64,000 bases of DNA. It comes from an uncultured Gammaproteobacteria bacterium. GTDB taxonomy: Bacteria; Patescibacteriota; Patescibacteriia; Buchananbacterales; UBA6539. The stretch covers positions 256 through 64,255 of the forward strand of contig CAZHUO010000003.1 in the NCBI GenBank assembly GCA_964535715.1. The letters run 5' to 3'. Position 1 is the first letter of the stretch; every line of letters starts with the position of its first letter. Below the pieces are notes generated by a model, which saw nothing but the letters and a program-made list of their open reading frames with translations, ran no database searches and was not told where the DNA came from. This document shows, piece after piece, positions 1 to 64,000 of this stretch. Position numbers and translations under genes: made by a program.

Positions 1-36
1 GCCGTAAAGCTACACGTCAGGCGCATTGCCATTGAG

Positions 37-906
37 ATGTTGAATCTCTTGATCAACCATGATTTGTTGTTCTGGTTGGTTGGGGTGATCAACAAGAGGA
101 TTGACCTGATCGAATCCGTATTCCTGGTCTATCCGGCGAATGAGAAATATGCGCTGGCGTATGTGTACCCATGTCGTCTACCAAAGGTAAAGTGGAATCC
201 CATCCCCGGCGGACTGTTGTGGCAAAACGGTAAGTTGACCGTAATGTTCATGATCTCCGCCACTAATGGCCAATTCACTGATCCGCAGAATACGGAAAAT
301 CTCCGTCGAATGTCCGATCGAATGGAAAGACTGCGCCGGTTGTTTGGTGCCAGAAGAAAGACATTCGCCGGAATCGTACCCGGAGTTCTGTGTTCAAGGA
401 GAATCATTAGAGAAGCTCCGGAAGCGGATTTAACCGCCCAGGCGGTTCGCCAGGCAATCGATTCGGTGAAAGCCGAAGAGTCACTTGGCGACGAGGTGCC
501 GATCATTGTTCTTGGAGGCAGAGGTTTCATTGGCCGTCGGGTGGTTAAACTGCTTGAAACCTCAAACGTCTTCAGCATTGATTCGTCAGACGGTCAGGGC
601 AGCAAGGATTGGCCAGACCACCTTCACGGACGGCGAGTCATCGTGATCAACATCACTCTCAATAATGCCCTTAAGGATTACCTTGACGTAATCTGGCCGG
701 GTACGGTGGTGATTAACGAGGTCTATCCTGAACCGAACTCGGCTATTCTGGAGAGGCTGAAGAACAACGGCTGCAGTTGCTATCACGTGGTTGGTGTCGG
801 TGCCAACTCCATTCCGTCTTTCCCGGCGGCTTATCATGGAGCGATTCCTTGTTGTGCGGCTTGGCCTTCGCCAGAAATGAAGGTCGTCGTGCGAAGAATC
901 GTTTGA
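37..906 (+). CDS. GC-rich Rossmann-fold NAD(P)-binding oxidoreductase-like protein. The frame is open back to base 1, so it may be 5'-partial.
   Basis: GxGxxG motif (VLGGRGFIGRRVVKLL). About 48-50% GC against ~32% for the rest of the window. A strong intrinsic terminator follows. Confidence 0.45.
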   Translation: MLNLLINHDLLFWLVGVINKRIDLIESVFLVYPANEKYALAYVYPCRLPKVKWNPIPGGLLWQNGKLTVMFMISATNGQFTDPQNTENLRRMSDRMERLRRLFGARRKTFAGIVPGVLCSRRIIREAPEADLTAQAVRQAIDSVKAEESLGDEVPIIVLGGRGFIGRRVVKLLETSNVFSIDSSDGQGSKDWPDHLHGRRVIVINITLNNALKDYLDVIWPGTVVINEVYPEPNSAILERLKNNGCSCYHVVGVGANSIPSFPAAYHGAIPCCAAWPSPEMKVVVRRIV

Positions 907-945
907 CGGGCGGGTGTCTTTTCGAAGATGCCCGTCTTTTTTATT
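905..945 (+). terminator. Rho-independent terminator
   Basis: GACGGGC...GCCCGTC hairpin followed by TTTTTTATT. Confidence 0.7.
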
Positions 946-949
946 AATT

Positions 950-966
950 TAAAATGTTGTATAATA
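950..966 (+). promoter_or_regulatory. Extended -10 promoter (TGnTATAAT) for the histidine kinase
   Basis: tgttgtataat lies about 20 nt upstream of the ATG at 985. Confidence 0.4.
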
Positions 967-984
967 AGGATATATTAGTAAAAT

Positions 985-3315
985 ATGAGCATACTTTTTG
1001 ATAAAATTAACATTTTATTGCTAATTACCGCTTCATTAAATTTTTTCTTAGGGTTTATTATTTTTTTTAATGGCCGTAACAAAAAGATTAATATTGTTTA
1101 TACTTTAAATATTGTAACAATTATCAGCTGGGTTTTAGGGATGGTTTTATACCGCTCAGCTCCTTTAGAAACAAGCCTATTTTGGTGTACCATTTTATAT
1201 ATTGCACCAACCTTGATTGCCGGCAGTTTCTTATATTTTACTTATATCTTTCCAACAAAAATCGATCAAAATGTTCCCCTGAAGAGTGCCGTGATATTTT
1301 TGATAAATGCAATAATTATAATAATGTTAGCATGGCCTGGGTTGATCATTAAAGCGGTTAACATTAATCCTGGATTTGAAAAAGAAATTATATTTACCAA
1401 AGTTTATTGGTTTTATTTTTTATATATTGCCGGATTTTTTTCTTATGGTTTTCAAAGGCTATTTTTGCGGTATTTAAAGAGTGCCGGGATAGAGCGCCTG
1501 CAAATTCTTTATTTTTTATTGGGATATGCCATAGCTTCCAATTTAGCATTTGTGACTAATTTGATAATGCCATGGATAGGTTATTTCTTTTTGAATTGGC
1601 TCGGTCAAGTATTTACAGTGGCTATGGTTGGATTTACTACATATGCCATTCTTCGTTATCGCCTGATGGATATTCGTATTGTCGCTAGGAAACTTTTTAT
1701 TTATATTGGAATTGCCGGCTTTACTTACGGCATTTTTTATTTTTTGATCTGGGTTTATAACCATGCGTTTGGAAGTGTATTTTCTTCAGCTTCATATATC
1801 ACTGGTTTGGTTGTGGCTCCACTCTTTGTTTTGGCATTTTATAGTTTGGATAGATATTTAAAGATTTTTGCAAACAAATATCTTTTTGTTTCTCTGTATA
1901 ATTATCAAGATACTATAAGTAAACTAACCAACAAACTGAATTATTATATTGATCTTAATGAAATTATAGACTTGATTGTTGATACTATCAAAAAAACAAT
2001 GCAATTAGATCGTGCTGGTGTTTTATTGGTTAATTCACAAACAAATCCGACTAAATATCAAATTGCCAAAGTGATTGGTTTTAATCGTCAAAACGGTATT
2101 TCATTGGTTCAAGATAATTTTCTTACAAAGTATTTGTCCAAAACACAGAAACTATTGGTTAGAGATGAACTTAATTTTTTAGCTAGAAATTTTAAAACCA
2201 TTGAGGAAAAACAAAATTTTGAGAAACTGTATGATCATATGAAGCATATTGAAGCGTCTATATGCCTACCCTTAATGAGCAATAAGAAATTGATTGGCAT
2301 TATCGTCTTAGGGTCAAAAGTATCAGGTGATGCCTACAGCAAGGAAGATTTGGAATTACTAAATACACTTGCCAATCAGGCCGGTATTGCCGTTGACAAT
2401 GCCAGACTTTACAAAGAGGTTCAGGATTTCAGTAAAACTTTAAAGCAAAAAGTTAATGAGCAGACCAAAGAAATTAAAACCCAAAGCAAAGATATTGAGG
2501 AAAAAAACAATTACCTTCAGGAATTACTTAACATGAAAACCGATTTTTTGCGGGTAGTAAACCATCAATTAAATACGCCTTTGGCGGTAATGAAAGGTTA
2601 TTTTTCCATGATGGAAGAAGGATCGTATCCGAAAGAAAAAGCGATGAAATCGGTCAAAGGCGGGTTGGAAAGAATCAGTTCAACGGTGTCCGACTTCTGG
2701 GATGCCTATGAGCTTGAAGGCGAAAGAATGAATATGGAGCCGCAAAAAACCGATATCACCGAAATCGTCAACCATTTGATTCCGGAAAAGCAGAAGCTGC
2801 AGTTGGCTCAGGAAAGAAATTTGGAAGTATCGGTTAAAAAGCCGGATTTTTCCGCCAGAGGCGGATCCGCCTTTGGCGGAAAAATACCCATTGTTTGGTG
2901 CGACTACAAAAAAACCGCTCATGTGATTTCCAACCTTTTGGATAATGCCGTTTATTATACCCGCAAAGGTTCGGTTACTCTTTCATATGAAATGGCAGGT
3001 AAAGATTATTTGAAAATTAATATCAAAGACACCGGAGTGGGCATATCAGAAGAAGGCAAAAAAAAGCTTTTTCAGAAATTCTCCCGCGGGCAAAACGCCA
3101 CCGATCTTCGGCCTGACGGTTCTGGACTTGGACTTTTTATTGCCAAAAAAATCGTAGAGGGAAACAACGGGGAAATATCTTGTTTCAGCGAAGGCATAAA
3201 TAAGGGTTCAACTTTCAGCTTTACATTACCCGTTTATAAAAATCAACAATCAATCGCAGGACAGGAAAAGCCGGTTACCAGAGAAAAAAAGATTGTCATA
3301 TTTGACCAAGATTAA
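985..3315 (+). CDS. Membrane sensor histidine kinase with a multi-TM N-terminus and GAF, HisKA and HATPase_c domains
   Basis: About 8 hydrophobic helices in the first 300 aa. HisKA H-box (VNHQLNTPLAVMKGY). HATPase N, G1 and G2 boxes (NLLDNAVYYT, DTGVGI, GSGLGL). Confidence 0.85.
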   Translation: MSILFDKINILLLITASLNFFLGFIIFFNGRNKKINIVYTLNIVTIISWVLGMVLYRSAPLETSLFWCTILYIAPTLIAGSFLYFTYIFPTKIDQNVPLKSAVIFLINAIIIIMLAWPGLIIKAVNINPGFEKEIIFTKVYWFYFLYIAGFFSYGFQRLFLRYLKSAGIERLQILYFLLGYAIASNLAFVTNLIMPWIGYFFLNWLGQVFTVAMVGFTTYAILRYRLMDIRIVARKLFIYIGIAGFTYGIFYFLIWVYNHAFGSVFSSASYITGLVVAPLFVLAFYSLDRYLKIFANKYLFVSLYNYQDTISKLTNKLNYYIDLNEIIDLIVDTIKKTMQLDRAGVLLVNSQTNPTKYQIAKVIGFNRQNGISLVQDNFLTKYLSKTQKLLVRDELNFLARNFKTIEEKQNFEKLYDHMKHIEASICLPLMSNKKLIGIIVLGSKVSGDAYSKEDLELLNTLANQAGIAVDNARLYKEVQDFSKTLKQKVNEQTKEIKTQSKDIEEKNNYLQELLNMKTDFLRVVNHQLNTPLAVMKGYFSMMEEGSYPKEKAMKSVKGGLERISSTVSDFWDAYELEGERMNMEPQKTDITEIVNHLIPEKQKLQLAQERNLEVSVKKPDFSARGGSAFGGKIPIVWCDYKKTAHVISNLLDNAVYYTRKGSVTLSYEMAGKDYLKINIKDTGVGISEEGKKKLFQKFSRGQNATDLRPDGSGLGLFIAKKIVEGNNGEISCFSEGINKGSTFSFTLPVYKNQQSIAGQEKPVTREKKIVIFDQD

Positions 3316-3334
3316 TTAATTTCTAAATAAATAT

Positions 3335-3778
3335 ATGAAACCCACTAACATAATGAAATCAGACAAAGGCCGGATCCTTTTGGTTGAAGACGAACAGGGC
3401 TTGGTTGATATTTACCATGATTTTTTACTGAACAACGGCTATGATTTTTTATCTACCAAAAATATTGAAGAAGCTTTGATGCTAACCGAGTTTGAACAGC
3501 CAGATTTGGTTTTGCTTGATATCATTATCCCCAAGCCGGAAAACACGATTGCCGAACAGGGCTGGGAATACTTGGAGGCGGTAAAAAAGAATCCTAAGAC
3601 CAAGGACATTCCAATTGTAATTTTCACCAATCTTGATACCCACCGAGACAGGGTAAGAAGCCAAGAAATGGGCGCAGTGGCTTATATTTTCAAAAGAGAC
3701 TGTACGCCAAGAGAAGTGATGGAGGCAATTGACAAAATAATTAAAAAGGATACAGAGAATAAAAAGAAGAAAAAGTAG
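3335..3778 (+). CDS. Stand-alone response regulator receiver (CheY-like) with a Lys-rich tail
   Basis: ILLVEDE ... LVLLDIIIP ... T/K receiver motifs. No output domain. Confidence 0.8.
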   Translation: MKPTNIMKSDKGRILLVEDEQGLVDIYHDFLLNNGYDFLSTKNIEEALMLTEFEQPDLVLLDIIIPKPENTIAEQGWEYLEAVKKNPKTKDIPIVIFTNLDTHRDRVRSQEMGAVAYIFKRDCTPREVMEAIDKIIKKDTENKKKKK

Positions 3779-3833
3779 TTTGACGGTACAGTCTATTTTT
3801 ATTAAAATAAAAGCACAATTAACAAATCAACAC

Positions 3834-3864
3834 AGCGCGCCATTTTTTGCGCGTTTTATTTTAA
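3834..3864 (+). terminator. Intrinsic terminator after the receiver
   Basis: GCGCGCC-atttttt-GCGCG hairpin followed by TTTTATTTT. Confidence 0.5.
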
Positions 3865-3958
3865 CAATTGACGGTTCGAGGAATAAAGAGTATATTAATA
3901 TGATGCTTTTTCCTGGTTTATTTTCTAGTATAATTGATTTAATTTTTAATAATTTACA

Positions 3959-5191
3959 ATGACTCAAGTGAATAAAAAAGGTAATGTTTTAATGGGTGCT
4001 CAATTTTGGGCGTACGGCCCGGCTGGCAAAGCGAATGCCATCGCCCATGAATTAAAAAATTTAGGCATCAGAGTGGATTTTGTTGGTGCCGAAACATCAT
4101 ACCAGCTGTGTAAAGCCTCTGGCCATTTTAATAATTTATATAATTTTAATTCCGGTCCACGTTTGGATAAATTCCCCAATTATCAAGTTGTTGTTTCGGT
4201 TATGGATCCATATCTTGCCTTATGGGCTTACAAGAGGAAACTTCCATTAATTTATGCAGATAGTATGTCATGGTTTTGGCGCTGGAAAGATATAAATTCT
4301 ACTTCTGTTAAAAATTTTTTAGTTCATGTTGAAGATATTGGTTTCAACGAGGGTTGTAAAATATTAGATGAGTTTCAGCCAGATCAACGTCAGCTTTTTG
4401 CCCATTTGATCTCTGATAAGATTTTGGGGCAAGGCAATCCTCAGGTCGTAAGTGAAACGAAAGATAAGGCTTCAAACGCTGGTTCAATGATTGATTTAAA
4501 CTATATTAAGAAGACAAACAGAGATACTTTGTTAATTTCTTTAAGTGGTGGCATCTCGCCAGCCACTGACCTTGAAGCGGCTTTGAAGTATACAAAATTA
4601 ATTATAGATTTATTAGAGAATAGACTTGAAAAGTGGCCTGGTGCTAAACGCTTTGTTATAACTGGTCATCCTTTAGTAATTTCTAAATTCAAAAATTATC
4701 CAAAGATTCTAAAACCGACGGCTCTTTCCCAACCTGATTTTTTGAAAGAATTAAATCGGGCAGTGGCCGTGTTAGTGCCATGCGGATTTACAACCATTTA
4801 CGAATCTTTAGCTTATGGTGCGCCCGTTGCTTTTCTGCCCGAGAATCATAATGGTCATGTTTATGAATATTTAACCATTACTAAGGGTATAGATGATCTA
4901 GGTAAAAAAGAAAAAGTTTTTCCGCATGCGTTATTTTGCATTAAGGACGCTGATTTAAATAAGATTAAACCGATTGAGGAATCAATGGATCTGATAAAGA
5001 ATTATACTAATCAATATTTTAATTCAGCTGATTTTAAAAATTATTATTTGAATAAAGTTGACTGGTGGCTTGATTATTTTAAAAATGCCAGGACGATTTA
5101 TGCCAATCAGAGAAAACAGATTTTGACAACCATCCCCGACTTTCGAGGAGCGGTTAGGGTAGCAAAGGCCGCTGCTAAAATTATTAAATAG
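3959..5191 (+). CDS. GT-B fold glycosyltransferase (GT1/GT28, MurG/UDP-glycosyltransferase-like)
   Basis: Gly-rich N-terminal acceptor-domain loop (GAQFWAYGPAGKANA). The C-terminal donor-domain pattern is ...GHP...PCGFTTIYESLAYGAPVAFLPENHNGHVYE. Confidence 0.55.
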   Translation: MTQVNKKGNVLMGAQFWAYGPAGKANAIAHELKNLGIRVDFVGAETSYQLCKASGHFNNLYNFNSGPRLDKFPNYQVVVSVMDPYLALWAYKRKLPLIYADSMSWFWRWKDINSTSVKNFLVHVEDIGFNEGCKILDEFQPDQRQLFAHLISDKILGQGNPQVVSETKDKASNAGSMIDLNYIKKTNRDTLLISLSGGISPATDLEAALKYTKLIIDLLENRLEKWPGAKRFVITGHPLVISKFKNYPKILKPTALSQPDFLKELNRAVAVLVPCGFTTIYESLAYGAPVAFLPENHNGHVYEYLTITKGIDDLGKKEKVFPHALFCIKDADLNKIKPIEESMDLIKNYTNQYFNSADFKNYYLNKVDWWLDYFKNARTIYANQRKQILTTIPDFRGAVRVAKAAAKIIK

Positions 5192-5192
5192 T

Positions 5193-6152
5193 ATGAAAAA
5201 AATATTATATTTAGGTACATCCCAGTTTTCCGAAATGATGAACACCGAAAGGTGGCAGCTTACTAACGGAATGATTAAGACCGAAAGCTTTATCTTTTTT
5301 GATCTAAAACAACGTCAAGAAAAAAATATAGATTTATACAAATTATGGGTCAAAAATAATAGACCCAGTTTTATTATACTGGAAGATTACGATTGGGCTC
5401 ATAAATTAGATTTGCCACTTGAATATATTAACGCGGACAAGGTTCCCGTTCCTGTTTTGGGTTTTATTGCAGATTATTGGTATGATCCGAAAGAGAAGCT
5501 GGAATATTATGTTAAAAATAATATTAAGGGTTTGATTGCGATTCACGAAGCAGCAAATCAGTATATCAATGAAAATTTTGGTCAACAGATCAAAAAGATA
5601 TTTAATATACCATTTTCCATTGATGGAAATGAATTTTCGGATAAACCCAGGCAAAAAGAATATGATATTTTATGTTCTGGCTTTATGGGAGATTTATATC
5701 CATTGCGCCAGAGAATCCGAGACATCTTAAAGCAGAATTCAAAAATTAATACTTATTTTTTAGAACATCCCGGTTACTGGAAAAAAAATGAGAAAGTTGG
5801 CTTACGGGGCAAGGATTATTATGCGGTTATGGAAAAGGCAAAGTTCGTCATCTCAAGTACTGGAATCTATAATATCAGCGCTAGAAAACATATAGAAATA
5901 GTAGCTTCTCGGGCAAAAATACTAGGTAATATTACAGGATTTGACGAGCATAAGATTTTTGAAAGTTTTACTTTGCCGCTGGATCGTAAAATGACCGACG
6001 AGCAAATTAACAGCTTAATTGAGGAGGGGGTTAAAAATTGGGGTTGGTCAAGTGAGAATGAGAAAAATAGGCAATTAGTTTTAAATATGCATGATCCTGC
6101 CCTTATAGCAAAATCTCTCACAGATAAATTAGAACAAGATGGTAATGTATGA
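5193..6152 (+). CDS. CgeB-like / glycosyltransferase-family-1-like protein (DUF3880-like)
   Basis: The pattern resembles spore-maturation CgeB-type GT1_2 domains (YDILCSGFMG...R...L, Y..ME.AKFVIS). The assignment is tentative. Confidence 0.35.
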   Translation: MKKILYLGTSQFSEMMNTERWQLTNGMIKTESFIFFDLKQRQEKNIDLYKLWVKNNRPSFIILEDYDWAHKLDLPLEYINADKVPVPVLGFIADYWYDPKEKLEYYVKNNIKGLIAIHEAANQYINENFGQQIKKIFNIPFSIDGNEFSDKPRQKEYDILCSGFMGDLYPLRQRIRDILKQNSKINTYFLEHPGYWKKNEKVGLRGKDYYAVMEKAKFVISSTGIYNISARKHIEIVASRAKILGNITGFDEHKIFESFTLPLDRKMTDEQINSLIEEGVKNWGWSSENEKNRQLVLNMHDPALIAKSLTDKLEQDGNV

Positions 6153-7798
6153 ATAAGCCAGATTTGAAAAAAATTAATGTTGTCATACTGGCTGCTGGTA
6201 AAGGAACCCGGATAAAAAAAGTAGCTTCTGGTACTCCAAAAGCTTTGCTTGAAATCGCCGGCATCCCAGCATTGGTTTTAATAATGAGAAGATTAATAAA
6301 GCAGGGGTTCAGGACATTTACCCTGGTTGTTAATAAGGATAATAAAAAGCAGATCGAAGATGTTGTTAAAAATGCTTTTGCCGGTGTCAACCTTAATTTG
6401 GAAGCCATCATTCAGCCTCAGTCTAAAGGCCCGGCTCACGCTTTTTTCTATGGCCTTAAAAAAGTTAATTTGGATAATGACACGTTGCTTTGCTTGTCGG
6501 ATACATTATTTGATGAAGATTTACCGGTTGGCTATGATTGGGTCGGTACCTCTTTGGCAAAAGGTGTCGGTAAATGGTGCTGGGTAGAAACAACAAATAA
6601 AAAAGTTATTAATTTTTTTGACAAAATCCAACCGCCAAAGCACGTTGAAGAGGTTTTGATTGGCTTGTATTATTTTAATAATTCAAAGTTTGTTTATGAT
6701 GAATTAGCTAAAATTATTAGAAGCAATTCTAAACGAGCCGAGGGGGAGTTTCAGCTTAGCCAGATACTCGATCTTTATAAAAGTAAGCATAATATAAAAT
6801 CTTTTATAGTTAATAGTTGGATTGATTGTGGAACCGAAGAAAATTATTTTAATGCACAAAAAATATATACGAATCATCGTCATTTTAACTCAATCATTAT
6901 CAAAAACGGCAATTCTAATTGTTGCATCGTCAAAAAAGGCAATCAAAATAAAATACAAAATGAAATAGATTGGTTCAATTTGGCTGTTAAGCAGAATAGA
7001 TTAATGGTTCCTAAGATTAGGAAGAACAGCAAGAATTCTTACAAAATGAATTTTATTAATGATCCTCTTTTATCATCTCTGTATTTATATAATCCAATTA
7101 ATATTAATGACTTTTTAAAGATAATAAGGAAGTTATACAGTTTCGCCGTTAAATATCTTTGGCGTGACGGTAAAAAATATAAAGATATTAATATAAAAAA
7201 TGATTGTCAGTTGATGTACGAGAATAAGCCGTTTGAGAGATTAATGGATTGGGAGATGTGGAGGACTTTTAAATCCATTCGGGCGATTAAAATTAATGGT
7301 AAGAATTATAGTAAACTTTATGATTTGTTGTCTAAAGCCTTGAAATTGTCCTCATTAAACAATCATAAGCCCGTGAAGAGCTTGATTCATGGTGATTTTC
7401 ATTTTGGCAATATTTTTTACAACAAAAGAAAACAATCTTTTGTATTCATTGATCCACGCGGTAGATTTGGAAATTCCAGCGGCATGGTAGGCGATATTTA
7501 TTATGATTTAGCCAAGTTGCGCCATTCATATCACGGAATGTATGATGCGATAGTTGAGGGGCTTTATGTTTTAGATAGAAAGTCAAAAGGTAATTTTGTT
7601 TTTAAAGTCGGTCCTGTCCGTAGCCAATATATAAAAAAGATTGATCAATTTATTTCGTCTTCGGGGTTTGATATCAGTGTGGTTAAATCTATAGAATTAG
7701 GAATTTTATTAAGCCTTATTCCATTTCATCAGGAGTCCCAAAATAATCAATTGGCATTTTTTCTGCAAGCAGTTATGTTGGCTCAAGAATTAGTTTAA
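6149..7798 (+). CDS. Bifunctional protein with an N-terminal sugar-phosphate nucleotidyltransferase and a C-terminal APH/choline-kinase-fold kinase (AmgK/MurU-like or LicA/LicC-like fusion)
   Basis: The NTP_transferase G-loop is VVILAAGKGTRIKK....PKALLEIAG. The C-terminal kinase motifs are LIHGDFHFGNIFY and FIDPRGRFG...GDIYYDLAKL (Brenner/APH catalytic loop plus a DFG-like motif). Confidence 0.7.
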   Translation: MNKPDLKKINVVILAAGKGTRIKKVASGTPKALLEIAGIPALVLIMRRLIKQGFRTFTLVVNKDNKKQIEDVVKNAFAGVNLNLEAIIQPQSKGPAHAFFYGLKKVNLDNDTLLCLSDTLFDEDLPVGYDWVGTSLAKGVGKWCWVETTNKKVINFFDKIQPPKHVEEVLIGLYYFNNSKFVYDELAKIIRSNSKRAEGEFQLSQILDLYKSKHNIKSFIVNSWIDCGTEENYFNAQKIYTNHRHFNSIIIKNGNSNCCIVKKGNQNKIQNEIDWFNLAVKQNRLMVPKIRKNSKNSYKMNFINDPLLSSLYLYNPININDFLKIIRKLYSFAVKYLWRDGKKYKDINIKNDCQLMYENKPFERLMDWEMWRTFKSIRAIKINGKNYSKLYDLLSKALKLSSLNNHKPVKSLIHGDFHFGNIFYNKRKQSFVFIDPRGRFGNSSGMVGDIYYDLAKLRHSYHGMYDAIVEGLYVLDRKSKGNFVFKVGPVRSQYIKKIDQFISSSGFDISVVKSIELGILLSLIPFHQESQNNQLAFFLQAVMLAQELV

Positions 7799-7805
7799 TA
7801 ATAAA

Positions 7806-8537
7806 ATGAAAAAAGGGGTAACAATTATTTCATCAACCGCACAAGATATTTTTGTTGATTCAGAAAATAAGGTTGTAAAAAAGAAAAAAGGCGGGCCAGG
7901 TTACTTTATCAGGCAAGCATTGGAAGACAGAAAGGTTCCTTTTAATAATATCAATAAGTGGGACACTAAGATAGAATTATATTTGACCAAGTCCGGAAAA
8001 CCAAACAATAAATTATTTAAGGGTAAGGTTGTAGGAGTAGTGCCTAAATTTAATTTGCCAATAAAACAGATGACGGAATATAGTATTGTTTCAACTATCG
8101 CTAATGAATGGAAATTAAGGGAAATAAAAAATTATAAAGGTAAGTTGTTTCTAGATATCCAGGGTTATGTTCGAGATCCGAAGAAATTTTCAGTTAAAAA
8201 ACAATGGCCTCAAATTTCTTCTTTGGTAGAATATATTTATTGTCTTAAGGGTACAAACCAAGAGGTTAAACTTTTACCTAAAAGTGTTATCAATATTGCT
8301 AAGAAAAAATTATTGATAATAACCGACGGTTCAAATAAAGTAAAGGTGTTCCATGATAATAAGAAGTTTGAATTCAGCATTGTTAAAGTGAACAACCTTT
8401 TCGATTACATTGGTGCGGGTGATACTTTTTTCGGCCATTTTGTTGCCGGCTTATACAAAGGATTTACTATGAATAATTCGGCTAAAATTGCCATTAATAA
8501 GACTAGAATTTTTTTAGAAAATAAATTAACTATTTAA
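7806..8537 (+). CDS. PfkB-family (ribokinase-like) sugar kinase, short form
   Basis: C-terminal GAGDTF anion-hole signature (DYIGAGDTFFGHFVAGL). N-terminal GG-like dinucleotide (KGGPGYF). Confidence 0.6.
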   Translation: MKKGVTIISSTAQDIFVDSENKVVKKKKGGPGYFIRQALEDRKVPFNNINKWDTKIELYLTKSGKPNNKLFKGKVVGVVPKFNLPIKQMTEYSIVSTIANEWKLREIKNYKGKLFLDIQGYVRDPKKFSVKKQWPQISSLVEYIYCLKGTNQEVKLLPKSVINIAKKKLLIITDGSNKVKVFHDNKKFEFSIVKVNNLFDYIGAGDTFFGHFVAGLYKGFTMNNSAKIAINKTRIFLENKLTI

Positions 8538-8549
8538 TTATCAAAAACT

Positions 8550-9203
8550 ATGAAACCATGGCAAGAAAATAGAAAAGAAACTAAGAAATTTTTTCAAAAA
8601 AAACAAAAAGAAGGTTTGTCATTAGGATCATCTCCCTGGACTACGCTAGCAGTTGGTAAGGAATTGCAACAATTAGTAATTGATGGCGTTATCAAGGAGG
8701 GAATGGTCGCTATGGACGTGGGCTGCGGAATTGGCGTAGAGGCAATGTATCTAGCCAAGCAGGGATTAAAAGTTACTGGTCTCGATTTTATACCCAAGAC
8801 TATTGAAACAGCCAAAGAAATGGCTAAGTTAGCTGAAGCGGATGTTGATTTAATCTCTGATGATTTTATCGATATGGATTTAAAAGAATACGAAGGCAAA
8901 TTTGATTTAGTTATTGATCAGGGTTGTTTTCACCATATTCCGGTAGAGGAAAGAATTAACTATGCTGAAAGAGTTTATTCTTTGTTGTCAGATGACGGGA
9001 TATTTTTTTTGCGGGGATTTTCTGATGAGATGTTGCCTTCACCAACTGGCGATGGCCCGATTAGACTGACTTCAGATGCTATTATTCATAGTTTTTATAA
9101 GTTGTTCTTTATTGAGAAACTTTATCGGTTTAGAAATATACCTTTGCCTAATGTGAATAAACCTCAAATTTTTTGGGCTTTTTTAGGTAAGAAGAGGTGT
9201 TAA
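8550..9203 (+). CDS. Class I SAM-dependent methyltransferase
   Basis: Motif I VAMDVGCGIGVEA. Motif post-I VTGLDFIP. Motif II LVIDQGCFHHI. Confidence 0.75.
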   Translation: MKPWQENRKETKKFFQKKQKEGLSLGSSPWTTLAVGKELQQLVIDGVIKEGMVAMDVGCGIGVEAMYLAKQGLKVTGLDFIPKTIETAKEMAKLAEADVDLISDDFIDMDLKEYEGKFDLVIDQGCFHHIPVEERINYAERVYSLLSDDGIFFLRGFSDEMLPSPTGDGPIRLTSDAIIHSFYKLFFIEKLYRFRNIPLPNVNKPQIFWAFLGKKRC

Positions 9204-9658
9204 AATATTTTATGCCAAAATCAAAGACTATAAAAACAAGATCAGGAAAAATTGTTCACTATTCAGTAGGAGCATTAATTAGAAAAAACGGCAAGTATCT
9301 TCTTGTTGATCGAAAAAAACCTCCGTTTGGCTTTGCTGGTATTGCCGGTCATATCGAAGTTAATGAAGATAAGGATATAGCCTTAAAACGTGAAGTAAAG
9401 GAGGAGAGTGGCTTGGATGTAAAAAAATTTAAACTACTTTTTAAAGAGAAGATTGATTGGAATTCGTGTAGTAAGGGTGTAAACAGTCACTTTTGGTATC
9501 TTTATAAATGTGAGGTCGTGGGCAAAGTAAAAGAGAATAAAATGGAGGTTAAATCTATTGGGTGGTATTCAATAAAAGATATTCAAAAATTAAAACTGGA
9601 GAAAGTCTGGGAATATTGGTTTAGGAAAATCAATGTTATAAAAATTAATTATGAATAA
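9197..9658 (+). CDS. NUDIX hydrolase
   Basis: Nudix box GHIEVNEDKDIALKREVKEESGL (GX5EX7REUXEEXGU). Confidence 0.8.
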   Translation: MLKYFMPKSKTIKTRSGKIVHYSVGALIRKNGKYLLVDRKKPPFGFAGIAGHIEVNEDKDIALKREVKEESGLDVKKFKLLFKEKIDWNSCSKGVNSHFWYLYKCEVVGKVKENKMEVKSIGWYSIKDIQKLKLEKVWEYWFRKINVIKINYE

Positions 9659-11078
9659 CAGAATTGTCTTAATATCATTGTATGATTTAGATTCCATAGC
9701 GATTCGAACCCTTCATTCTCTTTTAGAAAAAAATAAATTTGATGTATCTTCTATTTTTTTCGGTGAGACGGTTCATAATGTTGACATGCCTGTTTTGTCA
9801 GTAAGCCAAGTTAAAAGTTTGCTTAAACTTATAGAAGATGTTGATCCGGTTTTAGTCGGAATTAGTGTTAAATCTTTATTTTTCAACATAGCTAGCAAAT
9901 TAACTAATGAAATAAAGAAAAAATTGAATATAAAGGTTATATGGGGAGGTATTCATCCAACAATAATGCCAGATAATTGTCTTAAATTTTCAGATATGGT
10001 GTGTGTTGGAGAGGGGGAAGGATTGATATTGGATTTGATGAATAGATTATCGAGAGATAGGCCGATAGACGATATTAATAATTTATGGCTGAATATAGCA
10101 GGAAAAGTCATCAATAATAACTTACGGCCTTTAATCCAAAATTTAGATTCAATACCTTCGACGGATTTTTCTAACCATAAAAAGTATTTTATTAAGAATG
10201 ATGGCCATATTTATAATCCAAATCAGGTAAAGGAGAAATATTATTTTTGTCTTACAACTCGTGGCTGTCCGCTTAACTGCTCTTATTGCTATGGTAGCGT
10301 GCTGAGAAGGATTTATCACAATAAGGGTAATTATTTAAGAAGAAGAGGTGTAAATAATGTAATAGAGGAATTAGTGTCTGTAAAGAAGAATTTCAAGAAT
10401 TTAAAGTTTATATTTTTTACTGATGATGTATTTACTTTTGACATCGATTGGTTGTTTGACTTTTCGAAGAAATATAAGAAAAATATAAATATACCATTTC
10501 GTTGTTATTGTCACCCTAAAATGCTTAATGAAAAAATTTTAAAAATTCTAAAATATGCTGGAGTTGAAAAAATAAAAATTGGCATACAATCTGGATCTGA
10601 GGTAATAAGGCATGACTATCTGAAAAGGTATGATACCAATAAGGAGATAATAGTGGTTGCTAAGCTGTTAAAGAAATATAAAGTCAGTTGCCACTATGAT
10701 TTAATTGTTGATAATCCTTTAGAATCGGAAGAAGATAAGTTGGAAACCTTAAATTTATTGTTAGAATTGCCTCGACCATTTGAACTCTCTACCTTTATTT
10801 TAACTAATTTCCCCGGAACAGATCTTACAAAATTATTTGTAGATAAAGGAATAATTTATGAGGATGATGTAGAGGGTAGCGATAAAATAACTAGCAAATG
10901 GAGGCCAGAATTGGATTTTTCTAGAGGAAATGACTATGTATTTTGGAACACTTTGTATCATTTGGTTAAAAAAAATTATATACCTAAAAAATTTATAATT
11001 AAATTAAGTAAAAATTATTTTTTCAAAAATAATCCAAGGCCAGTTGCTACTTTGATGAAGCATATATTAAAAAATTAA
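9651..11078 (+). CDS. B12-binding-domain radical SAM protein (class B radical SAM)
   Basis: N-terminal Rossmann-like B12-binding region. CPLNCSYC (CxxxCxxC) radical SAM cluster motif at about residue 206. Confidence 0.7.
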   Translation: MNNRIVLISLYDLDSIAIRTLHSLLEKNKFDVSSIFFGETVHNVDMPVLSVSQVKSLLKLIEDVDPVLVGISVKSLFFNIASKLTNEIKKKLNIKVIWGGIHPTIMPDNCLKFSDMVCVGEGEGLILDLMNRLSRDRPIDDINNLWLNIAGKVINNNLRPLIQNLDSIPSTDFSNHKKYFIKNDGHIYNPNQVKEKYYFCLTTRGCPLNCSYCYGSVLRRIYHNKGNYLRRRGVNNVIEELVSVKKNFKNLKFIFFTDDVFTFDIDWLFDFSKKYKKNINIPFRCYCHPKMLNEKILKILKYAGVEKIKIGIQSGSEVIRHDYLKRYDTNKEIIVVAKLLKKYKVSCHYDLIVDNPLESEEDKLETLNLLLELPRPFELSTFILTNFPGTDLTKLFVDKGIIYEDDVEGSDKITSKWRPELDFSRGNDYVFWNTLYHLVKKNYIPKKFIIKLSKNYFFKNNPRPVATLMKHILKN

Positions 11079-11096
11079 TTATATAAGAAAGTATTT

Positions 11097-11540
11097 ATGA
11101 AAATAACAATTTGTGGCAGCATTTCTTTCTTTGACGAAATGAATGAAATTAAGTCAAAGCTAGAAAAAATGGGACATAAAGTAAAATGTCCTCTGTATGA
11201 AATTAAAAACCATAACGGTGAGAAGATATCTGATCGAGAGTATTACGAGATTAGAAAGAAATCAACTCACCGTAAAAAATGGGTTTGGGAACAGAAAGGA
11301 GAGGCAATTAAGGAGCATTTTCGTAAGGTTATGTGGTCTGATATTATTCTAGTTGTTAATCATGACAAGGGTGATATTAAGGGATACATAGGTCCGAATA
11401 CTTTAATGGAAATGGGATTAGCTTTTTTCAAAAATAAAAAAATATTTTTGTATAATAAAATTCCAAACATTCCTTTGCGCGAAGAAGTATTAGGCCTAAA
11501 GCCTATTGTAATTGATAAAAATCTTAAAATGATTCAGTAG
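11097..11540 (+). CDS. Nucleoside 2-deoxyribosyltransferase-like (flavodoxin-like fold) small protein
   Basis: N-terminal MKITICGS. C-terminal GPNTLMEMGLAFF with a candidate Glu nucleophile, as in the NDT/PnuC-associated family. The assignment is tentative. Confidence 0.3.
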   Translation: MKITICGSISFFDEMNEIKSKLEKMGHKVKCPLYEIKNHNGEKISDREYYEIRKKSTHRKKWVWEQKGEAIKEHFRKVMWSDIILVVNHDKGDIKGYIGPNTLMEMGLAFFKNKKIFLYNKIPNIPLREEVLGLKPIVIDKNLKMIQ

Positions 11541-11576
11541 CTTTACTTAAGTGGCATTTTCAGTTATAATATTTTT

Positions 11577-12608
11577 ATGTTAAACGAAATCGAAAAATTA
11601 AAAGAGTCATTTAACCAGGAAATTGATGCTATTTCTAATATTGACATGCTAGATAAGCTAGAGGTTGATTATTTGGGCAGGAAATCCGGTAAGTTGAATA
11701 ATATATTACGTGGGCTTAAAGACTTATCAGAAGATGACCGTAAGAAAATTGGTTCTTTGGCTAATCAGTTAAGAAAAGAAATTGAAGGAAGAATTGTATC
11801 TAAACGGAAAGAGTTGTCTCACAGTAAGTCTAGCGTAGAGTTTTTAGATGTTACTCTACCAGGGACTAAGTTACCGGAAGGGCATCTGCATTTAGTAACC
11901 CAGGCGATAAGGGAAATAACCCACATATTTGAAAGGATAGGTTTCACTCGGGTTAAATACCCGGAAGTTGAGTGGGATTATTATGCTTTTGAAGCTTTGA
12001 ATATGCCACCTGATCATCCGGCTCGTGATGAATGGGAGACTTTTTTTATTGATAAAGATCCGGTAGGCCCTAAAGGTAAAAGAGTTTTAACCCCTCACAC
12101 TTCTTCCGGCCAGGTTAGAGAGATGGAAAGAGGAAAATTGCCGATACGAATGATTAATATTTCTAAGTGTTATAGGCGACAGGCTGATGTTTCCCATTTA
12201 GCGATGTTTCATCAGTTTGAAGGACTATTAATTGATGAGCATGTAACTATTGCAAATTTAAAAGGAACCCTTGAATATTTTTTCAAAAATTATTATGGTC
12301 CAGACAGGCAATATCGTTTAAGGCCTTTTCATTTCAGATTTACTGAGCCGAGTTTTGAAATTGATGTTTCTTGTGATCTCTGCAAAGGCAAGGGATGCAA
12401 GATGTGTAAAGCTGGCTGGCTTGAACTTGGTGGCGCCGGGATGGTTCATCCTAATGTTTTGAAAGCTGGAAAAATTGACCCCAATAAATATTCTGGCTTT
12501 GCTTTTGGCTGGGGCGTTGAAAGAGTATTTTTAATGAAGCCGGGATTGAATATCCCTGATATTAGAATGCTGTATAATAATGATTTGAGATTTTTGCAGC
12601 AATTTTAA
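11577..12608 (+). CDS. pheS: Phenylalanine--tRNA ligase alpha subunit
   Basis: Class II motifs: TSSGQVR, FHQFEGLLID, GWLELGGAGMVHPNVL and GFAFGWGVERV. It carries a 4-Cys insertion (CDLCKGKGCKMCK). No pheT follows. Confidence 0.9.
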   Translation: MLNEIEKLKESFNQEIDAISNIDMLDKLEVDYLGRKSGKLNNILRGLKDLSEDDRKKIGSLANQLRKEIEGRIVSKRKELSHSKSSVEFLDVTLPGTKLPEGHLHLVTQAIREITHIFERIGFTRVKYPEVEWDYYAFEALNMPPDHPARDEWETFFIDKDPVGPKGKRVLTPHTSSGQVREMERGKLPIRMINISKCYRRQADVSHLAMFHQFEGLLIDEHVTIANLKGTLEYFFKNYYGPDRQYRLRPFHFRFTEPSFEIDVSCDLCKGKGCKMCKAGWLELGGAGMVHPNVLKAGKIDPNKYSGFAFGWGVERVFLMKPGLNIPDIRMLYNNDLRFLQQF

Positions 12609-12623
12609 CTTAATAGTTTCAAT

Positions 12624-12663
12624 AATAAAAAAATGACTACCGCCGATAGTATAAACGGTAGTC
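12624..12663 (-). terminator. Minus-strand intrinsic terminator for the PheRS-like gene
   Basis: GACTACCG...CGGTAGTC hairpin followed by T7 on the minus strand. Confidence 0.6.
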
Positions 12664-12671
12664 GTTTGCAT

Positions 12672-13796
12672 TTACGAAAGGTAGCCGTGAGTGCCACTTT
12701 GGTTTACGCCCAGGTAGACCCGGTTGCGTAACTCATTGGCTTCCTCTTGGAGCAATGATCTCTCGTGAGACCTGAGGACAATTCTTGCCAGGATATTCTT
12801 TTGACCTGGCTTTATCCCGAGGCGTTGGATTGCCTGCGGAGGCAGATCGTCATACGCCGTTTCCGACAAGATGGTTACTTCTTCCAATATCTCTACCTTG
12901 TCGTCCATAGCATCTCTTATCGCCTCGCAGATGTCTTCCTCGGTGCATTCGTTAGCCACCGAAAATGACATGTCCTGTCGAACGGGAGGATACTTTGAGA
13001 CTGGCTGGTAGTGATCGAGATTGGCCATCTGACGCTTGATTCTTGGATCTTCCGATCGGAGAATACGAATGTCGTCGATGCCCTTGATAATCATCACCAG
13101 TCGATCCAATCCCATACCCATCGCCAGCCCGGAATATTCCTCTGGGTTTAATCCGGCGTCGTTCAGGACCTCAGGATGAGCTTCGCCACATTCTAGGACT
13201 TCCAGCCACTCGCCTTTAACGAGAATCTCCACCTCTAGACCGTTGATAGTGTAGGGATGTTTCACCTCGTTCGCCCGATATTCACAACCAGGCACGACAA
13301 GTGAGATTACGGTCTCGATCAGAGAAATCAGTGCCTGACGTTCAAGTCGAGGTTCACCTTTCCTGACTCGCCAGATGTCCAGCTGATGCGGTTCGCCACA
13401 ATGGGTCTTGTTGACAACGTCACGGCGATAGCATATCCCCGGACAAATAACGAGATAGTCATCGACACCTCTTTCCCTTGCCTTCTGTAGAACGTCGGGG
13501 ATCATCGCTGAAGTGTGCGTCCTTAAGACTGTGTCATGGGACACATATCTCGTGTAGATTGAAGACCTGCCCGTATTGTCTTTAGGGAAACGCAGCCTGT
13601 CGAAATTGTTGGCCACCGTGGTTATTGGATTGGTTCTCACCACTTCTGGCGTTGGCCAATCCGCAAGCTCGATGAAACCGGTTACCAGTTTCTGAACAAC
13701 AAGGTTGATGGCGTGAATACCATTTTTTGGATCGGAAAGATCCGGGATCGCTAGAGTTTCCCTTAGTCTTCTCTCGGTCATCACTTCTATTCTCAT
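12672..13796 (-). CDS. Monomeric (mitochondrial-type) PheRS-like protein with a PheS class II catalytic core fused to a C-terminal FDX-ACB anticodon-binding-like domain. It is GC-rich. The start is probably at the internal Met preceded by AGGAGG; the ORF track extends it to 13841.
   Basis: Class II motifs LRTHTS, ICPGICYRRD, WLEVLECGEAHPEVL and YSGLAMGMGLDRL. The C-terminal ~100 aa resemble the FDX-ACB domain of PheT and mitochondrial PheRS. The coding GC is about 50%. Confidence 0.65.
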   Translation of the reverse strand: MRIEVMTERRLRETLAIPDLSDPKNGIHAINLVVQKLVTGFIELADWPTPEVVRTNPITTVANNFDRLRFPKDNTGRSSIYTRYVSHDTVLRTHTSAMIPDVLQKARERGVDDYLVICPGICYRRDVVNKTHCGEPHQLDIWRVRKGEPRLERQALISLIETVISLVVPGCEYRANEVKHPYTINGLEVEILVKGEWLEVLECGEAHPEVLNDAGLNPEEYSGLAMGMGLDRLVMIIKGIDDIRILRSEDPRIKRQMANLDHYQPVSKYPPVRQDMSFSVANECTEEDICEAIRDAMDDKVEILEEVTILSETAYDDLPPQAIQRLGIKPGQKNILARIVLRSHERSLLQEEANELRNRVYLGVNQSGTHGYLS

Positions 13797-13866
13797 TGTA
13801 TTCACCTCCTTTCTCTGTAAGGTTTGAGTTTCAAAGGTCATTATTTCCTAACTAGGAAATCATTTT

Positions 13867-13895
13867 ATATTATTACTATTTGGCTTTAATGTCAA
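13867..13895 (-). promoter_or_regulatory. Sigma70-like promoter (TTGACA-17-TAATAT on the minus strand), with a TTCCTA-AC-TAGGAA palindrome at 13845-13858 between promoter and RBS
   Basis: Read directly on the minus strand. The promoter region is AT-rich like the host, in contrast to the GC-rich coding sequence. Confidence 0.4.
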
Positions 13896-13922
13896 GGTAA
13901 AATTTGTTATACTTAAGTTACT

Positions 13923-14339
13923 ATGGAAATCCGTCAAGCTAAAACTAAAAAAGATTTTATCTACGTTGCTTCTTTGTTTAACCCGAAAAACAATGAATAT
14001 ATTTGGCCGAAAACTCAAACCGCTAAGCAAGTTAAATAAAATTGTAGTGAGAACAAACGCTATTATATTTTATTAGTTAAGAATAAACCAGTTGGCTGGT
14101 TTAACATTCGTTTGTCCGACAGTAAAGAAGCAACCATTGGAATAATTATTGACTATCCCTACCGAGGTCAAGGTTTTGGTAAACAAGCCATAGCGTTGAT
14201 TAAAAAGGAAGCCAAGAAGTTGGGAATGAAAAAGTTAAGATTGGAAGTTTTTGTTGACAATAAACCGGCCGTCAGCCTCTACAAAAAATCAGATTTTAAA
14301 ACAACTGCGAAGGTATTGGTAATGGAAAACAAGCTTTAA
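13923..14339 (+). pseudogene. GNAT N-acetyltransferase interrupted by one in-frame TAA at 14037-14039
   Basis: N-terminal 38 codons (MEIRQAKTKKDFIYVASLFN...), then TAA, then the same frame continues through ...YILLVKNKPVGWFNIRL...RGQGFGKQAIALIKKEAKKLGMKKLRLEVFVDN (GNAT motif A). Confidence 0.6.
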
Positions 14340-14354
14340 ATTTTTTTATTAAAT

Positions 14355-14768
14355 ATGAATCAAAGAGTCAGGGCAATTATTATTAGACAAAATAAAATAC
14401 TTCTTATAAAAAGAGTAAAACCGAATGAAACTTATTGGGTAATTCCCGGCGGCGGTATTGAAAAAGGCGAGACAAAAGAACAGGCATTGATCAGAGAAAT
14501 CAAGGAAGAACTAGGCTTAGATATTAAACCAAAAGAATTATTCTTGAAAAGAAAATCAGACAAGTCTGGCATGGAAGGCATAACTGAATATTTTTTCACG
14601 GCTGACATTGTTGGCGGTAAACTTGGATCCGGTAAAGGCCCTGAATATGAACCGAATTCTAGTTATCAAGGTAAATATGAATTAGAATGGGTAGATATTT
14701 TTGATTTGTCTAAAATTGATTTAAAACCCCAAGAAGTTAAAGACTTAATTATCAAATTATTTAAATGA
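14355..14768 (+). CDS. NUDIX hydrolase
   Basis: Nudix box GGGIEKGETKEQALIREIKEELGL. Confidence 0.8.
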   Translation: MNQRVRAIIIRQNKILLIKRVKPNETYWVIPGGGIEKGETKEQALIREIKEELGLDIKPKELFLKRKSDKSGMEGITEYFFTADIVGGKLGSGKGPEYEPNSSYQGKYELEWVDIFDLSKIDLKPQEVKDLIIKLFK

Positions 14769-14769
14769 A

Positions 14770-15375
14770 ATGAAAAGATTACTTTTAACATCTCATGGCT
14801 TTTCTGATGAACCTGTCCGTAAGGCATTTTTAAAATTATTAGATAAGCCAGTAAAAAATTTAACCGCCGCCATAATTACCACAGCCTCGGTTGATCATAA
14901 AGAAAATAATAAATATGCTGTCTCAACCAAAGAGTATTTTGAAAAATTGGGATTCAAAGAAGTTGAGTTTGCTGACATAGAATTTGATGATCCAAATATA
15001 CTTAAAAATTTTGATTTCATCTATATAAACGGTGGTAATACATTTTATCTCTTACACCACCTCAAGAAAAGTGGTGCCGATGAAGTATTAAAAGAAATAG
15101 CCGACAAAGCTATTTTAGTCGGCACCAGCGCCGGTGCTGTAGTTTTGGGGCCGGATACTAAAATCGCAGCCGAGTTTGACGACGAGCGAAATACGGTCGG
15201 ACTAAAGGATTTTTCAGCCTTAGATTTAACTGATATTATTGTCATCCCTCATTATCGCGAGGAATTAGAAAGCGACATTAAAAATTTTGAAAAAGAAAAT
15301 AGCTGTAAAGTGACTAGATTAAAAGACGGCCAGGCAGTGAGTATAATGGGTAATAAAGTTGAATTTATCGGATAG
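14770..15375 (+). CDS. Peptidase E / S51 family (class I glutamine amidotransferase-like) dipeptidase
   Basis: YINGGNTFYLL ... LVGTSAGAVV (Ser nucleophile context of PepE/cyanophycinase-like enzymes). Confidence 0.7.
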   Translation: MKRLLLTSHGFSDEPVRKAFLKLLDKPVKNLTAAIITTASVDHKENNKYAVSTKEYFEKLGFKEVEFADIEFDDPNILKNFDFIYINGGNTFYLLHHLKKSGADEVLKEIADKAILVGTSAGAVVLGPDTKIAAEFDDERNTVGLKDFSALDLTDIIVIPHYREELESDIKNFEKENSCKVTRLKDGQAVSIMGNKVEFIG

Positions 15376-15666
15376 ACTATTTATGCTATAAAAGTTTGAT
15401 TAAGTCAAATTTTTTTACTCATTTTTTCTTTTTATACTGTTGCATTCATCTCATTTACCCTGACCCATTCGACTTCGCTCAGGGTCACCTCGAGTGGAAT
15501 CGAGAGGTGACCGACCCCCGTCAGAACTCATTCTCAAAAGACCCCTGAAACCTTGCCAATAATTGGTTCCAGACCGCAGTGCGGAGCTGAGGATTTTTTG
15601 TTTAGGCAGTCACAGTGGTAGAGTCCCGCGAATGCGGGGTTAACCAATCGGTTCCTGGTTCTGCGC

Positions 15667-15745
15667 CACCTTAATTAATCAAAAAGGCGCATCCCCGCCA
15701 TAGGCGGACAAGCGTCTACGGCGGAGAGTCCAGGCCGCGGAGTAA
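15667..15745. repeat. GC-rich hairpin/pseudoknot-capable repeat, copy A. It is the first unit of a ~114-bp tandem repeat.
   Basis: AAAGGCGCATCCCCGCCATAGGCGGACAAGCGTCTACGGCGG. The unit recurs at 15781 and 45398. Confidence 0.6.
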
Positions 15746-15780
15746 AGGGCTTATTTTATTAAAAAAAATCGTTTCTGCTT

Positions 15781-15880
15781 CACCTTAATTGACTAAAAAG
15801 GCGCATCTTCTCCATAGGCTGACAAGCGCCTCTGACAGGGATTCCAGGCCGCGGCGCCGAGGATTTTTAAAATTAAAAAA
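15781..15880. repeat. GC-rich repeat copy B (tandem with A, period ~114 bp)
   Basis: CACCTTAATTGACTAAAAAGGCGCATCTTCTCCATAGGCTGACAAGCGCCTCTGACAGGGATTCCAGGCCGCGG aligns with copy A, including its flanks. Confidence 0.6.
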
Positions 15881-15924
15881 AAACCATTTTTTCTGGCTTC
15901 TTTTTTTGTGTTAAAATTATTTTT

Positions 15925-17199
15925 TTAGCTGAATATTTTTTTAAATTCTTCCAAGACAACATTTTTATCATTCCAATTAATCTTTTTTCCATCAGCCAGG
16001 CACATTGAATTTTCCGATCCTTTACCGGTGATTATTACCACATCATCTTTATTGGCAGATTTTAGAGCCTCTGCTATTGCTTTTCTTCGATCAATCATTT
16101 TTTTGGCTGAAGTATTATTTTTGGCTATTTCGTTAATTATTGCCATCGGATCTTCATCGTAGGGGTCTTCATTTGTAATAATTGTTTGATCGCAATATTT
16201 TGAAGCCAGTTTGCCTAAAATCGGCCTTTTCCATTTATCTCTGCCGCCGCCGCAAGACCCTAAAACACATATTAATTTGTTTTTTTGGCTTTCGGTTTTT
16301 AGCGTTTGATATGCCTTTTCCAATGAATCGGGGGTAACGGCATAATCAACAAATACTTTATAAGGTGCGGAAATTATTTGTTCCATCCTGCCGGGCATTA
16401 TTTTTATTTTATTTAAGGCATTTTTACAAACATTTAAACTGATATTTTGTGAAAGCCCCAAGGATACAGCCGCCAGCGCATTGTAGATATTGAATTTGCC
16501 CAAAAGATTAAGGCGAAACTTAACACCATCTAAATAAAAGACGGAACCGTCTTTCAAGCATTGATAATCTTTTGTGGCAATTTTCTTTATGTCAAGAAAT
16601 TTATTTGTATTTTTAAGTTTTAGACTGTATAAGTATTTTTTCTCCGACTTAAAATTAAGGAAGTATTCAAAATTATCATCATCAGAATTAATTATATGAA
16701 TATTTTTATTAAGCCTGAAAAGTTCACCTTTTGACTTAAGATAATTTTCAAAACCGCCGTGTGCTTCCAAGTGTTCCGGTGTAACATTGGTAATTATAAC
16801 TGCTTCAAAATCAATAAACCTATGACGATGTTGCTTTATGCCTTCTGAGCTTACTTCAACTACGACATATTGGCAATTTTTTGAAACAGCTTGCCGTAAT
16901 AATTTTTGCAAAGAAAATCTGCCCGGCATTGTCATTCTTGAATCGTTAGGCCAGCTTTTTTCTCTTATTTGAAAATAGACAGAAGACGAAACGGCAATTT
17001 CAAAGCCGGCTTCTTTTAGAATTTCCGAAATCATTCTGACTACGGTTGATTTTCCGTTTGTTCCGGTTACACCGATAACTTTTATTTTTTTGGAAGGATA
17101 TCTGTAAATCATGCAAGCCAAAAAAGCCATGCATAAATGGTAAAAACTAAACGCTGATTTTGGCAGAATTTTTTTAAAAATTGATTTAATATTTTGCAT
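15925..17199 (-). CDS. Mur ligase family protein (MurE/MurT/CapB-like; lacks the MurE N-terminal domain)
   Basis: P-loop VIGVTGTNGKSTV. Mur ligase middle and C-terminal domain patterns are present. Confidence 0.7.
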   Translation of the reverse strand: MQNIKSIFKKILPKSAFSFYHLCMAFLACMIYRYPSKKIKVIGVTGTNGKSTVVRMISEILKEAGFEIAVSSSVYFQIREKSWPNDSRMTMPGRFSLQKLLRQAVSKNCQYVVVEVSSEGIKQHRHRFIDFEAVIITNVTPEHLEAHGGFENYLKSKGELFRLNKNIHIINSDDDNFEYFLNFKSEKKYLYSLKLKNTNKFLDIKKIATKDYQCLKDGSVFYLDGVKFRLNLLGKFNIYNALAAVSLGLSQNISLNVCKNALNKIKIMPGRMEQIISAPYKVFVDYAVTPDSLEKAYQTLKTESQKNKLICVLGSCGGGRDKWKRPILGKLASKYCDQTIITNEDPYDEDPMAIINEIAKNNTSAKKMIDRRKAIAEALKSANKDDVVIITGKGSENSMCLADGKKINWNDKNVVLEEFKKIFS

Positions 17200-17360
17200 T
17201 TTGACTTTCTATTTATTTTGCCTATATAAATGATATAATAATATTGATTATTTTGCCAGCTTGAATTATAATTCGCGAAATTTGACGCCATTTGGCAGTT
17301 TATTTGTTTGTTATTTTCTGTTATAATTATTTTTAGATTAAGTAATTGATATAATATTAC

Positions 17361-18377
17361 ATGAATAACATTCCCTATATAAAAATTACTGCCAAAGATA
17401 ATTATGACCTTGGCTTTAAATTGGGAAAAAGATTGCATGGCAATATAAAAGATCGTATAACGGCAAACAAACGCCTTTATAAAAAAATGGGGGCAAAGAG
17501 TTTTTCTAAGTTGATTGAAATGTCTTTAAAATTTTTGCCGGCAGTAGAAGAGAATTTTCCGCATTTTTTATCTGAAGTCAAGGGTTTAAGTTCAGGATCC
17601 AAGGTTAAGTTTGAGGATCTAATGGTCTTAATATGCGAGGAAGAGGTGCTGGGACTAAAAATACCAAAGTGCACCAATGTAGCCGTTAAAAACAGCAATG
17701 AAGTTTTGATTGGACATAACGAGGACTGGCTTCATGCATATAAAAATAACGGACTTTATATTTTAAATTGCCGAATAAAAAACCGTCATTCCCTAAGCTT
17801 GAATTATATGGGAACTTTAGCCGGTTCCAGCTGCGGTTTAAACGACAGCGGTTTGTGCTTTACCGCCAATTCGTTAAGCCCAACCAGATTCCGCTACGGC
17901 GTCCCGATAAAATTTCAGTTCCGGGCGATTTTGGATTGCAAGACCGTCAAACAAGCAATTTATTCGGATATTAAAGAAAGCAGCATCTGCGGCAATACCA
18001 TTTATGGCTGGAGAAATTCACGAATTTTGGATGTTGAAGACCATTTCGGCCATCATGATTTTTTTCAAAGCGAAAAATTTTTGATTCATACAAACCATCC
18101 GTTACAAAAAGAAGACAGAAACAGAATAAACACAAAAAAAGAGTCAATAGACAGATATAATAGGGCGCTGGAAATATTAAATCAGGTAAAGAAATATGAT
18201 TTGCCGCTGCTGAAGAAAATATTGGTTGATCATGAGGCCGGAATTTGCAGTCATCGCGAAAAAAATACTTTTTGGGGCTCTACTATTGCGTCCGTAATTA
18301 TGAATCCGAAAAAAAAATGGATGGAAGTTTGCTGGTCTAATCCTTGCAAGAACGAATACTTAAGGCATTATCTTTAA
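17361..18377 (+). CDS. Peptidase C45 / acyl-CoA:6-APA acyltransferase-like Ntn hydrolase
   Basis: The central GHNEDW motif and Cys-containing blocks are typical of the C45/AAT family. Confidence 0.5.
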   Translation: MNNIPYIKITAKDNYDLGFKLGKRLHGNIKDRITANKRLYKKMGAKSFSKLIEMSLKFLPAVEENFPHFLSEVKGLSSGSKVKFEDLMVLICEEEVLGLKIPKCTNVAVKNSNEVLIGHNEDWLHAYKNNGLYILNCRIKNRHSLSLNYMGTLAGSSCGLNDSGLCFTANSLSPTRFRYGVPIKFQFRAILDCKTVKQAIYSDIKESSICGNTIYGWRNSRILDVEDHFGHHDFFQSEKFLIHTNHPLQKEDRNRINTKKESIDRYNRALEILNQVKKYDLPLLKKILVDHEAGICSHREKNTFWGSTIASVIMNPKKKWMEVCWSNPCKNEYLRHYL

Positions 18378-18435
18378 ATATTTTTAAATTAATATATCAA
18401 ATTTATTTGTTTTGGCTCAAATTGAGTTTTTTTTG

Positions 18436-18464
18436 TTGACTTTTTTGATTATTTATCAGATAAT
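18436..18464 (+). promoter_or_regulatory. Sigma70-like promoter TTGACT-17-GATAAT upstream of the ATP-grasp cluster
   Basis: Read directly; about 55 nt upstream of the ATG at 18520. Confidence 0.45.
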
Positions 18465-18519
18465 TAATAATGTTGCCATTATTTTTTTGGCCAAATAAAT
18501 TTAAGATTAAAAGATAAAA

Positions 18520-19884
18520 ATGAATAATTTTTTAAATATATTCAGTCAACAAAATCGAAACGGTTTCAGTTTTGATGTTTTGGGTAAAAAATATTTTGTC
18601 ACTTATCCGCCAAAAGTATTTTCAGCTTTAAGTTATGAATCTAGACAGGTTCTGCTTGAAAATTTTGTTTATTGCCGCACCAAGCCGCTTTGTTTAATAA
18701 CAAAAAAGAATTTATTCTACCAAAATCAAAAACCGATATTAAAAAATTTTGTCGATTATGGTATACTTAAAGACTTACCCAGGGTGGCATTTTTTGAAAA
18801 ATCGCCGTTAAAGAAATTTTCCGATTCGTTTAAAACAAAAAAAAATTCAGAATATTTTGTAAAAAAAGAGAAAAAAATTCAGAATATGGATTGCTGGGAA
18901 TCTGATGACAAAAGGGCGATTTTGGCATTATCTTTTGGCAAAGACAGCTTGCTTTCGTACGGCATTGCCAAAGAACTCGGACTTAAATTGGATTTGGTTT
19001 ATGTAGCGGATAAGAATTCTTTGTCGGATCGGGAAGAAGTTTTTAAAAAGCGGATTATAAAAGACTTTGTAAAAAATGAAAAGGTAAAGATAAATTATCT
19101 GTTTGACAGCGCCGACAGCATTTTTTTGGAAAATATTTTTGAAAAAAAAATTGAGGAATTTGAAAATACCAACGGAATGCTGGCATTCTCCCTGGAACTA
19201 ATTCCTTTTTCCAAATATTTCAAAGCAAAATATCTGATTTTCGGCAATGAGGCGAATTTTTCCGATTATTTTGAAAAGGATGGCAAAAAAGCCTATCCGT
19301 CATTTGATCAAAGTGTTTTTTATTCCGAAAAAGAAAATCAGTATCTTGATAAGATGACAAAAGGAAGCGTTTCGGCCGTAAGTTTAGTTGAACCGATATA
19401 CAATATTGTTGAAATGTCCATATTGGTTAACCGCTACCAAAATCTTTTGTCTTATATGATGTCTTGCTCGCCTAAAAAAAATGATCCGGAAAAATGGTGT
19501 TACCATTGTCCAATGTGTGCAAAAGCTTTTTTATATCTTGTTGCTGTTGGAGGAAAACCTTGCCAAATCGGCTTTAATAAAGATTTTTTTCAAATTAAAT
19601 TTAAAAATTTATATCCGCTATTTAATGTTGGAGTTAACCGGGCTTATGAAAAGCCTTTAGCCGTCAGAGACGAACAACTTTTAGCTTTTCTTCTTACTTA
19701 TCGGCGCGGCATTAAAGGAGAGTTAATTAACTTATTCGCTAAAAAGTATTTAAAAGAAGCTGAAAAACGGGAAGTAGGCTTGAGAAAAAAGTTTTTAAGT
19801 ATAAATAAAATTGTAACAATTCCGGCTGAGATAAAAAACAACGTAATTAATATTTACAAGAAAGAAATAAAAAAAATAATATGA
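18520..19884 (+). CDS. PP-loop ATP pyrophosphatase-like protein (MJ0570/Dph6-like alpha-ANH domain) with a C-terminal Cys cluster
   Basis: AILALSFGKDSLLSYGIAKELG is an SGGKDS-type PP-loop variant. The C-terminal cluster is CSPKK...WCYHCPMCAKA. Confidence 0.5.
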   Translation: MNNFLNIFSQQNRNGFSFDVLGKKYFVTYPPKVFSALSYESRQVLLENFVYCRTKPLCLITKKNLFYQNQKPILKNFVDYGILKDLPRVAFFEKSPLKKFSDSFKTKKNSEYFVKKEKKIQNMDCWESDDKRAILALSFGKDSLLSYGIAKELGLKLDLVYVADKNSLSDREEVFKKRIIKDFVKNEKVKINYLFDSADSIFLENIFEKKIEEFENTNGMLAFSLELIPFSKYFKAKYLIFGNEANFSDYFEKDGKKAYPSFDQSVFYSEKENQYLDKMTKGSVSAVSLVEPIYNIVEMSILVNRYQNLLSYMMSCSPKKNDPEKWCYHCPMCAKAFLYLVAVGGKPCQIGFNKDFFQIKFKNLYPLFNVGVNRAYEKPLAVRDEQLLAFLLTYRRGIKGELINLFAKKYLKEAEKREVGLRKKFLSINKIVTIPAEIKNNVINIYKKEIKKII

Positions 19885-22304
19885 AAGTAGAAAACAGGCT
19901 TGAAGGAGGGGTAATTTTATTGGTTAACACCGGTTCAATCAAAAAACGTTTTATTTTGCAGAAGCTTAAAAAAATGGGATTGATTTTGGTTTGTTTGAAT
20001 AAAGAAAAAAATTGGGCCCAGTCTTATATTGATTATTGGATTTTAGCCGATAATGCAAATCATAGTGAATCAATTGCCGCGGTTAAGGAATTTATTTTAA
20101 ATAACCCGAATATAAAAATTGGCGGAGCGTTGACTTTTTGGGAAGATGATGTGCTTTTAACATCTAAAATAATAGATAAGCTGAATTTTATCGGCACACC
20201 TTATAATGTCGCCAAAAAAATAAGAAATAAATTTTTATTCAGGGATTTTTGTGAAAAAAACGGTTTGCCCGCTCCAAAGCATTCTTTGATTAAATCGGCA
20301 AACGACATTGAGAATTTATCCGATAAATTAAGTTTTCCTTTGGTTATTAAGCCGGTCTTTGGCGCAAGTAGCGCGTATGTCATAAAAGTTGATAACAAAG
20401 AAGAATTGGCAAATACTTACAGTTACATTAAAAAGAATATATCAACAAACATAGAAAGTTCCTTAAGCGATGGTTTGGAAATATTCATTGAAGAATATAT
20501 AGTGGGCGACGAGGTTGATATCGATATAATACTGCAAAACGGAAAAATTAAATTTTATTCAATATCTGACAATTATCAGACGAAGGAGCCGTTCTTTGTT
20601 GAAACCGGACAATCAATTCCCTCGGGCCTTTCCGACAAAGTTAAAAGTGATCTTGTTGATGTTGCTGAAGAAATTTTGGAAAAACTCGGTGTTCAAAATG
20701 GGGTTATTCATTTTGAGTCGAAATCAACTCCGACCGGACCGGTGCCGATTGAGATTAATTTAAGAATGGGCGGCGATGAAGTTCATTCTTTCGTCAAAGG
20801 CGCTTGGGGCGTTGATTTGATTGAAAATGCCGCTAAAATTGCTTTGGGAATATATATACCAAAAATTCAAAAACCAAGTACGCCCAAAAAATATATTACC
20901 GGAGTTTATTTTTTGCCGGAATATTCGGGCATTGTGTCAAAGCTTAATTTTAATAATGAGTTAACCAAAAAAAGTTATTTAGAAGAAGTTCATTTTTTTA
21001 AAAAAATTGGCGATCCGGTTTTAGTTCCGCCAGAAGGTTATGAATATTTGGGCTGGATTACGGTATCCGGTTTTAGCATGCTTGATGCCCAAGACAATCT
21101 TAAGGAGGCGTTAAAACATATTGACTTCAAAATTGCAAAGTTTGCTCCGGAATCATCAATCGGAAAGACCTCAAGAAAAAATAGTTTTTCTCATGCCTCA
21201 TTAAATACGAATTTGTTGATTCATGCGGCTAAAATTGAAAAATTAAGAAAAATCACTCCAAAAGAGCAAAGAAGCTTGCATATTGGCATTGCCTGTAATA
21301 TTTTTGACGACGGTGACGTCGCGATTGAAAATGAATTAATGACCATAGGAAAAAATATTGAAGAAACCCTAAAGGAGCGAGGCTATAAAATTACATTTTT
21401 TAATTTTAACGATATTAATAATGTTTTTCAGCAATTGAAATCAAGTGATGTTGATTTGGTTTTTAATGTTTGTGAAAGAATAAATAATTCAAGTTTGTTA
21501 GAGCCTCATGCCGCATCGCTTCTTGATATTTTGCAAATTCCTTATACCGGATCAAATCCTTCGACGCTAAGCCTGTGTATTGATAAATTAAGAGTAAAAA
21601 AACTTTTAACTCATCACAAAATTCCCACTCCTCGCTGGGATTACGCTTACGCGATGGATGAAGATATTGATGAGAGCCTCCAATATCCTTTGATTGTTAA
21701 GCCGGCAAATACCGATAATTCCATCGGCGTAACAAATGAATCGGTTGTGACAAATAAGGAAGATTTGCAGAAGCAGTTAAAAAAAGTAATTGTTGAAATC
21801 GGAAGTCCGGCTTTAATTGAAGAATATATTGAAGGCGATGAATATGACGTTTCAATTGTCGGAAGCGAGGATGACGACTTAAGAGTATTGCCTCTTTCTC
21901 GTTCAATTTTTTCCAATATGTCGCAAGGCAGCTGGCATATTTATACCCACGAAATGAAATTCTCAGATAAAACAATCGATCAATTCGGGGTGTTGGTTCA
22001 GCGGCCGCCGAAAAATATCAGCAAGCGCTTAAGTTCGCTTCTGACTGAAATTGCCCTTGATACTTACAATATTTTAGACTGTCACGACTATGGACGAGTT
22101 GAAATTAGGGTTGATAAGTATGACAATCCGTATGTTTTAGAATTAAATCCGAATCCATCCATTAATGTCGGAGACTGCCTGCCGGAAGTCGCCAAGCTGA
22201 CCGGAATGGATTATGGTGATTTTTTGGAAGACATTATCAATATGGCAATAAGGCGATACCGCAATCGTCCGCCTTATTACCATCTACAAACTACGCCTAT
22301 TTAA
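19881..22304 (+). CDS. Tandem double ATP-grasp ligase (two ATP-grasp modules; the second is D-Ala-D-Ala-ligase-like)
   Basis: Module 1 has LVIKPVFGASSAYVIKVDNKEEL and EEYIVGDEVDIDI. Module 2 has LIVKPANTDNSIGVTNESV, EEYIEGDEYDVSIV and LELNPNPS. Its start overlaps the upstream stop by 4 nt. Confidence 0.7.
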   Translation: MKVENRLEGGVILLVNTGSIKKRFILQKLKKMGLILVCLNKEKNWAQSYIDYWILADNANHSESIAAVKEFILNNPNIKIGGALTFWEDDVLLTSKIIDKLNFIGTPYNVAKKIRNKFLFRDFCEKNGLPAPKHSLIKSANDIENLSDKLSFPLVIKPVFGASSAYVIKVDNKEELANTYSYIKKNISTNIESSLSDGLEIFIEEYIVGDEVDIDIILQNGKIKFYSISDNYQTKEPFFVETGQSIPSGLSDKVKSDLVDVAEEILEKLGVQNGVIHFESKSTPTGPVPIEINLRMGGDEVHSFVKGAWGVDLIENAAKIALGIYIPKIQKPSTPKKYITGVYFLPEYSGIVSKLNFNNELTKKSYLEEVHFFKKIGDPVLVPPEGYEYLGWITVSGFSMLDAQDNLKEALKHIDFKIAKFAPESSIGKTSRKNSFSHASLNTNLLIHAAKIEKLRKITPKEQRSLHIGIACNIFDDGDVAIENELMTIGKNIEETLKERGYKITFFNFNDINNVFQQLKSSDVDLVFNVCERINNSSLLEPHAASLLDILQIPYTGSNPSTLSLCIDKLRVKKLLTHHKIPTPRWDYAYAMDEDIDESLQYPLIVKPANTDNSIGVTNESVVTNKEDLQKQLKKVIVEIGSPALIEEYIEGDEYDVSIVGSEDDDLRVLPLSRSIFSNMSQGSWHIYTHEMKFSDKTIDQFGVLVQRPPKNISKRLSSLLTEIALDTYNILDCHDYGRVEIRVDKYDNPYVLELNPNPSINVGDCLPEVAKLTGMDYGDFLEDIINMAIRRYRNRPPYYHLQTTPI

Positions 22305-22308
22305 ATTT

Positions 22309-23649
22309 ATGGCTGAAAATAAAAAAATGGCAAAAATCGGCTTGATGACCGGTGCAGTCGATAGCCTGATTTTTGCTTCGAAATGGACCAAAAATGAAAA
22401 TCAAGTTGTTTTTTTTGTGCCTGAAAGAACCAATGAGGAAAAATGGGCAAAAAGTTTTTTGCCGGCGGAAAACGTGGCGACTTATAATAAAGACAAGAAA
22501 CTTTCAATGGCAATTTTGGATTTTGAAGGCATCATTAAAAATTCCGATATTACCAAACGATTAAGAAATTTAGGCGTTAAATACTTCATACTCCATCACA
22601 GCGTAAGCGGTTTTCTAAATGACTGGCAGAAAAAATCAAAAATTAAACTGATTGCCTCCGATTTCAAATGGCATAAGCTTGAGGACAAGATTTTTTTTGA
22701 CCGATTTTTAAATAAGCATAATTTGCCCAAGCCGCAAAGCGAAATTTATTTTTGGGGCAAAAAAAATATTAAAATTAAAGGCAAGCTGGTTTTACAGGAT
22801 CCTCTTTCTGAGGGCGGGGAGGGCACTTATTTTATCGACCAGGCTTTAGATATTGAAAATTTTTTTGAAAAAACAAAATTAAGCAGGCAAAAAAAATATT
22901 TACTCAGAAAATATGCCGATGGAAGTTCTTTTGGAGTCACTATTTTTGTTTCATCGGGCCCGATTGCCGTTTCGGCCATAAGAAGCCAGTGCTATGAAAA
23001 AACCAATAAATCAAATCGGCGCCGTTTTTTGGGGGTTCAGTGGATTTCGGCTAAATCAATCAGTCAAAAAATCAAAGCCGATCTTAATAAGGTTTTCTTT
23101 TCTTTGGGCGAGTCATTGAAAAAATCGGGATTTTTCGGTTATGCCAGCATCGATTTTATTATCGGAGAAGACAACAAAATATATATTATTGAATGCAATC
23201 CCAGATTTTCCGCTTCTACTGCCCAGCTTTTGCAATTTCCTCAGACAATCGGCGGCTTGAATACGGCCAATTTATACTTTGATTATTTTTTTGGTAAGAG
23301 AAAAATATTTTCCAAAGGCAAATATTCCGGCTTGCAGAATTCTAAATTTAAGGGATCGATTTTACATATTGAAACTCCTGACTATAAAAAAAATTATCCG
23401 ATAATCAGGCAATATAAAAATGGCATCTATCAGCTTAACAAGGGTAAAATTTCATTTTTAACGCCGGATATTACCAAACTTGACGGTAAAGGCGATAAAT
23501 TCATTTATTATTCTGATGCCGAGAAAGGGGAAAAGATTGAAAATAGTACCGTTATTGGGCTTGTCATATCAAATTTTCCGTTATACAGTAATAGTGGGGA
23601 AATAAATAATAACGGAATTTGTATTTTAAAAAAATTTAAATTAATTTGA
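22309..23649 (+). CDS. ATP-grasp domain ligase
   Basis: GKLVLQDPLSEGGEGTYF and YASIDFIIGEDNKIYIIECNPRFSAST (ATP-grasp C-terminal Mg/ATP-binding block). Confidence 0.65.
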   Translation: MAENKKMAKIGLMTGAVDSLIFASKWTKNENQVVFFVPERTNEEKWAKSFLPAENVATYNKDKKLSMAILDFEGIIKNSDITKRLRNLGVKYFILHHSVSGFLNDWQKKSKIKLIASDFKWHKLEDKIFFDRFLNKHNLPKPQSEIYFWGKKNIKIKGKLVLQDPLSEGGEGTYFIDQALDIENFFEKTKLSRQKKYLLRKYADGSSFGVTIFVSSGPIAVSAIRSQCYEKTNKSNRRRFLGVQWISAKSISQKIKADLNKVFFSLGESLKKSGFFGYASIDFIIGEDNKIYIIECNPRFSASTAQLLQFPQTIGGLNTANLYFDYFFGKRKIFSKGKYSGLQNSKFKGSILHIETPDYKKNYPIIRQYKNGIYQLNKGKISFLTPDITKLDGKGDKFIYYSDAEKGEKIENSTVIGLVISNFPLYSNSGEINNNGICILKKFKLI

Positions 23650-23668
23650 ATCTTATTTTGAATAAGTA

Positions 23669-25003
23669 TTGATAAAATTTATGAAAAATATAAATTCATC
23701 AGCTGACAAAAAATTGATCCTGAAGCTATTGGCTGAAAAGTCAAGCGATAAAAAAGGCAATTTAACCGAAGTTGTCAATGAAACTTTGCAAAAGCGTAAA
23801 GCGATTTTGGCAATGGCCAAAAAGCATCCGACGCCTTTTTATTTGTTTGACCAAAATGCGCTTGATAAAAGAATCCGAGAATTTTCTGAAACTTTTAACC
23901 GTTATATTCCCAGTTTGGATATTTTTTATGCCATGAAATCAAACAGCCACCATTATTTGGTTAAAACGATGGTTAAACATGGATTAGGAATTGATGTTTC
24001 ATCTGGCCGGGAATTATCGCTTGCGCTAGAAAATAAGGCAAAAAAAATTATTTTCAGCGGCCCGGGCAAAACCGAGGCGGAATTGAATTTGGCCATAGAT
24101 AATAGCCAGAAAGTGACAATAAACATGGATAGTTTCGGCGAGCTGAAAAGGCTGGGAAATTTATTAAAAAGAAGGAATAAAAAAATAAAAGCCGGAATAA
24201 GGATTTATACGAAATATCATGGCAGCTGGAATAAGTTTGGAATCAATATTGAATCTTTGGCGGATTATTTCAGAGAAGCGAAAAAATACAAAAATATTGA
24301 TCTTTGCGGAATCCAATGCCATATGAGCTGGAGTAAAGACGAAAGCTCATATAAAAAGATGCTTTTGGAAATTGCCAATTTTTTAAAAAAAGATTTTACG
24401 GCCAAAGAGCGGGAAGCCGTTAAATTCATTGATTTCGGCGGCGGCTATGAAAATAACATGCTGGACGGCTATTATCCCTGGCTTATCCCAAAAAATGAAA
24501 TTCTGAAAATTGCCGGCGATTATTTTGACAAAAAAATAAATTTTTCGGATAAATATTATTTAACCGAATCGGCCAGCTTGGAAAAATACGCCAAAGCAAT
24601 CGGCTCAACGATAAAAAATGAATTGAAAGTTTTGGTTGATTGTGATTATTATTGTGAACCCGGTCGGATACTTTCCGCCAAATCAATGATTTTAGTTTTT
24701 AGAATTGTTGATGTCAAATCAAAAGATTTGGTTATTTTGGACGGCGGCATAAATATGGTTGGTTCTGACGACTTTGACTATTTTTATATTCCGGCTGTTA
24801 ATTTATCAAATTCGTCAAAAAAAGAAATAAAATGCCGTCTTTTTGGTCCGCTTTGCACTCCTTATGACTTTTGGACCCATTATTGCTATGCAAAAAAAAT
24901 GGAAGAAGGGGATATTGTTGTTTTTCCTAATCAGGGAGCTTATTCTTATTCATTGGCCCAAAATTTCATCAAGCCGATACCGGATGTTCATATTCTAAAG
25001 TAA
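23669..25003 (+). CDS. PLP-dependent decarboxylase, Orn/DAP/Arg decarboxylase family 2 (LysA-like; alanine-racemase fold)
   Basis: PLP-Lys motif FYAMKSN, GIDVSSGRE, DFGGGY and the C-terminal beta-barrel block CGPLCTPYD. Confidence 0.8.
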   Translation: MIKFMKNINSSADKKLILKLLAEKSSDKKGNLTEVVNETLQKRKAILAMAKKHPTPFYLFDQNALDKRIREFSETFNRYIPSLDIFYAMKSNSHHYLVKTMVKHGLGIDVSSGRELSLALENKAKKIIFSGPGKTEAELNLAIDNSQKVTINMDSFGELKRLGNLLKRRNKKIKAGIRIYTKYHGSWNKFGINIESLADYFREAKKYKNIDLCGIQCHMSWSKDESSYKKMLLEIANFLKKDFTAKEREAVKFIDFGGGYENNMLDGYYPWLIPKNEILKIAGDYFDKKINFSDKYYLTESASLEKYAKAIGSTIKNELKVLVDCDYYCEPGRILSAKSMILVFRIVDVKSKDLVILDGGINMVGSDDFDYFYIPAVNLSNSSKKEIKCRLFGPLCTPYDFWTHYCYAKKMEEGDIVVFPNQGAYSYSLAQNFIKPIPDVHILK

Positions 25004-25107
25004 GATTTTTTTGGTTAAACATAAAATATAAAATAAATGTTAAACTTAAATGTTTTATGTTGTATGTTTAACGCTATGTGATAAAAATATTGCCGCAGAC
25101 AGGACAA

Positions 25108-25131
25108 TTCCCTGTTTTTTATTATTTCAAT
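25108..25131 (+). terminator. Intrinsic terminator after the decarboxylase
   Basis: ACAGG-acaattc-CCTGT hairpin followed by TTTTTT. Confidence 0.5.
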
Positions 25132-25183
25132 TTTGGAGTATAATAATCATATATTGGATTTTTAGCCGATAATTTTTAAAAAA

Positions 25184-26947
25184 ATGAAAGAAAATACTAA
25201 AAAGACTCTCAAGATTTATTGGCAAAAATCACTGAATTATAAATTTTCAGTGATTGTTGTTTTTATCTCCGTTTTTTGCGCTTCTTTAATAGGTGTAATT
25301 ATCCCGATATTTTATAAAAACTTTTTTGATATCTTGGCGTCAGGTTTAGAAAAAAATTCATTAATCAGCCAGCTTATTTCAATTATATTGATTATTTTAG
25401 GCCTTGATTTTTTAGGCTGGTGTTTTTGGCGCTTTGCCACTTTTTATTCCAATTATTTTCAGTCAAAGGTAATGACCGATTTGTCTAATTATTGTTTTGC
25501 ATATCTACACCGCCATTCCTTTTCTTTTTTTAATAATAATTTCGTCGGTTCACTGGTTAAAAAAGTCAAATGGTTTAGCCGGGCATTTGAGACGATTGGC
25601 GATAAGATTATTTGGAATTTGTTTCCCTTATTTGTAAATATTGCAATAATCATCTTAGTCCTTCTTAGCAGAAACTGGCTTCTAAGCCTTGTTGTTTTAG
25701 TTTGGATAATTTTATTCTTGCTGGTTAATTTGATTTTTACTAATTATAAATTAAAGTATGATATCTTGCGAAGCGAGGCGGAAACAAAAACAACCGGCTT
25801 TTTGGCAGATTCGATTACAAACAATAGTGTTATTAAGCTTTTTGTGGGGTTTAGCCGCGAAGTAAAAGGCTTTGGCAAGGTAAATGAAGATTTAAGAAAG
25901 TTAAGAAAATTAACTTGGGATTTGGATGGTTTTTTTGAAGCCTTGCAGGGTTTTTTGATGGTTATTTTGGAGTTTGGAATTTTTTATTTGGCGGTTTTTC
26001 TTTGGCTACGCAATATTTTAACCGTTGGCGACTTTGTTTTGATTCAGGCATATTTGATAAATATTTTTCATCGAGTTTGGGAGTTTGGGCGGGTTTTACG
26101 CCAAACTTATGAAGCTCTTTCTGATGCCGAAGAAATGACCGTTATTTTAAATACTCCCCATGAAATAAAAGACATTTTAGGCGCCAAGGATTTGAAAATT
26201 AAAAAAGGCAGAATTGAATTTAAAAATGTTGATTTTTATTATTATCAGACCAGGAAGGTTCTCAGTGATTTTAATTTAATCATAGAACCCGGACAGCGTC
26301 TGGCGTTAATCGGTCCCTCCGGGGCGGGAAAAACAACAATTGTGCGCTTGCTTTTAAGGCTTTATAATCTTTCAGGCGGGCAGATTTTTATTGATAATCA
26401 GGATGTTTCAAAAGTAACCCAGGAAAGCCTTTGGAAGAATATTAGCCTTGTTCCTCAGGATCCGATTCTGTTTCATCGGCCGCTTTCGGAAAATATCGTG
26501 TATGGCAGGCCTGATGCGTCAGAAACAGAAATAGTTGTATCAGCCAAGGCGGCGCATTGCCATGAATTTATAACCAAATTTCCCGACGGCTACAATACCC
26601 ACGTCGGCGAGCGCGGAGTTAAGCTTTCCGGCGGAGAAAGGCAGCGGGTGGCAATTGCCCGAGCGATTCTGCGAAATTCGCCGATTTTAATATTGGACGA
26701 GGCGACATCGAGCCTTGATTCCGAATCAGAGCTTTTAATTCAGGACGCTTTAGACAAGCTGATGGACGGAAAAACCGTAATTGCAATCGCTCACCGCCTT
26801 TCAACAATCAGAAAAATGGATAGAATAATTGTGGTTGATCAAGGCGGTATTATTGAGGAAGGCAGTCATGAAGAATTGCTAAAAAATAAAAGAGGTTTGT
26901 ACAAAAGACTCTGGCAGCTGCAGGCTGGAGGGTTTATTCAGGATTAA
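25184..26947 (+). CDS. ABC transporter fused permease/ATPase (type I exporter, MsbA/ABCB-like)
   Basis: 6-TM N-terminal domain. Walker A GPSGAGKTT. Signature LSGGERQRVAIARAIL. Walker B ILILDEATS. Confidence 0.9.
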   Translation: MKENTKKTLKIYWQKSLNYKFSVIVVFISVFCASLIGVIIPIFYKNFFDILASGLEKNSLISQLISIILIILGLDFLGWCFWRFATFYSNYFQSKVMTDLSNYCFAYLHRHSFSFFNNNFVGSLVKKVKWFSRAFETIGDKIIWNLFPLFVNIAIIILVLLSRNWLLSLVVLVWIILFLLVNLIFTNYKLKYDILRSEAETKTTGFLADSITNNSVIKLFVGFSREVKGFGKVNEDLRKLRKLTWDLDGFFEALQGFLMVILEFGIFYLAVFLWLRNILTVGDFVLIQAYLINIFHRVWEFGRVLRQTYEALSDAEEMTVILNTPHEIKDILGAKDLKIKKGRIEFKNVDFYYYQTRKVLSDFNLIIEPGQRLALIGPSGAGKTTIVRLLLRLYNLSGGQIFIDNQDVSKVTQESLWKNISLVPQDPILFHRPLSENIVYGRPDASETEIVVSAKAAHCHEFITKFPDGYNTHVGERGVKLSGGERQRVAIARAILRNSPILILDEATSSLDSESELLIQDALDKLMDGKTVIAIAHRLSTIRKMDRIIVVDQGGIIEEGSHEELLKNKRGLYKRLWQLQAGGFIQD

Positions 26948-27826
26948 TTGAGCCAATTTTCAATAGATGCTATAATAATACTGGAAAGAAAATATTTAAC
27001 CCAAGCAATTATGCCAGTAGAAATATCGAGCCGGTCTGTCGGTTTAGAAAATGATGCTGTTTCAAATGATCAAAATATTTTAGACCAAAATCAAAACAAT
27101 GAGACAGGATCAACCGATTTAAATAAGGGAAAAATATCAGGAAATATTGCAAATGAATCAAAGCCGGAAGTTTTTGAGCTTAAAGATAAGATAGAATCGG
27201 CTATAACTGTTGATGAGCTTATTGATATTATAAAAAATGAACCAACTGTTTATTGTGACCAAATAATTCATCAAGGCAGAGAATTGGGGAAAAAAATTTC
27301 TGATGCGGCAGAATTTTTACGGAAAAATTTTGATCAAATAATACTCGACACAATTATTCAGAAAGAAGGCGATGTTTTAGCCGAATTCTCCAAGATGTTT
27401 TTATTAATCCCTTTGGAAAATAATTTAGGAATTAGAAAAAAGGCTCAGGAGCTATTAAGGCGGGAAATAAATTCTTATTTTGAAGAAAAAAAAGCTGATT
27501 TTGCCTTAGCCTCGGTTTCTGCTGCCGGAAGTTTAAGACAGCTTTGCGATATATTGCAAAATTTCAAAACCATTAGGCAAAAAGAAAAAGTTTATGATAA
27601 GGAAAAAGTAATTCAGCAAATAGTTGATGCGGAAAAATTTCTCCTTGAAGCCGTTGAAATTGGGGCGCTGGCTGAATTAAGCATTGAGCAGATTGATGCA
27701 TATATCAATAATCTTATTGTAAATTTGCCTTTTGATTGCGGAATACACGATAAGGCTTTCGGGCTGCTATGGCAGTTGGTCAAAGAAAAGCGACTAAGCA
27801 GGACAAAAAATAAAGAAGGCAAGTAA
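26948..27826 (+). CDS. Hypothetical alpha-helical protein, translationally coupled to the ABC exporter
   Basis: Its ATG is adjacent to the ABC stop. No recognisable motif. Confidence 0.4.
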   Translation: MSQFSIDAIIILERKYLTQAIMPVEISSRSVGLENDAVSNDQNILDQNQNNETGSTDLNKGKISGNIANESKPEVFELKDKIESAITVDELIDIIKNEPTVYCDQIIHQGRELGKKISDAAEFLRKNFDQIILDTIIQKEGDVLAEFSKMFLLIPLENNLGIRKKAQELLRREINSYFEEKKADFALASVSAAGSLRQLCDILQNFKTIRQKEKVYDKEKVIQQIVDAEKFLLEAVEIGALAELSIEQIDAYINNLIVNLPFDCGIHDKAFGLLWQLVKEKRLSRTKNKEGK

Positions 27827-27887
27827 ATATACGAATTATATTGCAGTATGATTTTTTTAAAGGCATTTTATTTATAATACAAAATAT

Positions 27888-28655
27888 ATGAAAAAAACAA
27901 AACAAAAAATTAAAAGATGGGAATATATTAATCTCATTTTTGCCTTGTCTATTGAAGTAATATTGCTTTTTTTGATTTTAGTGATTCTTTTGGTGTCACT
28001 TTTGGGAGTCTTTTTGCCTATTTTGCCGGCATTTTTGCTTTTAGGAGTTGCTGCGGCAATATATTCTTTAATGATAAAAAGCGGTTATAATAGAATTAGT
28101 GGCAGATTTCACCCATATATTATTAGGTTTAGCGAAAAGATTCTTGATATAAAAATTGTGAAAATTTTTGTCGATTATTACAAAGTTTATAGTAAAAAAA
28201 ATAAGGCAAGAAAACAGGTTCAGGAAAATATTTTAAAATTCGGCTTGATTCTTTTGATTTTGAACATGTCTTTGGCCTTAATTTTTTGTTTTGGTTTTAT
28301 CTTTATTTCGACTTTAGCAGTTTTAATTAGTATCAGCGGACTATGGCTGATTTTTTTGCCGCCGTTATTTATCATCACTTTTTCCGCCTTAAGCGCCGTA
28401 CTTTGGTATCGTTTCGGACAAATTCTAGGAAGCATATTCAAGCAAAATAAAGTAATAAATTCGTTGCTTGCGGTATTAGTTTCTTTTTTGCCATTGATAC
28501 TTGTATTTATTATTTCAGCCCTTGTGATCGGTTTTTTAGGAATTGCAATAAATGATTTTTTTGCCATTTTGTTTTTGGGATTTTTATTGATGTCGGTTTT
28601 AGCTAGCAGTTTTGAGCTTCTTATTGTAAGTCTTGGAGCAATTACCGCTATATAA
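27888..28655 (+). CDS. Hypothetical polytopic membrane protein
   Basis: At least 6 predicted hydrophobic helices. Confidence 0.5.
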   Translation: MKKTKQKIKRWEYINLIFALSIEVILLFLILVILLVSLLGVFLPILPAFLLLGVAAAIYSLMIKSGYNRISGRFHPYIIRFSEKILDIKIVKIFVDYYKVYSKKNKARKQVQENILKFGLILLILNMSLALIFCFGFIFISTLAVLISISGLWLIFLPPLFIITFSALSAVLWYRFGQILGSIFKQNKVINSLLAVLVSFLPLILVFIISALVIGFLGIAINDFFAILFLGFLLMSVLASSFELLIVSLGAITAI

Positions 28656-28659
28656 TAAT

Positions 28660-29028
28660 ATGCTGATTTTGGAAGGCAGGGTAAAAACCGGCAGAAAAAT
28701 TGGGACAAATCTGGGTTTTTCGACAATAAACATATCAGTTCCCCACACCGTGAAAAAAAAGCAGTGGGGAATTTATTTTTCATTTGTCAAGATTGGCGAT
28801 AAATTTTATCCCGGAATAACGCATCTTGGACCGCCAAAAACTTTTAGCTTATCCAATGCAACATGTGAAACACACATATTGAATTTCAAAGGCAATTTGT
28901 ATAATAAGAAAGTAATTAAAAGGCTGATTTTTAAATTTAGAGACGTAGAAAAATTTCCCAATATTGTTAAATTAAAAAAACAGATAAAAAAAGACATCAA
29001 GTTAGCAAGGAAGTTTTTTGGAATATAA
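28660..29028 (+). CDS. Monofunctional riboflavin kinase (RibF C-terminal-domain-like)
   Basis: GRVKTGRKIGTNLGFSTINI, GIY, GITHLG, ETHILNF and LYNK riboflavin-kinase blocks. The start is taken at the internal ATG (MLILEGR). Confidence 0.65.
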   Translation: MLILEGRVKTGRKIGTNLGFSTINISVPHTVKKKQWGIYFSFVKIGDKFYPGITHLGPPKTFSLSNATCETHILNFKGNLYNKKVIKRLIFKFRDVEKFPNIVKLKKQIKKDIKLARKFFGI

Positions 29029-29095
29029 ACTAGTAAGCATAGAACACATAACATATAACATATAAAGCGAAAAATTTTTTTATGTCATATTTTAT

Positions 29096-30046
29096 ATGTT
29101 TAATGGTATTATCTTAGGTCCACTTTTTATAATTATTGCTGCCATTCTTTGGGGAGTTGACGGCATAGTTTTGCGTCCAGCTTTATTTGCTTTGCCGGTT
29201 CCGTTAGTTGTTTTTATTGAGCATTTTTTTGCTTTATTGGTAATGCTGCCATTTTTCTTTCGAGGAAGAAAAGAATTAAGAAATTTAAACAGATCGGACT
29301 GGGGCGCATTTTTTTTAGTCGCGATATTTGGCGGGGCGTTGGGAACAATGTTTATTGTCAAAGCCCTTTTTTACGTTAATTTTGTCAATCTTTCGATAGT
29401 TGTTTTGATTCAGAAGCTTCAGCCGGTTTTTGCCCTAGTATTAGCCGCAGTTATTTTGAAAGAGAAATTGCCTAAAAAATTCTTTTTTTGGGCAGCAGTT
29501 GCAATTATTGCCGCTTATTTTGTGACATTTGAAAATTTTGTGCCAAATTTTTCAACCGGCAACAAGACTATTCTTGCCGCCTTATTTGCGTTAGGTGCGG
29601 CTTTTGCTTTCGGATCTTCAACTGTTTTTTCCAAGCGCGCCTTACAAAAAGTCAGTTTTCAAATGGGGACATATCTTCGGTTTGGGCTGACTTCGGCTTT
29701 AATGTTCTTTATTGCTTTGGCTTTTGGTAGCTTTGGTGCCGCATCGCAGATTACCTCAAGGCAGTTTTTAATTTTTGTTTTAATTGTTTTTTCGTCAGGT
29801 GGAGCGGCCATGTTTTTGTATTACTTCGGCTTAAAGCGGGTGAGTGCTTCGGTTTCCACGATTTGCGAGCTGGCTTTTCCATTGTCGGCAATTCTTTTAG
29901 AATTTATTATACACGGTCGCATGCTTTCTTGGTCGCAGTGGCTTGGCGCGCTAGTGTTATTTTTGGCGATATATAAGGTTTCTGTGCAATCGTCAGGGAC
30001 TAATCTAATGATTAATAAGAATCAAAAAGCAAGTATTAGAAATTAA
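29096..30046 (+). CDS. EamA/DMT-superfamily transporter
   Basis: 10-TM protein with two EamA-like halves. Confidence 0.6.
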   Translation: MFNGIILGPLFIIIAAILWGVDGIVLRPALFALPVPLVVFIEHFFALLVMLPFFFRGRKELRNLNRSDWGAFFLVAIFGGALGTMFIVKALFYVNFVNLSIVVLIQKLQPVFALVLAAVILKEKLPKKFFFWAAVAIIAAYFVTFENFVPNFSTGNKTILAALFALGAAFAFGSSTVFSKRALQKVSFQMGTYLRFGLTSALMFFIALAFGSFGAASQITSRQFLIFVLIVFSSGGAAMFLYYFGLKRVSASVSTICELAFPLSAILLEFIIHGRMLSWSQWLGALVLFLAIYKVSVQSSGTNLMINKNQKASIRN

Positions 30047-30388
30047 GTTTGTTTAAAAAATGACTATTTAGATTAGAACTTTGTCCAAAATTGCTATTAG
30101 AGTATCAATGACGCTTACAAGTCATTTTTTTAAATTAGGCATTTGGTTATTATTTTAAAAATATGTTATAATATAATAAAGATTTTATTTTAAAATAGGG
30201 GAATTTTTAGCAATAGCTGACTCTCAAAAAATAATTATAAATTGGCTAGAGCATTGATTTAGAGCGGTATAGTAGACAGTTTTTAATTTCGATTCAATAT
30301 TTAATAACTTAATTTTTTAAGTGTTTCAAAATTCTGATTTAAACATTCATTTAAAATTCGAATTTTTGTATATTTTTTAATTTTTCTA

Positions 30389-30437
30389 AATTATAATGGA
30401 AAATCCGAATAAAAAAATATTGATTATTGAAGATGAC
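30389..30437 (+). repeat. Duplicated 5' fragment of the 30586 receiver gene (promoter-proximal plus first ~14 codons)
   Basis: aattatAATGGAAAATCCGAATAAAAAAATATTGATTATTGAAGATGAC is ~98% identical to 30582-30630, with one mismatch (ataATG vs atgATG). The G-to-A change in the upstream copy creates a TATAAT. Confidence 0.7.
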
Positions 30438-30585
30438 CACGCCCCAATTCCGCGATAATGTTTATTTAAAATCAATTTAAAAAGCGCGCGAATCCCGCCT
30501 TTCGGCTTGTAAAGTTATTGAGTCAAGTTTGAAGATTGAATTGAGGCGGGGCGAGACGTGTATATTTACTAATTTGTAACGAATT

Positions 30586-30969
30586 ATGATGGAAAATCCG
30601 AATAAAAAAATATTGATTATTGAAGATGACAATTTTTTAGCCAAAATGTTAAGCAGAATGATTACGGATTCTGGATATGAAGTTATTTTATCTTCATCCG
30701 GGCAGGAGGGTGTAAATAAAGCCGAAAGCAATAATGATATAGATTTAATTATATTGGATATTATGCTTCCGGATATTGATGGTTTTGAAGTATTAGAAAA
30801 AATCAAATCAAGCCAAAAAACGAAAAAAATACCGGTAGTAATAATGTCTAACCTTGGACAGCCCGAGGATGTTAAGCGGGGCAAGAATCTAGGGGCTATT
30901 GATCATTTGGTAAAAAGCGATTTCAGCCTTGACGAAGTTGCAAAGAAAATAAAAGGTTTTTTAGCATAG
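30586..30969 (+). CDS. Stand-alone response regulator receiver (PilH/CheY-like) heading the pilus locus
   Basis: ILIIEDD...LIILDIMLPDIDG...PVVIMSNLG receiver motifs. Confidence 0.8.
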   Translation: MMENPNKKILIIEDDNFLAKMLSRMITDSGYEVILSSSGQEGVNKAESNNDIDLIILDIMLPDIDGFEVLEKIKSSQKTKKIPVVIMSNLGQPEDVKRGKNLGAIDHLVKSDFSLDEVAKKIKGFLA

Positions 30970-30996
30970 CTTAAAAAAATTAATCGAATTTGAATT

Positions 30997-32682
30997 ATGG
31001 AAATTAGCAATGAAAAATTGAAAAACTTAATTGCTGATTTGGACTTGATTCCGAAAGAAAGGCTCGAAAGTTCGTTTAAATTCGCCCAAGATCATAAAAA
31101 ATCCTTGGCCAGCGTTTTGGTTGAAGGCGATTTAATTTCCGATGACCATATTGGTCAGATTATTGCCGATGAAATGGGTTATCCATTCATTGATTTGGAC
31201 AAAGTGACAATCGAAGAAAAAACTCTTCAGCTGATTCCGAAAGTTATGGCTGAAAAACAGGGCGTAATTGCTTTTGAACAGAATGAAAATGGGGTAAAGC
31301 TGGCACTGGTTAATCCGGGAAATTTCCAGCTTATTAACTTAATTGAAAAAAAAACCGGGCAGACCGTTATTCCTTATTATACGACATCGGAGAATATTAA
31401 AATTTCCTTATCACGCTATCAAAAAGGAATACAGAATGAATTTGCCGGGATAATCGAGGAAAATATAAGTGAAGCTAAAAAAAGTTTAAAACCGGAGGAT
31501 TTGCCGATAATTAAAATTGTCGAAACGATTATTCAGTATGCCTATGAAAATGGGGCTTCAGACATTCACATTGAGCCGCAGGAAGAAAAAACTTTGGTTC
31601 GTTTCAGGATAGACGGAATTCTGCATGATATTATTGATTTGCCTAAAAATGTTCATGATCTGATAATTACCAGGCTGAAAATTCTTTCAAAATTGAGGAC
31701 TGATGAGCATCGAAGCGCCCAAGACGGAAAAATCAGGGTAAAATTTGGCAGCGACAAGCTTGACATTAGAGTTTCGATTATTCCGATTATTGAGGGTGAA
31801 AAAACCGTTTTGCGGCTGCTTTCGGAAAGAAATCGCCAATTCAGCCTTGAAGACTTGGGATTTTCCAGTGAAGACCTGGTTAAATTGAAAAAAGAAATAT
31901 CTAAGCCTTATGGCATGATTTTATCAACCGGTCCGACCGGCTCGGGAAAAACTACTAGCCTTTATGCAATCTTGAAGATTTTAAATCGCCGCGAGGTTAA
32001 TATTTCAACAATTGAAGATCCGGTTGAATATGATATGGAAGGAGTCAATCAAATTCAGGTGAATCCAAAAACAAATTTGACCTTTGCCGCCGGCCTTCGC
32101 TCGATATTGCGCCAGGATCCCAATATCATCATGGTTGGTGAAATTCGCGACCAGGAAACTGCCGATATAGCAATCAACGCGGCAATGACCGGACATTTGG
32201 TGCTTTCCACTCTTCATACAAATGATGCGCCGACAGCCTTGCCGAGATTTTTAAAAATGGGAATCGAGCCTTTTTTAGTTGCCTCAACAGTGAATATTAT
32301 AATTGCCCAAAGGCTTATTAGAAAGAATTGTAGTAGCTGTGTTGTCAGCAATGAAACTACCGTTTCACAGCTTAAAGATAAATTTTCAGCGGAACTGATT
32401 GAAAAATATTTTGGTAAAGATGGTAATAAAAAAATAAGACTTTATCACGGGAAAGGCTGCAAGCTTTGCGCCAATACCGGTTATTCCGGACGCTTGGGCG
32501 TTTTTGAGGTTTTGGCCGTTTCGGAAAAGATTAGGGAAATGATAATGCGTCGTTCTGACGCCGATGAAATAAGAAATCAGTCAGTAAAGGAGGGTATGAC
32601 AACAATGATTGAAGACGGAATCAAAAAGGCTCTTTCCGGCCTGACAACTGTCGAAGAAGTATTAAGGGCAACAAGGGAATAA
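30997..32682 (+). CDS. pilB: Type IV pilus assembly ATPase PilB / GspE family
   Basis: T2SSE N-domain, Walker A GPTGSGKTTSLYA, Asp/His boxes and a C-terminal tetracysteine (CSSC...CKLC). Confidence 0.9.
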   Translation: MEISNEKLKNLIADLDLIPKERLESSFKFAQDHKKSLASVLVEGDLISDDHIGQIIADEMGYPFIDLDKVTIEEKTLQLIPKVMAEKQGVIAFEQNENGVKLALVNPGNFQLINLIEKKTGQTVIPYYTTSENIKISLSRYQKGIQNEFAGIIEENISEAKKSLKPEDLPIIKIVETIIQYAYENGASDIHIEPQEEKTLVRFRIDGILHDIIDLPKNVHDLIITRLKILSKLRTDEHRSAQDGKIRVKFGSDKLDIRVSIIPIIEGEKTVLRLLSERNRQFSLEDLGFSSEDLVKLKKEISKPYGMILSTGPTGSGKTTSLYAILKILNRREVNISTIEDPVEYDMEGVNQIQVNPKTNLTFAAGLRSILRQDPNIIMVGEIRDQETADIAINAAMTGHLVLSTLHTNDAPTALPRFLKMGIEPFLVASTVNIIIAQRLIRKNCSSCVVSNETTVSQLKDKFSAELIEKYFGKDGNKKIRLYHGKGCKLCANTGYSGRLGVFEVLAVSEKIREMIMRRSDADEIRNQSVKEGMTTMIEDGIKKALSGLTTVEEVLRATRE

Positions 32683-32700
32683 AAGTTAACTTTTATAATT

Positions 32701-33927
32701 ATGAAATTTAAATACATTGCTTTCGACAAAAATAATCAGACCGAAAAAGGCATTATTGAAGCAAGGGACTTGAGGGAAGCCACAAAGCTTTTGATTGACC
32801 AGGGTTGGTTTATAAAAAAAATTTCCCCGCGCGGTAAGTTAAAATCCGGCTTTATGGAATTTAGTTTTGGCAGCGTTCCTTTGGTGGAGAAAGTTTTATT
32901 TGCAAAACACCTAGGAGTCATGCTTAAATCGGGCATCAATTTAAATGAGGCGTTGGAAGTTATTGTTCAGCAGGCGCCGTCAAAAAAATTCGGGAAAATT
33001 ATTAATAATGTTTTAGAAAGCGTTAAAAAAGGCCAGAGCCTAGGCAGTGCAATTGCTAAATATCCGAAAGTATTTGATCCGCTATTTGTAAATATCATCA
33101 AGGTTGCCGAAGAAAGCGGAACCTTGCAAGAGAATTTGGAATATTTGACCAATGAAATGGAGGAACGCTTGGAGCTTAAAAAAAATATCAGAAATGCCTC
33201 TTTTTATCCGGCAATTGTTCTAACTTCCACTTTTGGACTTGGTTTTATCCTATCTTATTTTGTTTTGCCAAAAATTACCGCTCTTTTTAAAAGTTTAAGT
33301 TTTGAGCTGCCATTATCGACCAAATTTTTGCTTTTTGTCGCTGAAATGATGGATAAACATGGTCTTGTCATTTTTACTGTTATTATTTTGTCTATAATTT
33401 TTCTGCGGATTTTGACTAAACAGAAATTTTTTAAAAAACCCTGGCATTGGTTTTTAATTAAAATGCCGATACTGGGCAACATTATTATAAATTATAATCT
33501 GGTTTTAGTTACCAGAACTCTGGCGATTTTGCTTAAAAGCGGCCTGACAATCGATAGGGGAATTGAGATTGCAATCCAGACAACATCTAATGTAATCTAT
33601 AAAAATAGGCTTAAGCAAATTTTACCTCAAATTCAAAAAGGAAAAAAATTGTCCGATTCAATCAGTGGTTTTAAGCAGTCGAAAAGAAAGCCGTTGTTTC
33701 CAATGTTAGCAATAAAAATGATTGGCGTTGGCGAACGGTCGGGGAGGCTTGATGAATCTTTGAGCTATCTTTCCGAATATTTTGGCAAAGAAGTCGATAA
33801 TACGACAAAAAATTTGACAACCGTTTTGGAACCGCTGCTATTGATTTTTGTTGGTTTAGTGGTTGGCTTTATTGCGATTTCGGTTATTTCGCCTATTTAC
33901 CAAATCACGGGTCAATTTAGAAAATAG
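32701..33927 (+). CDS. pilC: Type IV pilus inner-membrane platform protein PilC / GspF family
   Basis: Two T2SSF repeats with the characteristic TM pattern. Confidence 0.85.
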   Translation: MKFKYIAFDKNNQTEKGIIEARDLREATKLLIDQGWFIKKISPRGKLKSGFMEFSFGSVPLVEKVLFAKHLGVMLKSGINLNEALEVIVQQAPSKKFGKIINNVLESVKKGQSLGSAIAKYPKVFDPLFVNIIKVAEESGTLQENLEYLTNEMEERLELKKNIRNASFYPAIVLTSTFGLGFILSYFVLPKITALFKSLSFELPLSTKFLLFVAEMMDKHGLVIFTVIILSIIFLRILTKQKFFKKPWHWFLIKMPILGNIIINYNLVLVTRTLAILLKSGLTIDRGIEIAIQTTSNVIYKNRLKQILPQIQKGKKLSDSISGFKQSKRKPLFPMLAIKMIGVGERSGRLDESLSYLSEYFGKEVDNTTKNLTTVLEPLLLIFVGLVVGFIAISVISPIYQITGQFRK

Positions 33928-34017
33928 GATTTGTAAAAAAATTTTAAAATTAATGCTGTTTAAAAGATTTAGTTTCTTATTTTTTTAATTTTTTAATTAT
34001 AGCTATTCTTCTGCAAC

Positions 34018-34461
34018 ATGAGAGGTTTTACTTTAATTGAATTAATATTGGTTATTGCAATTATCTCCATAGTTGCGACTTTAAGTGTTCCATTTATCCA
34101 AATTTTTCAAACTTCATCTGATTTTTATACTCACGTTGATACAATTACTAAAACATTGCGTAAAGCCCGCCATTTAGCCGTAACCGGAAAGAACGGATCT
34201 GATTGGGGGGTTTATTTTGATAATATTGAAAAAAAAATAATTCTATTCAAGGGAAATAATTTTGCCGTCCGCGATACGAATTATGATTTGGAGGAAAAAT
34301 ACGCCGACATATTCAGTGTCAACGCCGATTTTGGCAATGAAATCTATTTTGCTTTATATTCCGGCCTGCCCTCCGCTTACGGTACTGTCACCGCATCTAC
34401 CATAGTTAATAATGATATCAAATATATAAACATACAAAGTTTTGGTTTGATAAATAAATAA
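34018..34461 (+). CDS. Prepilin-type (pseudopilin / minor pilin) protein
   Basis: N-terminal G-FTLIELILVIAIISIV class III signal with Glu+5. Confidence 0.8.
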   Translation: MRGFTLIELILVIAIISIVATLSVPFIQIFQTSSDFYTHVDTITKTLRKARHLAVTGKNGSDWGVYFDNIEKKIILFKGNNFAVRDTNYDLEEKYADIFSVNADFGNEIYFALYSGLPSAYGTVTASTIVNNDIKYINIQSFGLINK

Positions 34462-37013
34462 TGCATTCATTTAATAAATTTAAAAACCAAATAGGTTTAA
34501 GCTTGGTTGAAATTATTTTAGCCATAGCATTGTTTGGGCTTGTTTCAGTTCCGCTTATTTTAATACTTATTAATTCATATGGCAGCAATCTTCAAGCTGA
34601 AGAAAGAGAAATTGCTGTTTTATATGCACAGCAGGGAATTGAAGCGGTAAAATCAATCCGCAGGCAGGCCTGGAATTTATTAGATAATGGCAATTATGGC
34701 TTGACCAATGTTAACGGTTACTGGCAGTTTTTGGGCAGTTCTGATTTATTGGAAAATAAATATACCCGGACTATTACAATTTCTGATGCTTGTCGTGACA
34801 GCGGAAATAATTTGGTTGACTGTCCTAATGTTTTAGTTGATTTTCATGCAAAAAAAATTATATCTTCAGTTGATTACAATTCTATCAATGGTTTTAATAA
34901 TGTTGTTAATTTGGTCAGTTACGTCACTATCTGGCAATCAAAAGACTGGGTGCAAACCGACTGGTCGGGCGCTTTGGGCCAAACTCAATGGTTTGACCAG
35001 TCAAAATATTTTAGTGATGACGGTAATATAGATTATTCCACTAGCGGAGAAATCAAATTAAAAAGCCTAGAAGGCGGCGGAGGCTGCGGCGTCAAGATTT
35101 GGATTTTTGATAACTCTGCCGATTACACTTATGACCCTAATAAAATTGAGGTTACTGGCGGTTTTGCCCAGCTTAAAGGTACGTCTTTTTGCTCTGGAAC
35201 GCCGACTTCGTGCGGCAATCTTGCCAGTCAGATTTCCTGCCAAGCTCAAGCTGGCTGCAGCTGGGATCAACCACCAGGCAATTGTCAAAATAATGGCAGT
35301 TGTACAGCTGTATCCCGCAATGAATGCAATACTTGCAATTTAGCCGGCTGTTCCCGCAGCGGCAACAAATGTACTGGTACCTTAAACTGCTCAGCTTATA
35401 CCAGCCAAGCTGCTTGCGGCACCTGTAATCAGTGTTTATGGAGCCAGCAGCCTGGTTCTTGCTTGGGCACGCCGACTCCTTGCGGTAATTTAACTGACCA
35501 AACTTCTTGTCAAACTCAAACTGGTTGCAGCTGGACTGGCAATTATCCGGCCGACCAACCAGATATTTATCCGGTTGCCTCTTTTAGCGTTCCACAAATT
35601 GATGCCTGGACTTCTTTTACTGAAGTGGCGACCAAAAACGGAGGAGAAATTTATTACCAGCTTTCCGATGGTACGACCTGGTATTGGTATGATGGCAGTA
35701 ATTGGGCGCCGGCTAATACTGACCCCGGTACGACGGATTATAATTTAGCCAGCGTGATTAGCACTAATATTAACAGTTTCCCAGTTAGTAGCCAGGAAAT
35801 AAAATTTAAAGCATTTTTTCAAAGTGATGGTTTGCAGCAAGTTCAGTTAGATGAAGTAAAAATTAGCTGCTCGCAATATTATGATTGGCCTTTTACAGCA
35901 AATGCCGATTACACCTATGACCCTAATAAAATTGAGGTTACTGGCGGTTTTGCCCAGCTTAAAGGTACGGCTTTTTGTTCTGGTACTCCAAATCCTTGCA
36001 GTAATTTTACCAGTCAAACTTCCTGCCAAACTCAAGCTGGCTGCAGCTGGGATCAACCACCAGGCAATTGTCAAAATAATGGCAGTTGTACAGCTGTATC
36101 CCGCAATGAATGCAATACTTGCAATTTAGCCGGCTGTTCCCGCAGCGGCAACAAATGTACTGGTACCTTAAACTGCTCAGCTTATACCAGCCAAGCTGCT
36201 TGCGGCACCTGTAATCAGTGTTTATGGAGCCAGCAGCCTGGTTCTTGCTTGGGCACGCCGACTCCTTGCGGTAATTTAACTGACCAAACTTCTTGTCAAA
36301 CTCAAACTGGTTGCAGCTGGACTGGCAATTATCCGGCCGACCAACCAGATATTTATCCGGTTGCCTCTTTTAGCGTTCCACAAATTGATGCCTGGACTTC
36401 TTTTACTGAAGTGGCGACCAAAAACGGCGGTGAAATTTATTACCAGCTTTCCGATAATGAAGGATCAAGCTGGAAATTTACCAATGGCATTGTTTGGCTG
36501 CCGGTAACAGGGTCGACCGACTATAATACAGCAAGTGAAATTAATTCCAGTATTCTAGCTTTTCCGACAACAACGGCGAAAATTATGTTTAAAGCATTCC
36601 TTTCTTCAGATGGCAGCCAGCAGGTTCAGCTAGATAACGTGACTATCGGCTTTGGCGAAGCGGTTGGCATAAGCGGCTATACAACCGCCGGCTGGCTTGA
36701 ATCATCGGCTTTTAACACCGGCTGGTTTAGCTCTTTTAATTTTTTGTCCTGGACGGAGACTATTCCTTCAGCCGCCTATGATATTCAAATACAAATCTCA
36801 ACTGCCCCAGACAACGCCGGCGTGCCCGGAATTTGGTCAGATTGGCTTGGACCAAGCGGGTCTGGCAGCTTTTATTTAAGCGGCGATGAAATTATAATTC
36901 CTATATTTAATAACCACAACGACAGCCAATGGGTGAAATATAAAATTTTTATGAGTGGTGACGGCATTGATACTCCAATTTTGCAAGACATAAAAATTAA
37001 TTATACACCATGA
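34461..37013 (+). CDS. Giant pilin-like protein. It has a prepilin-type N-terminal helix followed by two near-identical 262-aa Cys-rich repeats and a C-terminal beta-rich region.
   Basis: N-terminal GLSLVEIILAIALFGL with Glu+5. Repeat unit CSGTP..CGN...CQ.Q.GCSWDQPPGNCQNNGSCTAVSRNECNTCNLAGCSRSGNKCTGTLNCSAYTSQAACGTCNQCLW... occurs twice. Confidence 0.7.
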   Translation: MHSFNKFKNQIGLSLVEIILAIALFGLVSVPLILILINSYGSNLQAEEREIAVLYAQQGIEAVKSIRRQAWNLLDNGNYGLTNVNGYWQFLGSSDLLENKYTRTITISDACRDSGNNLVDCPNVLVDFHAKKIISSVDYNSINGFNNVVNLVSYVTIWQSKDWVQTDWSGALGQTQWFDQSKYFSDDGNIDYSTSGEIKLKSLEGGGGCGVKIWIFDNSADYTYDPNKIEVTGGFAQLKGTSFCSGTPTSCGNLASQISCQAQAGCSWDQPPGNCQNNGSCTAVSRNECNTCNLAGCSRSGNKCTGTLNCSAYTSQAACGTCNQCLWSQQPGSCLGTPTPCGNLTDQTSCQTQTGCSWTGNYPADQPDIYPVASFSVPQIDAWTSFTEVATKNGGEIYYQLSDGTTWYWYDGSNWAPANTDPGTTDYNLASVISTNINSFPVSSQEIKFKAFFQSDGLQQVQLDEVKISCSQYYDWPFTANADYTYDPNKIEVTGGFAQLKGTAFCSGTPNPCSNFTSQTSCQTQAGCSWDQPPGNCQNNGSCTAVSRNECNTCNLAGCSRSGNKCTGTLNCSAYTSQAACGTCNQCLWSQQPGSCLGTPTPCGNLTDQTSCQTQTGCSWTGNYPADQPDIYPVASFSVPQIDAWTSFTEVATKNGGEIYYQLSDNEGSSWKFTNGIVWLPVTGSTDYNTASEINSSILAFPTTTAKIMFKAFLSSDGSQQVQLDNVTIGFGEAVGISGYTTAGWLESSAFNTGWFSSFNFLSWTETIPSAAYDIQIQISTAPDNAGVPGIWSDWLGPSGSGSFYLSGDEIIIPIFNNHNDSQWVKYKIFMSGDGIDTPILQDIKINYTP
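35121..35669 (+). repeat. Intragenic tandem repeat, copy 1 (period 786 bp)
   Basis: 35243-35669 is identical to 36029-36455 apart from 2 nt. Confidence 0.85.
35907..36455 (+). repeat. Intragenic tandem repeat, copy 2
   Basis: See copy 1. Confidence 0.85.
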
Positions 37014-37606
37014 TAAAAAATATTAAATCTAAAATCTTAAATCTCAAATCTCTTGAAAGGCAGGGTGGTTTTACCCCGCACCTTTTGTGCGTAATAAAAG
37101 AAAGAACATTAATCCATAGAAAAGGTGCGGGGTTTACTTTGATAGAATTGATTATCTATTTGGGAATTGTCGGCATGATTTTGGTCAGCATTTCTTATCT
37201 GATTTTGGATATTATGGTTGGTCAGGCGACTAATTATGCAGATCAGGAAGTCAATTATAACTTTCGCTATATTGCCGATATTTTAACTGATGACATCAAA
37301 TCCTCACAAGACATCGGAAGTCTAACTAATAGTAATTTGGTTTTAATTATGGCAGGTGATGATATTATATATAATTTTGATGAAACAAATAAAATTTTAT
37401 CCAGGCAAGTTGGCGATGCAGCGCCTTTGTCTGTCAATAATGAAAATATTGAAATTATTGGAAATTTTACCGATTTTTCAAAAATGGGCAGAACAAAAAA
37501 CGTGGGCATTCATTTAAATATAAGTTATAAAAATCCCGGCAATATTTCTGATTATAATTCAACCACTACTGTTGATTTTGCAGTTGAGCTTCGCGGCAGG
37601 AGATAA
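37010..37606 (+). CDS. Prepilin-type minor pilin. The annotated ORF has an unusually long leader, so the true start may be an internal non-ATG codon.
   Basis: ...HRKGAG-FTLIELIIYLGIVGMILV class III signal. Confidence 0.6.
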   Translation: MIKNIKSKILNLKSLERQGGFTPHLLCVIKERTLIHRKGAGFTLIELIIYLGIVGMILVSISYLILDIMVGQATNYADQEVNYNFRYIADILTDDIKSSQDIGSLTNSNLVLIMAGDDIIYNFDETNKILSRQVGDAAPLSVNNENIEIIGNFTDFSKMGRTKNVGIHLNISYKNPGNISDYNSTTTVDFAVELRGRR

Positions 37607-37608
37607 AT

Positions 37609-38022
37609 ATGAAAAATTATAAATCACAAAATCAAAATTCCAAGCAATTTTTCGGCCAAGAGCGGGGCGGTTATATTGCATTGATTTCATTATTAATTGT
37701 TTCAGCCGCTGCTTTGACGATAGGAATTGCCGTAAGCCTCAGGGGAATTGAAGAGATTCAAATGAGTTATTCTTCTCAAAAAGCGGCTGAAGCTGAAAAT
37801 TTGGCTGATGTTTGTATTGAGGAAGGATTAGAGAATTTACGAAATATTTGGGCTGATTATTCAAATTCCTTGTTTTTTGGCAGCAATTCTTGTATAATAA
37901 ATACAGAAGTTGATGCAAGTAATGCAATTCTATACGCAACTGGAACTGCAGATGTTTATACTCAAAAAATTGAAGTCAAAGTTGACACTAATTTAGATGT
38001 GATTTATTGGAAAAATAATTAG
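37609..38022 (+). CDS. PilX-N-like pilus assembly / minor pilin protein
   Basis: ERGGYIALISLLIVSAAALTIGIAV resembles the PilX N-terminal domain. Confidence 0.45.
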   Translation: MKNYKSQNQNSKQFFGQERGGYIALISLLIVSAAALTIGIAVSLRGIEEIQMSYSSQKAAEAENLADVCIEEGLENLRNIWADYSNSLFFGSNSCIINTEVDASNAILYATGTADVYTQKIEVKVDTNLDVIYWKNN

Positions 38023-38060
38023 CTTATTTGGCTTTTAAGTAAAAAAACAAAACAAAAATT

Positions 38061-39896
38061 ATGCTTAATAGAAAAATATTCGGTCTGGATATTTCCGATC
38101 ATTCAATAGAGGCTTTGATGCTGAAAAAAAGAATTTTTGGCAAGCCAAAAGTATATTCTTACGCCAGGTCGATATTAAGAAGCGAGATTGTCAGTAACGG
38201 AATTATTAAAGATGCAAAAAAACTGGAAGAAAATATTGTAAAACTTATATATTCGGCAAAACCGAGGCTGTTTCGGACGCCGTATTGTATTTTATCTTTG
38301 CCAGAATCCCAAATTTTTACGGCGATATTTAAACTCCCGGCCGGATTAAGGCACGATGAAATTAAAAAGACAATTCCTTACAAAGCCGAAGAAGTCATCC
38401 CTTTTGAATCGACGGAAATTTATTTTGATTTTAAAGTAATAAAAAAGCAAGGAGCCACTCAGGAGGTATTTTATGCAGCTGTTTTGTCTAAAGTAGTTGA
38501 TTCATATGTCAGAGTTTTAAAAAACGTTGGATTAAAACCGGTTGCTTTTGATCTTGAATCAGTAAGTCTTGCTAAGGCACTTTTAAAGAATGGCAAAAAA
38601 TTACAAGGAAAAATATTGCTGGATATTGGCGCCAGGACTTCTAATCTAAGCATTTTTGATCAAAGTGGAATCAGACAAAGTCTAATAATAAAAGTAGCCG
38701 GAAATCGGTTTACTAAAGCAGTGGCAAAAGGTTTAGGCATAGCTGAAAAATTAGCTGAAGAACAAAAAATAAAAAATGGCTTGGATGAAAAAAATCAAAA
38801 GCCGAAAGCCTTGACCGCTTTAAAAAGCGAACTTAACAAGATAATCTCCGAGGTTAAAAAAGTAGTTGATTATTACCAGTTGGAAAATCAAAGGCAGATT
38901 GATGAGGTTATTTTGGCCGGCGGTTCGGCATTAATGCCGGGTATTGAAAAATATTTTTTTGACTCTTTAAAAATTAAAACTTCCATAGGCAATCCTTTTT
39001 TAAAAATTTCCGCTGGCCGATTTGATAAATTGAAAAATTATGGCGTAATGTTTTCCAACGTCTGTGGACTTGCCTTGCGGGGGATAAACAAAAAAGCGAT
39101 AACAAGCGATATAAATCTTCTGCCATTCCCGGCAAGAAGGCTTGAATTAATGCCGGAAAAATCAAATTTTAAAGCCTGGATTCCTTTTTATATTCGTTTG
39201 ATAATTTTAATAATATTGATTTTTGTATTGGGAGGAATTTTTTATTTAAAGAGTATTGGGGTTGATTTTTATAATAAAGTATTTCCAACCGAAACATATG
39301 AAAGCAAAATTACTCCCGATTTTGACATGGAGGTGATTGACCAGCTTCGCCAGAGATTAAATTCGACAAGTACCGAAGCTTTAATTAATGAAAATAATGC
39401 AGACAAAACGGAGGAGATAAAAATTGAAAAAATGGTAAAAGTTAAAGATACTCCGGCAGGAACGCTAAATGTAAGGCAAGGTCCGGCAACATCTTATGAT
39501 TTGGTAGGCAAAGTAACGCCGGGTCAGGAACTAAAATTTATTGAGGAGCAGAACGGCTGGTATAAAATTATTTTTGAGGGCACAAAAGAAGGCTGGGTTA
39601 TTAAAACCTACGCTGATATAATTGAAGTTAATGTCAATCAAAACCAGCAACCTTTGCCTGAAGTCAAAGGAGTTTCAATTCAGCTTGATAAAATTAAAAT
39701 TAGTAATGTTGATTCTGGATTTTTAAATGTTAGAAGCCAGCCGGGAATTGAAAATGAAAAAATTGGTAAAGTGATGGCCGGCCAGGAGTTTGAAGTTCTA
39801 GCCGAAGTCGAAGGCTGGTATAAAATTGAGTATACTGAAGACAAATATGGCTGGGTTTCTTCAGAATTCGCTTCACCAATTGAAAATAATAATTAA
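38061..39896 (+). CDS. PilM-like actin-fold pilus assembly protein fused to a PilN-like TM segment and two C-terminal SH3b domains
   Basis: N-terminal IFGLDISDHSIEAL (PilM). TM helix at ~aa 375-395. Two ...LNVR.GP...G.V..GQE......GWYKI....GW... SH3_3-type repeats. Confidence 0.6.
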   Translation: MLNRKIFGLDISDHSIEALMLKKRIFGKPKVYSYARSILRSEIVSNGIIKDAKKLEENIVKLIYSAKPRLFRTPYCILSLPESQIFTAIFKLPAGLRHDEIKKTIPYKAEEVIPFESTEIYFDFKVIKKQGATQEVFYAAVLSKVVDSYVRVLKNVGLKPVAFDLESVSLAKALLKNGKKLQGKILLDIGARTSNLSIFDQSGIRQSLIIKVAGNRFTKAVAKGLGIAEKLAEEQKIKNGLDEKNQKPKALTALKSELNKIISEVKKVVDYYQLENQRQIDEVILAGGSALMPGIEKYFFDSLKIKTSIGNPFLKISAGRFDKLKNYGVMFSNVCGLALRGINKKAITSDINLLPFPARRLELMPEKSNFKAWIPFYIRLIILIILIFVLGGIFYLKSIGVDFYNKVFPTETYESKITPDFDMEVIDQLRQRLNSTSTEALINENNADKTEEIKIEKMVKVKDTPAGTLNVRQGPATSYDLVGKVTPGQELKFIEEQNGWYKIIFEGTKEGWVIKTYADIIEVNVNQNQQPLPEVKGVSIQLDKIKISNVDSGFLNVRSQPGIENEKIGKVMAGQEFEVLAEVEGWYKIEYTEDKYGWVSSEFASPIENNN

Positions 39897-39928
39897 TTTA
39901 TATATATAAATTTAAAAATTAATTTAAA

Positions 39929-40405
39929 ATGAGAAAATCTATGAAAAAACAAAAAGGTTTTACTCTTATTGAGCTTTTGATTGTAATTGCAATCATTGCA
40001 ATTTTAGCATCAATAATTTATGTAGCGGTCGATCCAGCCCGCCGAATACAAGAGGCAAGGGATGCCCAGCGCTGGAGTTCGGTAAATTCCATTTTGAACG
40101 CTTATTTAAAGTATACGGTTGACAATGTCGGTACGGAACCGACAACTATTACCGGTACAAGCGCCCACATGATTTCAATAACCGGAACAACGGGAGTAAC
40201 TGCGCCGACTGACGCTTGTGCAGCAACAACAACCGCTTATGTGGCAAATTTGAGCAATTTAGTCCCAAACTATATTGCCGAAATTCCAGTTGATACTAAT
40301 TTTGCTAATGACTCCGGTTATTATATTACTAGGAATTCTGCCGGCAGAATAACAATTGGCGCATGTAACCCGGAAAGAACTACCGCCGTAAGCGTACAAA
40401 GGTAA
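39929..40405 (+). CDS. Type IV (major) pilin, paralog 1
   Basis: KG-FTLIELLIVIAIIAILA class III signal. Conserved DPARRIQEARDAQRWSSVNSILNAYLKYTVDN block shared with the next gene. Confidence 0.8.
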   Translation: MRKSMKKQKGFTLIELLIVIAIIAILASIIYVAVDPARRIQEARDAQRWSSVNSILNAYLKYTVDNVGTEPTTITGTSAHMISITGTTGVTAPTDACAATTTAYVANLSNLVPNYIAEIPVDTNFANDSGYYITRNSAGRITIGACNPERTTAVSVQR

Positions 40406-40424
40406 TTAATACTTAATATTTTAG

Positions 40425-40456
40425 GAAGCCCGGCTGAAAAGTCCGGGCTTTTTTGT
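40425..40456 (+). terminator. Intrinsic terminator between the pilin paralogs
   Basis: AGCCCGG...CCGGGCT hairpin followed by TTTTTTG, then TGTTATAAT extended -10. Confidence 0.7.
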
Positions 40457-40531
40457 TTTTATATTTAATGTTATAATATAATTGATATTTGTAATTATAA
40501 TTAAATATTGTTTAAGATATTAGGGGAATAT

Positions 40532-41020
40532 ATGAAAAAACAAAGCGGGCTTACACTTATTGAGCTTTTAATTGTGATTGCAATTGTTGCGATTTTGGCG
40601 GCAATAATTTATGAGTCCATTGACCCTCCCAGGCGCATGGCAGAAGTTAGAAATGCAAGCCGATGGAGTTCGGTGAATGCAATTTTAAATTCATATTTAA
40701 AATATACTGTTGACAATGTTGCAGAACCTGTGGTTTTATCGTCCGGATTATATTATTTGATTGGTACGGACACAAGCGGATGCAATGCCTGCATAGCAAA
40801 AACAACTGAGCCGGCCTGTATTGATTTATCAGTCCTTGTTGACCGCTATTTGACGAAAATTCCTGGTGATCCAAGCTTTGCTGTTGATAATGATTTAAAT
40901 GGAATTTGGGATAAAACCGGTTTTTATATAATGCGTTCAAATAACGGCAGAATTTCAGTCGGAGCATGCAGCCCAGAAATAATATTGGGCCAAATTCAGG
41001 AAATCGAGGTAAGCCGTTAA
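40532..41020 (+). CDS. Type IV pilin, paralog 2
   Basis: SG-LTLIELLIVIAIVAILA. The RBS AGGGGA lies 5 nt upstream of the ATG at 40532. Confidence 0.8.
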   Translation: MKKQSGLTLIELLIVIAIVAILAAIIYESIDPPRRMAEVRNASRWSSVNAILNSYLKYTVDNVAEPVVLSSGLYYLIGTDTSGCNACIAKTTEPACIDLSVLVDRYLTKIPGDPSFAVDNDLNGIWDKTGFYIMRSNNGRISVGACSPEIILGQIQEIEVSR

Positions 41021-41050
41021 TTTTTTTATGCATATTGAATAAAAAACTTT

Positions 41051-41563
41051 ATGGGAAAAAAAATAATCTTTATTATTGCCCAGAATAATTTCAGAGATGA
41101 AGAGCTTATAGAGCCAAAACAAATTTTGGAAAAAAGGGGAATTTTGGTAAAAATCGCTTCAAAGACCAGAGCCAAAGCTTTTGGCAAAATCGGTACTGAA
41201 ATCAATCCTGATTTTTCTTTGGCAGAAATTGAGGCAAAAAATTTTGATGCCATTGCTTTTGTTGGTGGAGCCGGCGCCAGACAATATCTGGATGATCCTG
41301 ATGCCTTAAGGATTGCCGGCGAATTTAAAAAAGCCGATAAAATTATAGGCGGAATATGTATTGGCCCTTCAATTTTGGCCAATGCCGGAATCATTATCGG
41401 TAAAAAGGTTACGGCTTTTCCGACTGAAGAAGAAAATTTGAGAAATCGCGGAGCCGAATATACCGGCATGCAGTTTGAAGTAGATGGAAAATTAGTTACT
41501 GCCAAAGATCCGACTGCGGCAAAAGAATTTGGGGAAAAGCTGGCATATCTGCTGGAAGAATAA
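41051..41563 (+). CDS. DJ-1/PfpI family protein
   Basis: GGICIGPSILANAG nucleophile elbow (Cys) in a DJ-1/PfpI context. Confidence 0.7.
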   Translation: MGKKIIFIIAQNNFRDEELIEPKQILEKRGILVKIASKTRAKAFGKIGTEINPDFSLAEIEAKNFDAIAFVGGAGARQYLDDPDALRIAGEFKKADKIIGGICIGPSILANAGIIIGKKVTAFPTEEENLRNRGAEYTGMQFEVDGKLVTAKDPTAAKEFGEKLAYLLEE

Positions 41564-41670
41564 TTTTTGTAATCTTAAATCTAATATCTAAAATTTAAAA
41601 ATCGCATATAAAGAATAAAAAGATATTAGATAAAAGATATTATATATAAGATTTTAGATATTAGATATTT

Positions 41671-42612
41671 ATGTTATACGATGTCATAATCATCGGTGCC
41701 GGTCCGGCAGGAATGTCTGCCGGTATTTATTGCTGTCGAAAAAAGCTATCTACTTTAGTTTTGTCCAAGGATATCGGCGGGCAGACGGCCAAATCTTGGG
41801 ATGTTGAAAATTATCTTGGTTATAATTTGATTTCCGGGCTAGAGCTTTCTCAAAAATTCAAAGAACACTTTAATCAATTCAATTGTGCCAAATTAAAAGT
41901 CGGTATAGAAATTTTAAGCTTAAAAAAAAGTGGTAAATTTTTTGATGTTAAAGTTAATAATGGTGCAAGCTTTGGGGGCAAAACTGTGATTATTGCTTCC
42001 GGTAAAAGTTCTCGTGAGCTTGATGTTTTAGGCGAAAAGGAATTTCGCAATAAAGGCGTTACTTACTGCGCCATTTGCGATGCGCCGATATTTAAAGATA
42101 AAGCCGTGGCGGTTATCGGCGGTGGGGACTCGGCTTTGGATGCGTCATATCAACTTACTAAGATTGCCAAAAAAATCTATCTTTTGGTTTGGGATAAAAA
42201 ATTTAAAATCAATTTAGATAAAGTTTTACTGGAAAATACCCTAAACAGCCCCAAAGTACAAGTAATATTTAATGCTTCGGTAACTAAAATTATCGGTGAT
42301 AAATTTGTTGCCGGTTTGATCTATCAAGATTTAATTTCCAAGAAAAATAACCAGCTGCCTGTTGAGGGAGTTTTTATTGAAATCGGTTCTATTCCGTCAG
42401 TTGATTTTTGCAAAGGCTTGGTAAAATTAAATAAGCAGGGTGAAATTATAATTGACCGGCATAACATGACTTCGGTTAAAGGAATTTTTGCCGCCGGCGA
42501 TGTAACCGATGTTTTGGAGAAACAAACCATAATTGCCGCCGGCGAAGGGGCAAAAGCGGCGATTGGTGCGGCAAATTACTTAAGTAGGCAAAAAACAACA
42601 GTTAACAATTAA
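41671..42612 (+). CDS. trxB: Thioredoxin-disulfide reductase
   Basis: FAD GxGxxG motif IIGAGPAG. Redox-active CAICD. NADPH GGGDSA motif. Confidence 0.85.
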   Translation: MLYDVIIIGAGPAGMSAGIYCCRKKLSTLVLSKDIGGQTAKSWDVENYLGYNLISGLELSQKFKEHFNQFNCAKLKVGIEILSLKKSGKFFDVKVNNGASFGGKTVIIASGKSSRELDVLGEKEFRNKGVTYCAICDAPIFKDKAVAVIGGGDSALDASYQLTKIAKKIYLLVWDKKFKINLDKVLLENTLNSPKVQVIFNASVTKIIGDKFVAGLIYQDLISKKNNQLPVEGVFIEIGSIPSVDFCKGLVKLNKQGEIIIDRHNMTSVKGIFAAGDVTDVLEKQTIIAAGEGAKAAIGAANYLSRQKTTVNN

Positions 42613-42629
42613 CATTTAACAGTTAACTT

Positions 42630-42863
42630 ATGAAAAAAATTATCATTTATTCCACGCCGACCTGCCCTTACTGCAAGATGGTCAAGGAATATCTAAAGAG
42701 CAAAAATATCGAATTTACCGATTATAATGTGGCTGACGACAGTGCAAAAGCTAAAGAAATGATTGATAAATCAGGCCAGATGGGCGTGCCGGTGATTGAT
42801 ATTGAAGGCAAAATTATTGTCGGTTTTGATCAGGAAGCGATAAATCGCGAATTGGGTCTATAA
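42630..42863 (+). CDS. Glutaredoxin-like / NrdH-like small redoxin
   Basis: CPYC active site in a thioredoxin-fold context. Confidence 0.75.
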   Translation: MKKIIIYSTPTCPYCKMVKEYLKSKNIEFTDYNVADDSAKAKEMIDKSGQMGVPVIDIEGKIIVGFDQEAINRELGL

Positions 42864-43333
42864 GCCATATAGATTGACTTTATTATTTATTCGATTTATA
42901 ATTTTTAAACAAATAAACGCCACACCTAAGATTGTAGTTTCTAACATTATTTTAGGTGTGGCGGTAAATATTGCTAATTTAATCAAAGGGGCCTTGCCCC
43001 CTAGTTTAGCTTTGTAGATATTTCATTAAATAAAGTGGTTGTTATATCAAGAAAAAATCTAAATTGTTAACGTATAAATTCAAAATTTATTATCTTAATA
43101 TTTACCATTGTTTAAGGGATCTCTCCCTTCAGTCGAGATGACCAACGAGAATATGCCAAAATTCGAATTAGACAACAAATTAAAGCCCAAGGGTGACCCC
43201 GCCTCAAGCCCGAAATAGAAAATATCAGTTGATTAAAGTTTTCTCTCAAAATCGCCTTCGGCTTAATTAGTTGTAAATTAGGGTTTTTCTAGGGGCTTTG
43301 GGCGGGGCAAGTCAGCCAAATTAAAATATAACA

Positions 43334-45313
43334 ATGAACAAATTTCAATTACAAAGTAAATATCGGCCTAAAGGAGATCAAGTTAAGGCAATAAAACAAC
43401 TGGTGGAGGGCTACAAAAAATATCAGCAGCAGACGCTTTTAGGCGTGACCGGTTCGGGCAAGACTTTTAGCATTGCCAATGTTATTTCGCAGGTGCAGAA
43501 ACCGACTTTGGTGCTGTCACATAACAAAACTTTGGCTGCCCAGCTCTACCAAGAATTTCAAACATTTTTTCCGAAAAATCGGGTTTGTTATTTTGTTTCC
43601 TATTATGATTATTACCAGCCGGAAAGCTATTTGCCGATTTCCGATACCTATATTGAAAAAGACGCTACAATCAATGAAACCATTGAGCGCTTGCGTTTGG
43701 AAGCAGCCACGTCACTTTTGGCCAGGTCGGATGTCATTATTGTGGCTTCGGTTTCCTGTATCTATGCTTTTGGCCAGCCGGCTGATTTTGAAGGTGAAAG
43801 CTTTCATCTGACAGTTGGTCAGAAATTAGATAAGCGCGATTTGTTAGCGGCATTAATAAAAATTCAGTATGAAAGAAATGAAACAGATTTAAGATTCGGC
43901 CGTTTTCGGGTCCGCGGCGATAGTATTGATATAATTCAAGGATCGGCCAACAGTAATATTGTCAGAATCCAGCTTTTTAATGATGTAATTGAAGCGATTT
44001 CCGATGTTGATAAAATGACCGGAAAAAAAATCAATGACCTGCGGGATGTTTTTATTTATCCGGCAAAGCCCTTTGTGGTGCCAGAAAATAGGCTTAAGCC
44101 AGCAATGGAATCTATTCGACAGGAACTTGAAAAGCGCCTGCCGGAACTTGACACAATCGAGGCATACCGTCTTAAACAAAGGACTAATTATGATTTGGAA
44201 ATGCTAGAACAGCTTGGCTACTGCAAAGGCATGGAAAATTATTCTAGGCATTTTGACAACCGCAAACCAGGCCAGCCGCCGTTTACTTTGATTGATTTTT
44301 TCGAATATGCGGCCAAAGATTGGCTTTTGGTAATTGATGAAAGCCACCAGTCAATTCCGCAAATCGGCGGAATGTATCATGGGGACTTCGCCAGAAAAAA
44401 AAATCTGATTGACTACGGCTTTCGCCTGCCCAGTGCTTATGATAACCGCCCATTGAAGTTTAAGGAATTTGAAAAATATCTTAAGCATGTAATCTATACT
44501 TCGGCCACACCGGGTGAATATGAATTAGTCCAAAGCGGCCAGGTGGTTGAACAAATAATCAGGCCAACCGGCTTAATTGATCCGCCGATTGAAGTTCGGC
44601 CGGTAACTGGCCAGGTTCCGGATTTGATTTCAGAAATTAAAAAAGTCACCAAAAACGGTTATCGCGTCTTGGTAACAACTTTGACAAAGCGGATGGCTGA
44701 AGATTTGGCAACTTATCTGGTTGATGAGGGTATTAAATCGGTATATCTGCATTCGGAAATTGAAACTTTGGTCAGGATAAAGATTATAAATGAATTGCGA
44801 ACAGGCAAATATGATGTTTTAGTCGGCATTAACTTGCTTAGAGAAGGCCTGGATTTGCCGGAAGTGGCTTTAGTGGCGATTTTGGATGCCGATAAAGAAG
44901 GTTTTTTGAGAAACACTAAAAGTTTGATTCAGACAGCCGGCCGCGCGGCTCGCAATGTCAATTCAAAAGTTATCATGTATGCCGACAGGATTACCGGTTC
45001 AATTAAAGAAGCAATTAGTGAAACTAATCGCCGGCGGAAAATTCAAACTGCTTACAATAAAAAGCATGGCATTACCCCGAAAAGCATTATTAAAGCAATC
45101 ACCCAGGAAGAAACAGTAATTGAGCCGGGTGAAAAAGGCTTAGAGTTTAATGTTGATAAATTAATTATTGATTTAGAGGGACAAATGAGATTGGCGGCAG
45201 AAGAGCTAAATTTTGAAAAAGCAATTGAATTGCGCGATAAAATTGAAAAACTTAAGGAAAGCTTTAATGAAGATGCAATACCGTATAGAAAAAGAACCAG
45301 GAAGAACAGTTAG
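43334..45313 (+). CDS. uvrB: Excinuclease ABC subunit B
   Basis: Helicase motifs GVTGSGKT, DESH, the beta-hairpin region and the C-terminal UVR domain. Confidence 0.95.
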   Translation: MNKFQLQSKYRPKGDQVKAIKQLVEGYKKYQQQTLLGVTGSGKTFSIANVISQVQKPTLVLSHNKTLAAQLYQEFQTFFPKNRVCYFVSYYDYYQPESYLPISDTYIEKDATINETIERLRLEAATSLLARSDVIIVASVSCIYAFGQPADFEGESFHLTVGQKLDKRDLLAALIKIQYERNETDLRFGRFRVRGDSIDIIQGSANSNIVRIQLFNDVIEAISDVDKMTGKKINDLRDVFIYPAKPFVVPENRLKPAMESIRQELEKRLPELDTIEAYRLKQRTNYDLEMLEQLGYCKGMENYSRHFDNRKPGQPPFTLIDFFEYAAKDWLLVIDESHQSIPQIGGMYHGDFARKKNLIDYGFRLPSAYDNRPLKFKEFEKYLKHVIYTSATPGEYELVQSGQVVEQIIRPTGLIDPPIEVRPVTGQVPDLISEIKKVTKNGYRVLVTTLTKRMAEDLATYLVDEGIKSVYLHSEIETLVRIKIINELRTGKYDVLVGINLLREGLDLPEVALVAILDADKEGFLRNTKSLIQTAGRAARNVNSKVIMYADRITGSIKEAISETNRRRKIQTAYNKKHGITPKSIIKAITQEETVIEPGEKGLEFNVDKLIIDLEGQMRLAAEELNFEKAIELRDKIEKLKESFNEDAIPYRKRTRKNS

Positions 45314-45397
45314 TGCGGAGTAAAACTATTAAATAAATTTTCAATTCTTAATTTACAATTAATTTTTTTATATTTAAATAATATAAATTGAATCTGT

Positions 45398-45480
45398 GCT
45401 AAAGGCGCATCTACTGTACATCTCCGCCATAGGTGGACAAGCGCCTCTGGCGGAAAAATTCGAATTTTAAAATTCAAAAT
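45398..45480. repeat. GC-rich hairpin/pseudoknot-capable repeat, copy C (same family as 15667 and 15781)
   Basis: AAAGGCGCATCTACTGTACATCTCCGCCATAGGTGGACAAGCGCCTCTGGCGG. Confidence 0.55.
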
Positions 45481-45491
45481 TATAAATAATT

Positions 45492-48317
45492 ATGTCTAAC
45501 AAATTTATCACAATCCGCGGAGCCCGCGAACACAACTTAAAAAACATTAACGTTGATATTCCGATTGATAAGCTGACCGTAATTACCGGCTTGTCCGGCT
45601 CGGGAAAATCAACGCTGGCTTTTGATACCATTTATGCCGAGGGTCAGCGCCGGTATGTTGAAAGTTTATCCGCTTATGCGCGGCAATTTTTGGGTTTAAT
45701 GAATAAGCCGGATGTTGATAAAATCACCGGACTATCGCCGGCAATTTCCATTGAACAGAAATCAATTTCCAAAAATCCCCGGTCAACTGTCGGAACGATT
45801 ACTGAAATTGCTGATTATTTACGTTTACTTTATGCCAGAATAGGAATTCCACATTGTCCAAATTGTGGTAAACGGATTATGTCGCAATCGGTTGAAATGA
45901 TTACCGAAACATTACTTAAAGAAAAAAATGGCACTAAAATTCAAATTTTAGCTCCAATCATTCGTAGTAAAAAGGGAACCTATGAAAAACTTTTTATGGA
46001 ATTAGAGAAGAAAGGTTATATTAGAATCAGACTAAACGGCGAAATAAAGGATTTGGCTGATTTTGAAAATTTCAAGTTAAACAAGCAGACAAAACATAAT
46101 ATTGAAATAGTCATTGACCGGTTGGTTATTAAAAAAGGCGTTGAAAGCCGGCTTAATGAAGCGATTGAAACCGCTTTAGGCGAAGCTGAGGGATTGGTTT
46201 TGGCAATAATCGAAAAAAACGAACGGCTATTTTCTCAAGCCAATGCTTGTGCTGACTGTGGTATTTCAGTCGGCGAACTGCAGCCCAGGATGTTTTCTTT
46301 TAATTCGCCGTTTGGCGCTTGCCCAAATTGCCATGGTTTAGGTTATTTACAACAGGTTGATGCTGATTTAATCATTCCAGATAAAAATATATCTTTAGCC
46401 CAAGGCGCGGTAAAACCATGGAAAGCACACGGCGAAGGCTGGCGAAACCAGCAACTGGACGGCTTGGCAAAGTATTACCATTTTGACCTTTGGACTCCTT
46501 GGAAAAATTTACCTAAAAAAGTTCAAGATATTGTATTATTTGGCAGTAAAGATGAAATAAAATTTGACGTAAAATCATGGGAAGGCCAAATGAGTCATAG
46601 TTGGACCGGCAGTTTTGAAGGCATAATCCCGCAAATTGAAAGACTATATAAGCAAACCGAATCGGAATGGCGCAGGCAGGAAATGGAAAAATTTATGCGT
46701 TTAGGTGATTGTCCTAATTGTGGCGGCAAGCGGCTTAAACCCGAAGTTTTGGCAGTTACGATTAACAATAAAAACATTTGGGAAGCAACGGAATTTTCGA
46801 TTGAAAGAGCTTTGGAATTTTTCAGCAATTTGCAGTTGACTAAGCAGGAAACCGAAGTTGCCCGCTTAATTCTAAAAGAAATTGAAAATCGGTTGAAATT
46901 TTTGATTAATGTAGGCTTAAACTATTTGACTCTGTCTCGCGCCGCCCAGACGCTTTCCGGCGGGGAGGCTCAACGGATTAGATTAGCCACCCAAATCGGT
47001 TCGGAACTGCGCGGAGTTTTGTATATACTAGACGAGCCGTCAATTGGCTTGCACCAACGAGACAACGAAAAACTGATTTCGACTTTAAGAAATTTAAGAG
47101 ATTTGGGCAATACGGTTATTGTGGTTGAGCATGATTCAGAAACAATTTTAACAGCTGACCATGTTATTGATCTGGGGCCGGGTGCGGGCATCCATGGCGG
47201 TGAAATTGTCTGTTTTGGCACGCCACAGCAAATAAAAAAATGTCCATATTCGCTTACCGGTCAATACTTGGTCGGCAAGCTGTCAATTAATATTCCGGCT
47301 AAGCGGCGCAAGGCTTTTGATTTTTTGGAAATTTTCGGCGCTCAGCAGAATAATTTGAAAAATATTGACGTAAAAATTCCGCTTAAAGTCTTTACCTGCG
47401 TCACCGGCGTTTCGGGTTCGGGAAAAAGCAGTCTGGTTAATGATATTTTGTATAAAGCTTTATATAAAATATTTTTGGCATCAACGGAAAAACCTGGTAA
47501 GTATAAGAACATGAAAGGCTATGGCTTATTAGATAAAGCGGTTATCGTTGATCAGTCGCCGATTGGCCGAACGCCCCGAAGCAACCCGGCAACATATATC
47601 GGAGTTTTCACTTATATCAGAGAATTATTTACAATGACCAAAGAAGCCAAAGCCAAAGGCTATAAATCCGGCCGGTTCAGCTTTAATGTCTCCGGCGGCC
47701 GTTGCGAAGAATGCGAAGGCGATGGGGTAAAGAAAATCGAAATGCATTTTCTGCCGGACGTTTATATTGAATGTGAGAAATGCAAGGGTCGGCGCTATAA
47801 TCAGGAAACTTTGGCGATCAAATACAAAAATAAAAATATTGCCGATATTTTGAATATGACTGTTGAAGAAGCACTTAATTTTTTTGAAAATATTCCGCGG
47901 GTAAAAAGCAAGCTTCAGACTTTATATGATGTCGGTTTGGGTTATATTACTTTAGGTCAGAGTGCCACGACATTATCGGGTGGGGAAGCCCAGCGCATAA
48001 AACTTACATCTGAACTATCCCGCAAAGGCGGCAATACAATGTACATTTTGGATGAGCCGACAACCGGTTTGCATTTTGCCGATGTAAAAAAATTGCTGGA
48101 AGTTTTAAATCGTTTAGTTGATAAGGGTAATTCGGTTTTGGTCATCGAACATAATTTAGACGTGATTAAATCGGCTGATTGGGTGATTGATTTGGGACCT
48201 GAAGGCGGGGATAAGGGCGGGAGGATTATTGCCGAAGGCACGCCCGAGAAAATTGCCAAATGCGCGAAGTGGAGCTATACCGGGAAGTATCTCCGGGAAG
48301 TTTTAGGTAGTAGGTAG
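45492..48317 (+). CDS. uvrA: Excinuclease ABC subunit A
   Basis: Two ABC ATPase modules ([18 protein letters not shown]), LSGGE signatures and zinc-finger Cys clusters. Confidence 0.95.
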
Positions 48318-48505
48318 TTGGTAGTGGTTAGGCGCTAGGCTTTATGTTTTAAAAACCTGTAAAGGCGAGTAAGTCTGGGTAGTAAATTAAAAGTAAATTA
48401 AGGAGAAAAGTAAATTAAGCTTGCTTTTAGTTTACTTTTATTTACTTTTTACTCGCTTCTATACGCTTTTTAAATTCGCTTCTAATTTACTTTAAATAAC
48501 TTTAT

Positions 48506-48535
48506 TAAAAAAAGAGACGGCGTTTAAGTCGTCTC
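48506..48535 (-). terminator. Minus-strand intrinsic terminator
   Basis: GAGACG...CGTCTC hairpin followed by T7 on the minus strand, downstream of the candidate small ORF. Confidence 0.55.
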
Positions 48536-48630
48536 GAATTCTTGTCGAATAACCAATTCGGTTATCCTTCTGAAATGCGGTTCTGTCTCTATTGGCCAAT
48601 AAATAGGTTTAAAATAATATTCCCATTGTG

Positions 48631-48738
48631 GTCAGGAAATGCCTTTTGTCTGAAGCCGAAACCGCCGGCGGCTTTTTTTTTCCACCATATCAAGCGGCTC
48701 GTGGTCGCCAAGGGAGACCAGTCTTCGGTTTCTTTTCA
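48631..48738 (-). CDS. Candidate 35-aa basic small protein (MKRNRRLVSLGDHEPLDMVEKKSRRRFRLQTKGIS)
   Basis: A perfect AGGAGG sits 7 nt upstream of the ATG. A hairpin and T-tract terminator lie downstream. No homology recognised. Confidence 0.25.
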
Positions 48739-48846
48739 TGTTTATTTCCTCCTATTTGTTGTGTTATTTTAACCGGAACAAGGAATGCTAGCATTTTTTA
48801 GGCATATTCCTCTCCCTCTGGTCATTTCGACCGAGTATTCATATAT

Positions 48847-48945
48847 CTTGTCACTCTGAACTTGCCTGCCCGCCGAAACGAAATGAAGGCGGGTTTCAGA
48901 GTCTCAAGACTTCCCTAGATCCTGAACCAAGTTCAGGATGACAAA
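48847..48945 (-). mobile_element. MITE-like / structured repeat element, copy X (terminal inverted repeats TTTGTCA(T/C)(C/T)CTGAACTTG)
   Basis: About 95% identical to the reverse complement of 61510-61608. It is embedded in a ~235-bp unit (48833-49067) that is also conserved. Confidence 0.65.
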
Positions 48946-49036
48946 AATGACAAGTACTGTAAGCTCAGATGAACGGCGACGGAACAAATAATTTGCATGA
49001 GCGTATTCGTAGTACGCCATGAAAGGCTCCGGAACA

Positions 49037-49067
49037 TAAAAAAACCGCTTAGCATTTGCTAAGCGGG
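49037..49067 (-). terminator. Minus-strand intrinsic terminator after the metallophosphoesterase gene
   Basis: CCGCTTAGCAAATGCTAAGCGG hairpin followed by T7. Confidence 0.6.
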
Positions 49068-49081
49068 CTGTTTCAAAAAAA

Positions 49082-50209
49082 TTATTCTGCATACGGCAGG
49101 CATGGTCCTGGCCGCGGAACAGTGCCAAAAGTAATCGCACGGCGCGGCAGTTCAATAATACAATAGGATCGGCTACTAATTACGTCGCCTGGATCGATAA
49201 AATACAGGCGCTCATTTTTTTCAAAGACCGTACGATAACTTCCGCCAAATAGGACAAACTTAACTTCCCTATGATTGGCCAGAAATTTCATAGACCAGCT
49301 GTCCAGATCAAACATGCTGTCTCCAAAGATTTCCTGGCAAAGATTAGAACCAACAAAAAATTGATAGTGGCCGAATTGCATAATAGGGTTTTCTTCATTT
49401 AGAACTATCCAATTTTTGTTTTCGCCAAGTATCTTTTTGCAATCAAATTCCATAACAGAATCAAGCCAGCAATGGACCGTGAAATCAGCAAGATCCTTCC
49501 GGCAGACATCTTCTTTTTGGATATTGCAGCAAATAACCAAGTCAGTTACTCCTTCAGCCTTCATGATCTCGATTAGGCTGGGCCAATAGGTTTTGTCTTT
49601 TTTAGAGATATGATCCGTATCAGCAATAACACAGATTTTGATAATATCTTTTTGGAGAATCGGTTCCATTGGCAAACGGGTAAAGGTTATTAAACCGGAA
49701 TCCGGATCAAGCAAAGTATACTCATATTTCTCTTCCACATAGCCGGGATTAATCAAGCTAATAACCGGATCTCTTAAGAAATATTGAAAATGGCTATGCC
49801 CGCAAAAGACATATCGAATGCCGTCATTTTCCATGCGAATCTCTTCGATTTTTTGCCTTACTTTATCGGTTGATTTGGTCAAACATTCCCAGCCAATCAT
49901 ATGACCAAGATAAATATCATGGACATAGACTTTTACAATTCTTTCGCCCCGTCTAGTAATTTGCCAATTATAAGGACGTCTATTCAAATCAAATTTGCCA
50001 TCAAAGTCACTGGGAATAAATGCTACAGCCACTGGCAAATCCAAGAACGTTTCTGAATTAAAATGTCTTGGATCAAGGTCGCCGGTATGAATTACCTGGG
50101 TGATTCCATGATTTTTCATTTCATATTCAGTGATTATTCTTTGGGCGCCAAAAGAATCCTTGTGGGAATCTCCAATAACAAGCCATGTTTGTTTAGTTTT
50201 TTTAGTCAT
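49082..50209 (-). CDS. Metallophosphoesterase (calcineurin-like) family protein
   Basis: LVIGDSH, GD...D and VFCGHSH metallophosphatase motifs. Confidence 0.65.
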   Translation of the reverse strand: MTKKTKQTWLVIGDSHKDSFGAQRIITEYEMKNHGITQVIHTGDLDPRHFNSETFLDLPVAVAFIPSDFDGKFDLNRRPYNWQITRRGERIVKVYVHDIYLGHMIGWECLTKSTDKVRQKIEEIRMENDGIRYVFCGHSHFQYFLRDPVISLINPGYVEEKYEYTLLDPDSGLITFTRLPMEPILQKDIIKICVIADTDHISKKDKTYWPSLIEIMKAEGVTDLVICCNIQKEDVCRKDLADFTVHCWLDSVMEFDCKKILGENKNWIVLNEENPIMQFGHYQFFVGSNLCQEIFGDSMFDLDSWSMKFLANHREVKFVLFGGSYRTVFEKNERLYFIDPGDVISSRSYCIIELPRRAITFGTVPRPGPCLPYAE

Positions 50210-50612
50210 ATAACCTCCTGTTTCTGTTTTTGACCGTTAAAAAGCTGACATATTTATAAAAAGAACCAATACTTAAACATAGTGCTATTGGCTAAATTTG
50301 TCAAATCCTAATATAATAAAAAAAGATGAGCTTTTATACTCATCAATCATTTGAAGAAAGATCATCAGCTGTTTGTTTGGACAAAAAATTTTTCAATTTT
50401 TGGATAATTATTATCCCAATCCAAATCGCTGCTGCGCCGAAAAATCCCACATGCTGGTTTCCCTCGCTATCTAAAAGAAGAAAGCCAATTGTAACAAATA
50501 TTATTTAGCCAAACATACTAAATACTTTCATTGCTACTTTTCTCTATTGGTTAAATTTACATTATTATTTAAGTCTTTATATTATAAATTGTTAAGTATA
50601 TTAGAGTAAATT

Positions 50613-52187
50613 ATGGCCAATTTAACGGAAAAAATCAATCAAGCGCCAAGCCAGCCGGGCTGCTATTTATTCCAAAATAAGTTTGGTAAGGTTATTTATA
50701 TTGGCAAAGCAAGGAATATAAAAAAAAGGGTTAACAGTTATTTCCAAAAAAAAGGACTTGATATTAAAACCCAAAATTTAGTTTCCGAAATCACTAATGT
50801 GGAATTTTTTGTCACTGATAATGAAGTCGAGGCATTTTTATTAGAAGCACAACTGATAAAGAAATACCAGCCTAAATATAATCTTGAGCTTAAGGGCGGC
50901 CAGCGCTATGCTTATATTGAAATTACTGATGATAAATTTCCGCGATTGTTGACTACCCGCAACATTAAAAAAGGTGATAAAGTTTTCGGACCGTATTCTT
51001 CTGGTTCTTCCCGCCAGGAAATGATTCGGCTGGCCAATAGTCTTTTTAAGCTTCGGATTTGCAAACGCCTGCCAAAACGATCCTGCCTTCTTTACCATAT
51101 TAAACAATGCAGTGCACCATGCATTGGTAAAATTTCTCAATCAGATTACCAAAAAAATATTTCTAAAGTTGAAATGCTTTTGAAAGGAAAAACTAAGGAG
51201 TTAATTGATAGTCTGGAGCAGGAGATGAAAGAATATTCAGCCGAACTTAATTATGAGCTGGCAAAAACAAAGCGCGACCAGATTTTGGCGCTTGAGCATA
51301 TTTCGGAAAAACAAAAAATCGAGCTTAGAAAAGCCTATGACCAAGATGTCATAAACTATATCCAAAGACCGAATAAATTAATTGTTCAGCTGTTTAATAT
51401 CAACAAAGGGATAATTTCGGGCCGCAAAGAATTCAAGATTGCTACAGTATTAAGTTCTAATGCTGAAGAAAATTTTTTTGATTTTCTCAGGCAGTATTAT
51501 TATACCGAAGATATTCCGCAGGAAATTATTTTGCCAATCAAGCTAAGAGAGCAGAATTTGCTTGAAAAATTTTTAAGTAAAATTGTCGAAAGGGAAATAA
51601 GAATTACCATACCGCGAAAAGGCGATAAACTGAAGCTTTTGGAGTTAGTTTTAAAAAATATTGAAGTTGGATTAAGCCTTGGTGAAAACAGTTTGCTTGA
51701 ATTGCAGAACAAACTTAATTTGCCAAATTTGCCGCAGATAATTGAAGCCTTTGATGTTTCTAATCTGGGTCCAACCGATGTGGTTGGCTCGATGGTAAAT
51801 TTTAAGGGTGGTAAGCCCGATAAAAATGAATACCGCCGTTTTAAAATAAAAACTTTTATTGGCCAGTCAGATTTTGATGCAATGAAAGAAATAATCTACC
51901 GCCGCTATTATAAAATTACTAAGGAAAAATCAAAGCTGCCTGATTTAATTATGGTTGACGGCGGCAAGCCACAGCTTACTGCTGCTCTAATTTCACTGCG
52001 CGAGCTCGGACTGCAGCTTGCGGTAATTGCCTTGGCTAAAAAAGAAGAAGAAATTTATACGCCTAACAACCGCTATCCTTTGCGGCTTTCAAAAAGGTCA
52101 GCCAGTTTAAAATTACTTCAGAAAATTAGGGACGAAGCCCACCGCTTTGCGATAAATTACCAGCGGCTGTTGCGGAGTAAGAGATAG
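50613..52187 (+). CDS. uvrC: Excinuclease ABC subunit C, short form lacking the C-terminal (HhH)2 region
   Basis: GIY-YIG N-terminus (PGCYLFQN...GKVIYIGKARNIKKR), UvrBC-interaction region and RNase-H-like endonuclease domain. The protein ends at ...RDEAHRFAINYQRLLRSKR. Confidence 0.8.
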   Translation: MANLTEKINQAPSQPGCYLFQNKFGKVIYIGKARNIKKRVNSYFQKKGLDIKTQNLVSEITNVEFFVTDNEVEAFLLEAQLIKKYQPKYNLELKGGQRYAYIEITDDKFPRLLTTRNIKKGDKVFGPYSSGSSRQEMIRLANSLFKLRICKRLPKRSCLLYHIKQCSAPCIGKISQSDYQKNISKVEMLLKGKTKELIDSLEQEMKEYSAELNYELAKTKRDQILALEHISEKQKIELRKAYDQDVINYIQRPNKLIVQLFNINKGIISGRKEFKIATVLSSNAEENFFDFLRQYYYTEDIPQEIILPIKLREQNLLEKFLSKIVEREIRITIPRKGDKLKLLELVLKNIEVGLSLGENSLLELQNKLNLPNLPQIIEAFDVSNLGPTDVVGSMVNFKGGKPDKNEYRRFKIKTFIGQSDFDAMKEIIYRRYYKITKEKSKLPDLIMVDGGKPQLTAALISLRELGLQLAVIALAKKEEEIYTPNNRYPLRLSKRSASLKLLQKIRDEAHRFAINYQRLLRSKR

Positions 52188-52281
52188 TAGAAATTATGTA
52201 ACATGAAACATGGAACAATTTGTTACGTATTTTATGTTATGTGTGTACATGATTTTTCTTTTTCTGCTATAATAATAATCT

Positions 52282-53508
52282 ATGCGTATTATCAAGATAA
52301 TAATTGCAGTTGTAGTTGTCGGCTTGATGCTGGCTTTTTTTGTTTGGTATAAGCCCAATTCAAATAAGCAATCGGAAAACAGCAATCAAAAAATAGAAGA
52401 AAAAATCGAAACGACATATACCAAAAGTTTCGAAGTGACCGAAGGTGCAACTTATGGGAGACTGATGGAGCAGGCAAGTACCAGTCCAAAAATAAGCCAG
52501 GCAATTTTTGAAGCCAGTAAAGAAGTTTATGACCTTACCAATGTCAGGCTGGGACGAAAGCTGGATTTGGTTTATGACAAAACAACTAACGACCTTCAAC
52601 AACTGATTTATCAAATTGATAGCGAAGAAAAATTATATGTAACCTTGCAGGCAAAAACAACCACTGCAACTTCAACCGAACCGGTATGGCTGGCCGAAAA
52701 AAAAATAATTCCTTATGAAATAAAAATTAAAACCGTTGAAGGGACAATTGAAACTTCAATGTGGGAATCTGGTTTAGCTCAAGGAATAGATGAGCGGGCG
52801 ATAATTGCTTTTGCCGATGTGCTTGAATGGAGTGTTGATTTTGCCTGGGAAGTAAGGAAAGGCGATAAATACAAATTTATTTACGAGGAACGCTATTTGA
52901 ACGATGAATATGTAATGCCGGGAAAAGTTTTAGCCGGGAAGTTTATCAATGACGGCAATAATTTTTATGCTTTTTATTATGAAGAGTCTAAAGACAAAAT
53001 CGGCTATTTCGACCAGGACGGAAATTCCGTTCAAAAAGTTTTTTTGAAAGCGCCTTTGGCTTTTAAATATATTTCTTCCGGCTTTACTACCGGCTTGCGC
53101 TATGTTGAAGCTTTTAACGTTTCAACCGGTCATCGGGCGGTTGATTATGCCGCGTCATTCGGCACGCCGATTCGATCTGTCGGCGACGGAACGATTATTT
53201 TTGCCGGCTGGAACGGCGCTTATGGCCGAATGGTCAAAGTCAGGCATAATTCAACTTATACGACAAACTACGGCCACATGTCGAAAATCGCCGTTAAAGT
53301 CGGCCAAAAGGTCAGCCAAAGCCAAACAATCGGCTATGTCGGCTCAACCGGCTTTTCCACCGGACCGCATTTGCATTACGAAATGGTAAAAAACGGAACA
53401 AAGATAAATCCGTTAAGAGAAGTTTTTCCAACAACTGAAGGAATTAAGGAAGAAAATAAGCAGGCTTATCAGGATGTAATAAAGGATTGGAAAAATCAGC
53501 TTGATTAA
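52282..53508 (+). CDS. M23 family metallopeptidase (LytM-like) with an N-terminal TM anchor
   Basis: HRAVDYAASFGTPIRSVGDGT ... GSTGFSTGPHLHYE (HxxxD and HxH M23 motifs). Confidence 0.85.
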   Translation: MRIIKIIIAVVVVGLMLAFFVWYKPNSNKQSENSNQKIEEKIETTYTKSFEVTEGATYGRLMEQASTSPKISQAIFEASKEVYDLTNVRLGRKLDLVYDKTTNDLQQLIYQIDSEEKLYVTLQAKTTTATSTEPVWLAEKKIIPYEIKIKTVEGTIETSMWESGLAQGIDERAIIAFADVLEWSVDFAWEVRKGDKYKFIYEERYLNDEYVMPGKVLAGKFINDGNNFYAFYYEESKDKIGYFDQDGNSVQKVFLKAPLAFKYISSGFTTGLRYVEAFNVSTGHRAVDYAASFGTPIRSVGDGTIIFAGWNGAYGRMVKVRHNSTYTTNYGHMSKIAVKVGQKVSQSQTIGYVGSTGFSTGPHLHYEMVKNGTKINPLREVFPTTEGIKEENKQAYQDVIKDWKNQLD

Positions 53509-53915
53509 AAAAGCCCGAATCAGCGGCTTTTTAAAAGCTAAACTGATTCGGGAGCGCCGTTAATTGGGGCCAACGGCAAATGCCCCTGGCTAGAGTCAGA
53601 AAAATTCTGGTTCACACATTAGTGTGAAAATTCCCCTAAGGTTAGGGAGATCCCGGTTCTTGTGCCTGCTTATGATAAACTTTCGATTTTGGTCGTGTGA
53701 CGTTGAGACCTATTTTCCGGCCGACTAAATCCCTCTCCCGCCAAGCAGGCAAGGCTATTATATTTTTTGGAGAGATATTTTAATTGTTATCTAATTTGTT
53801 TATGAAGTCAATGTTAAAAAAATATCATTATACTTTTACATATTTTATTTTCTATTTTATGTATTAATTTAGTTTCTTTTTTTCTCAATAAATGATAAGA
53901 TAACTATATAATAAT

Positions 53916-54134
53916 ATGTTTGCCCAAATCGCTTATTATCAAATTTTTGGAAAACCGTTAATAATGTATGGCGGTATATTAACTTTAGCTTTTTTATTAT
54001 TAACTGCATCTTTGCCTTATTTAGGAAAAAAAGGGATAATTAAGAATCATTTTGTCTTGCATAAAATAATGGCAATAATATCCATTTGCCTGGCTTTATT
54101 TCATGGTTTGTTGGGAGTTTTAGCCAATTTATAG
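53916..54134 (+). CDS. Small 2-TM membrane protein (hypothetical)
   Basis: Hydrophobicity only. Confidence 0.25.
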   Translation: MFAQIAYYQIFGKPLIMYGGILTLAFLLLTASLPYLGKKGIIKNHFVLHKIMAIISICLALFHGLLGVLANL

Positions 54135-54184
54135 CTAAATATAGTTAACTTGAAAAAACACAGCTTTTGTGTTATTTTTATTAT

Positions 54185-54529
54185 ATGAATATAAAAATTG
54201 TTATCGATAAAATTTTCTTGGCTGAAGTCAAAGAACTGGCTGAAAATGATTTAGGAGAAATGATAAAAGCTGTTGTTGATGTACAAAAAGGCGTTATGGC
54301 AATCGGCGGCGAATGGCATTCGGATGCCGAAAAAGTTTTACTAAAGGCAGGTAGTGGCCAAAAAGATTTATGGGGCATCAATTTGTTTCCCGGCCGAAGC
54401 AAAGAACAACTAATTGAGTTTACCTCATTGATTAATATTCGGCCTAAAGACGGCAACCTATCAATGATAATTGAAATTCCCGAAGTTAAAGAGAAAATTA
54501 TAAAAATAGTTAATGGATTAATTAATTAA
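54185..54529 (+). CDS. Hypothetical protein
   Basis: ORF on the operon strand. No recognisable motif. Confidence 0.4.
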   Translation: MNIKIVIDKIFLAEVKELAENDLGEMIKAVVDVQKGVMAIGGEWHSDAEKVLLKAGSGQKDLWGINLFPGRSKEQLIEFTSLINIRPKDGNLSMIIEIPEVKEKIIKIVNGLIN

Positions 54530-54539
54530 TTTTTTAGAA

Positions 54540-54845
54540 ATGGATATTAAGCGTTGGCAGGAATTTTCATTGGCTCAACAAATGGGTAATATCGCAAGCG
54601 AAGTCAGCCGCGCTTACTCTTTTGAGAAAAATAGAGATTTTGAACAAAAAAAAATGTCTTTAGAAAGGGTTTTGGAGATGATTGATGCAACAATTGATGA
54701 TAAGCGATATTTTGGCCGATTGAAGGAAATTTGCCTCCTGCGCGAAATTATTGCCGACTTTTACAGTCAAACCGGAAATTATTCGGTGACCTTGCCTGAT
54801 ATACTTCATTACTTAATGCCTTTTGCTTTGGCGGCGAGAAGATAA
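54540..54845 (+). CDS. Hypothetical protein
   Basis: ORF on the operon strand. No recognisable motif. Confidence 0.3.
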   Translation: MDIKRWQEFSLAQQMGNIASEVSRAYSFEKNRDFEQKKMSLERVLEMIDATIDDKRYFGRLKEICLLREIIADFYSQTGNYSVTLPDILHYLMPFALAARR

Positions 54846-54851
54846 AATTAT

Positions 54852-55517
54852 ATGGGAACACTATTTATCGTCGCAACGCCAATTGGCAATTTGGAAGATA
54901 TCACTTTGCGCGCCTTAAGAATTTTAAAAGAAGTTGATTTAATTGCCTGCGAAGACACGCGGGTGACAAAGAGACTATTGGAACATTATCAAATTGATAA
55001 GCAGGTAATAAGTTATCATCAGCATAGCCAAGTCGGTAAAGTTGATTTTTTGCTGGAAAAATTAAAACAAGGAAAAAATATTGCCTTGGTATCAGACGCC
55101 GGAACACCTGGAATTTCCGATCCGGGAGGACTTCTGGTTTCAGCGGCGGCAAGCGAGGGGATTAAAGTTGAAGCAATTGTCGGACCAAGTGCCTTGACTG
55201 CGGCATTGTCGATTTCCGGACTGCCGACAGACAAATTTTTATTTTTGGGATTTTTGCCTCATAAAAAAGGCAGAGAGACTCTGATTAAAGAAATTATTGA
55301 GTCAAAATATACTATTGTTTTTTATGAATCGGTTCATCGGATTATTAAGGCGCTTGGGCAGTTAAACGAGGCGGGCTTAGAGAGAAAAGTTGTTGTTTGT
55401 CGCGAACTGACCAAGAAGTTTGAAACAGTCTACCGGGGTAAAATTAATGAAGTTTTGAAGCTATTACAAGATGACCAGGTTAAGGGGGAATTTGTGGTCA
55501 TAATTTCAGCAAGATAA
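54852..55517 (+). CDS. rsmI: 16S rRNA (cytidine1402-2'-O)-methyltransferase
   Basis: Tetrapyrrole-methylase-fold motifs GTLFIVATPIGNLEDIT, ACEDTR and GTPGISDPG. Confidence 0.85.
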   Translation: MGTLFIVATPIGNLEDITLRALRILKEVDLIACEDTRVTKRLLEHYQIDKQVISYHQHSQVGKVDFLLEKLKQGKNIALVSDAGTPGISDPGGLLVSAAASEGIKVEAIVGPSALTAALSISGLPTDKFLFLGFLPHKKGRETLIKEIIESKYTIVFYESVHRIIKALGQLNEAGLERKVVVCRELTKKFETVYRGKINEVLKLLQDDQVKGEFVVIISAR

Positions 55518-55600
55518 GTATTAAGCAAGATAGGCAAGATAAGTTTCTAATAAAATTATCTTGCTTATCTCGCCTATCTTGCTTATCTTGCTTAATAAAT

Positions 55601-57028
55601 ATGTCAAAGAAATTCTACATAACTACCGCCATACCGTACGTTAATGCCAGTCCGCACATTGGCTTTGCCTTGGAATTGGTTCAAACAGATGTTATTGCCA
55701 GATATTATAAGCAGAAAGGACGCGATGTTTTCTTTTTAACCGGTGCTGATGAAAATAGCTTAAAAAACGTTCAAGCGGCCGAAAAAGAGAAAATTACAAC
55801 CAGGCAATTGGTTGACAAAAATACTCAGAAATTTATTGACTTAACTAAGGCTTTGAATATTTCAAATAATGATTTTATCAGGACTGTTTCGGAAAAGCAT
55901 TTTTTAGGCGCTCAAAAGCTTTGGTCTGCCTGCAAAAAAGAAGATATTTATAAAAAGAAATACAAAGGTCTTTACTGTGTGGGTTGTGAGCAGTTTTATG
56001 CTGAAAAAGAGCTGGTTGACGGCAAATGTCCGGAGCACCAAAAAGAGCCGGAAGTAATAGAAGAAGAAAATTATTTTTTTAAATTGTCAAATTATCAAAA
56101 ACAGCTTGAAAAATTAATTGAATCGGATGAATATGAAGTCGTGCCTAAAACCAGGAAAAATGAAGTTTTGAGTTTTATCCGCATGGGTTTGGAAGATTTC
56201 TCGATTTCCCGATCTCAGGCTCGTGCAAAAAATTGGGGTGTTCCTGTACCAGGCGATGAATCGCAGGTTATGTATGTCTGGTTTGACGCTTTAAGCAATT
56301 ATATTACCGCTTTAGATTATGATAAGAAAGGAAAAGATTTTAAAAATTACTGGCCGGCTGATGTTCATGTAATTGGTAAAGGGATAATTCGTTTTCATGC
56401 CGTTTACTGGCCGGCGATGCTTCTTTCGGCGGGGATACCTTTGCCGAAAAAGCTTTTTGTTCACGGTTACATAAACATTGGAGGGGGAAAAATGTCAAAA
56501 TCTCTAGGTAATGTTATTGACCCTTTTGAATTGGTAAAAAAATATGGAATTGAGCCGGTTCGTTATTATCTTTTGCGCTACATTCACCCAATCCAAGATA
56601 GCGATTTTAGCATCGAAAAATTTGAAGAGTCTTATAATTCCGATTTAGCCAACGGCTTGGGAAATCTTGTCAGCCGAGTGGCCGGCCTTATTGAGCAGAA
56701 TAATATAAAAATTAAAATGAAATTGCCAAAAGAAGATGAAAAATTTTCTAAATTGGTGGAATCTTTCAGCTTTGACCAGGCTTTAAAGTATGTCTGGTAT
56801 AAGATTTCCGAAGTTGATGGAAAAATTTCAAGCGCTAAGCCATGGTCTTTGGCAAAGGAAGGAAAAACAAAGGAAGTTGCGGATATTTTAAATCAGGCGG
56901 CAAATGATGTTTTACAGATAAGCTATCTGCTAAAGCCATTTTTACCGTCGGTTTCAGTCAGTATAAAAAATATTTTCTTTTCCTTAAAAATTGTTAAAGG
57001 TGATCCGCTTTTCCCGCGGTTAAACTAA
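55601..57028 (+). CDS. metG: Methionine--tRNA ligase (catalytic core only). Its HIGH motif reads HIGF.
   Basis: PYVNASPHIGF, zinc knuckle CVGCEQ...CPEH, YVWFDAL and KMSKS. Confidence 0.85.
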   Translation: MSKKFYITTAIPYVNASPHIGFALELVQTDVIARYYKQKGRDVFFLTGADENSLKNVQAAEKEKITTRQLVDKNTQKFIDLTKALNISNNDFIRTVSEKHFLGAQKLWSACKKEDIYKKKYKGLYCVGCEQFYAEKELVDGKCPEHQKEPEVIEEENYFFKLSNYQKQLEKLIESDEYEVVPKTRKNEVLSFIRMGLEDFSISRSQARAKNWGVPVPGDESQVMYVWFDALSNYITALDYDKKGKDFKNYWPADVHVIGKGIIRFHAVYWPAMLLSAGIPLPKKLFVHGYINIGGGKMSKSLGNVIDPFELVKKYGIEPVRYYLLRYIHPIQDSDFSIEKFEESYNSDLANGLGNLVSRVAGLIEQNNIKIKMKLPKEDEKFSKLVESFSFDQALKYVWYKISEVDGKISSAKPWSLAKEGKTKEVADILNQAANDVLQISYLLKPFLPSVSVSIKNIFFSLKIVKGDPLFPRLN

Positions 57029-57032
57029 TTAA

Positions 57033-57140
57033 TTTGTCATGCTAACTGCCTACCAGATAAGCAGGCTTGTTTCGGCACCTTGTAGCCAAGGCTATGAGAC
57101 CCTGAAATAAACCTGCCAGCAGGCAGGTTCAGGGTGACAA
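57033..57140 (+). mobile_element. Divergent third copy (Z) of the MITE-like / structured element
   Basis: 5' TTGTCATGCTAACT and 3' GCAGGTTCAGGGTGACAA match the termini of X and Y. Internal blocks TGAGACCCTGAAA..CCTGCC and TTGTTTCGGC are rearranged relative to X and Y. Confidence 0.45.
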
Positions 57141-57150
57141 TAATAAAAAT

Positions 57151-57669
57151 ATGTTTATAACAATTCTTGATTTGATTTTAATTTTAATTCTTTTTATTTT
57201 TATTTCCTTCGGCTTTGCTTTAGGGCTGGTTCAGACAGTGGGAGCATTGATCGGAGTGGTTCTTGGCGCCTGGGCGGCAGGAGCATGGTATGAACCTTTG
57301 GGTCTATGGCTTCAGGATATAACGCTTGGCAATGCCGCTTTTTCGAGAATTATCGCCTTTGTTGCAATTTTTGTGATTATTAACCGCCTAGTTGGTCTTA
57401 TTTTTTATATTATAAATAAAATATTTAATTTGATTTCAATTATACCTTTTGCTAAAAGCCTTAATCGTATCATGGGGGCTTTTTTAGGGGCTTTGGAAGG
57501 TGTTTTGGTATTAGGTCTGATACTTTATTTTGTTTCCCGCTTTGCTTTTACTGATTGGATTATTAATGTACTAACCGCTTCCAAAATGGCAATGTTTTTG
57601 GTTTGGGTTGCCAATATATTGGCGCCGCTTTTGCCGGAAATTTTAAGACAGCTTAAGTCGGTTATTTAA
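57151..57669 (+). CDS. cvpA: CvpA-family membrane protein
   Basis: N-terminal ILDLILILILFIFISFGFALGLVQTVGALIGVVLG pattern and four TM helices. Confidence 0.6.
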   Translation: MFITILDLILILILFIFISFGFALGLVQTVGALIGVVLGAWAAGAWYEPLGLWLQDITLGNAAFSRIIAFVAIFVIINRLVGLIFYIINKIFNLISIIPFAKSLNRIMGAFLGALEGVLVLGLILYFVSRFAFTDWIINVLTASKMAMFLVWVANILAPLLPEILRQLKSVI

Positions 57670-57921
57670 AGCGAGATAAGTTTTAAGCAAGATAAGCAAG
57701 ATAAGTAGTATTAGAAATTCTAAAATCTAGATTATAAATAAATCCTCGAATATAAGCACCAAATTACAAATTACAAATCCCAAACAAATATCAAATCATA
57801 AAACTCAAATTTCAAACACTAGTTTAGACGTTTAAAAATTGAGATTTCGAATTTGTTTGGATTTTGAGATTTAGAATTTGTAATTTGAATTTAGAAATTA
57901 ATAGACTTGTCTTGCCAAACT

Positions 57922-58731
57922 ATGCTAATAGATTCTCACTCTCACTTGAATTTTGAAGATTTTAAAGATGATTGGCAAAAAATAATTACTGATTGCCAAA
58001 ATCAAAATATCTGGATGATTAATGTCGGCTCGCAGCTTCAAACCAGCAGAAGGTCTGTAGAGATTGCGGAAAAATATGAAAAAGGGGTTTATGCCGCCAT
58101 TGGCTTGCATCCGATTCACGTTTCGGGAAGCAGTTTTCATCCCGAAGCTTTTAATATTGATTCTTATAGAGATCTATTAAATAGTTGTAAAAAAATCGTG
58201 GCAATAGGGGAAACCGGTTTGGATTTTTTTCATGATCTTAATAATATTGAAAATCAAAAAAAAGTTTTGCTTAAGCATATTGAGTTGGCAAAAGAATTTA
58301 ATTTGCCCCTAATTTTGCATTGTCGAAACAGTAAAGACGGAAAAAACGACGCCTATGATGAAATACTAAATATATTAGCCGACAAGTTGGCAAGCTGGAA
58401 AGCTGGAAAAGGGGTGATTCATTGCTTTGGCGGCAATTTAAAACAGGCTGAGGTTTTTTTGGATCTTGGTTTTTACATTGGCTTTACCGGGGTTATTACT
58501 TTTCCTAAAACTGAAGTGCTGGCTGAAATAATCAAAATGCTTCCCCTGGACAGAATTTTGGTGGAAACCGACTGTCCATATTTGGCGCCGGTGCCAAACC
58601 GAGGCGAGCGCAATATCCCGCAATATGTTGAGTTTGTTGCCAGAAAAATTGCTGAAATTAAAGAAATTGACTATAATATAGTTAAAGAGCAAACGGCAAA
58701 AAATGCCATTAAATTATTTAATTTAGTCTAA
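57922..58731 (+). CDS. tatD: TatD-family metal-dependent hydrolase (DNase)
   Basis: MLIDSHSHL ... GLHP ... GETGLDF ... LILHCR ... H.FGG ... ETDCPYL. Confidence 0.85.
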   Translation: MLIDSHSHLNFEDFKDDWQKIITDCQNQNIWMINVGSQLQTSRRSVEIAEKYEKGVYAAIGLHPIHVSGSSFHPEAFNIDSYRDLLNSCKKIVAIGETGLDFFHDLNNIENQKKVLLKHIELAKEFNLPLILHCRNSKDGKNDAYDEILNILADKLASWKAGKGVIHCFGGNLKQAEVFLDLGFYIGFTGVITFPKTEVLAEIIKMLPLDRILVETDCPYLAPVPNRGERNIPQYVEFVARKIAEIKEIDYNIVKEQTAKNAIKLFNLV

Positions 58732-58745
58732 TTATTAAACAATTT

Positions 58746-58865
58746 ATGCCCCATTTGGATGATGAATGTCCATGCGGTTCCGGCAAGCCTTATGGCGAAT
58801 GCTGTGGCGCGGCGCAACCTTGCGATTGCGGTTCAGGCAAACCGGCTGGCGAGTGTTGCTATTAA
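58746..58865 (+). CDS. 39-aa protein with two tandem SEC-C metal-binding motifs (YchJ/SecA-C-like), not in the ORF track
   Basis: MPHLDDECPCGSGKPYGECCGAAQPCDCGSGKPAGECCY. The ORF is locally GC-rich and starts 15 nt after the tatD stop. Confidence 0.55.
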   Translation: MPHLDDECPCGSGKPYGECCGAAQPCDCGSGKPAGECCY

Positions 58866-59005
58866 AAATATAGTTTGAATAATATCTAAGTAAACTTAGG
58901 TGAGGTTAAATTTATTAATTTAGCCCCCTTGAGTTTTTTTTCAATTTGTATTAGTTTAAGATAGTAAAAACAAAAGTGTAATTTAATTAATAATAAATAT
59001 AAACT

Positions 59006-60985
59006 ATGTTTCAGTATGAGTATTTTGCTGTAATTATTGCCGTTTTTTCTCTGGTTTTTGCCGGATATTTAGCGTGGCAATTAAAAAAACAGCCGGTAGT
59101 TGACCAAAAGGCCAAAGAAATTTCCGATATTATCCATCAGGGATCAATGGCTTTTTTAAACAAGGAATATAAAATTTTGGCGATTTTTGTTTTAATTGTC
59201 GCTGCCTTAATTTGGTTTGTTCCGGCTTTAAGCTGGAAAACCGCCATTTGTTTTGTTGCTGGGGCAATTTTTTCAGTTGTTTCAGGAAATATCGGCATGC
59301 GAATTGCCACTTTGGCGAATGTTCGAACCGCTGAGGCAGCAAAAAAAGATTTATTTGACGGATTGAAAGTTGCATTTTCATCCGGCAGCGTAATGGGCCT
59401 TTCGGTTGTAGGACTTGGTTTACTTGGGGTAAGTGTGGCTTACATTATTTTTAAAGATCCCAACGTTATTTACGGTTTTGGCTTTGGTGCTTCCGGGGTT
59501 GCGCTTTTTGCTAGGGTTGGAGGCGGAATTTATACAAAAGCCGCCGATGTCGGAGCTGATTTAGTAGGTAAAGTTGAAGCTGGTATTCCTGAAGATGATC
59601 CTCGTAATCCGGCCGTTATTGCCGATAATGTCGGTGATAATGTCGGCGATGTTGCCGGCATGGGAGCAGATTTATTTGAAAGTTATGTTGATTCGATAAT
59701 TGCCGCCATGGCATTGGGTATGCTTGGTGTTGCAACCTTTGGTCCGCAGGCAGTGGTTTTACCTTTGCTTTTGGCCGGGGTTGGTTTAGTTGCATCAATA
59801 TTAGGTAATTTTGTAATTAAATCTTTTAAAAAAGGCAATCCTCATTCAGTTTTGAACTGGGGAATTTGGTCAGCGGCCGTATTGACAGCCATAGGTTCAT
59901 TGCCGGCCATATATTATACGGTCGGTGATTTAAAAGTTTATTACGCGCTTTTAGTCGGGTTGGTTTCTGGAATCGTTATCGGCTTGGTTACCGAATATTA
60001 TACCTCTGATAAAAATAAGCCTGCTCAGGAAGTGGCTAAAGCGGCTGAATCCGGCCCGGCAACCAATATTATCTCCGGCTTTGCATTGGGGCTGATGAGT
60101 ACAATTATTCCGGTAATAGTGATTGCCATTGCGATATTTTTAGCATATAAGTTTGGTGGGCTTTTTGGAATTGCAATTGCTTCAGTCGGCATGCTTGCCA
60201 CTTTGGGAATTACATTAGCAACTGATACTTACGGTCCGGTAGCTGATAATGCCGCCGGAATTGCCGAAATGGCAAAAATGGGCGATGAAACCAGAAAACG
60301 GGCGGAAGAACTTGATGCGGTTGGAAATACCACTGCCGCAATTGGAAAAGGTTTCGCAATCGGTTCAGCTGCTTTAACGGCGCTGGTACTATTGGTTAGC
60401 TTCGGTCAAGCGGTTAATTTAGAAGTTATAAATTTATTGGATACCAAAGTTTTAATCGGCTTATTTATTGGCGGTTTGCTGCCTTGCGTTTTCTGCGCTT
60501 TTTCAATGAAAGCGGTAGGCAAAGCGGCATTTGAAATGGTCCAGGAAGTCCGCCGTCAATTTAAAGAAATTGCCGGCATTATGGAAGGTACAGGCAAGCC
60601 TGATTATAATCGCTGTATAGAAATTTCCACTGCCGCCGCTTTAAAGAGAATGATTGCTCCGGGCTTAATTGCCGTTGTAGTTCCGGTTGTTGTCGGCGTT
60701 GTTTTGGGACCGCAGGCTTTAGCCGGTCTTTTAGCTGGTTCAACGTTAACCGGATTTTTATTGGCAGTAATTATGGCTAATGCCGGCGGTGCTTGGGATA
60801 ATGCAAAAAAATACATTGAAGCCGGAAATTTAGGTGGGAAGGGTTCAGCCGCTCATAAGGCAGCTGTAGTCGGTGATACAGTCGGCGATCCGTTTAAGGA
60901 CACTTCCGGGCCAAGCTTAAATATTTTGATCAAGTTGATGGCAATTATTTCGATTATAATTGCTCCGTTATTATTGACTTTGTAA
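59006..60985 (+). CDS. hppA: Membrane-bound proton/sodium-translocating pyrophosphatase
   Basis: [28 protein letters not shown] and 14-16 TM helices. Confidence 0.9.
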
Positions 60986-61004
60986 TAAAATAATTTTCAA
61001 TAAA

Positions 61005-61042
61005 AAATCCGCTTTGCAATTTTTGAAGCGGATTTTTTTATT
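61005..61042 (+). terminator. Intrinsic terminator after hppA, followed by a TTGACA-17-TAACAT promoter at 61044-61072
   Basis: AATCCGCTT...AAGCGGATT hairpin followed by T8. Confidence 0.7.
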
Positions 61043-61130
61043 GTTGACAAATAAGTTATTTTGGATTAACATAAAAAACTAGGAAACCGCCAATGAAAAT
61101 TAGGGAAAACCAAAAAAAGGAGAAAAACTG

Positions 61131-61397
61131 ATGAAATGCCCAGTATGTGAAAATGAAACCTCGGTGGTTGATAGTAGGATATCTAAAGATGGCAAACGAA
61201 TCAGACGGCGCAGACAGTGCCAAAATCCAAAATGCAAAGAGCGCTTTACCACATATGAAGTTTTTGATGAAACCCTGAAAGATTTGCCTTCTTCTTCTGT
61301 TAAAACCATGGTGGTTGCATTAACACACCTCATTTCTTTATTGCCAAGAGAGGCGCAAGAGGATGTTGTTGAGAGGATTAATACCAACAGCCGGTAA
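61131..61397 (+). CDS. nrdR: NrdR-like zinc-ribbon protein, truncated, with no recognisable ATP-cone
   Basis: [43 protein letters not shown] matches the NrdR N-terminal zinc ribbon. The remaining 45 aa do not match an ATP-cone. Confidence 0.55.
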
Positions 61398-61418
61398 AAT
61401 ACTGGCTGTCTTTTTTTA
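61388..61418 (+). terminator. Intrinsic terminator after the nrdR-like gene; it forms the first part of repeat unit Y
   Basis: CAGCCGGTAAAATACTGGCTG hairpin followed by T7. Confidence 0.65.
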
Positions 61419-61509
61419 TGTTCCAAAGCCTGTCATGGCGCTTAACAATGCATTCATGCGAATACTATAGTTCCGCAGCCGGTCTCTCAACCTACAGTAC
61501 TTGTCTATT

Positions 61510-61608
61510 TTTGTCATCCTGAACTTGATTCAGGATCTGGGGAAGCCTTGAGACTCTGAAACCCGCCTTCACTTCGTTTCGGCGGGCAGGCAAGTTCAGA
61601 GTGACAAA
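61510..61608 (+). mobile_element. MITE-like / structured repeat element, copy Y
   Basis: TTTGTCATCCTGAACTTG ... CAAGTTCAGAGTGACAAA termini. About 95% identical to the reverse complement of 48847-48945. Confidence 0.65.
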
Positions 61609-61648
61609 ATATATGAATACTCAATCGTAATGACAATAACAAGCAATA

Positions 61649-61677
61649 TTGACATTCAGCTTTTTAATCGCTAATAT
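61649..61677 (+). promoter_or_regulatory. Sigma70-like promoter TTGACA-17-TAATAT for pgk
   Basis: Read directly. It lies immediately downstream of repeat Y. Confidence 0.5.
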
Positions 61678-61736
61678 AAAGCCGCAAGAAATAATGGATT
61701 GACCTTTAAAATCGTTACAAAATAGGAGAGTTTTTT

Positions 61737-62993
61737 ATGAACAAGATGACAGTTAGAGATGTTGATTTAAGAGGAAAAAGAGTTTTGATGCGGGTTGACT
61801 ATAACGTACCGCTGAATGAGAGCGGAATAATTACTGACGACAGCCGGATTGTTGCAAGTCTGCCGACTATCCAGTACATTCTTAGCCAAGGTGCAAGCCT
61901 GATTTTGATAAGTCATCTGGGCCGGCCAAAAGGCAAAGGATATGAATCTAAATTCAGTTTAAAACCGGTACATGAAAAATTAAAATCATTGCTAGGATTT
62001 TCTGTTAAATGGTGCAGTAGCTGCGCCAGCCCGGTCAGCTTAAAAAAGGCGAGCTATTTAAAACCGGGTCAAGTTATGCTTTGTGAAAACACCCGTTTTT
62101 ATGCCGACGAAGGAAAAGCTGATTTAAAAGGTGTTCCAGAAAACAAAGTAGCGGCAGCTAAAAATTTGGCAAAAAATGATCAGAGAGAATTGGCCAATTG
62201 GCTTACTTGTCTTGGAGACGGAAGTGTTTTTGTTCAGGATGCTTTTGCCTGCGTTCACCGTGCTCATGCTTCAACTACCCTTGTCTGCGCTGACTATCAA
62301 TACAAAGTCGCCGGTTTATTAATTGAAAAAGAAGTCGACCGACTGATTGCAACCAGGGATTACCCGGAAAAGCCATTTTTGCTTATTTTGGGTGGGGCAA
62401 AAGTAAGCGATAAAATCGAGGTGATCGAATATCTGCTTGATAAGGTAGATGCTGTATTAATCGGCGGTCTGATGGCCTATACTTTTTTGGCAGCTTTGGG
62501 AAAACCAACCGGTTCTACTAAAATTGAAGAAGAATCACTGCCAAAGGCAATAGAAATTTTAAGGTCTGCAGATGAAAAAAACATAAAAATTGTTTTGCCG
62601 GTTGATAGTGTTGTTAATAAAACAGCTGACAATAATTTTTCAGCCGAAGTGGTTGGAGAAAGAATTGAAGCTGGCTGGCGTGGCCTTGGTATTGGTCCAA
62701 AAACTATAGAGTTATTTAAGACAGAAATTACTAAGGCTAAAACAGTTTTTTGGAACGGGCCTTTGGGCTTGGCGGAACTAGAGGTATTTTCTAAAGGTAC
62801 CAAGGAAGTTGCTGAGTCCGTTGCCAACCTTTCTGATGCCACTACGGTAATTGGCGGCGGGGATACTGTCTCGGTTATTTCCCAGCTTGGTCTGAGCCAA
62901 AAAATAACCTTTATGTCGACTGGCGGAGGAGCCACTTTGGAATTTCTAAGTGGTAAGAAATTGCCGGGTCTGGAAGTCCTGACGGACAAATAA
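61737..62993 (+). CDS. pgk: Phosphoglycerate kinase
   Basis: RVDYNVPL, ILISHLGRPKG, GGGA and the GGGDT hinge. Confidence 0.9.
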   Translation: MNKMTVRDVDLRGKRVLMRVDYNVPLNESGIITDDSRIVASLPTIQYILSQGASLILISHLGRPKGKGYESKFSLKPVHEKLKSLLGFSVKWCSSCASPVSLKKASYLKPGQVMLCENTRFYADEGKADLKGVPENKVAAAKNLAKNDQRELANWLTCLGDGSVFVQDAFACVHRAHASTTLVCADYQYKVAGLLIEKEVDRLIATRDYPEKPFLLILGGAKVSDKIEVIEYLLDKVDAVLIGGLMAYTFLAALGKPTGSTKIEEESLPKAIEILRSADEKNIKIVLPVDSVVNKTADNNFSAEVVGERIEAGWRGLGIGPKTIELFKTEITKAKTVFWNGPLGLAELEVFSKGTKEVAESVANLSDATTVIGGGDTVSVISQLGLSQKITFMSTGGGATLEFLSGKKLPGLEVLTDK

Positions 62994-62999
62994 ATCATC

Positions 63000-63031
63000 C
63001 ACCGCTTAGCAGATGCTAGGCGGTATTTTTA
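63000..63031 (+). terminator. Intrinsic terminator after pgk
   Basis: CCGCTTAGC-agat-GCTAGGCGG hairpin followed by a T-rich run. Confidence 0.55.
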
Positions 63032-63041
63032 TAAACGCAAA

Positions 63042-63095
63042 TTGCACAAATGACAGATACCAACGATGTGAATATATTCGCAGTTATTTGTGCAA
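63042..63095 (+). promoter_or_regulatory. Perfect 10-bp inverted repeat TTGCACAAAT-N34-ATTTGTGCAA immediately upstream of the gap promoter (candidate operator)
   Basis: Arms at 63042-63051 and 63086-63095. A TTGACA-17-TAAATT promoter follows at 63109-63137. Confidence 0.4.
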
Positions 63096-63112
63096 TTAGC
63101 GTTTGCCATTGA

Positions 63113-64000
<888 letters not shown>

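What the first reader, a model, noticed from the sequence alone, without database searches (positions are those of the whole stretch)
18436..28655. ATP-grasp x3 / PP-loop ATPase / LysA-like decarboxylase / ABC exporter cluster, a candidate ribosome-independent amide-ligation pathway
Behind one promoter sit, with overlapping stop and start codons, a PP-loop ATP-pyrophosphatase-like protein with a Cys cluster (Dph6/MJ0570-like amidation chemistry), an 807-aa protein with two complete ATP-grasp modules, a third ATP-grasp protein and a diaminopimelate-decarboxylase-family PLP enzyme. After a terminator come an MsbA-type ABC exporter translationally coupled to a 292-aa unknown protein and a polytopic membrane protein. 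Pairing ATP-grasp ligases with a LysA-family decarboxylase and an exporter recalls small-molecule pathways such as butirosin BtrJ/BtrK gamma-glutamylation and decarboxylation, or dapdiamide- and bacilysin-type dipeptide ligases. The three grasp modules argue against graspetide (RiPP) tailoring, and I found no precursor-peptide ORF. The product is unknown. It could be an exported pseudopeptide or polyamine conjugate, or a cell-wall stem-peptide variant given the Ddl-like second module.
Basis: partly seen in the sequence, partly recalled or inferred. Interest (0 to 1): 0.65.

Follow-up and report, generated by a model that had tools for sequence, protein, structure and literature searches.

The report
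Conserved multi-ligase peptide operon in Patescibacteria
This is a real, tightly packed operon of three ATP-grasp ligase modules, a previously unclassified QueC-like ATP-pyrophosphatase and a BtrK-like decarboxylase, conserved in ultra-small Patescibacteria and partly in several archaeal phyla; it most likely builds a short non-ribosomal peptide-like molecule whose identity is unknown.

Summary
The core is four tightly packed genes:
- a 454-aa PP-loop protein;
- an 807-aa fusion of an L-amino-acid-ligase module and a Ddl-like module;
- a third, divergent ATP-grasp protein;
- a LysA-fold PLP decarboxylase.

The same order recurs with gaps of -4 to 12 nt in at least seven other Patescibacteria loci.

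- The PP-loop protein has no Pfam or NCBIfam hit, and its model folds like QueC, QatC and Cap9, not Dph6.
- In 68 of 78 evaluable loci it lies within two genes of a Ddl-like ligase, across Patescibacteria, DPANN, Bathyarchaeia and Asgard archaea.
- The Ddl-like module scores below the Ddl cut-offs and has changed substrate residues.
- The decarboxylase scores below the lysA cut-off. Its catalytic motif is BtrK's (GPLCTP-D), not LysA's (C-E-S/T).
- No conserved precursor ORF and no dap genes were found.
- The 807-aa fusion is 62-84% identical across many Patescibacteria and often stands alone, so it may be housekeeping.
- The 292-aa protein is an orphan. The ABC exporter recurs in only some loci.

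Best reading: a stand-alone ligase assembly line with decarboxylation and PP-loop amidation. The product and its destination (exported, or cell wall) are unresolved.

The parts
18436..18464 (+). sigma-70-like promoter match (TTGACT-17-GATAAT) ahead of the operon
   Evidence: This is a consensus match only; match counts in the region are not clearly above the shuffles.
18520..19884 (+). 454-aa PP-loop ATP-pyrophosphatase of an unclassified QueC-like family. It has an N-terminal extension, a PP-loop Rossmann core with SFGKDS, a Cys4 zinc-ribbon motif and a C-terminal helical domain.
   Evidence: No Pfam, NCBIfam or PADLOC family. Invariant residues. Model pLDDT 93.7. Foldseek hits: QatC E 3e-5, then Cap9, QueC and YcfA. 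Family size and spread.
19881..22304 (+). 807-aa fusion. Residues ~1-440 are an L-amino-acid-ligase-type ATP-grasp module. Residues ~460-807 are a Ddl-like ATP-grasp module with an altered substrate pocket.
   Evidence: Pfam and NCBIfam. PDB: BL00235 L-amino-acid ligase E 2e-28, BacD, and Ddl E 1e-22. Residue mapping. Homologues 62-84% identical across Patescibacteria.
22309..23649 (+). 446-aa divergent stand-alone ATP-grasp ligase
   Evidence: ATP-grasp_3 at 42 bits against a cut-off of 23.2. Weak NCBIfam hits to MfnD and LdmS; weak PDB hit to an ATP-grasp protein, 7r8p. Co-occurs with the decarboxylase in relatives.
23669..25003 (+). 444-aa fold-type III PLP decarboxylase of the LysA/FslC/BtrK group (alternative start 23681)
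   Evidence: PLP-lysine motif FYAMKSN and catalytic motif GPLCTPYD, compared with BtrK, LysA and FslC.
25097..25125 (+). terminator-like hairpin with T-run between the decarboxylase and the ABC gene
   Evidence: Consensus match only.
25184..26947 (+). 587-aa ABCB-type half-transporter (exporter architecture), probably linked to the operon
   Evidence: Orthologues 57-67% identical lie next to the operon in L008, L012, L014 and L011, but in only 9 of 89 fusion loci.

Best explanation
The four genes 18520-25003 form one operon that assembles a short peptide-like molecule of about three to four residues without ribosome or NRPS.

Proposed steps:
1. Each of the three ATP-grasp modules activates a carboxylate as an acyl-phosphate and joins it to an amine. 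The modules are the L-amino-acid-ligase type, the Ddl-like type and the divergent third protein.
2. The Ddl-like module keeps the catalytic and ATP residues. Its second-substrate pocket has become acidic and different (H63E, Y216F, S281D, L282C). It therefore probably accepts something other than D-alanine, perhaps an amine-bearing partner.
3. The PLP decarboxylase removes the alpha-carboxylate from a residue whose far end is already conjugated. BtrK does this on gamma-glutamyl-ACP and FslC on N-citrylornithine. The result is a terminal amine.
4. The QueC-like PP-loop enzyme adenylates a remaining carboxylate and converts it to an amide, using ammonia or an amine, following QueC/Cap9 chemistry.
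5. In this genome the product is probably passed to the adjacent ABC exporter, so it ends up outside the cell or in the envelope.

Shown: gene content, fold and family assignments, changed specificity residues, operon conservation, absence of a precursor ORF.
Inferred: order of steps, substrates, amidation versus ligation, export.
For: - Domain assignments.
- PP-loop fold: high-confidence model with QatC, Cap9, QueC and YcfA as best structural matches, plus a QueC-type Cys4 motif.
- Operon conservation: the order PP-loop, fusion, third ATP-grasp, decarboxylase recurs with gaps of -4 to 12 nt in L001, L007, L008 and L025; the same order holds with one larger gap or an inserted gene in L004, L012 and L014.
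- Modularity: relatives carry two to five grasp modules, up to two PP-loop genes (none in some loci), and an MR/MLE epimerase-like gene (L022, L117) or a FemAB-like GNAT gene (L114, L117). This variation is what a stand-alone-ligase assembly line would show.
- The PP-loop gene lies within two genes of a Ddl-like ligase in 68 of 78 evaluable loci from bacteria and archaea.
- Decarboxylase motif GPLCTPYD matches BtrK's GPLCTPED, against LysA GPICETGD and FslC GPSCMQHD. No family member has C-E-S/T.
- Ddl-like residues mapped.
- ABC orthologues recur beside the operon in several lineages.
- No conserved small ORF.
- No paper describing the system was found.
Against: - No substrate or product is identified, and the order of steps is guesswork.
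- The 807-aa fusion is far more conserved and widespread than its partners and often occurs alone. It may have a housekeeping role that the accessory genes merely modify.
- The exporter is absent from most related loci.
- No carrier protein was found, so the BtrJ/BtrK analogy is incomplete.
Its length (306) and the listed key residues printed as expected, and the C-terminal positions (270-284) agree with the HMMER alignment to Yersinia Ddl.
- The PP-loop motif is SFGKDS, not the canonical SGGxDS.
Confidence: 0.55

Rival explanations
1. Cell-wall role. The 807-aa fusion is the Patescibacteria-wide enzyme that makes peptidoglycan peptide building blocks, for example the D-Ala-D-Ala equivalent plus a second dipeptide. 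The PP-loop enzyme, third ligase and decarboxylase tailor the stem peptide or cross-bridge, for example by amidation as AsnB1/LtsA do, or by decarboxylating a bound diamino acid.
For: - The fusion is 62-84% identical across many Patescibacteria classes and sits among housekeeping genes. JGI names it D-Ala-D-Ala ligase.
- No closer Ddl (maximum 32% identity to DdlB) occurs in any of the 168 related loci.
- In L013 the operon directly follows murD-ftsW-murG and a Ddl-like gene. L015 and L048 carry the same gene families upstream by clustering.
- A MurE-like gene lies beside the operon in the window and in L004, and nearby in L015 and L017.
- A FemAB-like GNAT occurs in 15 of 89 fusion loci and an MR/MLE dipeptide-epimerase-like gene in 13 of 89.
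Against: - The PP-loop plus Ddl-like pair also occurs in DPANN, Bathyarchaeia and Asgard archaea. In DPANN the set extends to PP-loop, L-amino-acid ligase, Ddl-like and decarboxylase. These archaea are not known to make murein.
- The Ddl-like module lacks the D-Ala-binding residues and scores below the Ddl cut-offs.
- An ABCB exporter is not a known peptidoglycan-precursor flippase.
- The accessory genes are present in only a minority of genomes that carry the fusion.
Confidence: 0.27
2. An intracellular metabolite. The enzymes make a cytoplasmic small molecule such as a low-molecular-weight thiol (a GshF-like two-step synthesis by the fusion), a compatible-solute dipeptide amide of the NAGGN type, or a polyamine conjugate. 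The neighbouring exporter is unrelated.
For: - The fusion of two ligase modules recalls bifunctional GshF, whose second half is Ddl-like (own knowledge).
- A GGCT-fold gene and a ThrC-like PALP gene accompany the archaeal pair.
- An Ngg-like RimK-GNAT fusion and a GATase gene lie nearby in a DPANN locus.
- The exporter is absent from most loci.
Against: - No test bears directly on any of these products.
- The first module is an L-amino-acid ligase, not a GshA fold.
- No glutaminase partner for the PP-loop enzyme sits in the operon.
- The variability in module number is unusual for a fixed cofactor or thiol.
Confidence: 0.1
3. Ordinary primary metabolism. The Ddl-like module is the wall D-Ala-D-Ala ligase and the decarboxylase is LysA, clustered by chance with other ligases.
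For: Best named NCBIfam hits are Ddl and lysA. JGI annotates homologues as D-Ala-D-Ala ligase.
Against: - Both score below the curated cut-offs: 197.9 against 243, 152 against 245.65, and 172 against 297.9.
- The LysA C-E-S/T motif is replaced by C-T-P.
- H63, Y216, S281 and L282 are changed.
- No dap genes were found among the window ORFs scanned.
- The four-gene order is conserved as a unit.
Confidence: 0.04
4. A RiPP (graspetide) locus or a QatC/Cap9-like anti-phage system, in which the PP-loop enzyme modifies a protein N-terminus.
For: The best structural matches of the PP-loop protein are the defence proteins QatC and Cap9. Like QatC, it has N- and C-terminal extensions (PMC13279940).
Against: - No PADLOC defence model matches any of the seven proteins scanned (the ABC exporter was not included), apart from one weak, implausible Cas8a hit.
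- No QatA, QatB, QatD or CD-NTase neighbours.
- No homologue on plasmids or phages.
- QueC's CDG-binding motifs are absent (against PMC13329287).
- No conserved small ORF.
- The three grasp modules are of the L-amino-acid-ligase and Ddl types.
Confidence: 0.03

Closest known systems
Butirosin side-chain enzymes BtrJ (ATP-grasp), BtrK (PLP decarboxylase) and BtrG (GGCT fold)
   Same: An ATP-grasp ligation is paired with a LysA-fold decarboxylase that acts on a conjugated amino acid. The catalytic motif GPLCTPYD is almost identical to BtrK's GPLCTPED. A GGCT-fold gene accompanies the archaeal version of the core pair.
   Different: There is no acyl-carrier protein like BtrI, no aminoglycoside genes, three grasp modules instead of one, and an added PP-loop enzyme. 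BtrK aligns over only part of the decarboxylase's length.
L-amino-acid ligases and their pathways (BL00235, BacD/YwfE of bacilysin, DdaF with the amidotransferase DdaH of dapdiamide)
   Same: The N-terminal module has ATP-grasp_4 plus LAL_C2 and is closest to BL00235 (E 2e-28) and BacD. As in dapdiamide, a stand-alone ligase is combined with a PP-loop amide-forming enzyme and an efflux protein (own knowledge of the dapdiamide cluster).
   Different: The module is fused to a Ddl-like module. The PP-loop enzyme has the QueC fold, not the asparagine-synthetase fold, and has no glutaminase domain. The hosts are Patescibacteria and archaea, not Bacillus or Pantoea.
D-alanine--D-alanine ligase (Ddl/VanA)
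   Same: Same fold. The ATP and catalytic residues K97, K144, K215, R255, E270 and N272 are conserved.
   Different: About 26% identity to E. coli DdlB, below the NCBIfam cut-offs. Substitutions are H63E, S150N, Y216F, D257E, G276S, S281D and L282C.
QueC family (QueC, Cap9, QatC)
   Same: PP-loop Rossmann core with a C-terminal Cys4 zinc motif. These are the best structural matches. It has N- and C-terminal extensions, as QatC does (PMC13279940). The expected chemistry is carboxylate adenylation followed by amide formation.
   Different: No PF06508 hit. The loop is SFGKDS, not SGGxDS. QueC's YxQxHxxE, VPxRN and YPDC motifs are absent (against PMC13329287). The partner is a Ddl-like ligase, not queuosine or defence genes.
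N-citrylornithine decarboxylase FslC (rhizoferrin) and SbnH (staphyloferrin B)
   Same: FslC is the only solved relative that aligns over the decarboxylase's full length (residues 43-441, E 1e-26). It is a LysA-fold enzyme acting on an amide-conjugated amino acid.
   Different: No NIS synthetase (IucA/IucC) genes are present. The catalytic motif differs (CMQH against CTPY). NCBIfam FslC scores 110 against a cut-off of 500.

Membership tests
D-alanine--D-alanine ligase (Ddl) | Score at or above the curated family cut-offs (NF002378 243; TIGR01205 245.65) | tested here: not met
   197.9 and 152.1 bits
D-alanine--D-alanine ligase (Ddl) | D-Ala-binding residues H63, S150, Y216, S281, L282 (E. coli DdlB numbering) | tested here: not met
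   E, N, F, D and C at these positions. The same pattern holds in nearly all fusion homologues in the loci, with N for D at 281 in a few.
D-alanine--D-alanine ligase (Ddl) | ATP-grasp catalytic and ATP residues K97, K144, K215, R255, E270, N272 | tested here: met
   All conserved
Diaminopimelate decarboxylase (LysA) | TIGR01048 score at or above 297.9 | tested here: not met
   172.1 bits
Diaminopimelate decarboxylase (LysA) | C-E-S/T after the catalytic Cys, which binds the distal centre of DAP | tested here: not met
   GPLCTPYD here, against GPICETGD in Aquifex LysA. None of the 22 family members where the motif could be read has C-E-S/T.
Diaminopimelate decarboxylase (LysA) | Rest of the lysine (dap) pathway nearby | tested here: not met
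   No dap genes among the window ORFs scanned
QueC family (PF06508) | Match to the family profile | tested here: not met
   No Pfam or NCBIfam hit at E 0.01. Only one of 120 listed homologues carries a precomputed PF06508 hit.
QueC family (PF06508) | PP-loop SGGxDS and C-x8-C-x2-C-x2-C zinc motif | tested here: inconclusive
   SFGKDS is invariant (second Gly replaced by Phe), and C-x10-C-x2-C-x2-C is invariant. Fold match to QueC, Cap9 and QatC.
QueC family (PF06508) | CDG-pocket motifs YxQxHxxE, VPxRN, YPDC (PMC13329287) | tested here: not met
   Absent. The conserved motifs here are FGNExN and YPSFDQS.
   No Pfam hit. None of the top 50 structural matches is a Dph6/MJ0570-type protein; the best are QueC-family proteins.
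L-amino-acid ligase (LAL) | ATP-grasp core plus LAL C-terminal domain 2 | tested here: met
   ATP-grasp_4 at 110 bits and LAL_C2 at 37.4 bits (cut-off 29.4). BL00235 E 2e-28.
Graspetide / RiPP cluster | Precursor-peptide gene next to the ATP-grasp enzyme | tested here: not met
   Only chance-level small ORFs, none conserved in relatives
BtrJ/BtrK-type carrier-dependent pathway | Acyl-carrier protein gene in the cluster | tested here: not met
   No ORF of 70 aa or more other than the listed genes recurs in the operon across loci. Smaller ORFs were checked only in the window.
MsbA lipid A exporter | TIGR02203 score at or above 602 | tested here: not met
   394 bits. This is a generic ABCB half-transporter architecture.
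Anti-phage QatABCD / type IV CBASS | PADLOC model hits and partner genes (QatA/B/D, CD-NTase) | tested here: not met
   No PADLOC defence model matches, apart from one weak Cas8a hit. No such neighbours. No plasmid or phage homologues.

The most novel reading that the evidence does not exclude
The unclassified QueC-like PP-loop enzyme and its Ddl-like partner are the core of an old, undescribed two-enzyme amide-forming pathway shared by Patescibacteria, DPANN, Bathyarchaeia and Asgard archaea. In Patescibacteria this pathway has been grafted onto a phylum-wide 807-aa double ligase. That ligase supplies an essential envelope or metabolic peptide, for example a racemase-independent route to D-residue-containing wall peptides through an L-amino-acid ligase and a dipeptide epimerase.
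Probability: 0.15. Interest if true: 0.8.

Novelty: new variant of a known kind. Interest (0 to 1): 0.6.

Why it matters
Patescibacteria and DPANN archaea have very small genomes with little biosynthesis. An operon that spends five or more ATP-dependent steps on one small molecule is therefore likely to matter for their envelope or for their dealings with host cells.

Three results can be tested directly:
- A PP-loop family that no profile library recognises. It is small, with about 150-300 clusters at 50% identity, and is almost always paired with a Ddl-like ligase across two domains of life.
- An 807-aa double ATP-grasp enzyme that is among the better-conserved proteins of Patescibacteria, yet is annotated only as 'ATP-grasp domain protein' or, probably wrongly, as D-Ala-D-Ala ligase. 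If that label is wrong, metabolic reconstructions that count it as ddl need revisiting.
- A LysA-fold decarboxylase with the BtrK motif outside any aminoglycoside pathway.

Tried and rejected
- A single-sequence AlphaFold model of the third ATP-grasp protein was unusable (pLDDT 35). Locus-derived homologues could not be submitted as an alignment.
- A profile search of the PP-loop family against PDB sequences gave only a weak PP-loop motif hit to TtuA (E 0.45).
- The PADLOC defence models gave nothing meaningful.
- tblastn of the PP-loop protein against plasmids and phages gave nothing.
- Rfam and tRNA scans of the window were empty.
- Six literature searches combining ATP-grasp, PP-loop, QueC-like, L-amino-acid ligase, Ddl, peptidoglycan and CPR, Patescibacteria or DPANN terms found no description of the system. 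The CPR protein-family paper PMC6744442 does not mention it.
- Cyanophycin-like synthesis was considered, because a peptidase S51 gene, a Mur-ligase-like gene and a weak 'cyanophycin-associated ABC' hit are present. It was set aside: the Mur-ligase gene scores as MurE, and these genes are not conserved neighbours.
- A canonical Ddl was sought in all fetched loci, and none exceeded 32% identity to DdlB. Whole genomes could not be searched.

Full report
**What is in the sequence**

On the + strand, one search lists ORFs at 18520-19884 (454 aa), 19881-22304 (807 aa), 22309-23649 (446 aa), 23669-25003 (444 aa), 25184-26947 (587 aa), 26948-27826 (292 aa) and 27888-28655 (255 aa).

Pfam and NCBIfam give the following:
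- The 807-aa protein has two ATP-grasp modules. The N-terminal one is ATP-grasp_4 plus LAL_C2, and the C-terminal one is Dala_Dala_lig_C.
- The 446-aa protein is a weaker but significant ATP-grasp_3 match.
- The 444-aa protein is a fold-type III PLP decarboxylase.
- The 587-aa protein is an ABCB-type exporter.
- The 454-aa, 292-aa and 255-aa proteins have no significant family match; the 255-aa protein has only a weak, sub-threshold ABC_membrane hit.

Only the first junction overlaps (ATGA). The next two are spacers of 4 and 19 nt. A promoter-like site begins at 18436, and a hairpin with a T-run lies at 25097-25125. Such consensus matches are not enriched over shuffles.

The window has about 35% GC. 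It has no tRNA or Rfam hit. It carries genes for PheRS, MetRS, UvrABC, type IV pilus proteins, H+-pyrophosphatase and phosphoglycerate kinase. Homologues of the cluster proteins come from Patescibacteria MAGs, so the window is almost certainly from a Patescibacteria genome.

**The PP-loop protein**

- Its 221 detectable homologues are all 'hypothetical'. They come from Patescibacteria and from Nano- and Woesearchaeota.
- A scan of one genome per species found 160 loci. These extend to Bathyarchaeia, Thor-, Hermod-, Hod- and Promethearchaeota, and to a few other bacteria.
- An exhaustive profile search of 1.84 billion representative proteins found only 156 clusters at E <= 1e-30 and 316 at E <= 1e-10. 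The family is small.
- The alignment has invariant S-x-G-K-D-S, G-N-E-x-N, Q264 and C316/C327/C330/C333.
- AlphaFold with this alignment gives pLDDT 93.7.
- Foldseek against the PDB ranks QatC first (E 3e-5), then Cap9, QueC, YcfA and NcsA/TtuA.

The protein therefore has a QueC-type PP-loop core with a QueC-type zinc ribbon, and N- and C-terminal extensions as in QatC (PMC13279940). It lacks QueC's YxQxHxxE, VPxRN and YPDC substrate motifs (PMC13329287), so its substrate is not expected to be 7-carboxy-7-deazaguanine. The Dph6 comparison is not.

**The ATP-grasp modules**

By sequence, the N-terminal half of the fusion is closest to the L-amino-acid ligase BL00235 (E 2e-28) and to BacD. The C-terminal half is closest to Ddl (E 1e-22).

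The Ddl-like half scores below both curated Ddl cut-offs and is about 26% identical to E. coli DdlB. I mapped it onto DdlB numbering. The mapping shows:
- K97, K144, K215, R255, E270 and N272 are retained.
- H63 becomes E, S150 N, Y216 F, D257 E, G276 S, S281 D and L282 C.

Every Ddl-like protein next to a PP-loop gene has H63 replaced by E or D and Y216 replaced. They fall into at least five residue patterns. These are Ddl-fold ligases with other specificities, not wall Ddl.

The third ATP-grasp protein has only weak similarity to MfnD and LdmS. Its single-sequence model failed.

**The decarboxylase**

It scores 172 bits against lysA (cut-off 297.9) and 110 against FslC. Only FslC aligns over the full length.

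The motif around the catalytic cysteine is GPLCTPYD. BtrK has GPLCTPED, Aquifex LysA has GPICETGD and FslC has GPSCMQHD. In none of the 22 related decarboxylases where this motif could be read is it C-E-S/T. The residue after the cysteine varies (T, M, L, K, D), and the DPANN forms with C-D resemble ornithine decarboxylases (own recollection of the ODC motif).

BtrK and FslC both act on amino acids whose far end is already conjugated. That is the most economical reading here as well.

**Comparative context**

I called ORFs in 83 loci fetched around PP-loop homologues and blasted the window proteins against them. I did the same for 80 metagenome loci fetched around the fusion, plus five more fetched by exact protein look-up.

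- Core pair. In 59 of 78 evaluable loci a Ddl-like gene is the immediate neighbour of the PP-loop gene, and in 68 of 78 it lies within two genes.
- Patescibacteria. The order PP-loop, fusion, third ATP-grasp, decarboxylase recurs in at least seven loci; gaps are -4 to 12 nt in L001, L007, L008 and L025, and L004, L012 and L014 have one larger gap or an inserted gene.
- Variants in Patescibacteria:
  - L022 has about ten tightly packed genes: a split fusion, two PP-loop genes, an MR/MLE gene, an unknown 366-aa gene, the third ATP-grasp, the decarboxylase and two more.
  - L153 has the fusion, two more L-amino-acid ligases, the third ATP-grasp and the decarboxylase.
  - L117 has the fusion, a PP-loop gene, an MR/MLE gene, an unknown gene, a FemAB-like GNAT and the decarboxylase.
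- DPANN. The set is two Ddl-like genes, the PP-loop gene, sometimes an L-amino-acid ligase, the decarboxylase and a KamA-family aminomutase close to lysine 2,3-aminomutase.
- Bathyarchaeia and Asgard. The pair sits with a short ThrC-like PALP enzyme, a 197-aa protein that looks GNAT-like from its sequence motif but has no Pfam or NCBIfam hit, and a GGCT-fold protein.
- The fusion. Its top 120 homologues are 62-84% identical over 800 aa, from many Patescibacteria classes. It is more conserved than the decarboxylase (45-74%), the PP-loop protein (42-65%) and the third ATP-grasp (27-57%) in the same loci. It also stands alone among housekeeping genes in Roizmanbacteria and Peregrinibacteria. Within five genes of 89 fusion genes, a PP-loop gene occurs in 39 loci, the decarboxylase in 24, the third ATP-grasp in 18, a FemAB-like GNAT in 15, an MR/MLE gene in 13 and the ABC orthologue in 9.

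**What does not belong**

- The 292-aa protein has one relative among 5.8 billion proteins. It has no TM segment, and another gene caller starts it 63 nt downstream of the ABC stop.
- The 255-aa membrane protein always travels with the riboflavin kinase and EamA genes. That block lies downstream of the operon in the window and in L001, but upstream and divergent in L010 and L012. This is synteny among relatives.
- The C45 acyltransferase/hydrolase upstream is next to the operon only in this organism.

**Mechanism**

I commit to a stand-alone-ligase assembly line.
1. The three grasp modules make three amide bonds through acyl-phosphates.
2. The decarboxylase removes the alpha-carboxylate of a residue linked through its side chain or distal end.
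3. The PP-loop enzyme adenylates a remaining carboxylate and forms an amide. The nucleophile is ammonia or an amine, since no glutaminase domain is present.
4. The ABC exporter, whose orthologues recur beside the operon in several lineages, takes the product out.

The acidic substitutions E63 and D281 in the Ddl-like pocket suggest a cationic or amine nucleophile rather than D-alanine. This is inference.

The main rival is a peptidoglycan role. In its favour are the phylum-wide conservation of the fusion, the position of the operon directly after murD-ftsW-murG and a Ddl-like gene in L013, with the same upstream gene families in L015 and L048, the MurE-like neighbours, and the FemAB-like and dipeptide-epimerase-like genes. 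Against it are the presence of the PP-loop/Ddl-like pair, and in DPANN of PP-loop, ligases and decarboxylase, in archaea that are not known to make murein, and the non-Ddl pocket. The two readings share the same chemistry and differ in where the product goes.

**Rejected readings**

- RiPP: no conserved precursor ORF.
- Defence system: no meaningful PADLOC hit, no partner genes, no plasmid or phage homologues.
- lysA/ddl primary metabolism: cut-offs and specificity motifs not met, and no dap genes.

**Novelty**

The enzyme kinds are known. Three things appear undescribed in the searchable literature: the combination of these enzymes, the PP-loop family itself, and the wide conservation of the double ligase in Patescibacteria. 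I rate it a new variant of a known kind, with interest 0.6.

Noticed in passing
window 19881-22304; L084, L085, L086: The 807-aa fusion of an L-amino-acid-ligase module and a Ddl-like module is 62-84% identical across at least 120 Patescibacteria protein clusters. It often stands alone among ribosomal and housekeeping genes. JGI labels it D-Ala-D-Ala ligase, which its substrate residues do not support.
   Followed up: partly
window 15925-17199 (-): A MurE-like Mur ligase of 424 aa lacks the N-terminal UDP-binding domain; the profile match starts at position 88 of 486. It has EDPY where MurE has the DNPR/DNPA specificity motif. Similar short MurE-like genes (426-452 aa) lie near the operon in L004, L015 and L017.
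   Followed up: partly
window 26948-27826: The 292-aa soluble protein after the ABC gene is an orphan, with one relative (53% identity) among 5.8 billion proteins. Its N-terminal third is low-complexity, and its start codon is uncertain (TTG at 26948 or ATG at 27011).
   Followed up: yes
window 27888-30046; L001, L010, L012: The membrane protein, a stand-alone riboflavin kinase (122-131 aa) and an EamA transporter form a conserved block that sits on either side of the operon in relatives. This may be riboflavin uptake plus phosphorylation.
   Followed up: partly
window 17361-18377 and 14770-15375: A C45-family autoproteolytic acyltransferase/hydrolase lies just upstream on the same strand, and a peptidase S51 (dipeptidase E/cyanophycinase family) lies 3 kb upstream. 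Neither is a conserved neighbour of the operon.
   Followed up: partly
window 11577-13841: Two PheRS-type genes face each other: a normal PheS (343 aa, +) and a 389-aa protein (-) with a class II core plus an FDX-ACB domain. To my knowledge that architecture is the one of monomeric mitochondrial PheRS. The second lies in the locally GC-richest stretch (0.44 against about 0.35).
   Followed up: no
window 6149-11078: A run of co-oriented genes encodes a nucleotidyltransferase, a PfkB kinase fragment, a SAM methyltransferase and a B12-binding radical SAM enzyme. Two 319-410-aa proteins without any Pfam hit precede them. This may be another small-molecule or glycan-modification cluster.
   Followed up: no
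L014, L022, L029, L033, L055, L093 and others: The PP-loop gene is often tandemly duplicated. Either two different carboxylates are processed or the enzyme works as a heterodimer.
   Followed up: no
L004, L012, L023, L048 (about 620-aa gene between the third ATP-grasp and the decarboxylase): A 613-630-aa protein with no Pfam hit but an HExxH (HELAH) motif is inserted inside the operon in several relatives. It may be a metallopeptidase-like tailoring or immunity protein.
   Followed up: no
L044-L082 (Bathyarchaeia and Asgard loci): The archaeal PP-loop/Ddl-like pair is flanked by a short ThrC-like PALP enzyme (NCBIfam PRK06381), a 197-aa protein that looks GNAT-like by motif but has no family hit, and a GGCT/AIG2 protein. 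An MR/MLE enzyme and an amidohydrolase are often nearby. This is a second, different version of the pathway.
   Followed up: partly
window 30997-40405: A type IV pilus gene set lies directly downstream: PilB-like ATPase, PilC, two prepilin-like proteins, an 850-aa protein with no Pfam hit, and PilM fused to SH3 domains. This is typical of Patescibacteria.
   Followed up: no

Follow-up and report, generated by a model that had tools for sequence, protein, structure and literature searches.

The open reading frame at 34461–37013 (+ strand, stop codon included) of the window, by which is meant the whole stretch of 64,000 nucleotides that was analyzed, encodes an 850-residue protein that we explain, with moderate confidence, as a modular minor pilin of a Patescibacteria type IV pilus, a member of the priming or tip complex with exposed modules that include a gene-converted repeat. 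It probably serves as the variable, binding end of a pilus that these cells are thought to use for host attachment. The reading frame appears in the ORF list exactly as originally predicted, and the bacterium that carries it belongs to the Patescibacteria (CPR), with a monoderm-type type IV pilus and with Candidatus Buchananbacteria as nearest relatives.

Gene order and the pilin domain

The gene shares 1 nt (TAATG) with the pilin gene before it and 4 nt (ATGA) with the one that follows, and it is flanked by PilB-PilC-pilin and pilin-pilin-PilM-pilin, with five other pilin-type genes adjoining it, all on the + strand. Upstream are the PilB assembly ATPase (30997–32682; T2SSE, E 6e-131; TIGR02538, E 1e-167), the PilC platform protein (32701–33927; T2SSF, E 1e-56), and minor pilin 1, which is GspH/ComGD-like and has the site MRG/FTLIE, with the putative cut after G (34018–34461; N_methyl 26.7 bits, with weak matches to the GspH and ComGD models). 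Downstream are minor pilin 3, in the ComGF/GspJ position with the site G/FTLIE (37010–37606; N_methyl 23.6 bits; ComGF, E 3e-4), and a fourth small protein (37609–38022), assigned from position and sequence to the GspK/ComGG/PilX position, which has a hydrophobic N terminus without Glu5 (GG/YIALI) and no family match in Pfam/NCBIfam profile searches; its slot in orthologous loci holds a ∼128–130-residue gene. These are followed by PilM fused to two C-terminal SH3 domains (38061–39896; PilM_2, E 1e-40; SH3_3, E 3e-32), a fusion also present in orthologous loci, by a candidate major pilin with the site KG/FTLIE (39929–40405; N_methyl 45.7 bits), and by a second, paralogous pilin with the site SG/LTLIE (40508–41020; N_methyl 38.6 bits), the true start of which, judged from its sequence, is probably an internal ATG (MKKQSG...). 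A scan of the larger ORFs in the window revealed no prepilin peptidase (Peptidase_A24), and PilT, MdbA, and VKOR were likewise absent from the ORFs scanned.

The 850-residue pilin is thus the second of four minor pilin genes (GspH/ComGD-like, the 850-residue pilin, ComGF-like, and the small protein without Glu5). The slot orders GspH-I-J-K, FimU-PilV-W-X, and ComGD-E-F-G are equivalent, and GspHIJK, FimU-PilVWX, and ComGD-GG are tip-priming complexes. The protein occupies the GspI/PilV/ComGE slot of a conserved Patescibacteria operon, the gene order of which is kept in the orthologous loci L001–L003, where the slot-2 genes encode 594–1186 residues.

The leader comprises residues 1–12 (34461–34496) and ends at Gly12; the predicted cleavage site is MHSFNKFKNQIG/LSLVE, that is, ...KNQIG followed by LSLVE. 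Across 95 homologs, Gly is present at −1 in 91 (Ala in 3) and Glu at +5 in all, with Lys, Arg, or Gln at −2/−3 and a basic leader of median length 11 residues, so that the basic leader ending in Gly fits the class III signal peptide pattern. Glu+5 is associated with filament incorporation in type IV pilins and corresponds here to Glu17, within a mature N terminus (L13-S-L-V-E17) that leads into a hydrophobic α1 helix (34497–34667; predicted residues 15–69; pLDDT 88–98), the α1-N segment being LSLVEIILAIALFGLVSVPLILI. In the AlphaFold model of the N-terminal domain (pLDDT 86.4), this 55-residue helix is followed by a globular pilin head at residues 70–160 (34668–34940), an antiparallel β-sheet with strands at residues 77–82, 89–91, 95–97, 101–112, 125–140, and 146–156 and a conserved cysteine pair, Cys111 and Cys121, each kept in 87 of the 95 homologs.

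Profile scores for this domain are low. The Pfam N_methyl model (PF07963) gives about 16–18.6 bits, under its cutoff of 21.2, and TIGR02532 gives 11.8 bits against a cutoff of 16.3, because the +1 residue is not Phe; it is Leu in the 850-residue pilin and Gln in most relatives. The homologs P0024, P0010, and P0086 exceed the N_methyl cutoff with 22–24 bits. The best NCBIfam matches, XpsI/GspI (16.1 bits; cutoff 150), PilV (15.7; 52.2), and ComGE (13.6; 49), all fall below their curated cutoffs but are the models expected for slot 2, and database names for relatives are “PilV family” or “prepilin-type.” A Foldseek search of the PDB with the N-terminal model gave no significant match (best E 0.11; a Thermus pilin at E 0.52). 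The likeness to GspI, PilV, and ComGE therefore lies in gene-order position, the E+5 motif, these weak best matches, and neighbors that match GspH/ComGD and ComGF, whereas GspI-type proteins have ∼100–140 residues and no extra domains, and the 850-residue pilin adds ∼650 residues. The class III prepilin N terminus of the original prediction is upheld by the −1 and +5 conservation, the helix-plus-sheet model, and the pilus-operon setting; the cleavage context, the absence of which would have counted against pilus incorporation, is conserved across the 95 homologs.

Jelly-roll modules and cysteine-rich inserts

The ∼650 C-terminal residues consist of repeated β jelly-roll units with one insertion site apiece, and each of the two inner units carries a 114-residue, 18-Cys insert made of four strand-helix-strand mini-units. 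In module 1, the “pre” strands (residues 206–243; 35076–35189), defined by alignment and forming five strands in the AlphaFold model, precede Cys-rich insert 1 (residues 244–357; 35190–35531) and a “post” jelly-roll core (residues 358–467; 35532–35861). Module 2 has the same arrangement, with “pre” strands at residues 468–505 (35862–35975), Cys-rich insert 2, also with 18 Cys, at residues 506–619 (35976–36317), and a “post” core at residues 620–734 (36318–36662). The mini-units of insert 1, each of ∼28 residues, are ordered as an A motif, two core units, and an A motif; their cysteines are kept in homologs, and the DSSP pattern and a pLDDT of 85–95 support the arrangement. Cysteines number 40 over the whole protein, and the figure of about 24 Cys per repeat module given originally must be corrected to 18 per insert. 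When modeled by itself, the module is predicted to fold confidently, with a well ordered Cys insert within the jelly-roll (pLDDT 91.9), which answers the call for a structure prediction of the repeat. With a pilin head in residues 1–160 and separately folding extra modules, the protein has the architecture of a modular pilin.

Two further segments lie outside the modules. An N-terminal tail, “pre0” (residues 169–205; 34965–35075; motif QTDWSGGxGQ...DDGNID...GEIKL), aligns with module “pre” in hhalign (probability 70%, E 4e-5; E 0.15 for the reversed control) and has low pLDDT when folded without a partner. The conserved C-terminal domain (residues 735–850; 36663–37010), present in nearly all of 120 homologs among the matches listed, is a third jelly-roll half that lacks an insert and aligns with module “post” (probability 80%, E 1.3e-5). 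The alignments suggest that pre0 and this domain (“post0”) may together form an outer split jelly-roll with the inner modules in its insertion loop, a reading of the topology that rests on short profile alignments and on the minimal family members P0049, P0052, and P0090, which count in its favor.

Structural matches to the jelly-roll core are weak and CBM6-, CBM61-, CBM86-, or Cry-domain-III-like (best E 0.013, probability 0.93, TM about 0.2–0.4). CBM6-type jelly-rolls (2cdo/2cdp) and Cry toxin domain III, the best but non-significant Foldseek matches, share the β-sandwich core, but the CBM6 likeness is limited to that core, with low TM-scores and no sequence similarity, and the Cys insert has no counterpart in them. 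A search of BFVD turned up nothing beyond low-TM matches to uncharacterized phage, LamG-like, and tail proteins, and searches of Pfam, NCBIfam, and PDB sequences with the modules gave no meaningful match; hits to Paramecium_SA (E 0.76), IL17R fnIII (E 0.02), and acylphosphatase (E 0.01–0.1) were taken as noise. The 18-Cys domain is rare, occurring in 54 cluster representatives among 1.84 billion, and matches no Pfam or NCBIfam model.

Members of the family occur in 452 or more Patescibacteria species representatives, always in the same pilus-operon slot, with an exposed part that is rebuilt from genome to genome. Within this conserved operon, the length ranges from 488 to >2208 residues. The module insertion site may be empty or hold one 4-Cys A motif or the A-core-A 18-Cys module, and in relatives the same site holds ConA-like lectin/LamG, pentraxin-like, DUF4082, or LVIVD-propeller domains. 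Relatives labeled as Saccharibacteria have the N-terminal domain in common with the family but do not match the module HMM.

History of the internal repeat

Self-comparison reveals a direct repeat with an offset of 786 nt (3 × 262, in frame), 96.7% identical over 553 ungapped nucleotides (35117–35669 and 35903–36455, + strand), within which identity is unbroken for up to 397 nt (35245–35641 and 36031–36427). It is the sole long high-identity repeat in the window, where the other two self-matches cover 227 nt (86% identity) and 72 nt (89% identity), and its identity is far above chance. In the protein, residues 219–403 match residues 481–665, including a 20-codon patch at 78% nucleotide identity; the differences in the tract comprise a patch of 16 mismatches and two synonymous changes. 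The rest of each period, ∼77 residues, has 35–65% protein identity with third codon positions near random. The 3′ edge is sharp, at 35669/35670, beyond which nucleotide identity is 43–63% and third positions are saturated. A tandem 262-residue period had been predicted correctly, but only ∼184 of the 262 residues are near-identical. Similarly, the 427-nt block (35243–35669 and 36029–36455) said to differ at 2 nt has three mismatches (35244, 35642, and 35645), and the GGAGGA/GGCGGT pair noted within it is real and synonymous. The GC content of the repeat is 47–48%, compared with 36.6% in the window; a foreign origin was rejected as the reason for this, since coding for Cys, Gly, Pro, and Ala accounts for the GC and orthologs have the same module. 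A diversity-generating retroelement (DGR) variable protein was also rejected, the 18 differences being without adenine bias (G>A 5, T>C 3, C>T 3, among others), and a scan of ORFs in the window revealed no reverse transcriptase.

The original prediction left recent duplication and gene conversion as alternatives. The exact 786-nt, head-to-tail register is what would be expected if the whole unit had been duplicated recently and its 3′ part had then diverged very fast, and a clear recent tandem duplication of an entire module (1095 nt at 100%) is present in the relative L015. Nevertheless, the drop to 43–63% identity past 35669 cannot be reconciled under one clock with the lack of any divergence in the adjoining 397 nt. 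Furthermore, the tail of module 1 is closest to module 1 of P0007, P0008, and P0002, with which it shares an indel and an LDEVKI ending, the tail of module 2 is closest to module 2 of P0004, P0012, and P0002, and module 2 of the closest relatives holds a different insert of ∼235 residues. Because the diverged halves are each nearest to the same-position module in other species, modules 1 and 2 are old paralogs, and the identical tract is therefore the product of recent intragenic gene conversion. This positional orthology decides the question for conversion and against a recent whole-unit duplication, to which we assign very little probability. The homogenized tract of ∼430–550 nt comprises part of the “pre” strands, the entire Cys insert, and the first 46 residues of the “post” core.

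It should be noted that the copy number and the exact identity of the 397-nt tract are assembly-dependent, the tract being longer than short reads. The exact run exceeds typical reads and k-mers, the source is of metagenome type, and the exact protein was seen on one contig only (64,621 bp, in an NCBI-derived collection) and has no entry in the contig index, so that a short-read assembler might have created the identity or the two-copy layout through loop mis-resolution, strain mixing, or collapse and expansion, in which case the true gene would be single-copy, contain additional copies, or carry two copies that resemble each other less. Such an artefact is improbable, given that the repeat is in frame (786 = 3 × 262), that its flanks are truly diverged paralogs matching the same-position modules of other species, that two-module and three-module orthologs exist, and that simple collapse would not generate the 16-mismatch patch and the two synonymous differences. 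Similar near-identical internal repeats also occur in independent assemblies from different groups and assemblers. They are found in 8 of 72 family genes (including L002 and L012, which are the same contig, or ∼7 of 71 when non-redundant) and in none of 132 control ORFs (Fisher p = 1.8e-4), bearing out the suggestion that the repeat is a hotspot. Examples in addition to L015 are L055 (374 nt at 99.7%), L005 (132 nt at 99.2%), and L003 (91 nt at 98.9%, with the same 270-nt spacing). The family is thus prone to intragenic homogenizing or duplication events, and the 397-nt exact repeat flags a locus where short-read MAGs may misreport copy number. Recombination between coding repeats of an attachment protein is likewise seen in Mycoplasma genitalium MgPa, in a host-dependent bacterium with a small genome (PMC2169797), but here donor and acceptor are tandem modules of one gene, in place of silent cassettes scattered elsewhere (MgPar or pilS, for example).

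Proposed function and relationship to other pilins

In the proposed mechanism, prepilin peptidase would cut the leader, and the mature protein would join its three neighboring minor pilins in a priming complex of four that ends at the pilus tip, with the pilin head buried in the filament and the jelly-roll array pointing outward. The inserts would be disulfide-knotted, oxidized by an MdbA/VKOR-type system (MdbA-like oxidoreductase and VKOR are overrepresented in CPR genomes (10.1101/335083)), and may be exposed ligand-binding or spacer elements that touch the host-cell surface. The outer split jelly-roll hosting the inner modules would represent nested domain insertion. Recombination between modules and between flanking A motifs would swap, delete, duplicate, and homogenize cassettes in frame, and these changes would alter binding specificity or reach. 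The predicted tip adhesin agrees with where the gene lies, with jelly-rolls that weakly resemble CBMs, and with the lectin/LamG and propeller domains that relatives carry at the corresponding insertion site; the adhesin role itself is putative, and we infer it from these features.

The protein might instead be a membrane-anchored surface protein, or a pseudopilin of a machine for secretion or for competence (Com-like), with modules that serve DNA capture, cell-wall spanning, or signaling. The operon order resembles Com/T2SS, the N-terminal domain is as weakly ComGE-like as PilV-like, CPR type IV pili have been linked to DNA uptake (10.1101/335083), and in TM7x the locus of the jelly-roll protein PilX1 specifies the essential “thick” twitching pilus and not the host-binding one (PMC11623550). 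We regard a non-tip role as unlikely, however, in view of the cassettes of relatives (lectin/LamG, pentraxin-like, DUF4082, and propeller), which are typical of ligand binding and not of DNA binding, an extreme variability in length and content within a conserved operon that fits surface recognition, and the invariance of Glu+5.

Thermus ComZ, ETEC CofB, Vibrio TcpB, and PilY1 are large subunits of the type IV pilus tip, to which they contribute a binding domain. ComZ, with a β-solenoid insertion, and CofB, with an H-type lectin domain, keep a pilin-like N-terminal part, as does the 850-residue pilin, whereas PilY1 is not a pilin and has a β-propeller. The comparison with PilY1/ComZ-type proteins that had been called for gave a negative result, in that PDB sequence and Foldseek searches found no sequence or fold match of the 850-residue pilin to ComZ, CofB/TcpB, or PilY1. 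Modular minor pilins are already known, and the present protein is a variant on them. Streptococcus sanguinis PilB (vWA module) and PilC (lectin module) similarly have a class III signal peptide and a pilin module with grafted C-terminal modules, are minor pilins of monoderm type IV pilus operons, and mediate adhesion (PMC8179133, PMC9934059), the role in adhesion or glycan binding being direct or proposed. The 850-residue pilin has no sequence or domain homology to the vWA or PilC lectin modules, however, and differs in its array of jelly-rolls, which have an internal site for insertions and carry Cys-knot inserts, in its far greater variability in length (about 490 to >2200 residues), and in intragenic gene conversion. 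In the Saccharibacterium Nanosynbacter lyticus TM7x, compared by published architecture alone, the minor pilins PilX1 (jelly-roll) and PilX2 (propeller) have large accessory domains and are proposed tip proteins, and deletion of pilX2 halves host binding; that paper mentions neither cysteines nor gene conversion and describes no modules that are Cys-rich, repeated, or nested (PMC11623550).

More tentatively, and with considerable doubt, the family may be a lineage-wide Patescibacteria “cassette-display” tip pilin, in which a split jelly-roll holds recursively nested jelly-rolls with swappable warheads, reshuffled by intragenic recombination, and determines host range. If so, the warheads would be the 18-Cys knot module, lectin/LamG, DUF4082, or propeller domains, reshuffling would come about through conversion, through duplication, and through deletion between the A motifs on either side, and the gene would be functionally analogous to those of phage receptor-binding proteins. 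Further interest attaches to the confidently predicted rare 18-Cys domain, the possible recursive domain insertion, and the clear concerted evolution within a single bacterial gene. Type IV pili are the foremost candidates for host recognition and attachment by ultrasmall episymbionts, a process that is little understood, and pilus experiments have so far been those on a few cultivated Saccharibacteria. A fixed operon slot with a rebuilt exposed part is the pattern expected of a specificity determinant, and the family is therefore a concrete and widespread target for predicting and testing host range.

Internal repeat and its origin

The open reading frame at 34461-37013 (+) encodes 850 amino acids and contains, in the assembled contig, an in-frame direct repeat (35117-35669 and 35903-36455) whose copies are offset by 786 nt (262 codons) and form an ungapped alignment with 96.7% identity, in which the longest stretch free of mismatches measures 397 nt (35245-35641 and 36031-36427). 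This confirms the repeat reported in the original prediction, but some numerical details needed correcting. The 427-nt block, said to differ by 2 nt, has three mismatches, one at 35244 and the others, at 35642 and 35645, forming a synonymous GGAGGA/GGCGGT pair, and instead of about 24 Cys per module there are 18 in each Cys-rich insert (aa 244-357 and aa 506-619), the whole protein having 40. The description of the 262-aa copies as near-identical holds for aa 262-403, which are identical save for two synonymous changes, but not from aa 404 onward, where protein identity is 35-65% and third codon positions are near random. Between copies, nucleotide identity is 95-97% over aa 219-243 and 78% in the 20 codons that cover the first Cys motif (a diverged patch at 35184-35244), where seven codon differences are non-synonymous and four synonymous. 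No second repeat of comparable length and high identity was found across the 64-kb window.

The two copies lie in modules 1 and 2, the inner jelly-roll units of the protein. Outside the identical tract, each module most resembles the module in the same position in other species: the diverged half of module 1 is 65% identical to module 1 of the homolog P0007, with which it has in common a PANTxxGTTDYN indel, and it has an LDEVKI ending, and that of module 2 is 60% identical to module 2 of the homolog P0004, with an LDNV.IG ending; within the 850-aa protein the two diverged halves are just 52% identical. These sequence comparisons therefore indicate that the modules are old paralogs and that the identical tract is the product of a recent non-reciprocal exchange, the form in which the earlier proposal of a very recent duplication or gene conversion is borne out. 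In the closest relatives, P0002 and P0005, the Cys insert is in module 1 and a different insert of ~235 aa occupies module 2, so that the exchange is likely to have proceeded from module 1 to module 2. The signature of a diversity-generating retroelement was excluded, the mismatch spectrum being without adenine bias.

Pilin-like N-terminus and genomic setting

The N-terminal sequence is MHSFNKFKNQIG|LSLVEIILAIALFGLV, in which the bar marks the predicted cleavage site. In an alignment of 95 family members, from which cleavage motifs were counted, Gly(-1) is present in 91/95 and Glu(+5) in 95/95, basic or polar residues occupy positions -2 and -3, and the leader has a median length of 11 aa. Residue +1 is Gln in 56/95, Phe in 23/95, and Leu in 4/95, the 850-aa protein being among the Leu carriers; this unusual residue is probably the reason that its score with Pfam N_methyl, 16-18.6 bits, is below the 21.2-bit cutoff, which some homologs pass. 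An AlphaFold2 model of aa 1-205 (pLDDT 86.4) places an antiparallel sheet after a helix of 55 residues (15-69), and C111 and C121 are conserved as a pair, each in 87/95 homologs.

The gene is located inside a type IV pilus cluster, in which a response regulator (30586-30969) precedes pilB (30997-32682) and pilC (32701-33927), followed by a GspH/ComGD-like pilin (34018-34461; site MRG|FTLIE), the 850-aa gene, a ComGF-like pilin (37010-37606), a 137-aa protein (37609-38022) whose N-terminus is hydrophobic but lacks Glu5, and a 611-aa PilM whose C-terminal extension contains two SH3 domains (38061-39896). The 850-aa reading frame overlaps the upstream pilin stop codon by 1 base and the downstream pilin start codon by 4 bases, and the three genes are therefore probably translationally coupled. 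The order corresponds to GspH-I-J-K, FimU-PilV-W-X, and ComGD-E-F-G, with the 850-aa protein in slot two; the weak best NCBIfam matches of its N-terminal domain are to slot-two models (XpsI, E 0.009; PilV, 0.016; ComGE, 0.055), all with scores far under the cutoffs. The same order, extending through downstream DJ-1 and UvrB genes, surrounds the orthologs P0002, P0003, and P0006, where the large gene encodes 953, 1186, and 594 aa, respectively.

The PilM-SH3 fusion is also present in two orthologous loci (L001 and L002) and suggests a link between the cytoplasmic/membrane pilus machinery and a cell-wall-binding module in monoderm-like cells. Downstream of pilM are two adjacent pilin genes (39929-40405 and 40508-41020) that are clear paralogs, with one or two such genes at orthologous loci; the listed start of the second is a TTG, but translation probably begins at an internal ATG (MKKQSG|LTLIE). 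At the other end of the cluster, two direct copies of a 72-nt sequence (30367-30437 and 30559-30630) are 89% identical, the duplicated stretch covering the beginning of the response-regulator gene (its first 14 codons, MENPNKKILIIEDD) together with the region upstream of it; a response regulator has an equivalent place in orthologous loci. Upstream of the pilus region, a cluster at 19881-25003 encodes two ATP-grasp proteins, one of them an 807-aa double ATP-grasp/D-Ala-D-Ala-ligase-like protein, and a PLP-dependent Orn/DAP decarboxylase; an ABC exporter follows, and the group may represent a peptide or cell-wall-modification pathway. Elsewhere in the window, a 224-nt intergenic element occurs twice, in opposite orientations and at 86% identity (48821-49044, +; 61411-61634, -); its first ~130 nt hardly vary and form long hairpins, and there is an A-run at the end. 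It matched no Rfam family, the sole hit being the trpB motif at a subthreshold E of 0.3, and no tRNAs were found in the window; the element may be an ncRNA, or else a small repeat that is mobile or carries a terminator.

Module fold and family architecture

The family comprises more than 200 matching proteins, and in GTDB, relatives of the N-terminal domain occur in at least 452 species representatives. The closest relatives (64%) are from Buchananbacteria; others are from Magasanik-, Uhr-, Falkow-, Komeili-, Kerfeld-, Ryan-, Dojka-, Berkel-, and Sungbacteria, Microgenomates, and MAGs labelled Saccharibacteria. An N-terminal domain of ~205 aa and a C-terminal domain of 108 aa are common to nearly all members listed, and between them are one to three beta modules, each composed of a "pre" segment (~35 aa), an insert, and a "post" core (~115 aa). 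Over 165 modules, the insert is absent or ≤40 aa in 12, some of these having a lone 28-aa, 4-Cys mini-unit (A motif), an 18-Cys unit of 113-127 aa (A-core-A) in 11, 160-250 aa in 114, and >250 aa in 28; gene products at 80 loci range from 488 to >2208 aa. Some relatives have recognised binding-type domains in the variable region: a ConA-like lectin/Laminin_G_3 domain within the module 1 insert of P0024, LamG/pentraxin-like domains in P0114, DUF4082 in P0061, and an LVIVD propeller in P0086. The insertion site of P0090 (520 aa; aa ~215-400) has about five IYHYNGxNWS repeats resembling beta-propeller blades that match no Pfam family at E ≤ 1e-3, and it reads as a further uncharacterised type of cassette.

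A module was modeled with AlphaFold2 (aa 205-480) from a curated 25-row alignment (pLDDT 91.9, pTM 0.75; Cys insert, pLDDT 85-95). By DSSP, the insert in this model consists of four strand-helix-strand mini-units, with the patterns Cx6Cx8Cx5CxW, Cx5Cx8Cx2Cx4C, Cx5Cx8Cx2Cx2CxW, and Cx6Cx8Cx5CxW. Foldseek gave no PDB match to the module at E ≤ 1e-3; the best matches, to the beta core only, were CBM6, CBM61, CBM86, CBM15, and Cry1Ac domain III (E 0.013, probability ≤0.93), and BFVD gave low-TM matches to uncharacterised phage proteins, one LamG-like protein, and tail proteins. Sequence searches of Pfam, NCBIfam, and PDB with the modules returned nothing. The Cys insert alone matched 54 of 1.84 billion cluster representatives at E ≤ 1e-3 (11 at E ≤ 1e-10), including further pilin-type proteins. 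The A motif (CxGxxxxCxxxxxxxxCxxQxGC) is also found in small lipoprotein-like secreted proteins (P0137, P0149, P0150, P0153, P0156, P0166, and others) whose N-termini are unlike those of Patescibacteria, so the mini-unit, as a disulfide motif, may be both older and more widespread.

In profile comparisons the C-terminal domain (36663-37010) resembles the "post" core of the modules (probability 80%, E 1.3e-5), and the N-terminal tail (aa 169-205; 34965-35075) resembles their "pre" segment (probability 70%, E 4e-5, against E 0.15 for the reversed control). The minimal members P0049, P0052, and P0090 have a single insert between the tail, which it directly adjoins, and the C-terminal domain. We infer that tail and C-terminal domain form an outer split jelly-roll with the inner modules in its insertion loop, an arrangement that suggests recursive (nested) domain insertion.

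Recurrent repeats and a proposed role at the pilus tip

Intragenic homogenisation is general across the family. The flanking A motifs are near-identical inside one protein but differ between proteins; those in the P0006 gene are 99% identical over 91 nt, at the same 270-nt spacing, and several proteins, e.g. P0020, have identical or near-identical module tails. Among orthologous loci, L015 has a perfect 1095-nt tandem duplication (gene coordinates 615-1709 and 1740-2834) L055 a 374-nt repeat at 99.7% (783-1156 and 1260-1633), and L005 a 132-nt internal repeat at 99.2%; those in L015 and L055, more striking still than the repeat described here, either arose very recently or reflect assembly problems. 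With a threshold of ≥80 nt at ≥95% identity, internal repeats are present in 8/72 family genes (~7/71 non-redundantly, L002 and L012 being one contig) and in 0/132 control ORFs of ≥500 aa from the same loci (Fisher p = 1.8e-4), in agreement with the suggestion that the repeat is a hotspot for length variation.

In the established model for GspHIJK and FimU-PilVWX, a priming complex of minor pilins becomes the pilus tip. Applied here, this model would have the 850-aa protein, after prepilin processing, join its three neighbouring pilins in such a complex and so reach the tip; the pilin head would be buried within the filament, and the jelly-roll array would face outward, with the disulfide-knotted inserts serving as a contact surface or rigid spacer. 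Such disulfides could plausibly form outside the cytoplasm, given the enrichment of an MdbA-like oxidoreductase and VKOR in Patescibacteria (CPR) genomes (10.1101/335083). The nearest experimental parallels are PilX1, a jelly-roll, and PilX2, a propeller, of the saccharibacterium Nanosynbacter lyticus TM7x, in which deletion of pilX2 approximately halves host binding (PMC11623550), and the modular pilins PilB and PilC of S. sanguinis (PMC8179133, PMC9934059). Large minor pilins with accessory domains are already known, Patescibacteria included, so that the kind is not new; the literature searched held no earlier description of the family scaffold (repeated, possibly nested jelly-rolls with a common insertion site), of the 18-Cys module, or of its pervasive intragenic conversion. 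In-frame recombination between modules or A motifs would alter the number and type of cassettes, and a one-module allele of the 850-aa gene would encode 588 aa, near the 594 aa of the ortholog P0006.

Follow-up and report, generated by a model that had tools for sequence, protein, structure and literature searches.

Three small elements in the window (the whole 64-kb stretch of DNA analysed here), which we call X, Y and Z, are very probably DNA-level elements, namely inverted dimers of the hairpin repeats known as Ssn-related motifs (SRM) or TGTC/CGTC-tagged REP-like repeats that lack the gene found between such hairpins in other genomes. Each would correspond to an H1-ssn-H2 cassette, in which two hairpins (H1 and H2) enclose a gene for a small GIY-YIG nuclease (Ssn), minus that gene. 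The evidence comes from the build of the elements, from the spread of the same hairpin through other genomes and from the gene that accompanies it there.

Two copies of a composite repeat and a separate hairpin dimer

X and Y are reverse complements (85.6% identical over 194 nt by blastn) and share a 128-nt arm at 94% identity. The initial annotation had aligned these two regions from end to end, giving about 95% identity for the distal part and more divergence for the proximal part. Our comparison confirms the reverse-complement alignment, with H1 96% and H2 98% identical, the core as a whole 94–98%, and the leader at its proximal end 72.4%. The homology starts at a T-run and not at the terminator hairpin that precedes it: the terminator stems before X and Y are 50% alike and thus unrelated, and past the right end identity drops to 48%, the random level. 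Given these segment identities, the homology runs from the T-run to about position 61634 in Y and 48821 in X, so that X and Y are two copies of a unit of about 224 nt (Table 1). Both ends of the homology are sharp, and no target-site duplication was found at the boundaries of either copy, a check that the initial annotation had proposed.

The leaders of X and Y were considered as structured elements and rejected, their folds as DNA not being significant (z of −0.1 in Y and −1.4 in X). Short open reading frames (34 and 40 aa) that start past the terminator T-run were likewise rejected as coding, because they differ between X and Y in frame and content and, in our own reading of the sequence, have no apparent ribosome binding site. 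A stretch of the X leader that resembles a tagged hairpin is possibly a decayed third unit. That X and Y have a leader in common at all is not accounted for by the hairpin-dimer model alone. The X/Y unit is a lineage-specific composite of a hairpin dimer, outer inverted flanks and a decaying leader that was duplicated as a block.

Z, which lies between metG and cvpA, had been taken for a third, rearranged copy of the same 235-nt unit. This did not hold up: what Z has in common with X and Y is the tags and the ends of H2, a likeness of core type, and Z is a dimer of this hairpin family in its own right that has decayed further. Over 49 nt, the H2 of Z matches a unit of a Thermodesulfovibrionia locus (L039) at 88% identity. 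The accompanying claim that a terminator stands before each copy is right for X and Y, each of which follows its own hairpin, and fails for Z, before which there is no terminator-like site.

The organism of the window is also represented in SRR34875126, SRR29243436/37/40 and SRR11845619/34. In public short-read assemblies of it, contigs end inside X (at 48853) and inside Y, as follows from the presence of the X/Y repeat. Z is there in each of the six public assemblies whose sequence runs from metG to cvpA. Where six public assemblies with identical neighbouring proteins were compared, none of the three elements showed a filled-versus-empty polymorphism.

Table 1. Features of X, Y and Z and of the terminators before X and Y, in window coordinates.
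Feature	Coordinates	Strand	Basis and remarks
X, whole unit of ~224 nt	48821–49044	−	Reverse complement of Y, by homology
X H2	48849–48904	+	Tag on plus strand; nested hairpin 48869–48893; pattern/profile match, 98% to Y
X H1	48917–48943	−	TGTCATCCTGAACTTGGTTCAGGATCT; profile E 6e-9
X leader	48961–49044	−	72% to Y; weak tagged-hairpin-like stretch TTTC-ATGGCGTA-CTACGAA-TACGCTCAT; local hairpin z −1.4, not significant
Intrinsic-terminator-like hairpin, metallophosphoesterase gene	49045–49066	−	Directly before X; not homologous to that before Y
Z dimer, metG-cvpA	57035–57139	+	H1 57035–57080, decayed, insert in loop; spacer 57081–57096; H2 57097–57139
Nested hairpin in Z H2	57112–57127	+	Fold
Intrinsic-terminator-like hairpin, short NrdR-like gene	61387–61409	+	Directly before Y
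Y, whole unit: T-run and leader, outer inverted flanks, hairpin dimer	61410–61634	+	Homology to X from 61410/61411, stops at 61634
Y leader: T-run and ~80 nt	61410–61493	+	72% to X; fold z −0.10
Y left outer flank	61494–61511	+	ACAGTACTTGTCTATTTT; 94% to X; imperfect inverted repeat of right outer flank
Y H1	61512–61538	+	TGTC tag, ATCCTGAA stem, CTTGA loop, TTCAGGAT stem, C, then TG; profile E 1.4e-8
Y spacer between H1 and H2	61539–61550	+	83% to X; position of the ssn gene in full cassettes elsewhere
Y H2	61551–61606	−	TGTC tag, ACTCTGAA stem, loop expanded by nested hairpin, TTCAGAGT stem, C; 98% to X
Nested GC hairpin in Y H2 loop	61562–61586		CCCGCC-N13-GGCGGG; folds
Y right outer flank	61607–61634	+	AAATATATGAATACTCAATCGTAATGAC, ending ATGAC; 86% to X; homology ends at 61634

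The hairpin unit and its folding

The unit consists of a 5'-YGTC tag, an 8-bp stem of the form A(T/C)NC(T/C)GAA, a loop that either measures 5 nt or is enlarged by a hairpin nested in it, the return stem and a C. Two such units form the core as an inverted pair, tail to tail with the tags pointing outward. Tag and first stem bases read TGTCAT in H1 and TGTCAC in H2 of both X and Y, Z has TGTCAT and TGTCAC, and C directly follows the palindrome in all six units of the window. A profile of the hairpin unit matches only X, Y and Z within the window, whose GC content is 36.6%. This value and the gene content of the window may point to a CPR-like origin.

The inverted-repeat ends, the local hairpin and the CCCGCC/GGCGGG stem pointed out in the initial annotation are all present, and the folds beat those of shuffled sequences, with z of −5.2, −3.3 and −5.2 for the three copies folded as RNA and of −3.3 to −3.8 for the dimers folded as DNA; as single-stranded DNA they fold well on both strands. 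In 100 shuffles, counts of the shared motif as high as those observed were never reached. Compensatory substitutions had been suggested as a test for a structured RNA, and covariation proved to be strong: at the three stem positions left unconstrained by the search pattern, 249, 254 and 250 of 258 units are Watson-Crick paired, against shuffle means of 138, 107 and 176 (96–98% versus 41–68%). Such covariation is predicted equally by a hairpin in single-stranded DNA.

The same 258 units are uniform outside the stem as well. Every one has C directly behind the palindrome, where the pattern allowed C or G, and GTC is preceded by T in 168 units and by C in 77 (245 of 258). Five-nucleotide loops read CTTGT in 131 units and TTTAT in 48, and the 3' tail is CTC, CTT or CTA (CTN). 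Among the matches listed, H2 loops of the family commonly hold a nested hairpin, and in some family loci half-sites form arrays whose period is about 22 nt. Inverted flanks outside the dimer are not a general feature of the family (mean complementarity 7.9, null 7.3). They reach the 99th percentile of the null only in Y, where 12 of 18 positions are complementary and the left flank pairs with 61607–61623 in the predicted fold, and in one other locus (L098).

The hairpin family in other genomes

In a genome scan this motif turned up at no fewer than 118 loci, spread over about 18 phylum-level lineages among the matches listed, with 248 simple units in 806 kb. None of these loci overlaps the window. 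The main hosts among these matches are Nitrospirota, Bacteroidota, Melainabacteria, Desulfobacterota and CPR, the last including Falkow-, Parcu-, Kerfeld-, Gottesman- and Curtissbacteria. A pattern for the dimer gave 85 matches with both strands searched; a quasi-palindrome may match on each strand, so that distinct dimers are fewer. A stricter pattern gave 47 oriented dimers in a search that included the window. In viral contigs the dimer pattern had no match, and a search of full-text papers for the literal motif sequences returned only chance matches to primers.

Units 27 nt long are identical across unrelated phyla. H1 of Y has an exact match in a Syntrophales MAG (L041) and is 96% identical to units in loci from Flavobacteriaceae, Gastranaerophilales, Falkowbacteria and Treponema, and H1 of X is identical to a unit in another Syntrophales locus (L004). 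In one MAG, two loci (L010 and L087) share a unit of about 180 nt at about 97% identity between unrelated flanks and without a target-site duplication, and a 33-nt insertion sits exactly in the loop of one H1.

Copies are mostly intergenic (141 of 159 among the matches listed). X, Y and Z all lie just beyond gene ends and are all co-oriented with the neighbouring genes, and on this last point the initial annotation, which had put every copy between a terminator and the start of the next co-directional gene, was correct. The placement does not extend to Z, which has no terminator, nor to the family, in which orientation relative to genes is random: among the matches listed, 104 copies have two flanking ORFs, of which 32 lie in sense and 35 in antisense between co-directional genes, 20 between convergent and 17 between divergent ones.

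A small GIY-YIG nuclease gene accompanies the hairpins in other genomes

A profile search found 10 small GIY-YIG ORFs in the at least 118 loci, and with one more in a further locus (L131) there are 11. All 10 complete ORFs are flanked on both sides by hairpins with tags outward, usually within about 100 nt, and the eleventh (in L010), which is cut by the end of its contig, has a hairpin on its readable side. These hairpins are mostly of the CTGAA type, and the order in these cassettes is H1-ssn-H2. Examples of the ORFs are those at 116–436 in L061 and at 7851–8183 in L131. In L131 a hairpin like H2 of X and Y stands directly 3' of the ssn-like gene, and the H2 of Y is 85% identical over 67 nt to this unit.

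The encoded proteins are single-domain, about 95–110 aa long, and match Pfam PF01541 over nearly their whole length (E 8e-19 to 1e-13). In that from L096 the spacing of the catalytic residues Y11, Y22 and E69 is that of Y6, Y17 and E64 in SsnA, a nuclease of the Ssn family (cd10448). NCBIfam has no specific model for these ORFs, and a sequence search of the PDB with an ssn-like protein gave no match. Among the matches listed, GIY-YIG ranks second, after response regulators, in Pfam assignments of the 150 ORFs nearest to the elements; the top 25 of these include no transposase family, none recurs among the 699 ORFs of the loci, and the nuclease of about 100 aa is the sole recurrent adjacent gene. 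No ssn-type GIY-YIG ORF was found by profile search in the window, and X, Y and Z are therefore gene-less dimers.

The published SRM search pattern, HGTCWYN(0-2)YYVSBRHN(0-5)WNVSBRGN(0-2)RNCYNB, which was derived from 29 genomes of 4 phyla (PMC11893778), has no match in the window, and NTS (the Neisseria Transformation Sequence, itself an SRM) passes as a positive control. The CTGAA units fail it because they have A at an S position; hence the pairing of nuclease and CTGAA motif is one of genomic association. By its sequence the CTGAA stem appears to be a variant of SRM outside the published pattern; the four families of Di Nocera were compared with it by their descriptions. A pattern that admits NCYGAA stems is, for example, YGTCAYNCYGAA-N3-8-TTCRGNRTC.

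How the hairpin dimers may act and spread

If X, Y and Z are such dimers, the tagged strand would fold into its hairpin wherever single-stranded DNA arises, for instance during lagging-strand replication or when transforming or conjugating DNA comes in. By analogy with the homologues from Neisseria, N. elongata, N. wadsworthii and Wolbachia, from which hairpin binding and cutting are known (PMC11893778), an Ssn nuclease would bind the hairpin sequence-specifically and nick it 5' of the tag, at a distance of a few nucleotides. Ssn does not act on double-stranded DNA, on RNA or on the opposite strand, and the C after the palindrome, invariant here, is the nucleotide most critical for binding by SsnA (PMC11893778). 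Units would spread, both inside a genome and from one genome to another, as discrete blocks that make no target-site duplication and tend to nest in hairpin loops, and this dispersal plausibly depends on Ssn. X, Y and Z themselves are probably neutral passengers in the spacers just past gene ends.

Transposition driven by Ssn has been raised as a hypothesis only (PMC11893778). We suggest tentatively, as a possibility that we hold to be well short of probable, that the CTGAA-type H1-ssn-H2 cassette is an active, horizontally spreading transposon driven by its GIY-YIG single-stranded DNA nuclease, of which X, Y and Z would be non-autonomous derivatives. As part of this tentative proposal, insertion might occur without target-site duplication and with a preference for single-stranded hairpin loops, which would account for the nesting of hairpins as well as for the position of the elements beside terminators. 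If this were so, the GIY-YIG proteins of about 100 aa would be a class of transposase not yet demonstrated.

Alternative explanations

The elements might instead be DNA sites that the host has domesticated and that are currently immobile, marking incoming single-stranded DNA for restriction by Ssn, a role proposed for NTS in Neisseria, or stabilising the 3' ends of mRNAs, as REPs do in E. coli. Their position just beyond gene ends and the fixation of Z in all the assemblies that span its locus would suit such a role, as would the part of NTS and SsnA in the control of transformation, shown in N. meningitidis (PMC11893778). We nevertheless consider it unlikely. The units identical in unrelated phyla speak against it, and sharp-bounded copies in unrelated contexts, one with a nested loop insertion, argue for ongoing or recent spread; moreover, the window has no ssn gene, and X and Y already follow canonical terminators, so that 3' ends can form without them.

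A cis-acting RNA or promoter-bearing element was the preferred reading of the initial annotation, and the strong RNA folds, the covarying stems and the co-orientation of the three copies in the window would all fit a structured cis-regulatory or small RNA that is transcribed and, through a three-way-junction fold, regulates the gene downstream or works in trans. We now regard this as very unlikely, given the random orientation of the family (with sense and antisense copies about equally frequent between co-directional genes among the matches listed), the lack of a significant fold in the leaders and the following observations. A promoter-like site in the leader of Y (61442–61471) is absent from X, and no other such site is conserved between the two. 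Y stands between a terminator and a promoter-like site of pgk downstream of it (61649–61677), so the gap is probably poorly transcribed. Rfam has no match at the gathering threshold anywhere in the window, with chance-level hits only at E up to 10 (in Y). At the free stem positions G-T pairs are no commoner than C-A mismatches, in tiny numbers, and the published protein partner binds single-stranded DNA and not RNA (PMC11893778).

The fallback reading of the initial annotation, a MITE, came nearer. A classical MITE would be a deletion derivative of an IS with a DDE transposase; its terminal inverted repeats (TGTCA...TGACA) would allow mobilisation in trans, and its insertion would create target-site duplications. 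The elements are indeed small, multi-copy and intergenic, their ends are inverted repeats that start with TG and finish with CA, and the half-site arrays recall multiple transposase-binding sites. Still, a MITE in this sense is highly improbable: neither X and Y nor the L010/L087 pair has a target-site duplication at its boundaries, the one gene that recurs beside the elements among the matches listed encodes the GIY-YIG nuclease and not a transposase, and each supposed terminal repeat forms an entire tagged hairpin by itself, as REP-type repeats do. Finally, a REPIN-type element that owes its mobility to a RAYT or an IS200-like Y1 (HUH) transposase would have the same design of two inverted REP hairpins with a short spacer in multiple intergenic copies, but it is scarcely credible here, since the tag is YGTC and not the GTAG of RAYT-associated REPs, Di Nocera et al. 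found no tyrosine transposase gene with CGTC-type repeats on its flanks (PMC3733652), and no Y1 transposase recurs among the locus ORFs or those nearest the elements in the matches listed.

Implications

With the hairpin-dimer reading, X, Y and Z can be annotated as Ssn-type REP-like hairpin dimers and not as candidates for riboswitches or small RNAs. The CTGAA type is missed by the SRM pattern and yet occurs, often as identical 27-nt units, in about 18 lineages among the matches listed, so published counts of SRM and Ssn are probably underestimates. Sharp-bounded copies free of target-site duplications, together with the loop insertion, provide concrete material on the mobility of Ssn cassettes, a question left open in PMC11893778.

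Comparison with known systems

Bacterial MITEs such as the Correia element and Nezha resemble the elements in size (about 100–230 nt), in having inverted-repeat ends, in their intergenic and multi-copy occurrence and in folding into a long hairpin; the elements described here differ in that their ends are autonomous tagged hairpins, and they have neither target-site duplications nor a parent IS of the DDE type. IS200/IS605 elements and PATEs share with them subterminal hairpins that are recognised in single-stranded DNA, the absence of target-site duplication and a small, single-gene build. In IS200/IS605, however, both ends have their hairpin on one and the same strand, and TnpA (HUH) processes these hairpins, whereas those described here are inverted and associated with GIY-YIG.

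REPINs and RAYTs, reportedly the work of Bertels and Rainey (2011) and Nunvar (2010), are closer in design, with two inverted REP hairpins that form a larger hairpin in a non-autonomous element and a small nuclease-type gene with the same repeats on its flanks. They differ in their GTAG tag, in having a Y1 HUH transposase instead of a GIY-YIG nuclease and in being inherited mostly vertically, in contrast to the CTGAA-type units that are identical across phyla.

The CGTC-tagged REP super-family, which includes dRS3 of Neisseria and RPE-4 and RPE-6 of Rickettsia (Di Nocera, De Gregorio and Rocco, BMC Genomics 2013, PMC3733652), has in common with our elements the CGTC/TGTC tag, stems of 8–9 bp that start with AT, loops of 4–5 nt and a short 3' tail (3 nt, unpaired), as well as an organisation mostly in inverted dimers, often heterodimers, that are mostly intergenic and have no associated transposase. 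A further shared trait is its occurrence in Bacteroidetes, Chlorobi and Spirochaetes, and it differs in the consensus of its tail, which is CCA where ours is CTN (PMC3733652).

SRM, NTS included (Chenal et al., Nat Commun 2025, PMC11893778), differ from the present hairpins in the stem, which is TCCCGC/GCGGGA there and NCTGAA/TTCAGN here, and in their hosts, for Nitrospirota, Bacteroidota, Melainabacteria, Desulfobacterota and CPR are unnamed in the main text of PMC11893778. The elements here are, moreover, heterodimers of an ATNC and an ACNC stem, often with nested hairpins, and those in the window are without an ssn gene. The two nevertheless agree in the 5' YGTC-A(T/C) tag, the short hairpin palindrome, which in SRM is imperfect and 20–50 nt long, and the invariant C that follows it, in being oriented repeats (SRM with hundreds of copies per genome) and, in loci elsewhere than the window, in the motif-gene-motif arrangement around a single-domain GIY-YIG gene for a protein of about 94–110 aa.

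Anatomy of the elements

The initial annotation held that X (minus strand) and Y (plus strand), two of the three hairpin-dimer elements in the window, are reverse complements, and we could align them as such across ~224 nt with the sequences it described; blastn gave 85.6% identity over 194 nt, and a repeat finder returned a 128-nt arm at 94%. X-Y identity varies by segment, from 72% in the T-run and leader to 94% in the left outer flank, 96% in hairpin H1, 83% in the spacer, 98% in hairpin H2 and 86% in the right outer flank; past the right end it is 48% (random), and the terminator stems, at 50%, are unrelated. A terminator had been claimed before each copy. An intrinsic-terminator-like hairpin does lie directly 5' of X and Y, but none precedes Z, and Z, counted there as a third copy, has only the tags and the H2 ends in common with X and Y. 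The motifs common to the copies are absent from shuffled sequence, and a hairpin-unit profile search of the window found no match besides X, Y and Z. Public assemblies of the source organism break inside X and inside Y, and no empty-site alleles of the three elements were found in them.

Positions of the elements and of other features in the window
Feature	Position	Strand
X	48821-49044	minus
Y	61410-61634	plus
Z	57035-57139	plus
pgk promoter-like site	61649-61677	
NrdR-like ORF	61131-61397	
~45-nt GC-rich motif	15660-15880; 45400-45470	
941-aa ORF	45492	
GC-rich hairpin	15455-15510	
AAGCAAGATAAGCAAGATAAGT-type repeats	55501-55614; 57663-57706	
AT-rich palindrome	57760-57887	
300-nt direct repeat	35117-35416; 35903-36202	
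850-aa ORF	34461-37013	
49-nt direct repeat	30389-30437; 30582-30630	

The core, taken originally to be bounded by terminal inverted repeats, is not simply that; it consists of two tagged hairpins in inverted orientation. In X and Y, H1 reads TGTC-ATCCTGAA-CTTGA-TTCAGGAT-C and H2, on the other strand, TGTC-ACTCTGAA-(loop)-TTCAGAGT-C, its loop expanded by a nested CCCGCC...GGCGGG hairpin. The dimer has two alternative folds of nearly equal energy, a pair of local hairpins and a single long one, and these alternatives hold for RNA and for single-stranded DNA of either strand. The X/Y unit extends beyond the dimer, adding imperfect outer inverted flanks and the leader, which may hold a decayed, weakly supported third unit. 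Outer-flank complementarity, tested across dimers, is not family-wide, and the X/Y composite therefore looks lineage-specific. At seven loci of Syntrophales, Nitrospirota and 'Deltaproteobacteria' (L004, L014, L027, L089, L090, L111, L025) a conserved GACTTTTTACGAG or GACTTTTGCAAG motif follows the dimers, and in some of these copies the inverse motif, TCGTAAAAAGTC, lies ahead of the dimer, which suggests that these lineages have outer inverted repeats of their own, resembling those of X and Y.

Other repeats and reading frames in the window

A ~45-nt GC-rich motif with a nested hairpin, AAAGGCGCATC..CCGCCATAGG(C/T)GGACAAGCG(C/T)CTCTG, is present in three copies; two form part of a ~114-nt tandem repeat, and the third is located immediately upstream of the 941-aa ORF. 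The motif has no Rfam match at the gathering threshold. An otherwise AT-rich spacer contains the GC-rich hairpin ACCCTGA-CCCATTCGACTTCGC-TCAGGGT followed by CACCTCGAGTGGAATCGAGAGGTGACC, which may be a different palindromic repeat type. The AAGCAAGATAAGCAAGATAAGT-type repeats, direct and inverted, lie 3' of two gene ends, and the palindrome between cvpA and the next gene (58-nt arms, 74% complementary, 12-nt gap) is composed of ATTACAAATT/CAAAT-like short repeats. The 300-nt direct repeat (95% identity) lies within the 850-aa ORF, suggesting a recent internal domain duplication, and the two 49-nt repeats (98% identity, 193 nt apart) cover two apparent gene starts (AATTATAATGGAAAATCCGAATAAAAAAATATTGATTATTGAAGATGAC). 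The NrdR-like ORF has just 88 aa, with the zinc ribbon (CPVC...CQNPKC, RFTTYE) present and the ATP-cone domain apparently absent.

The family in other genomes

We queried the genome collection with a pattern that links the two H2 half-sites, and the loci were chosen for containing the motif. Among the matches listed it is present in at least 118 loci from about 18 phylum-level lineages, as judged from record titles: Nitrospirota, Nitrospinota, Bacteroidota, Ignavibacteria/Chlorobiota, Melainabacteria, Treponema, Syntrophales and other Desulfobacterota, Planctomycetota, Atribacteria, Caldiserica, Calditrichota, Zixibacteria, WOR-3, Stahlbacteria, Dadabacteria, Elusimicrobiota, Cloacimonadota, one Gammaproteobacteria MAG and five CPR groups. 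The 806 kb of loci contain 248 simple units. A composite dimer pattern gave 85 matches, which represent fewer distinct dimers, since the search covered both strands and a quasi-palindromic dimer may be counted on either of them; a stricter pattern found 47 oriented dimers in the loci and window together. The typical dimer is TGTCATGCTGAACTTGTTTCAGCATCT, a spacer of 5-40 nt, then AGACCCTGAAAC...GTTCAGGGTGACA, frequently with a nested hairpin in the H2 loop. The 27-nt H1 of X and that of Y have exact counterparts (100% identity) in two Syntrophales MAGs, and counterparts at 96% identity in loci of Flavobacteriaceae, Gastranaerophilales, Falkowbacteria and Treponema. Most family copies (141/159) are intergenic. 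In Gastranaerophilales and Treponema loci (L035, L100, L017, L072, L086) tandem H2 half-site arrays (GTTCAGGGTGAC plus ~9-10 nt, period ~22 nt, reaching at least 4 copies) extend from dimers; these are unexplained by the hairpin-dimer model.

The base 3' of the palindrome is C in every unit (n = 258), and a pyrimidine (T or C) precedes GTC in 95%. Stem complementarity is maintained across the family: three stem positions left free by the search show Watson-Crick pairing in 249, 254 and 250 of the 258 units, against maxima of 165, 131 and 192 in 1000 shuffles. By itself such covariation cannot tell an RNA hairpin from a DNA hairpin. A cis-acting RNA is disfavored by the random orientation of the family relative to flanking genes (co-directional, 32 sense and 35 antisense; convergent, 20; divergent, 17), by the location of Y, which has a terminator on one side and the pgk promoter-like site on the other, by the unstructured X and Y leaders, and by the lack of a promoter-like site common to X and Y and of any Rfam match; in addition, RNA is not bound by SsnA of N. 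meningitidis, the characterised protein partner (PMC11893778).

An associated GIY-YIG gene and a possible mode of spread

All-against-all comparison of 699 locus ORFs gave one small recurrent family adjoining the elements, a ~100-aa GIY-YIG protein. Its profile matches 10 ORFs in the 118 listed loci and none in the 64-kb window; an eleventh ORF like ssn, the gene for the small GIY-YIG single-strand-DNA nuclease Ssn, is in L131, the sole metagenome match. Nine of the ten are complete, and each of these lies between two tagged hairpins in inverted orientation whose tags face outward; the tenth (L010), cut by the contig end, has one hairpin on its readable side. The motif type that brackets these ssn-like genes is that of X, Y and Z (CTGAA-type stems) at 8 of the 10, and TCCTGC-type at the other two, both in one Mariniflexile genome. 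In L131 a hairpin cluster lies directly 3' of the ORF, and one H2 there shares 85% identity with the X/Y H2 across 67 nt. This dense cluster (8180-8590 of L131) has at least five GTCAT-tagged hairpins with differing stems (TTGCG..., TTCTGAGC..., TTCGAATCC...), which suggests that several motif types coexist beside one nuclease gene. Among the 150 ORFs nearest elements, GIY-YIG ranks second, behind response regulators, and the 25 top-ranked families include no transposase.

Units are found as sharp-edged blocks whose surroundings are unrelated and show no target-site duplication. The best example is a ~180-nt unit that two contigs of a single Nitrospirales MAG share at ~97% identity, with unrelated flanks (L010, about 1029, minus; L087, about 1260, minus), in which the outer inverted repeat GGCTGTTRCCCRAA accompanies a hairpin dimer; in one of the copies, a 33-nt insertion falls precisely within the H1 loop. 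The X/Y pair is another example. By analogy with published members, the tagged strand, once single-stranded, would fold into a hairpin that Ssn would bind and nick 5' of the tag. Spread may depend on Ssn, a role that is putative for every family member; loops and other single-stranded spots would be preferred targets, and X, Y and Z are probably neutral passengers.

Comparison with known systems

Di Nocera et al. 2013 (PMC3733652) defined "CGTC-tagged REPs", with a CGTC/TGTC tag, 8-9-bp stems opening AT, 4-5-nt loops and a short tail. These are mostly intergenic and mostly inverted dimers, often heterodimers; they occur without a dedicated transposase in Proteobacteria, Chlorobi, Bacteroidetes, Spirochaetes and Thermotogae, and include Neisseria dRS3 and Rickettsia RPE-4/6. 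Chenal et al. 2025 (PMC11893778) reported that SsnA, a 94-aa single-domain GIY-YIG protein (CDD cd10448), binds and cuts the Neisseria version of the Ssn-related motif, NTS (CGTCATTCCCGCGMAVGCGGGAATCYRG). Its substrate is exclusively the tagged strand in single-stranded DNA, cleaved a few nucleotides upstream, and no base matters more for binding than the C that follows the palindrome. Ssn homologues are widespread and typically have their own motifs on both sides, a motif-gene-motif layout that those authors likened to an insertion sequence while leaving open the role of Ssn outside Neisseria. Their degenerate motif pattern was based on 29 genomes of 4 phyla, and Bacteroidota, Nitrospirota and Patescibacteria are not mentioned in their main text.

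The ssn-like proteins in other genomes match SsnA in size, domain and catalytic-residue spacing, as judged from sequence. The window units are intergenic inverted dimers like these published elements and share their tag, stem, loop and the C that follows the palindrome, but they fail the published pattern, which the NTS control passes, because the CTGAA stem has A where only C or G is allowed. On this architecture and this mismatch, X, Y and Z are best filed as a new sequence variant of an already known kind of element.
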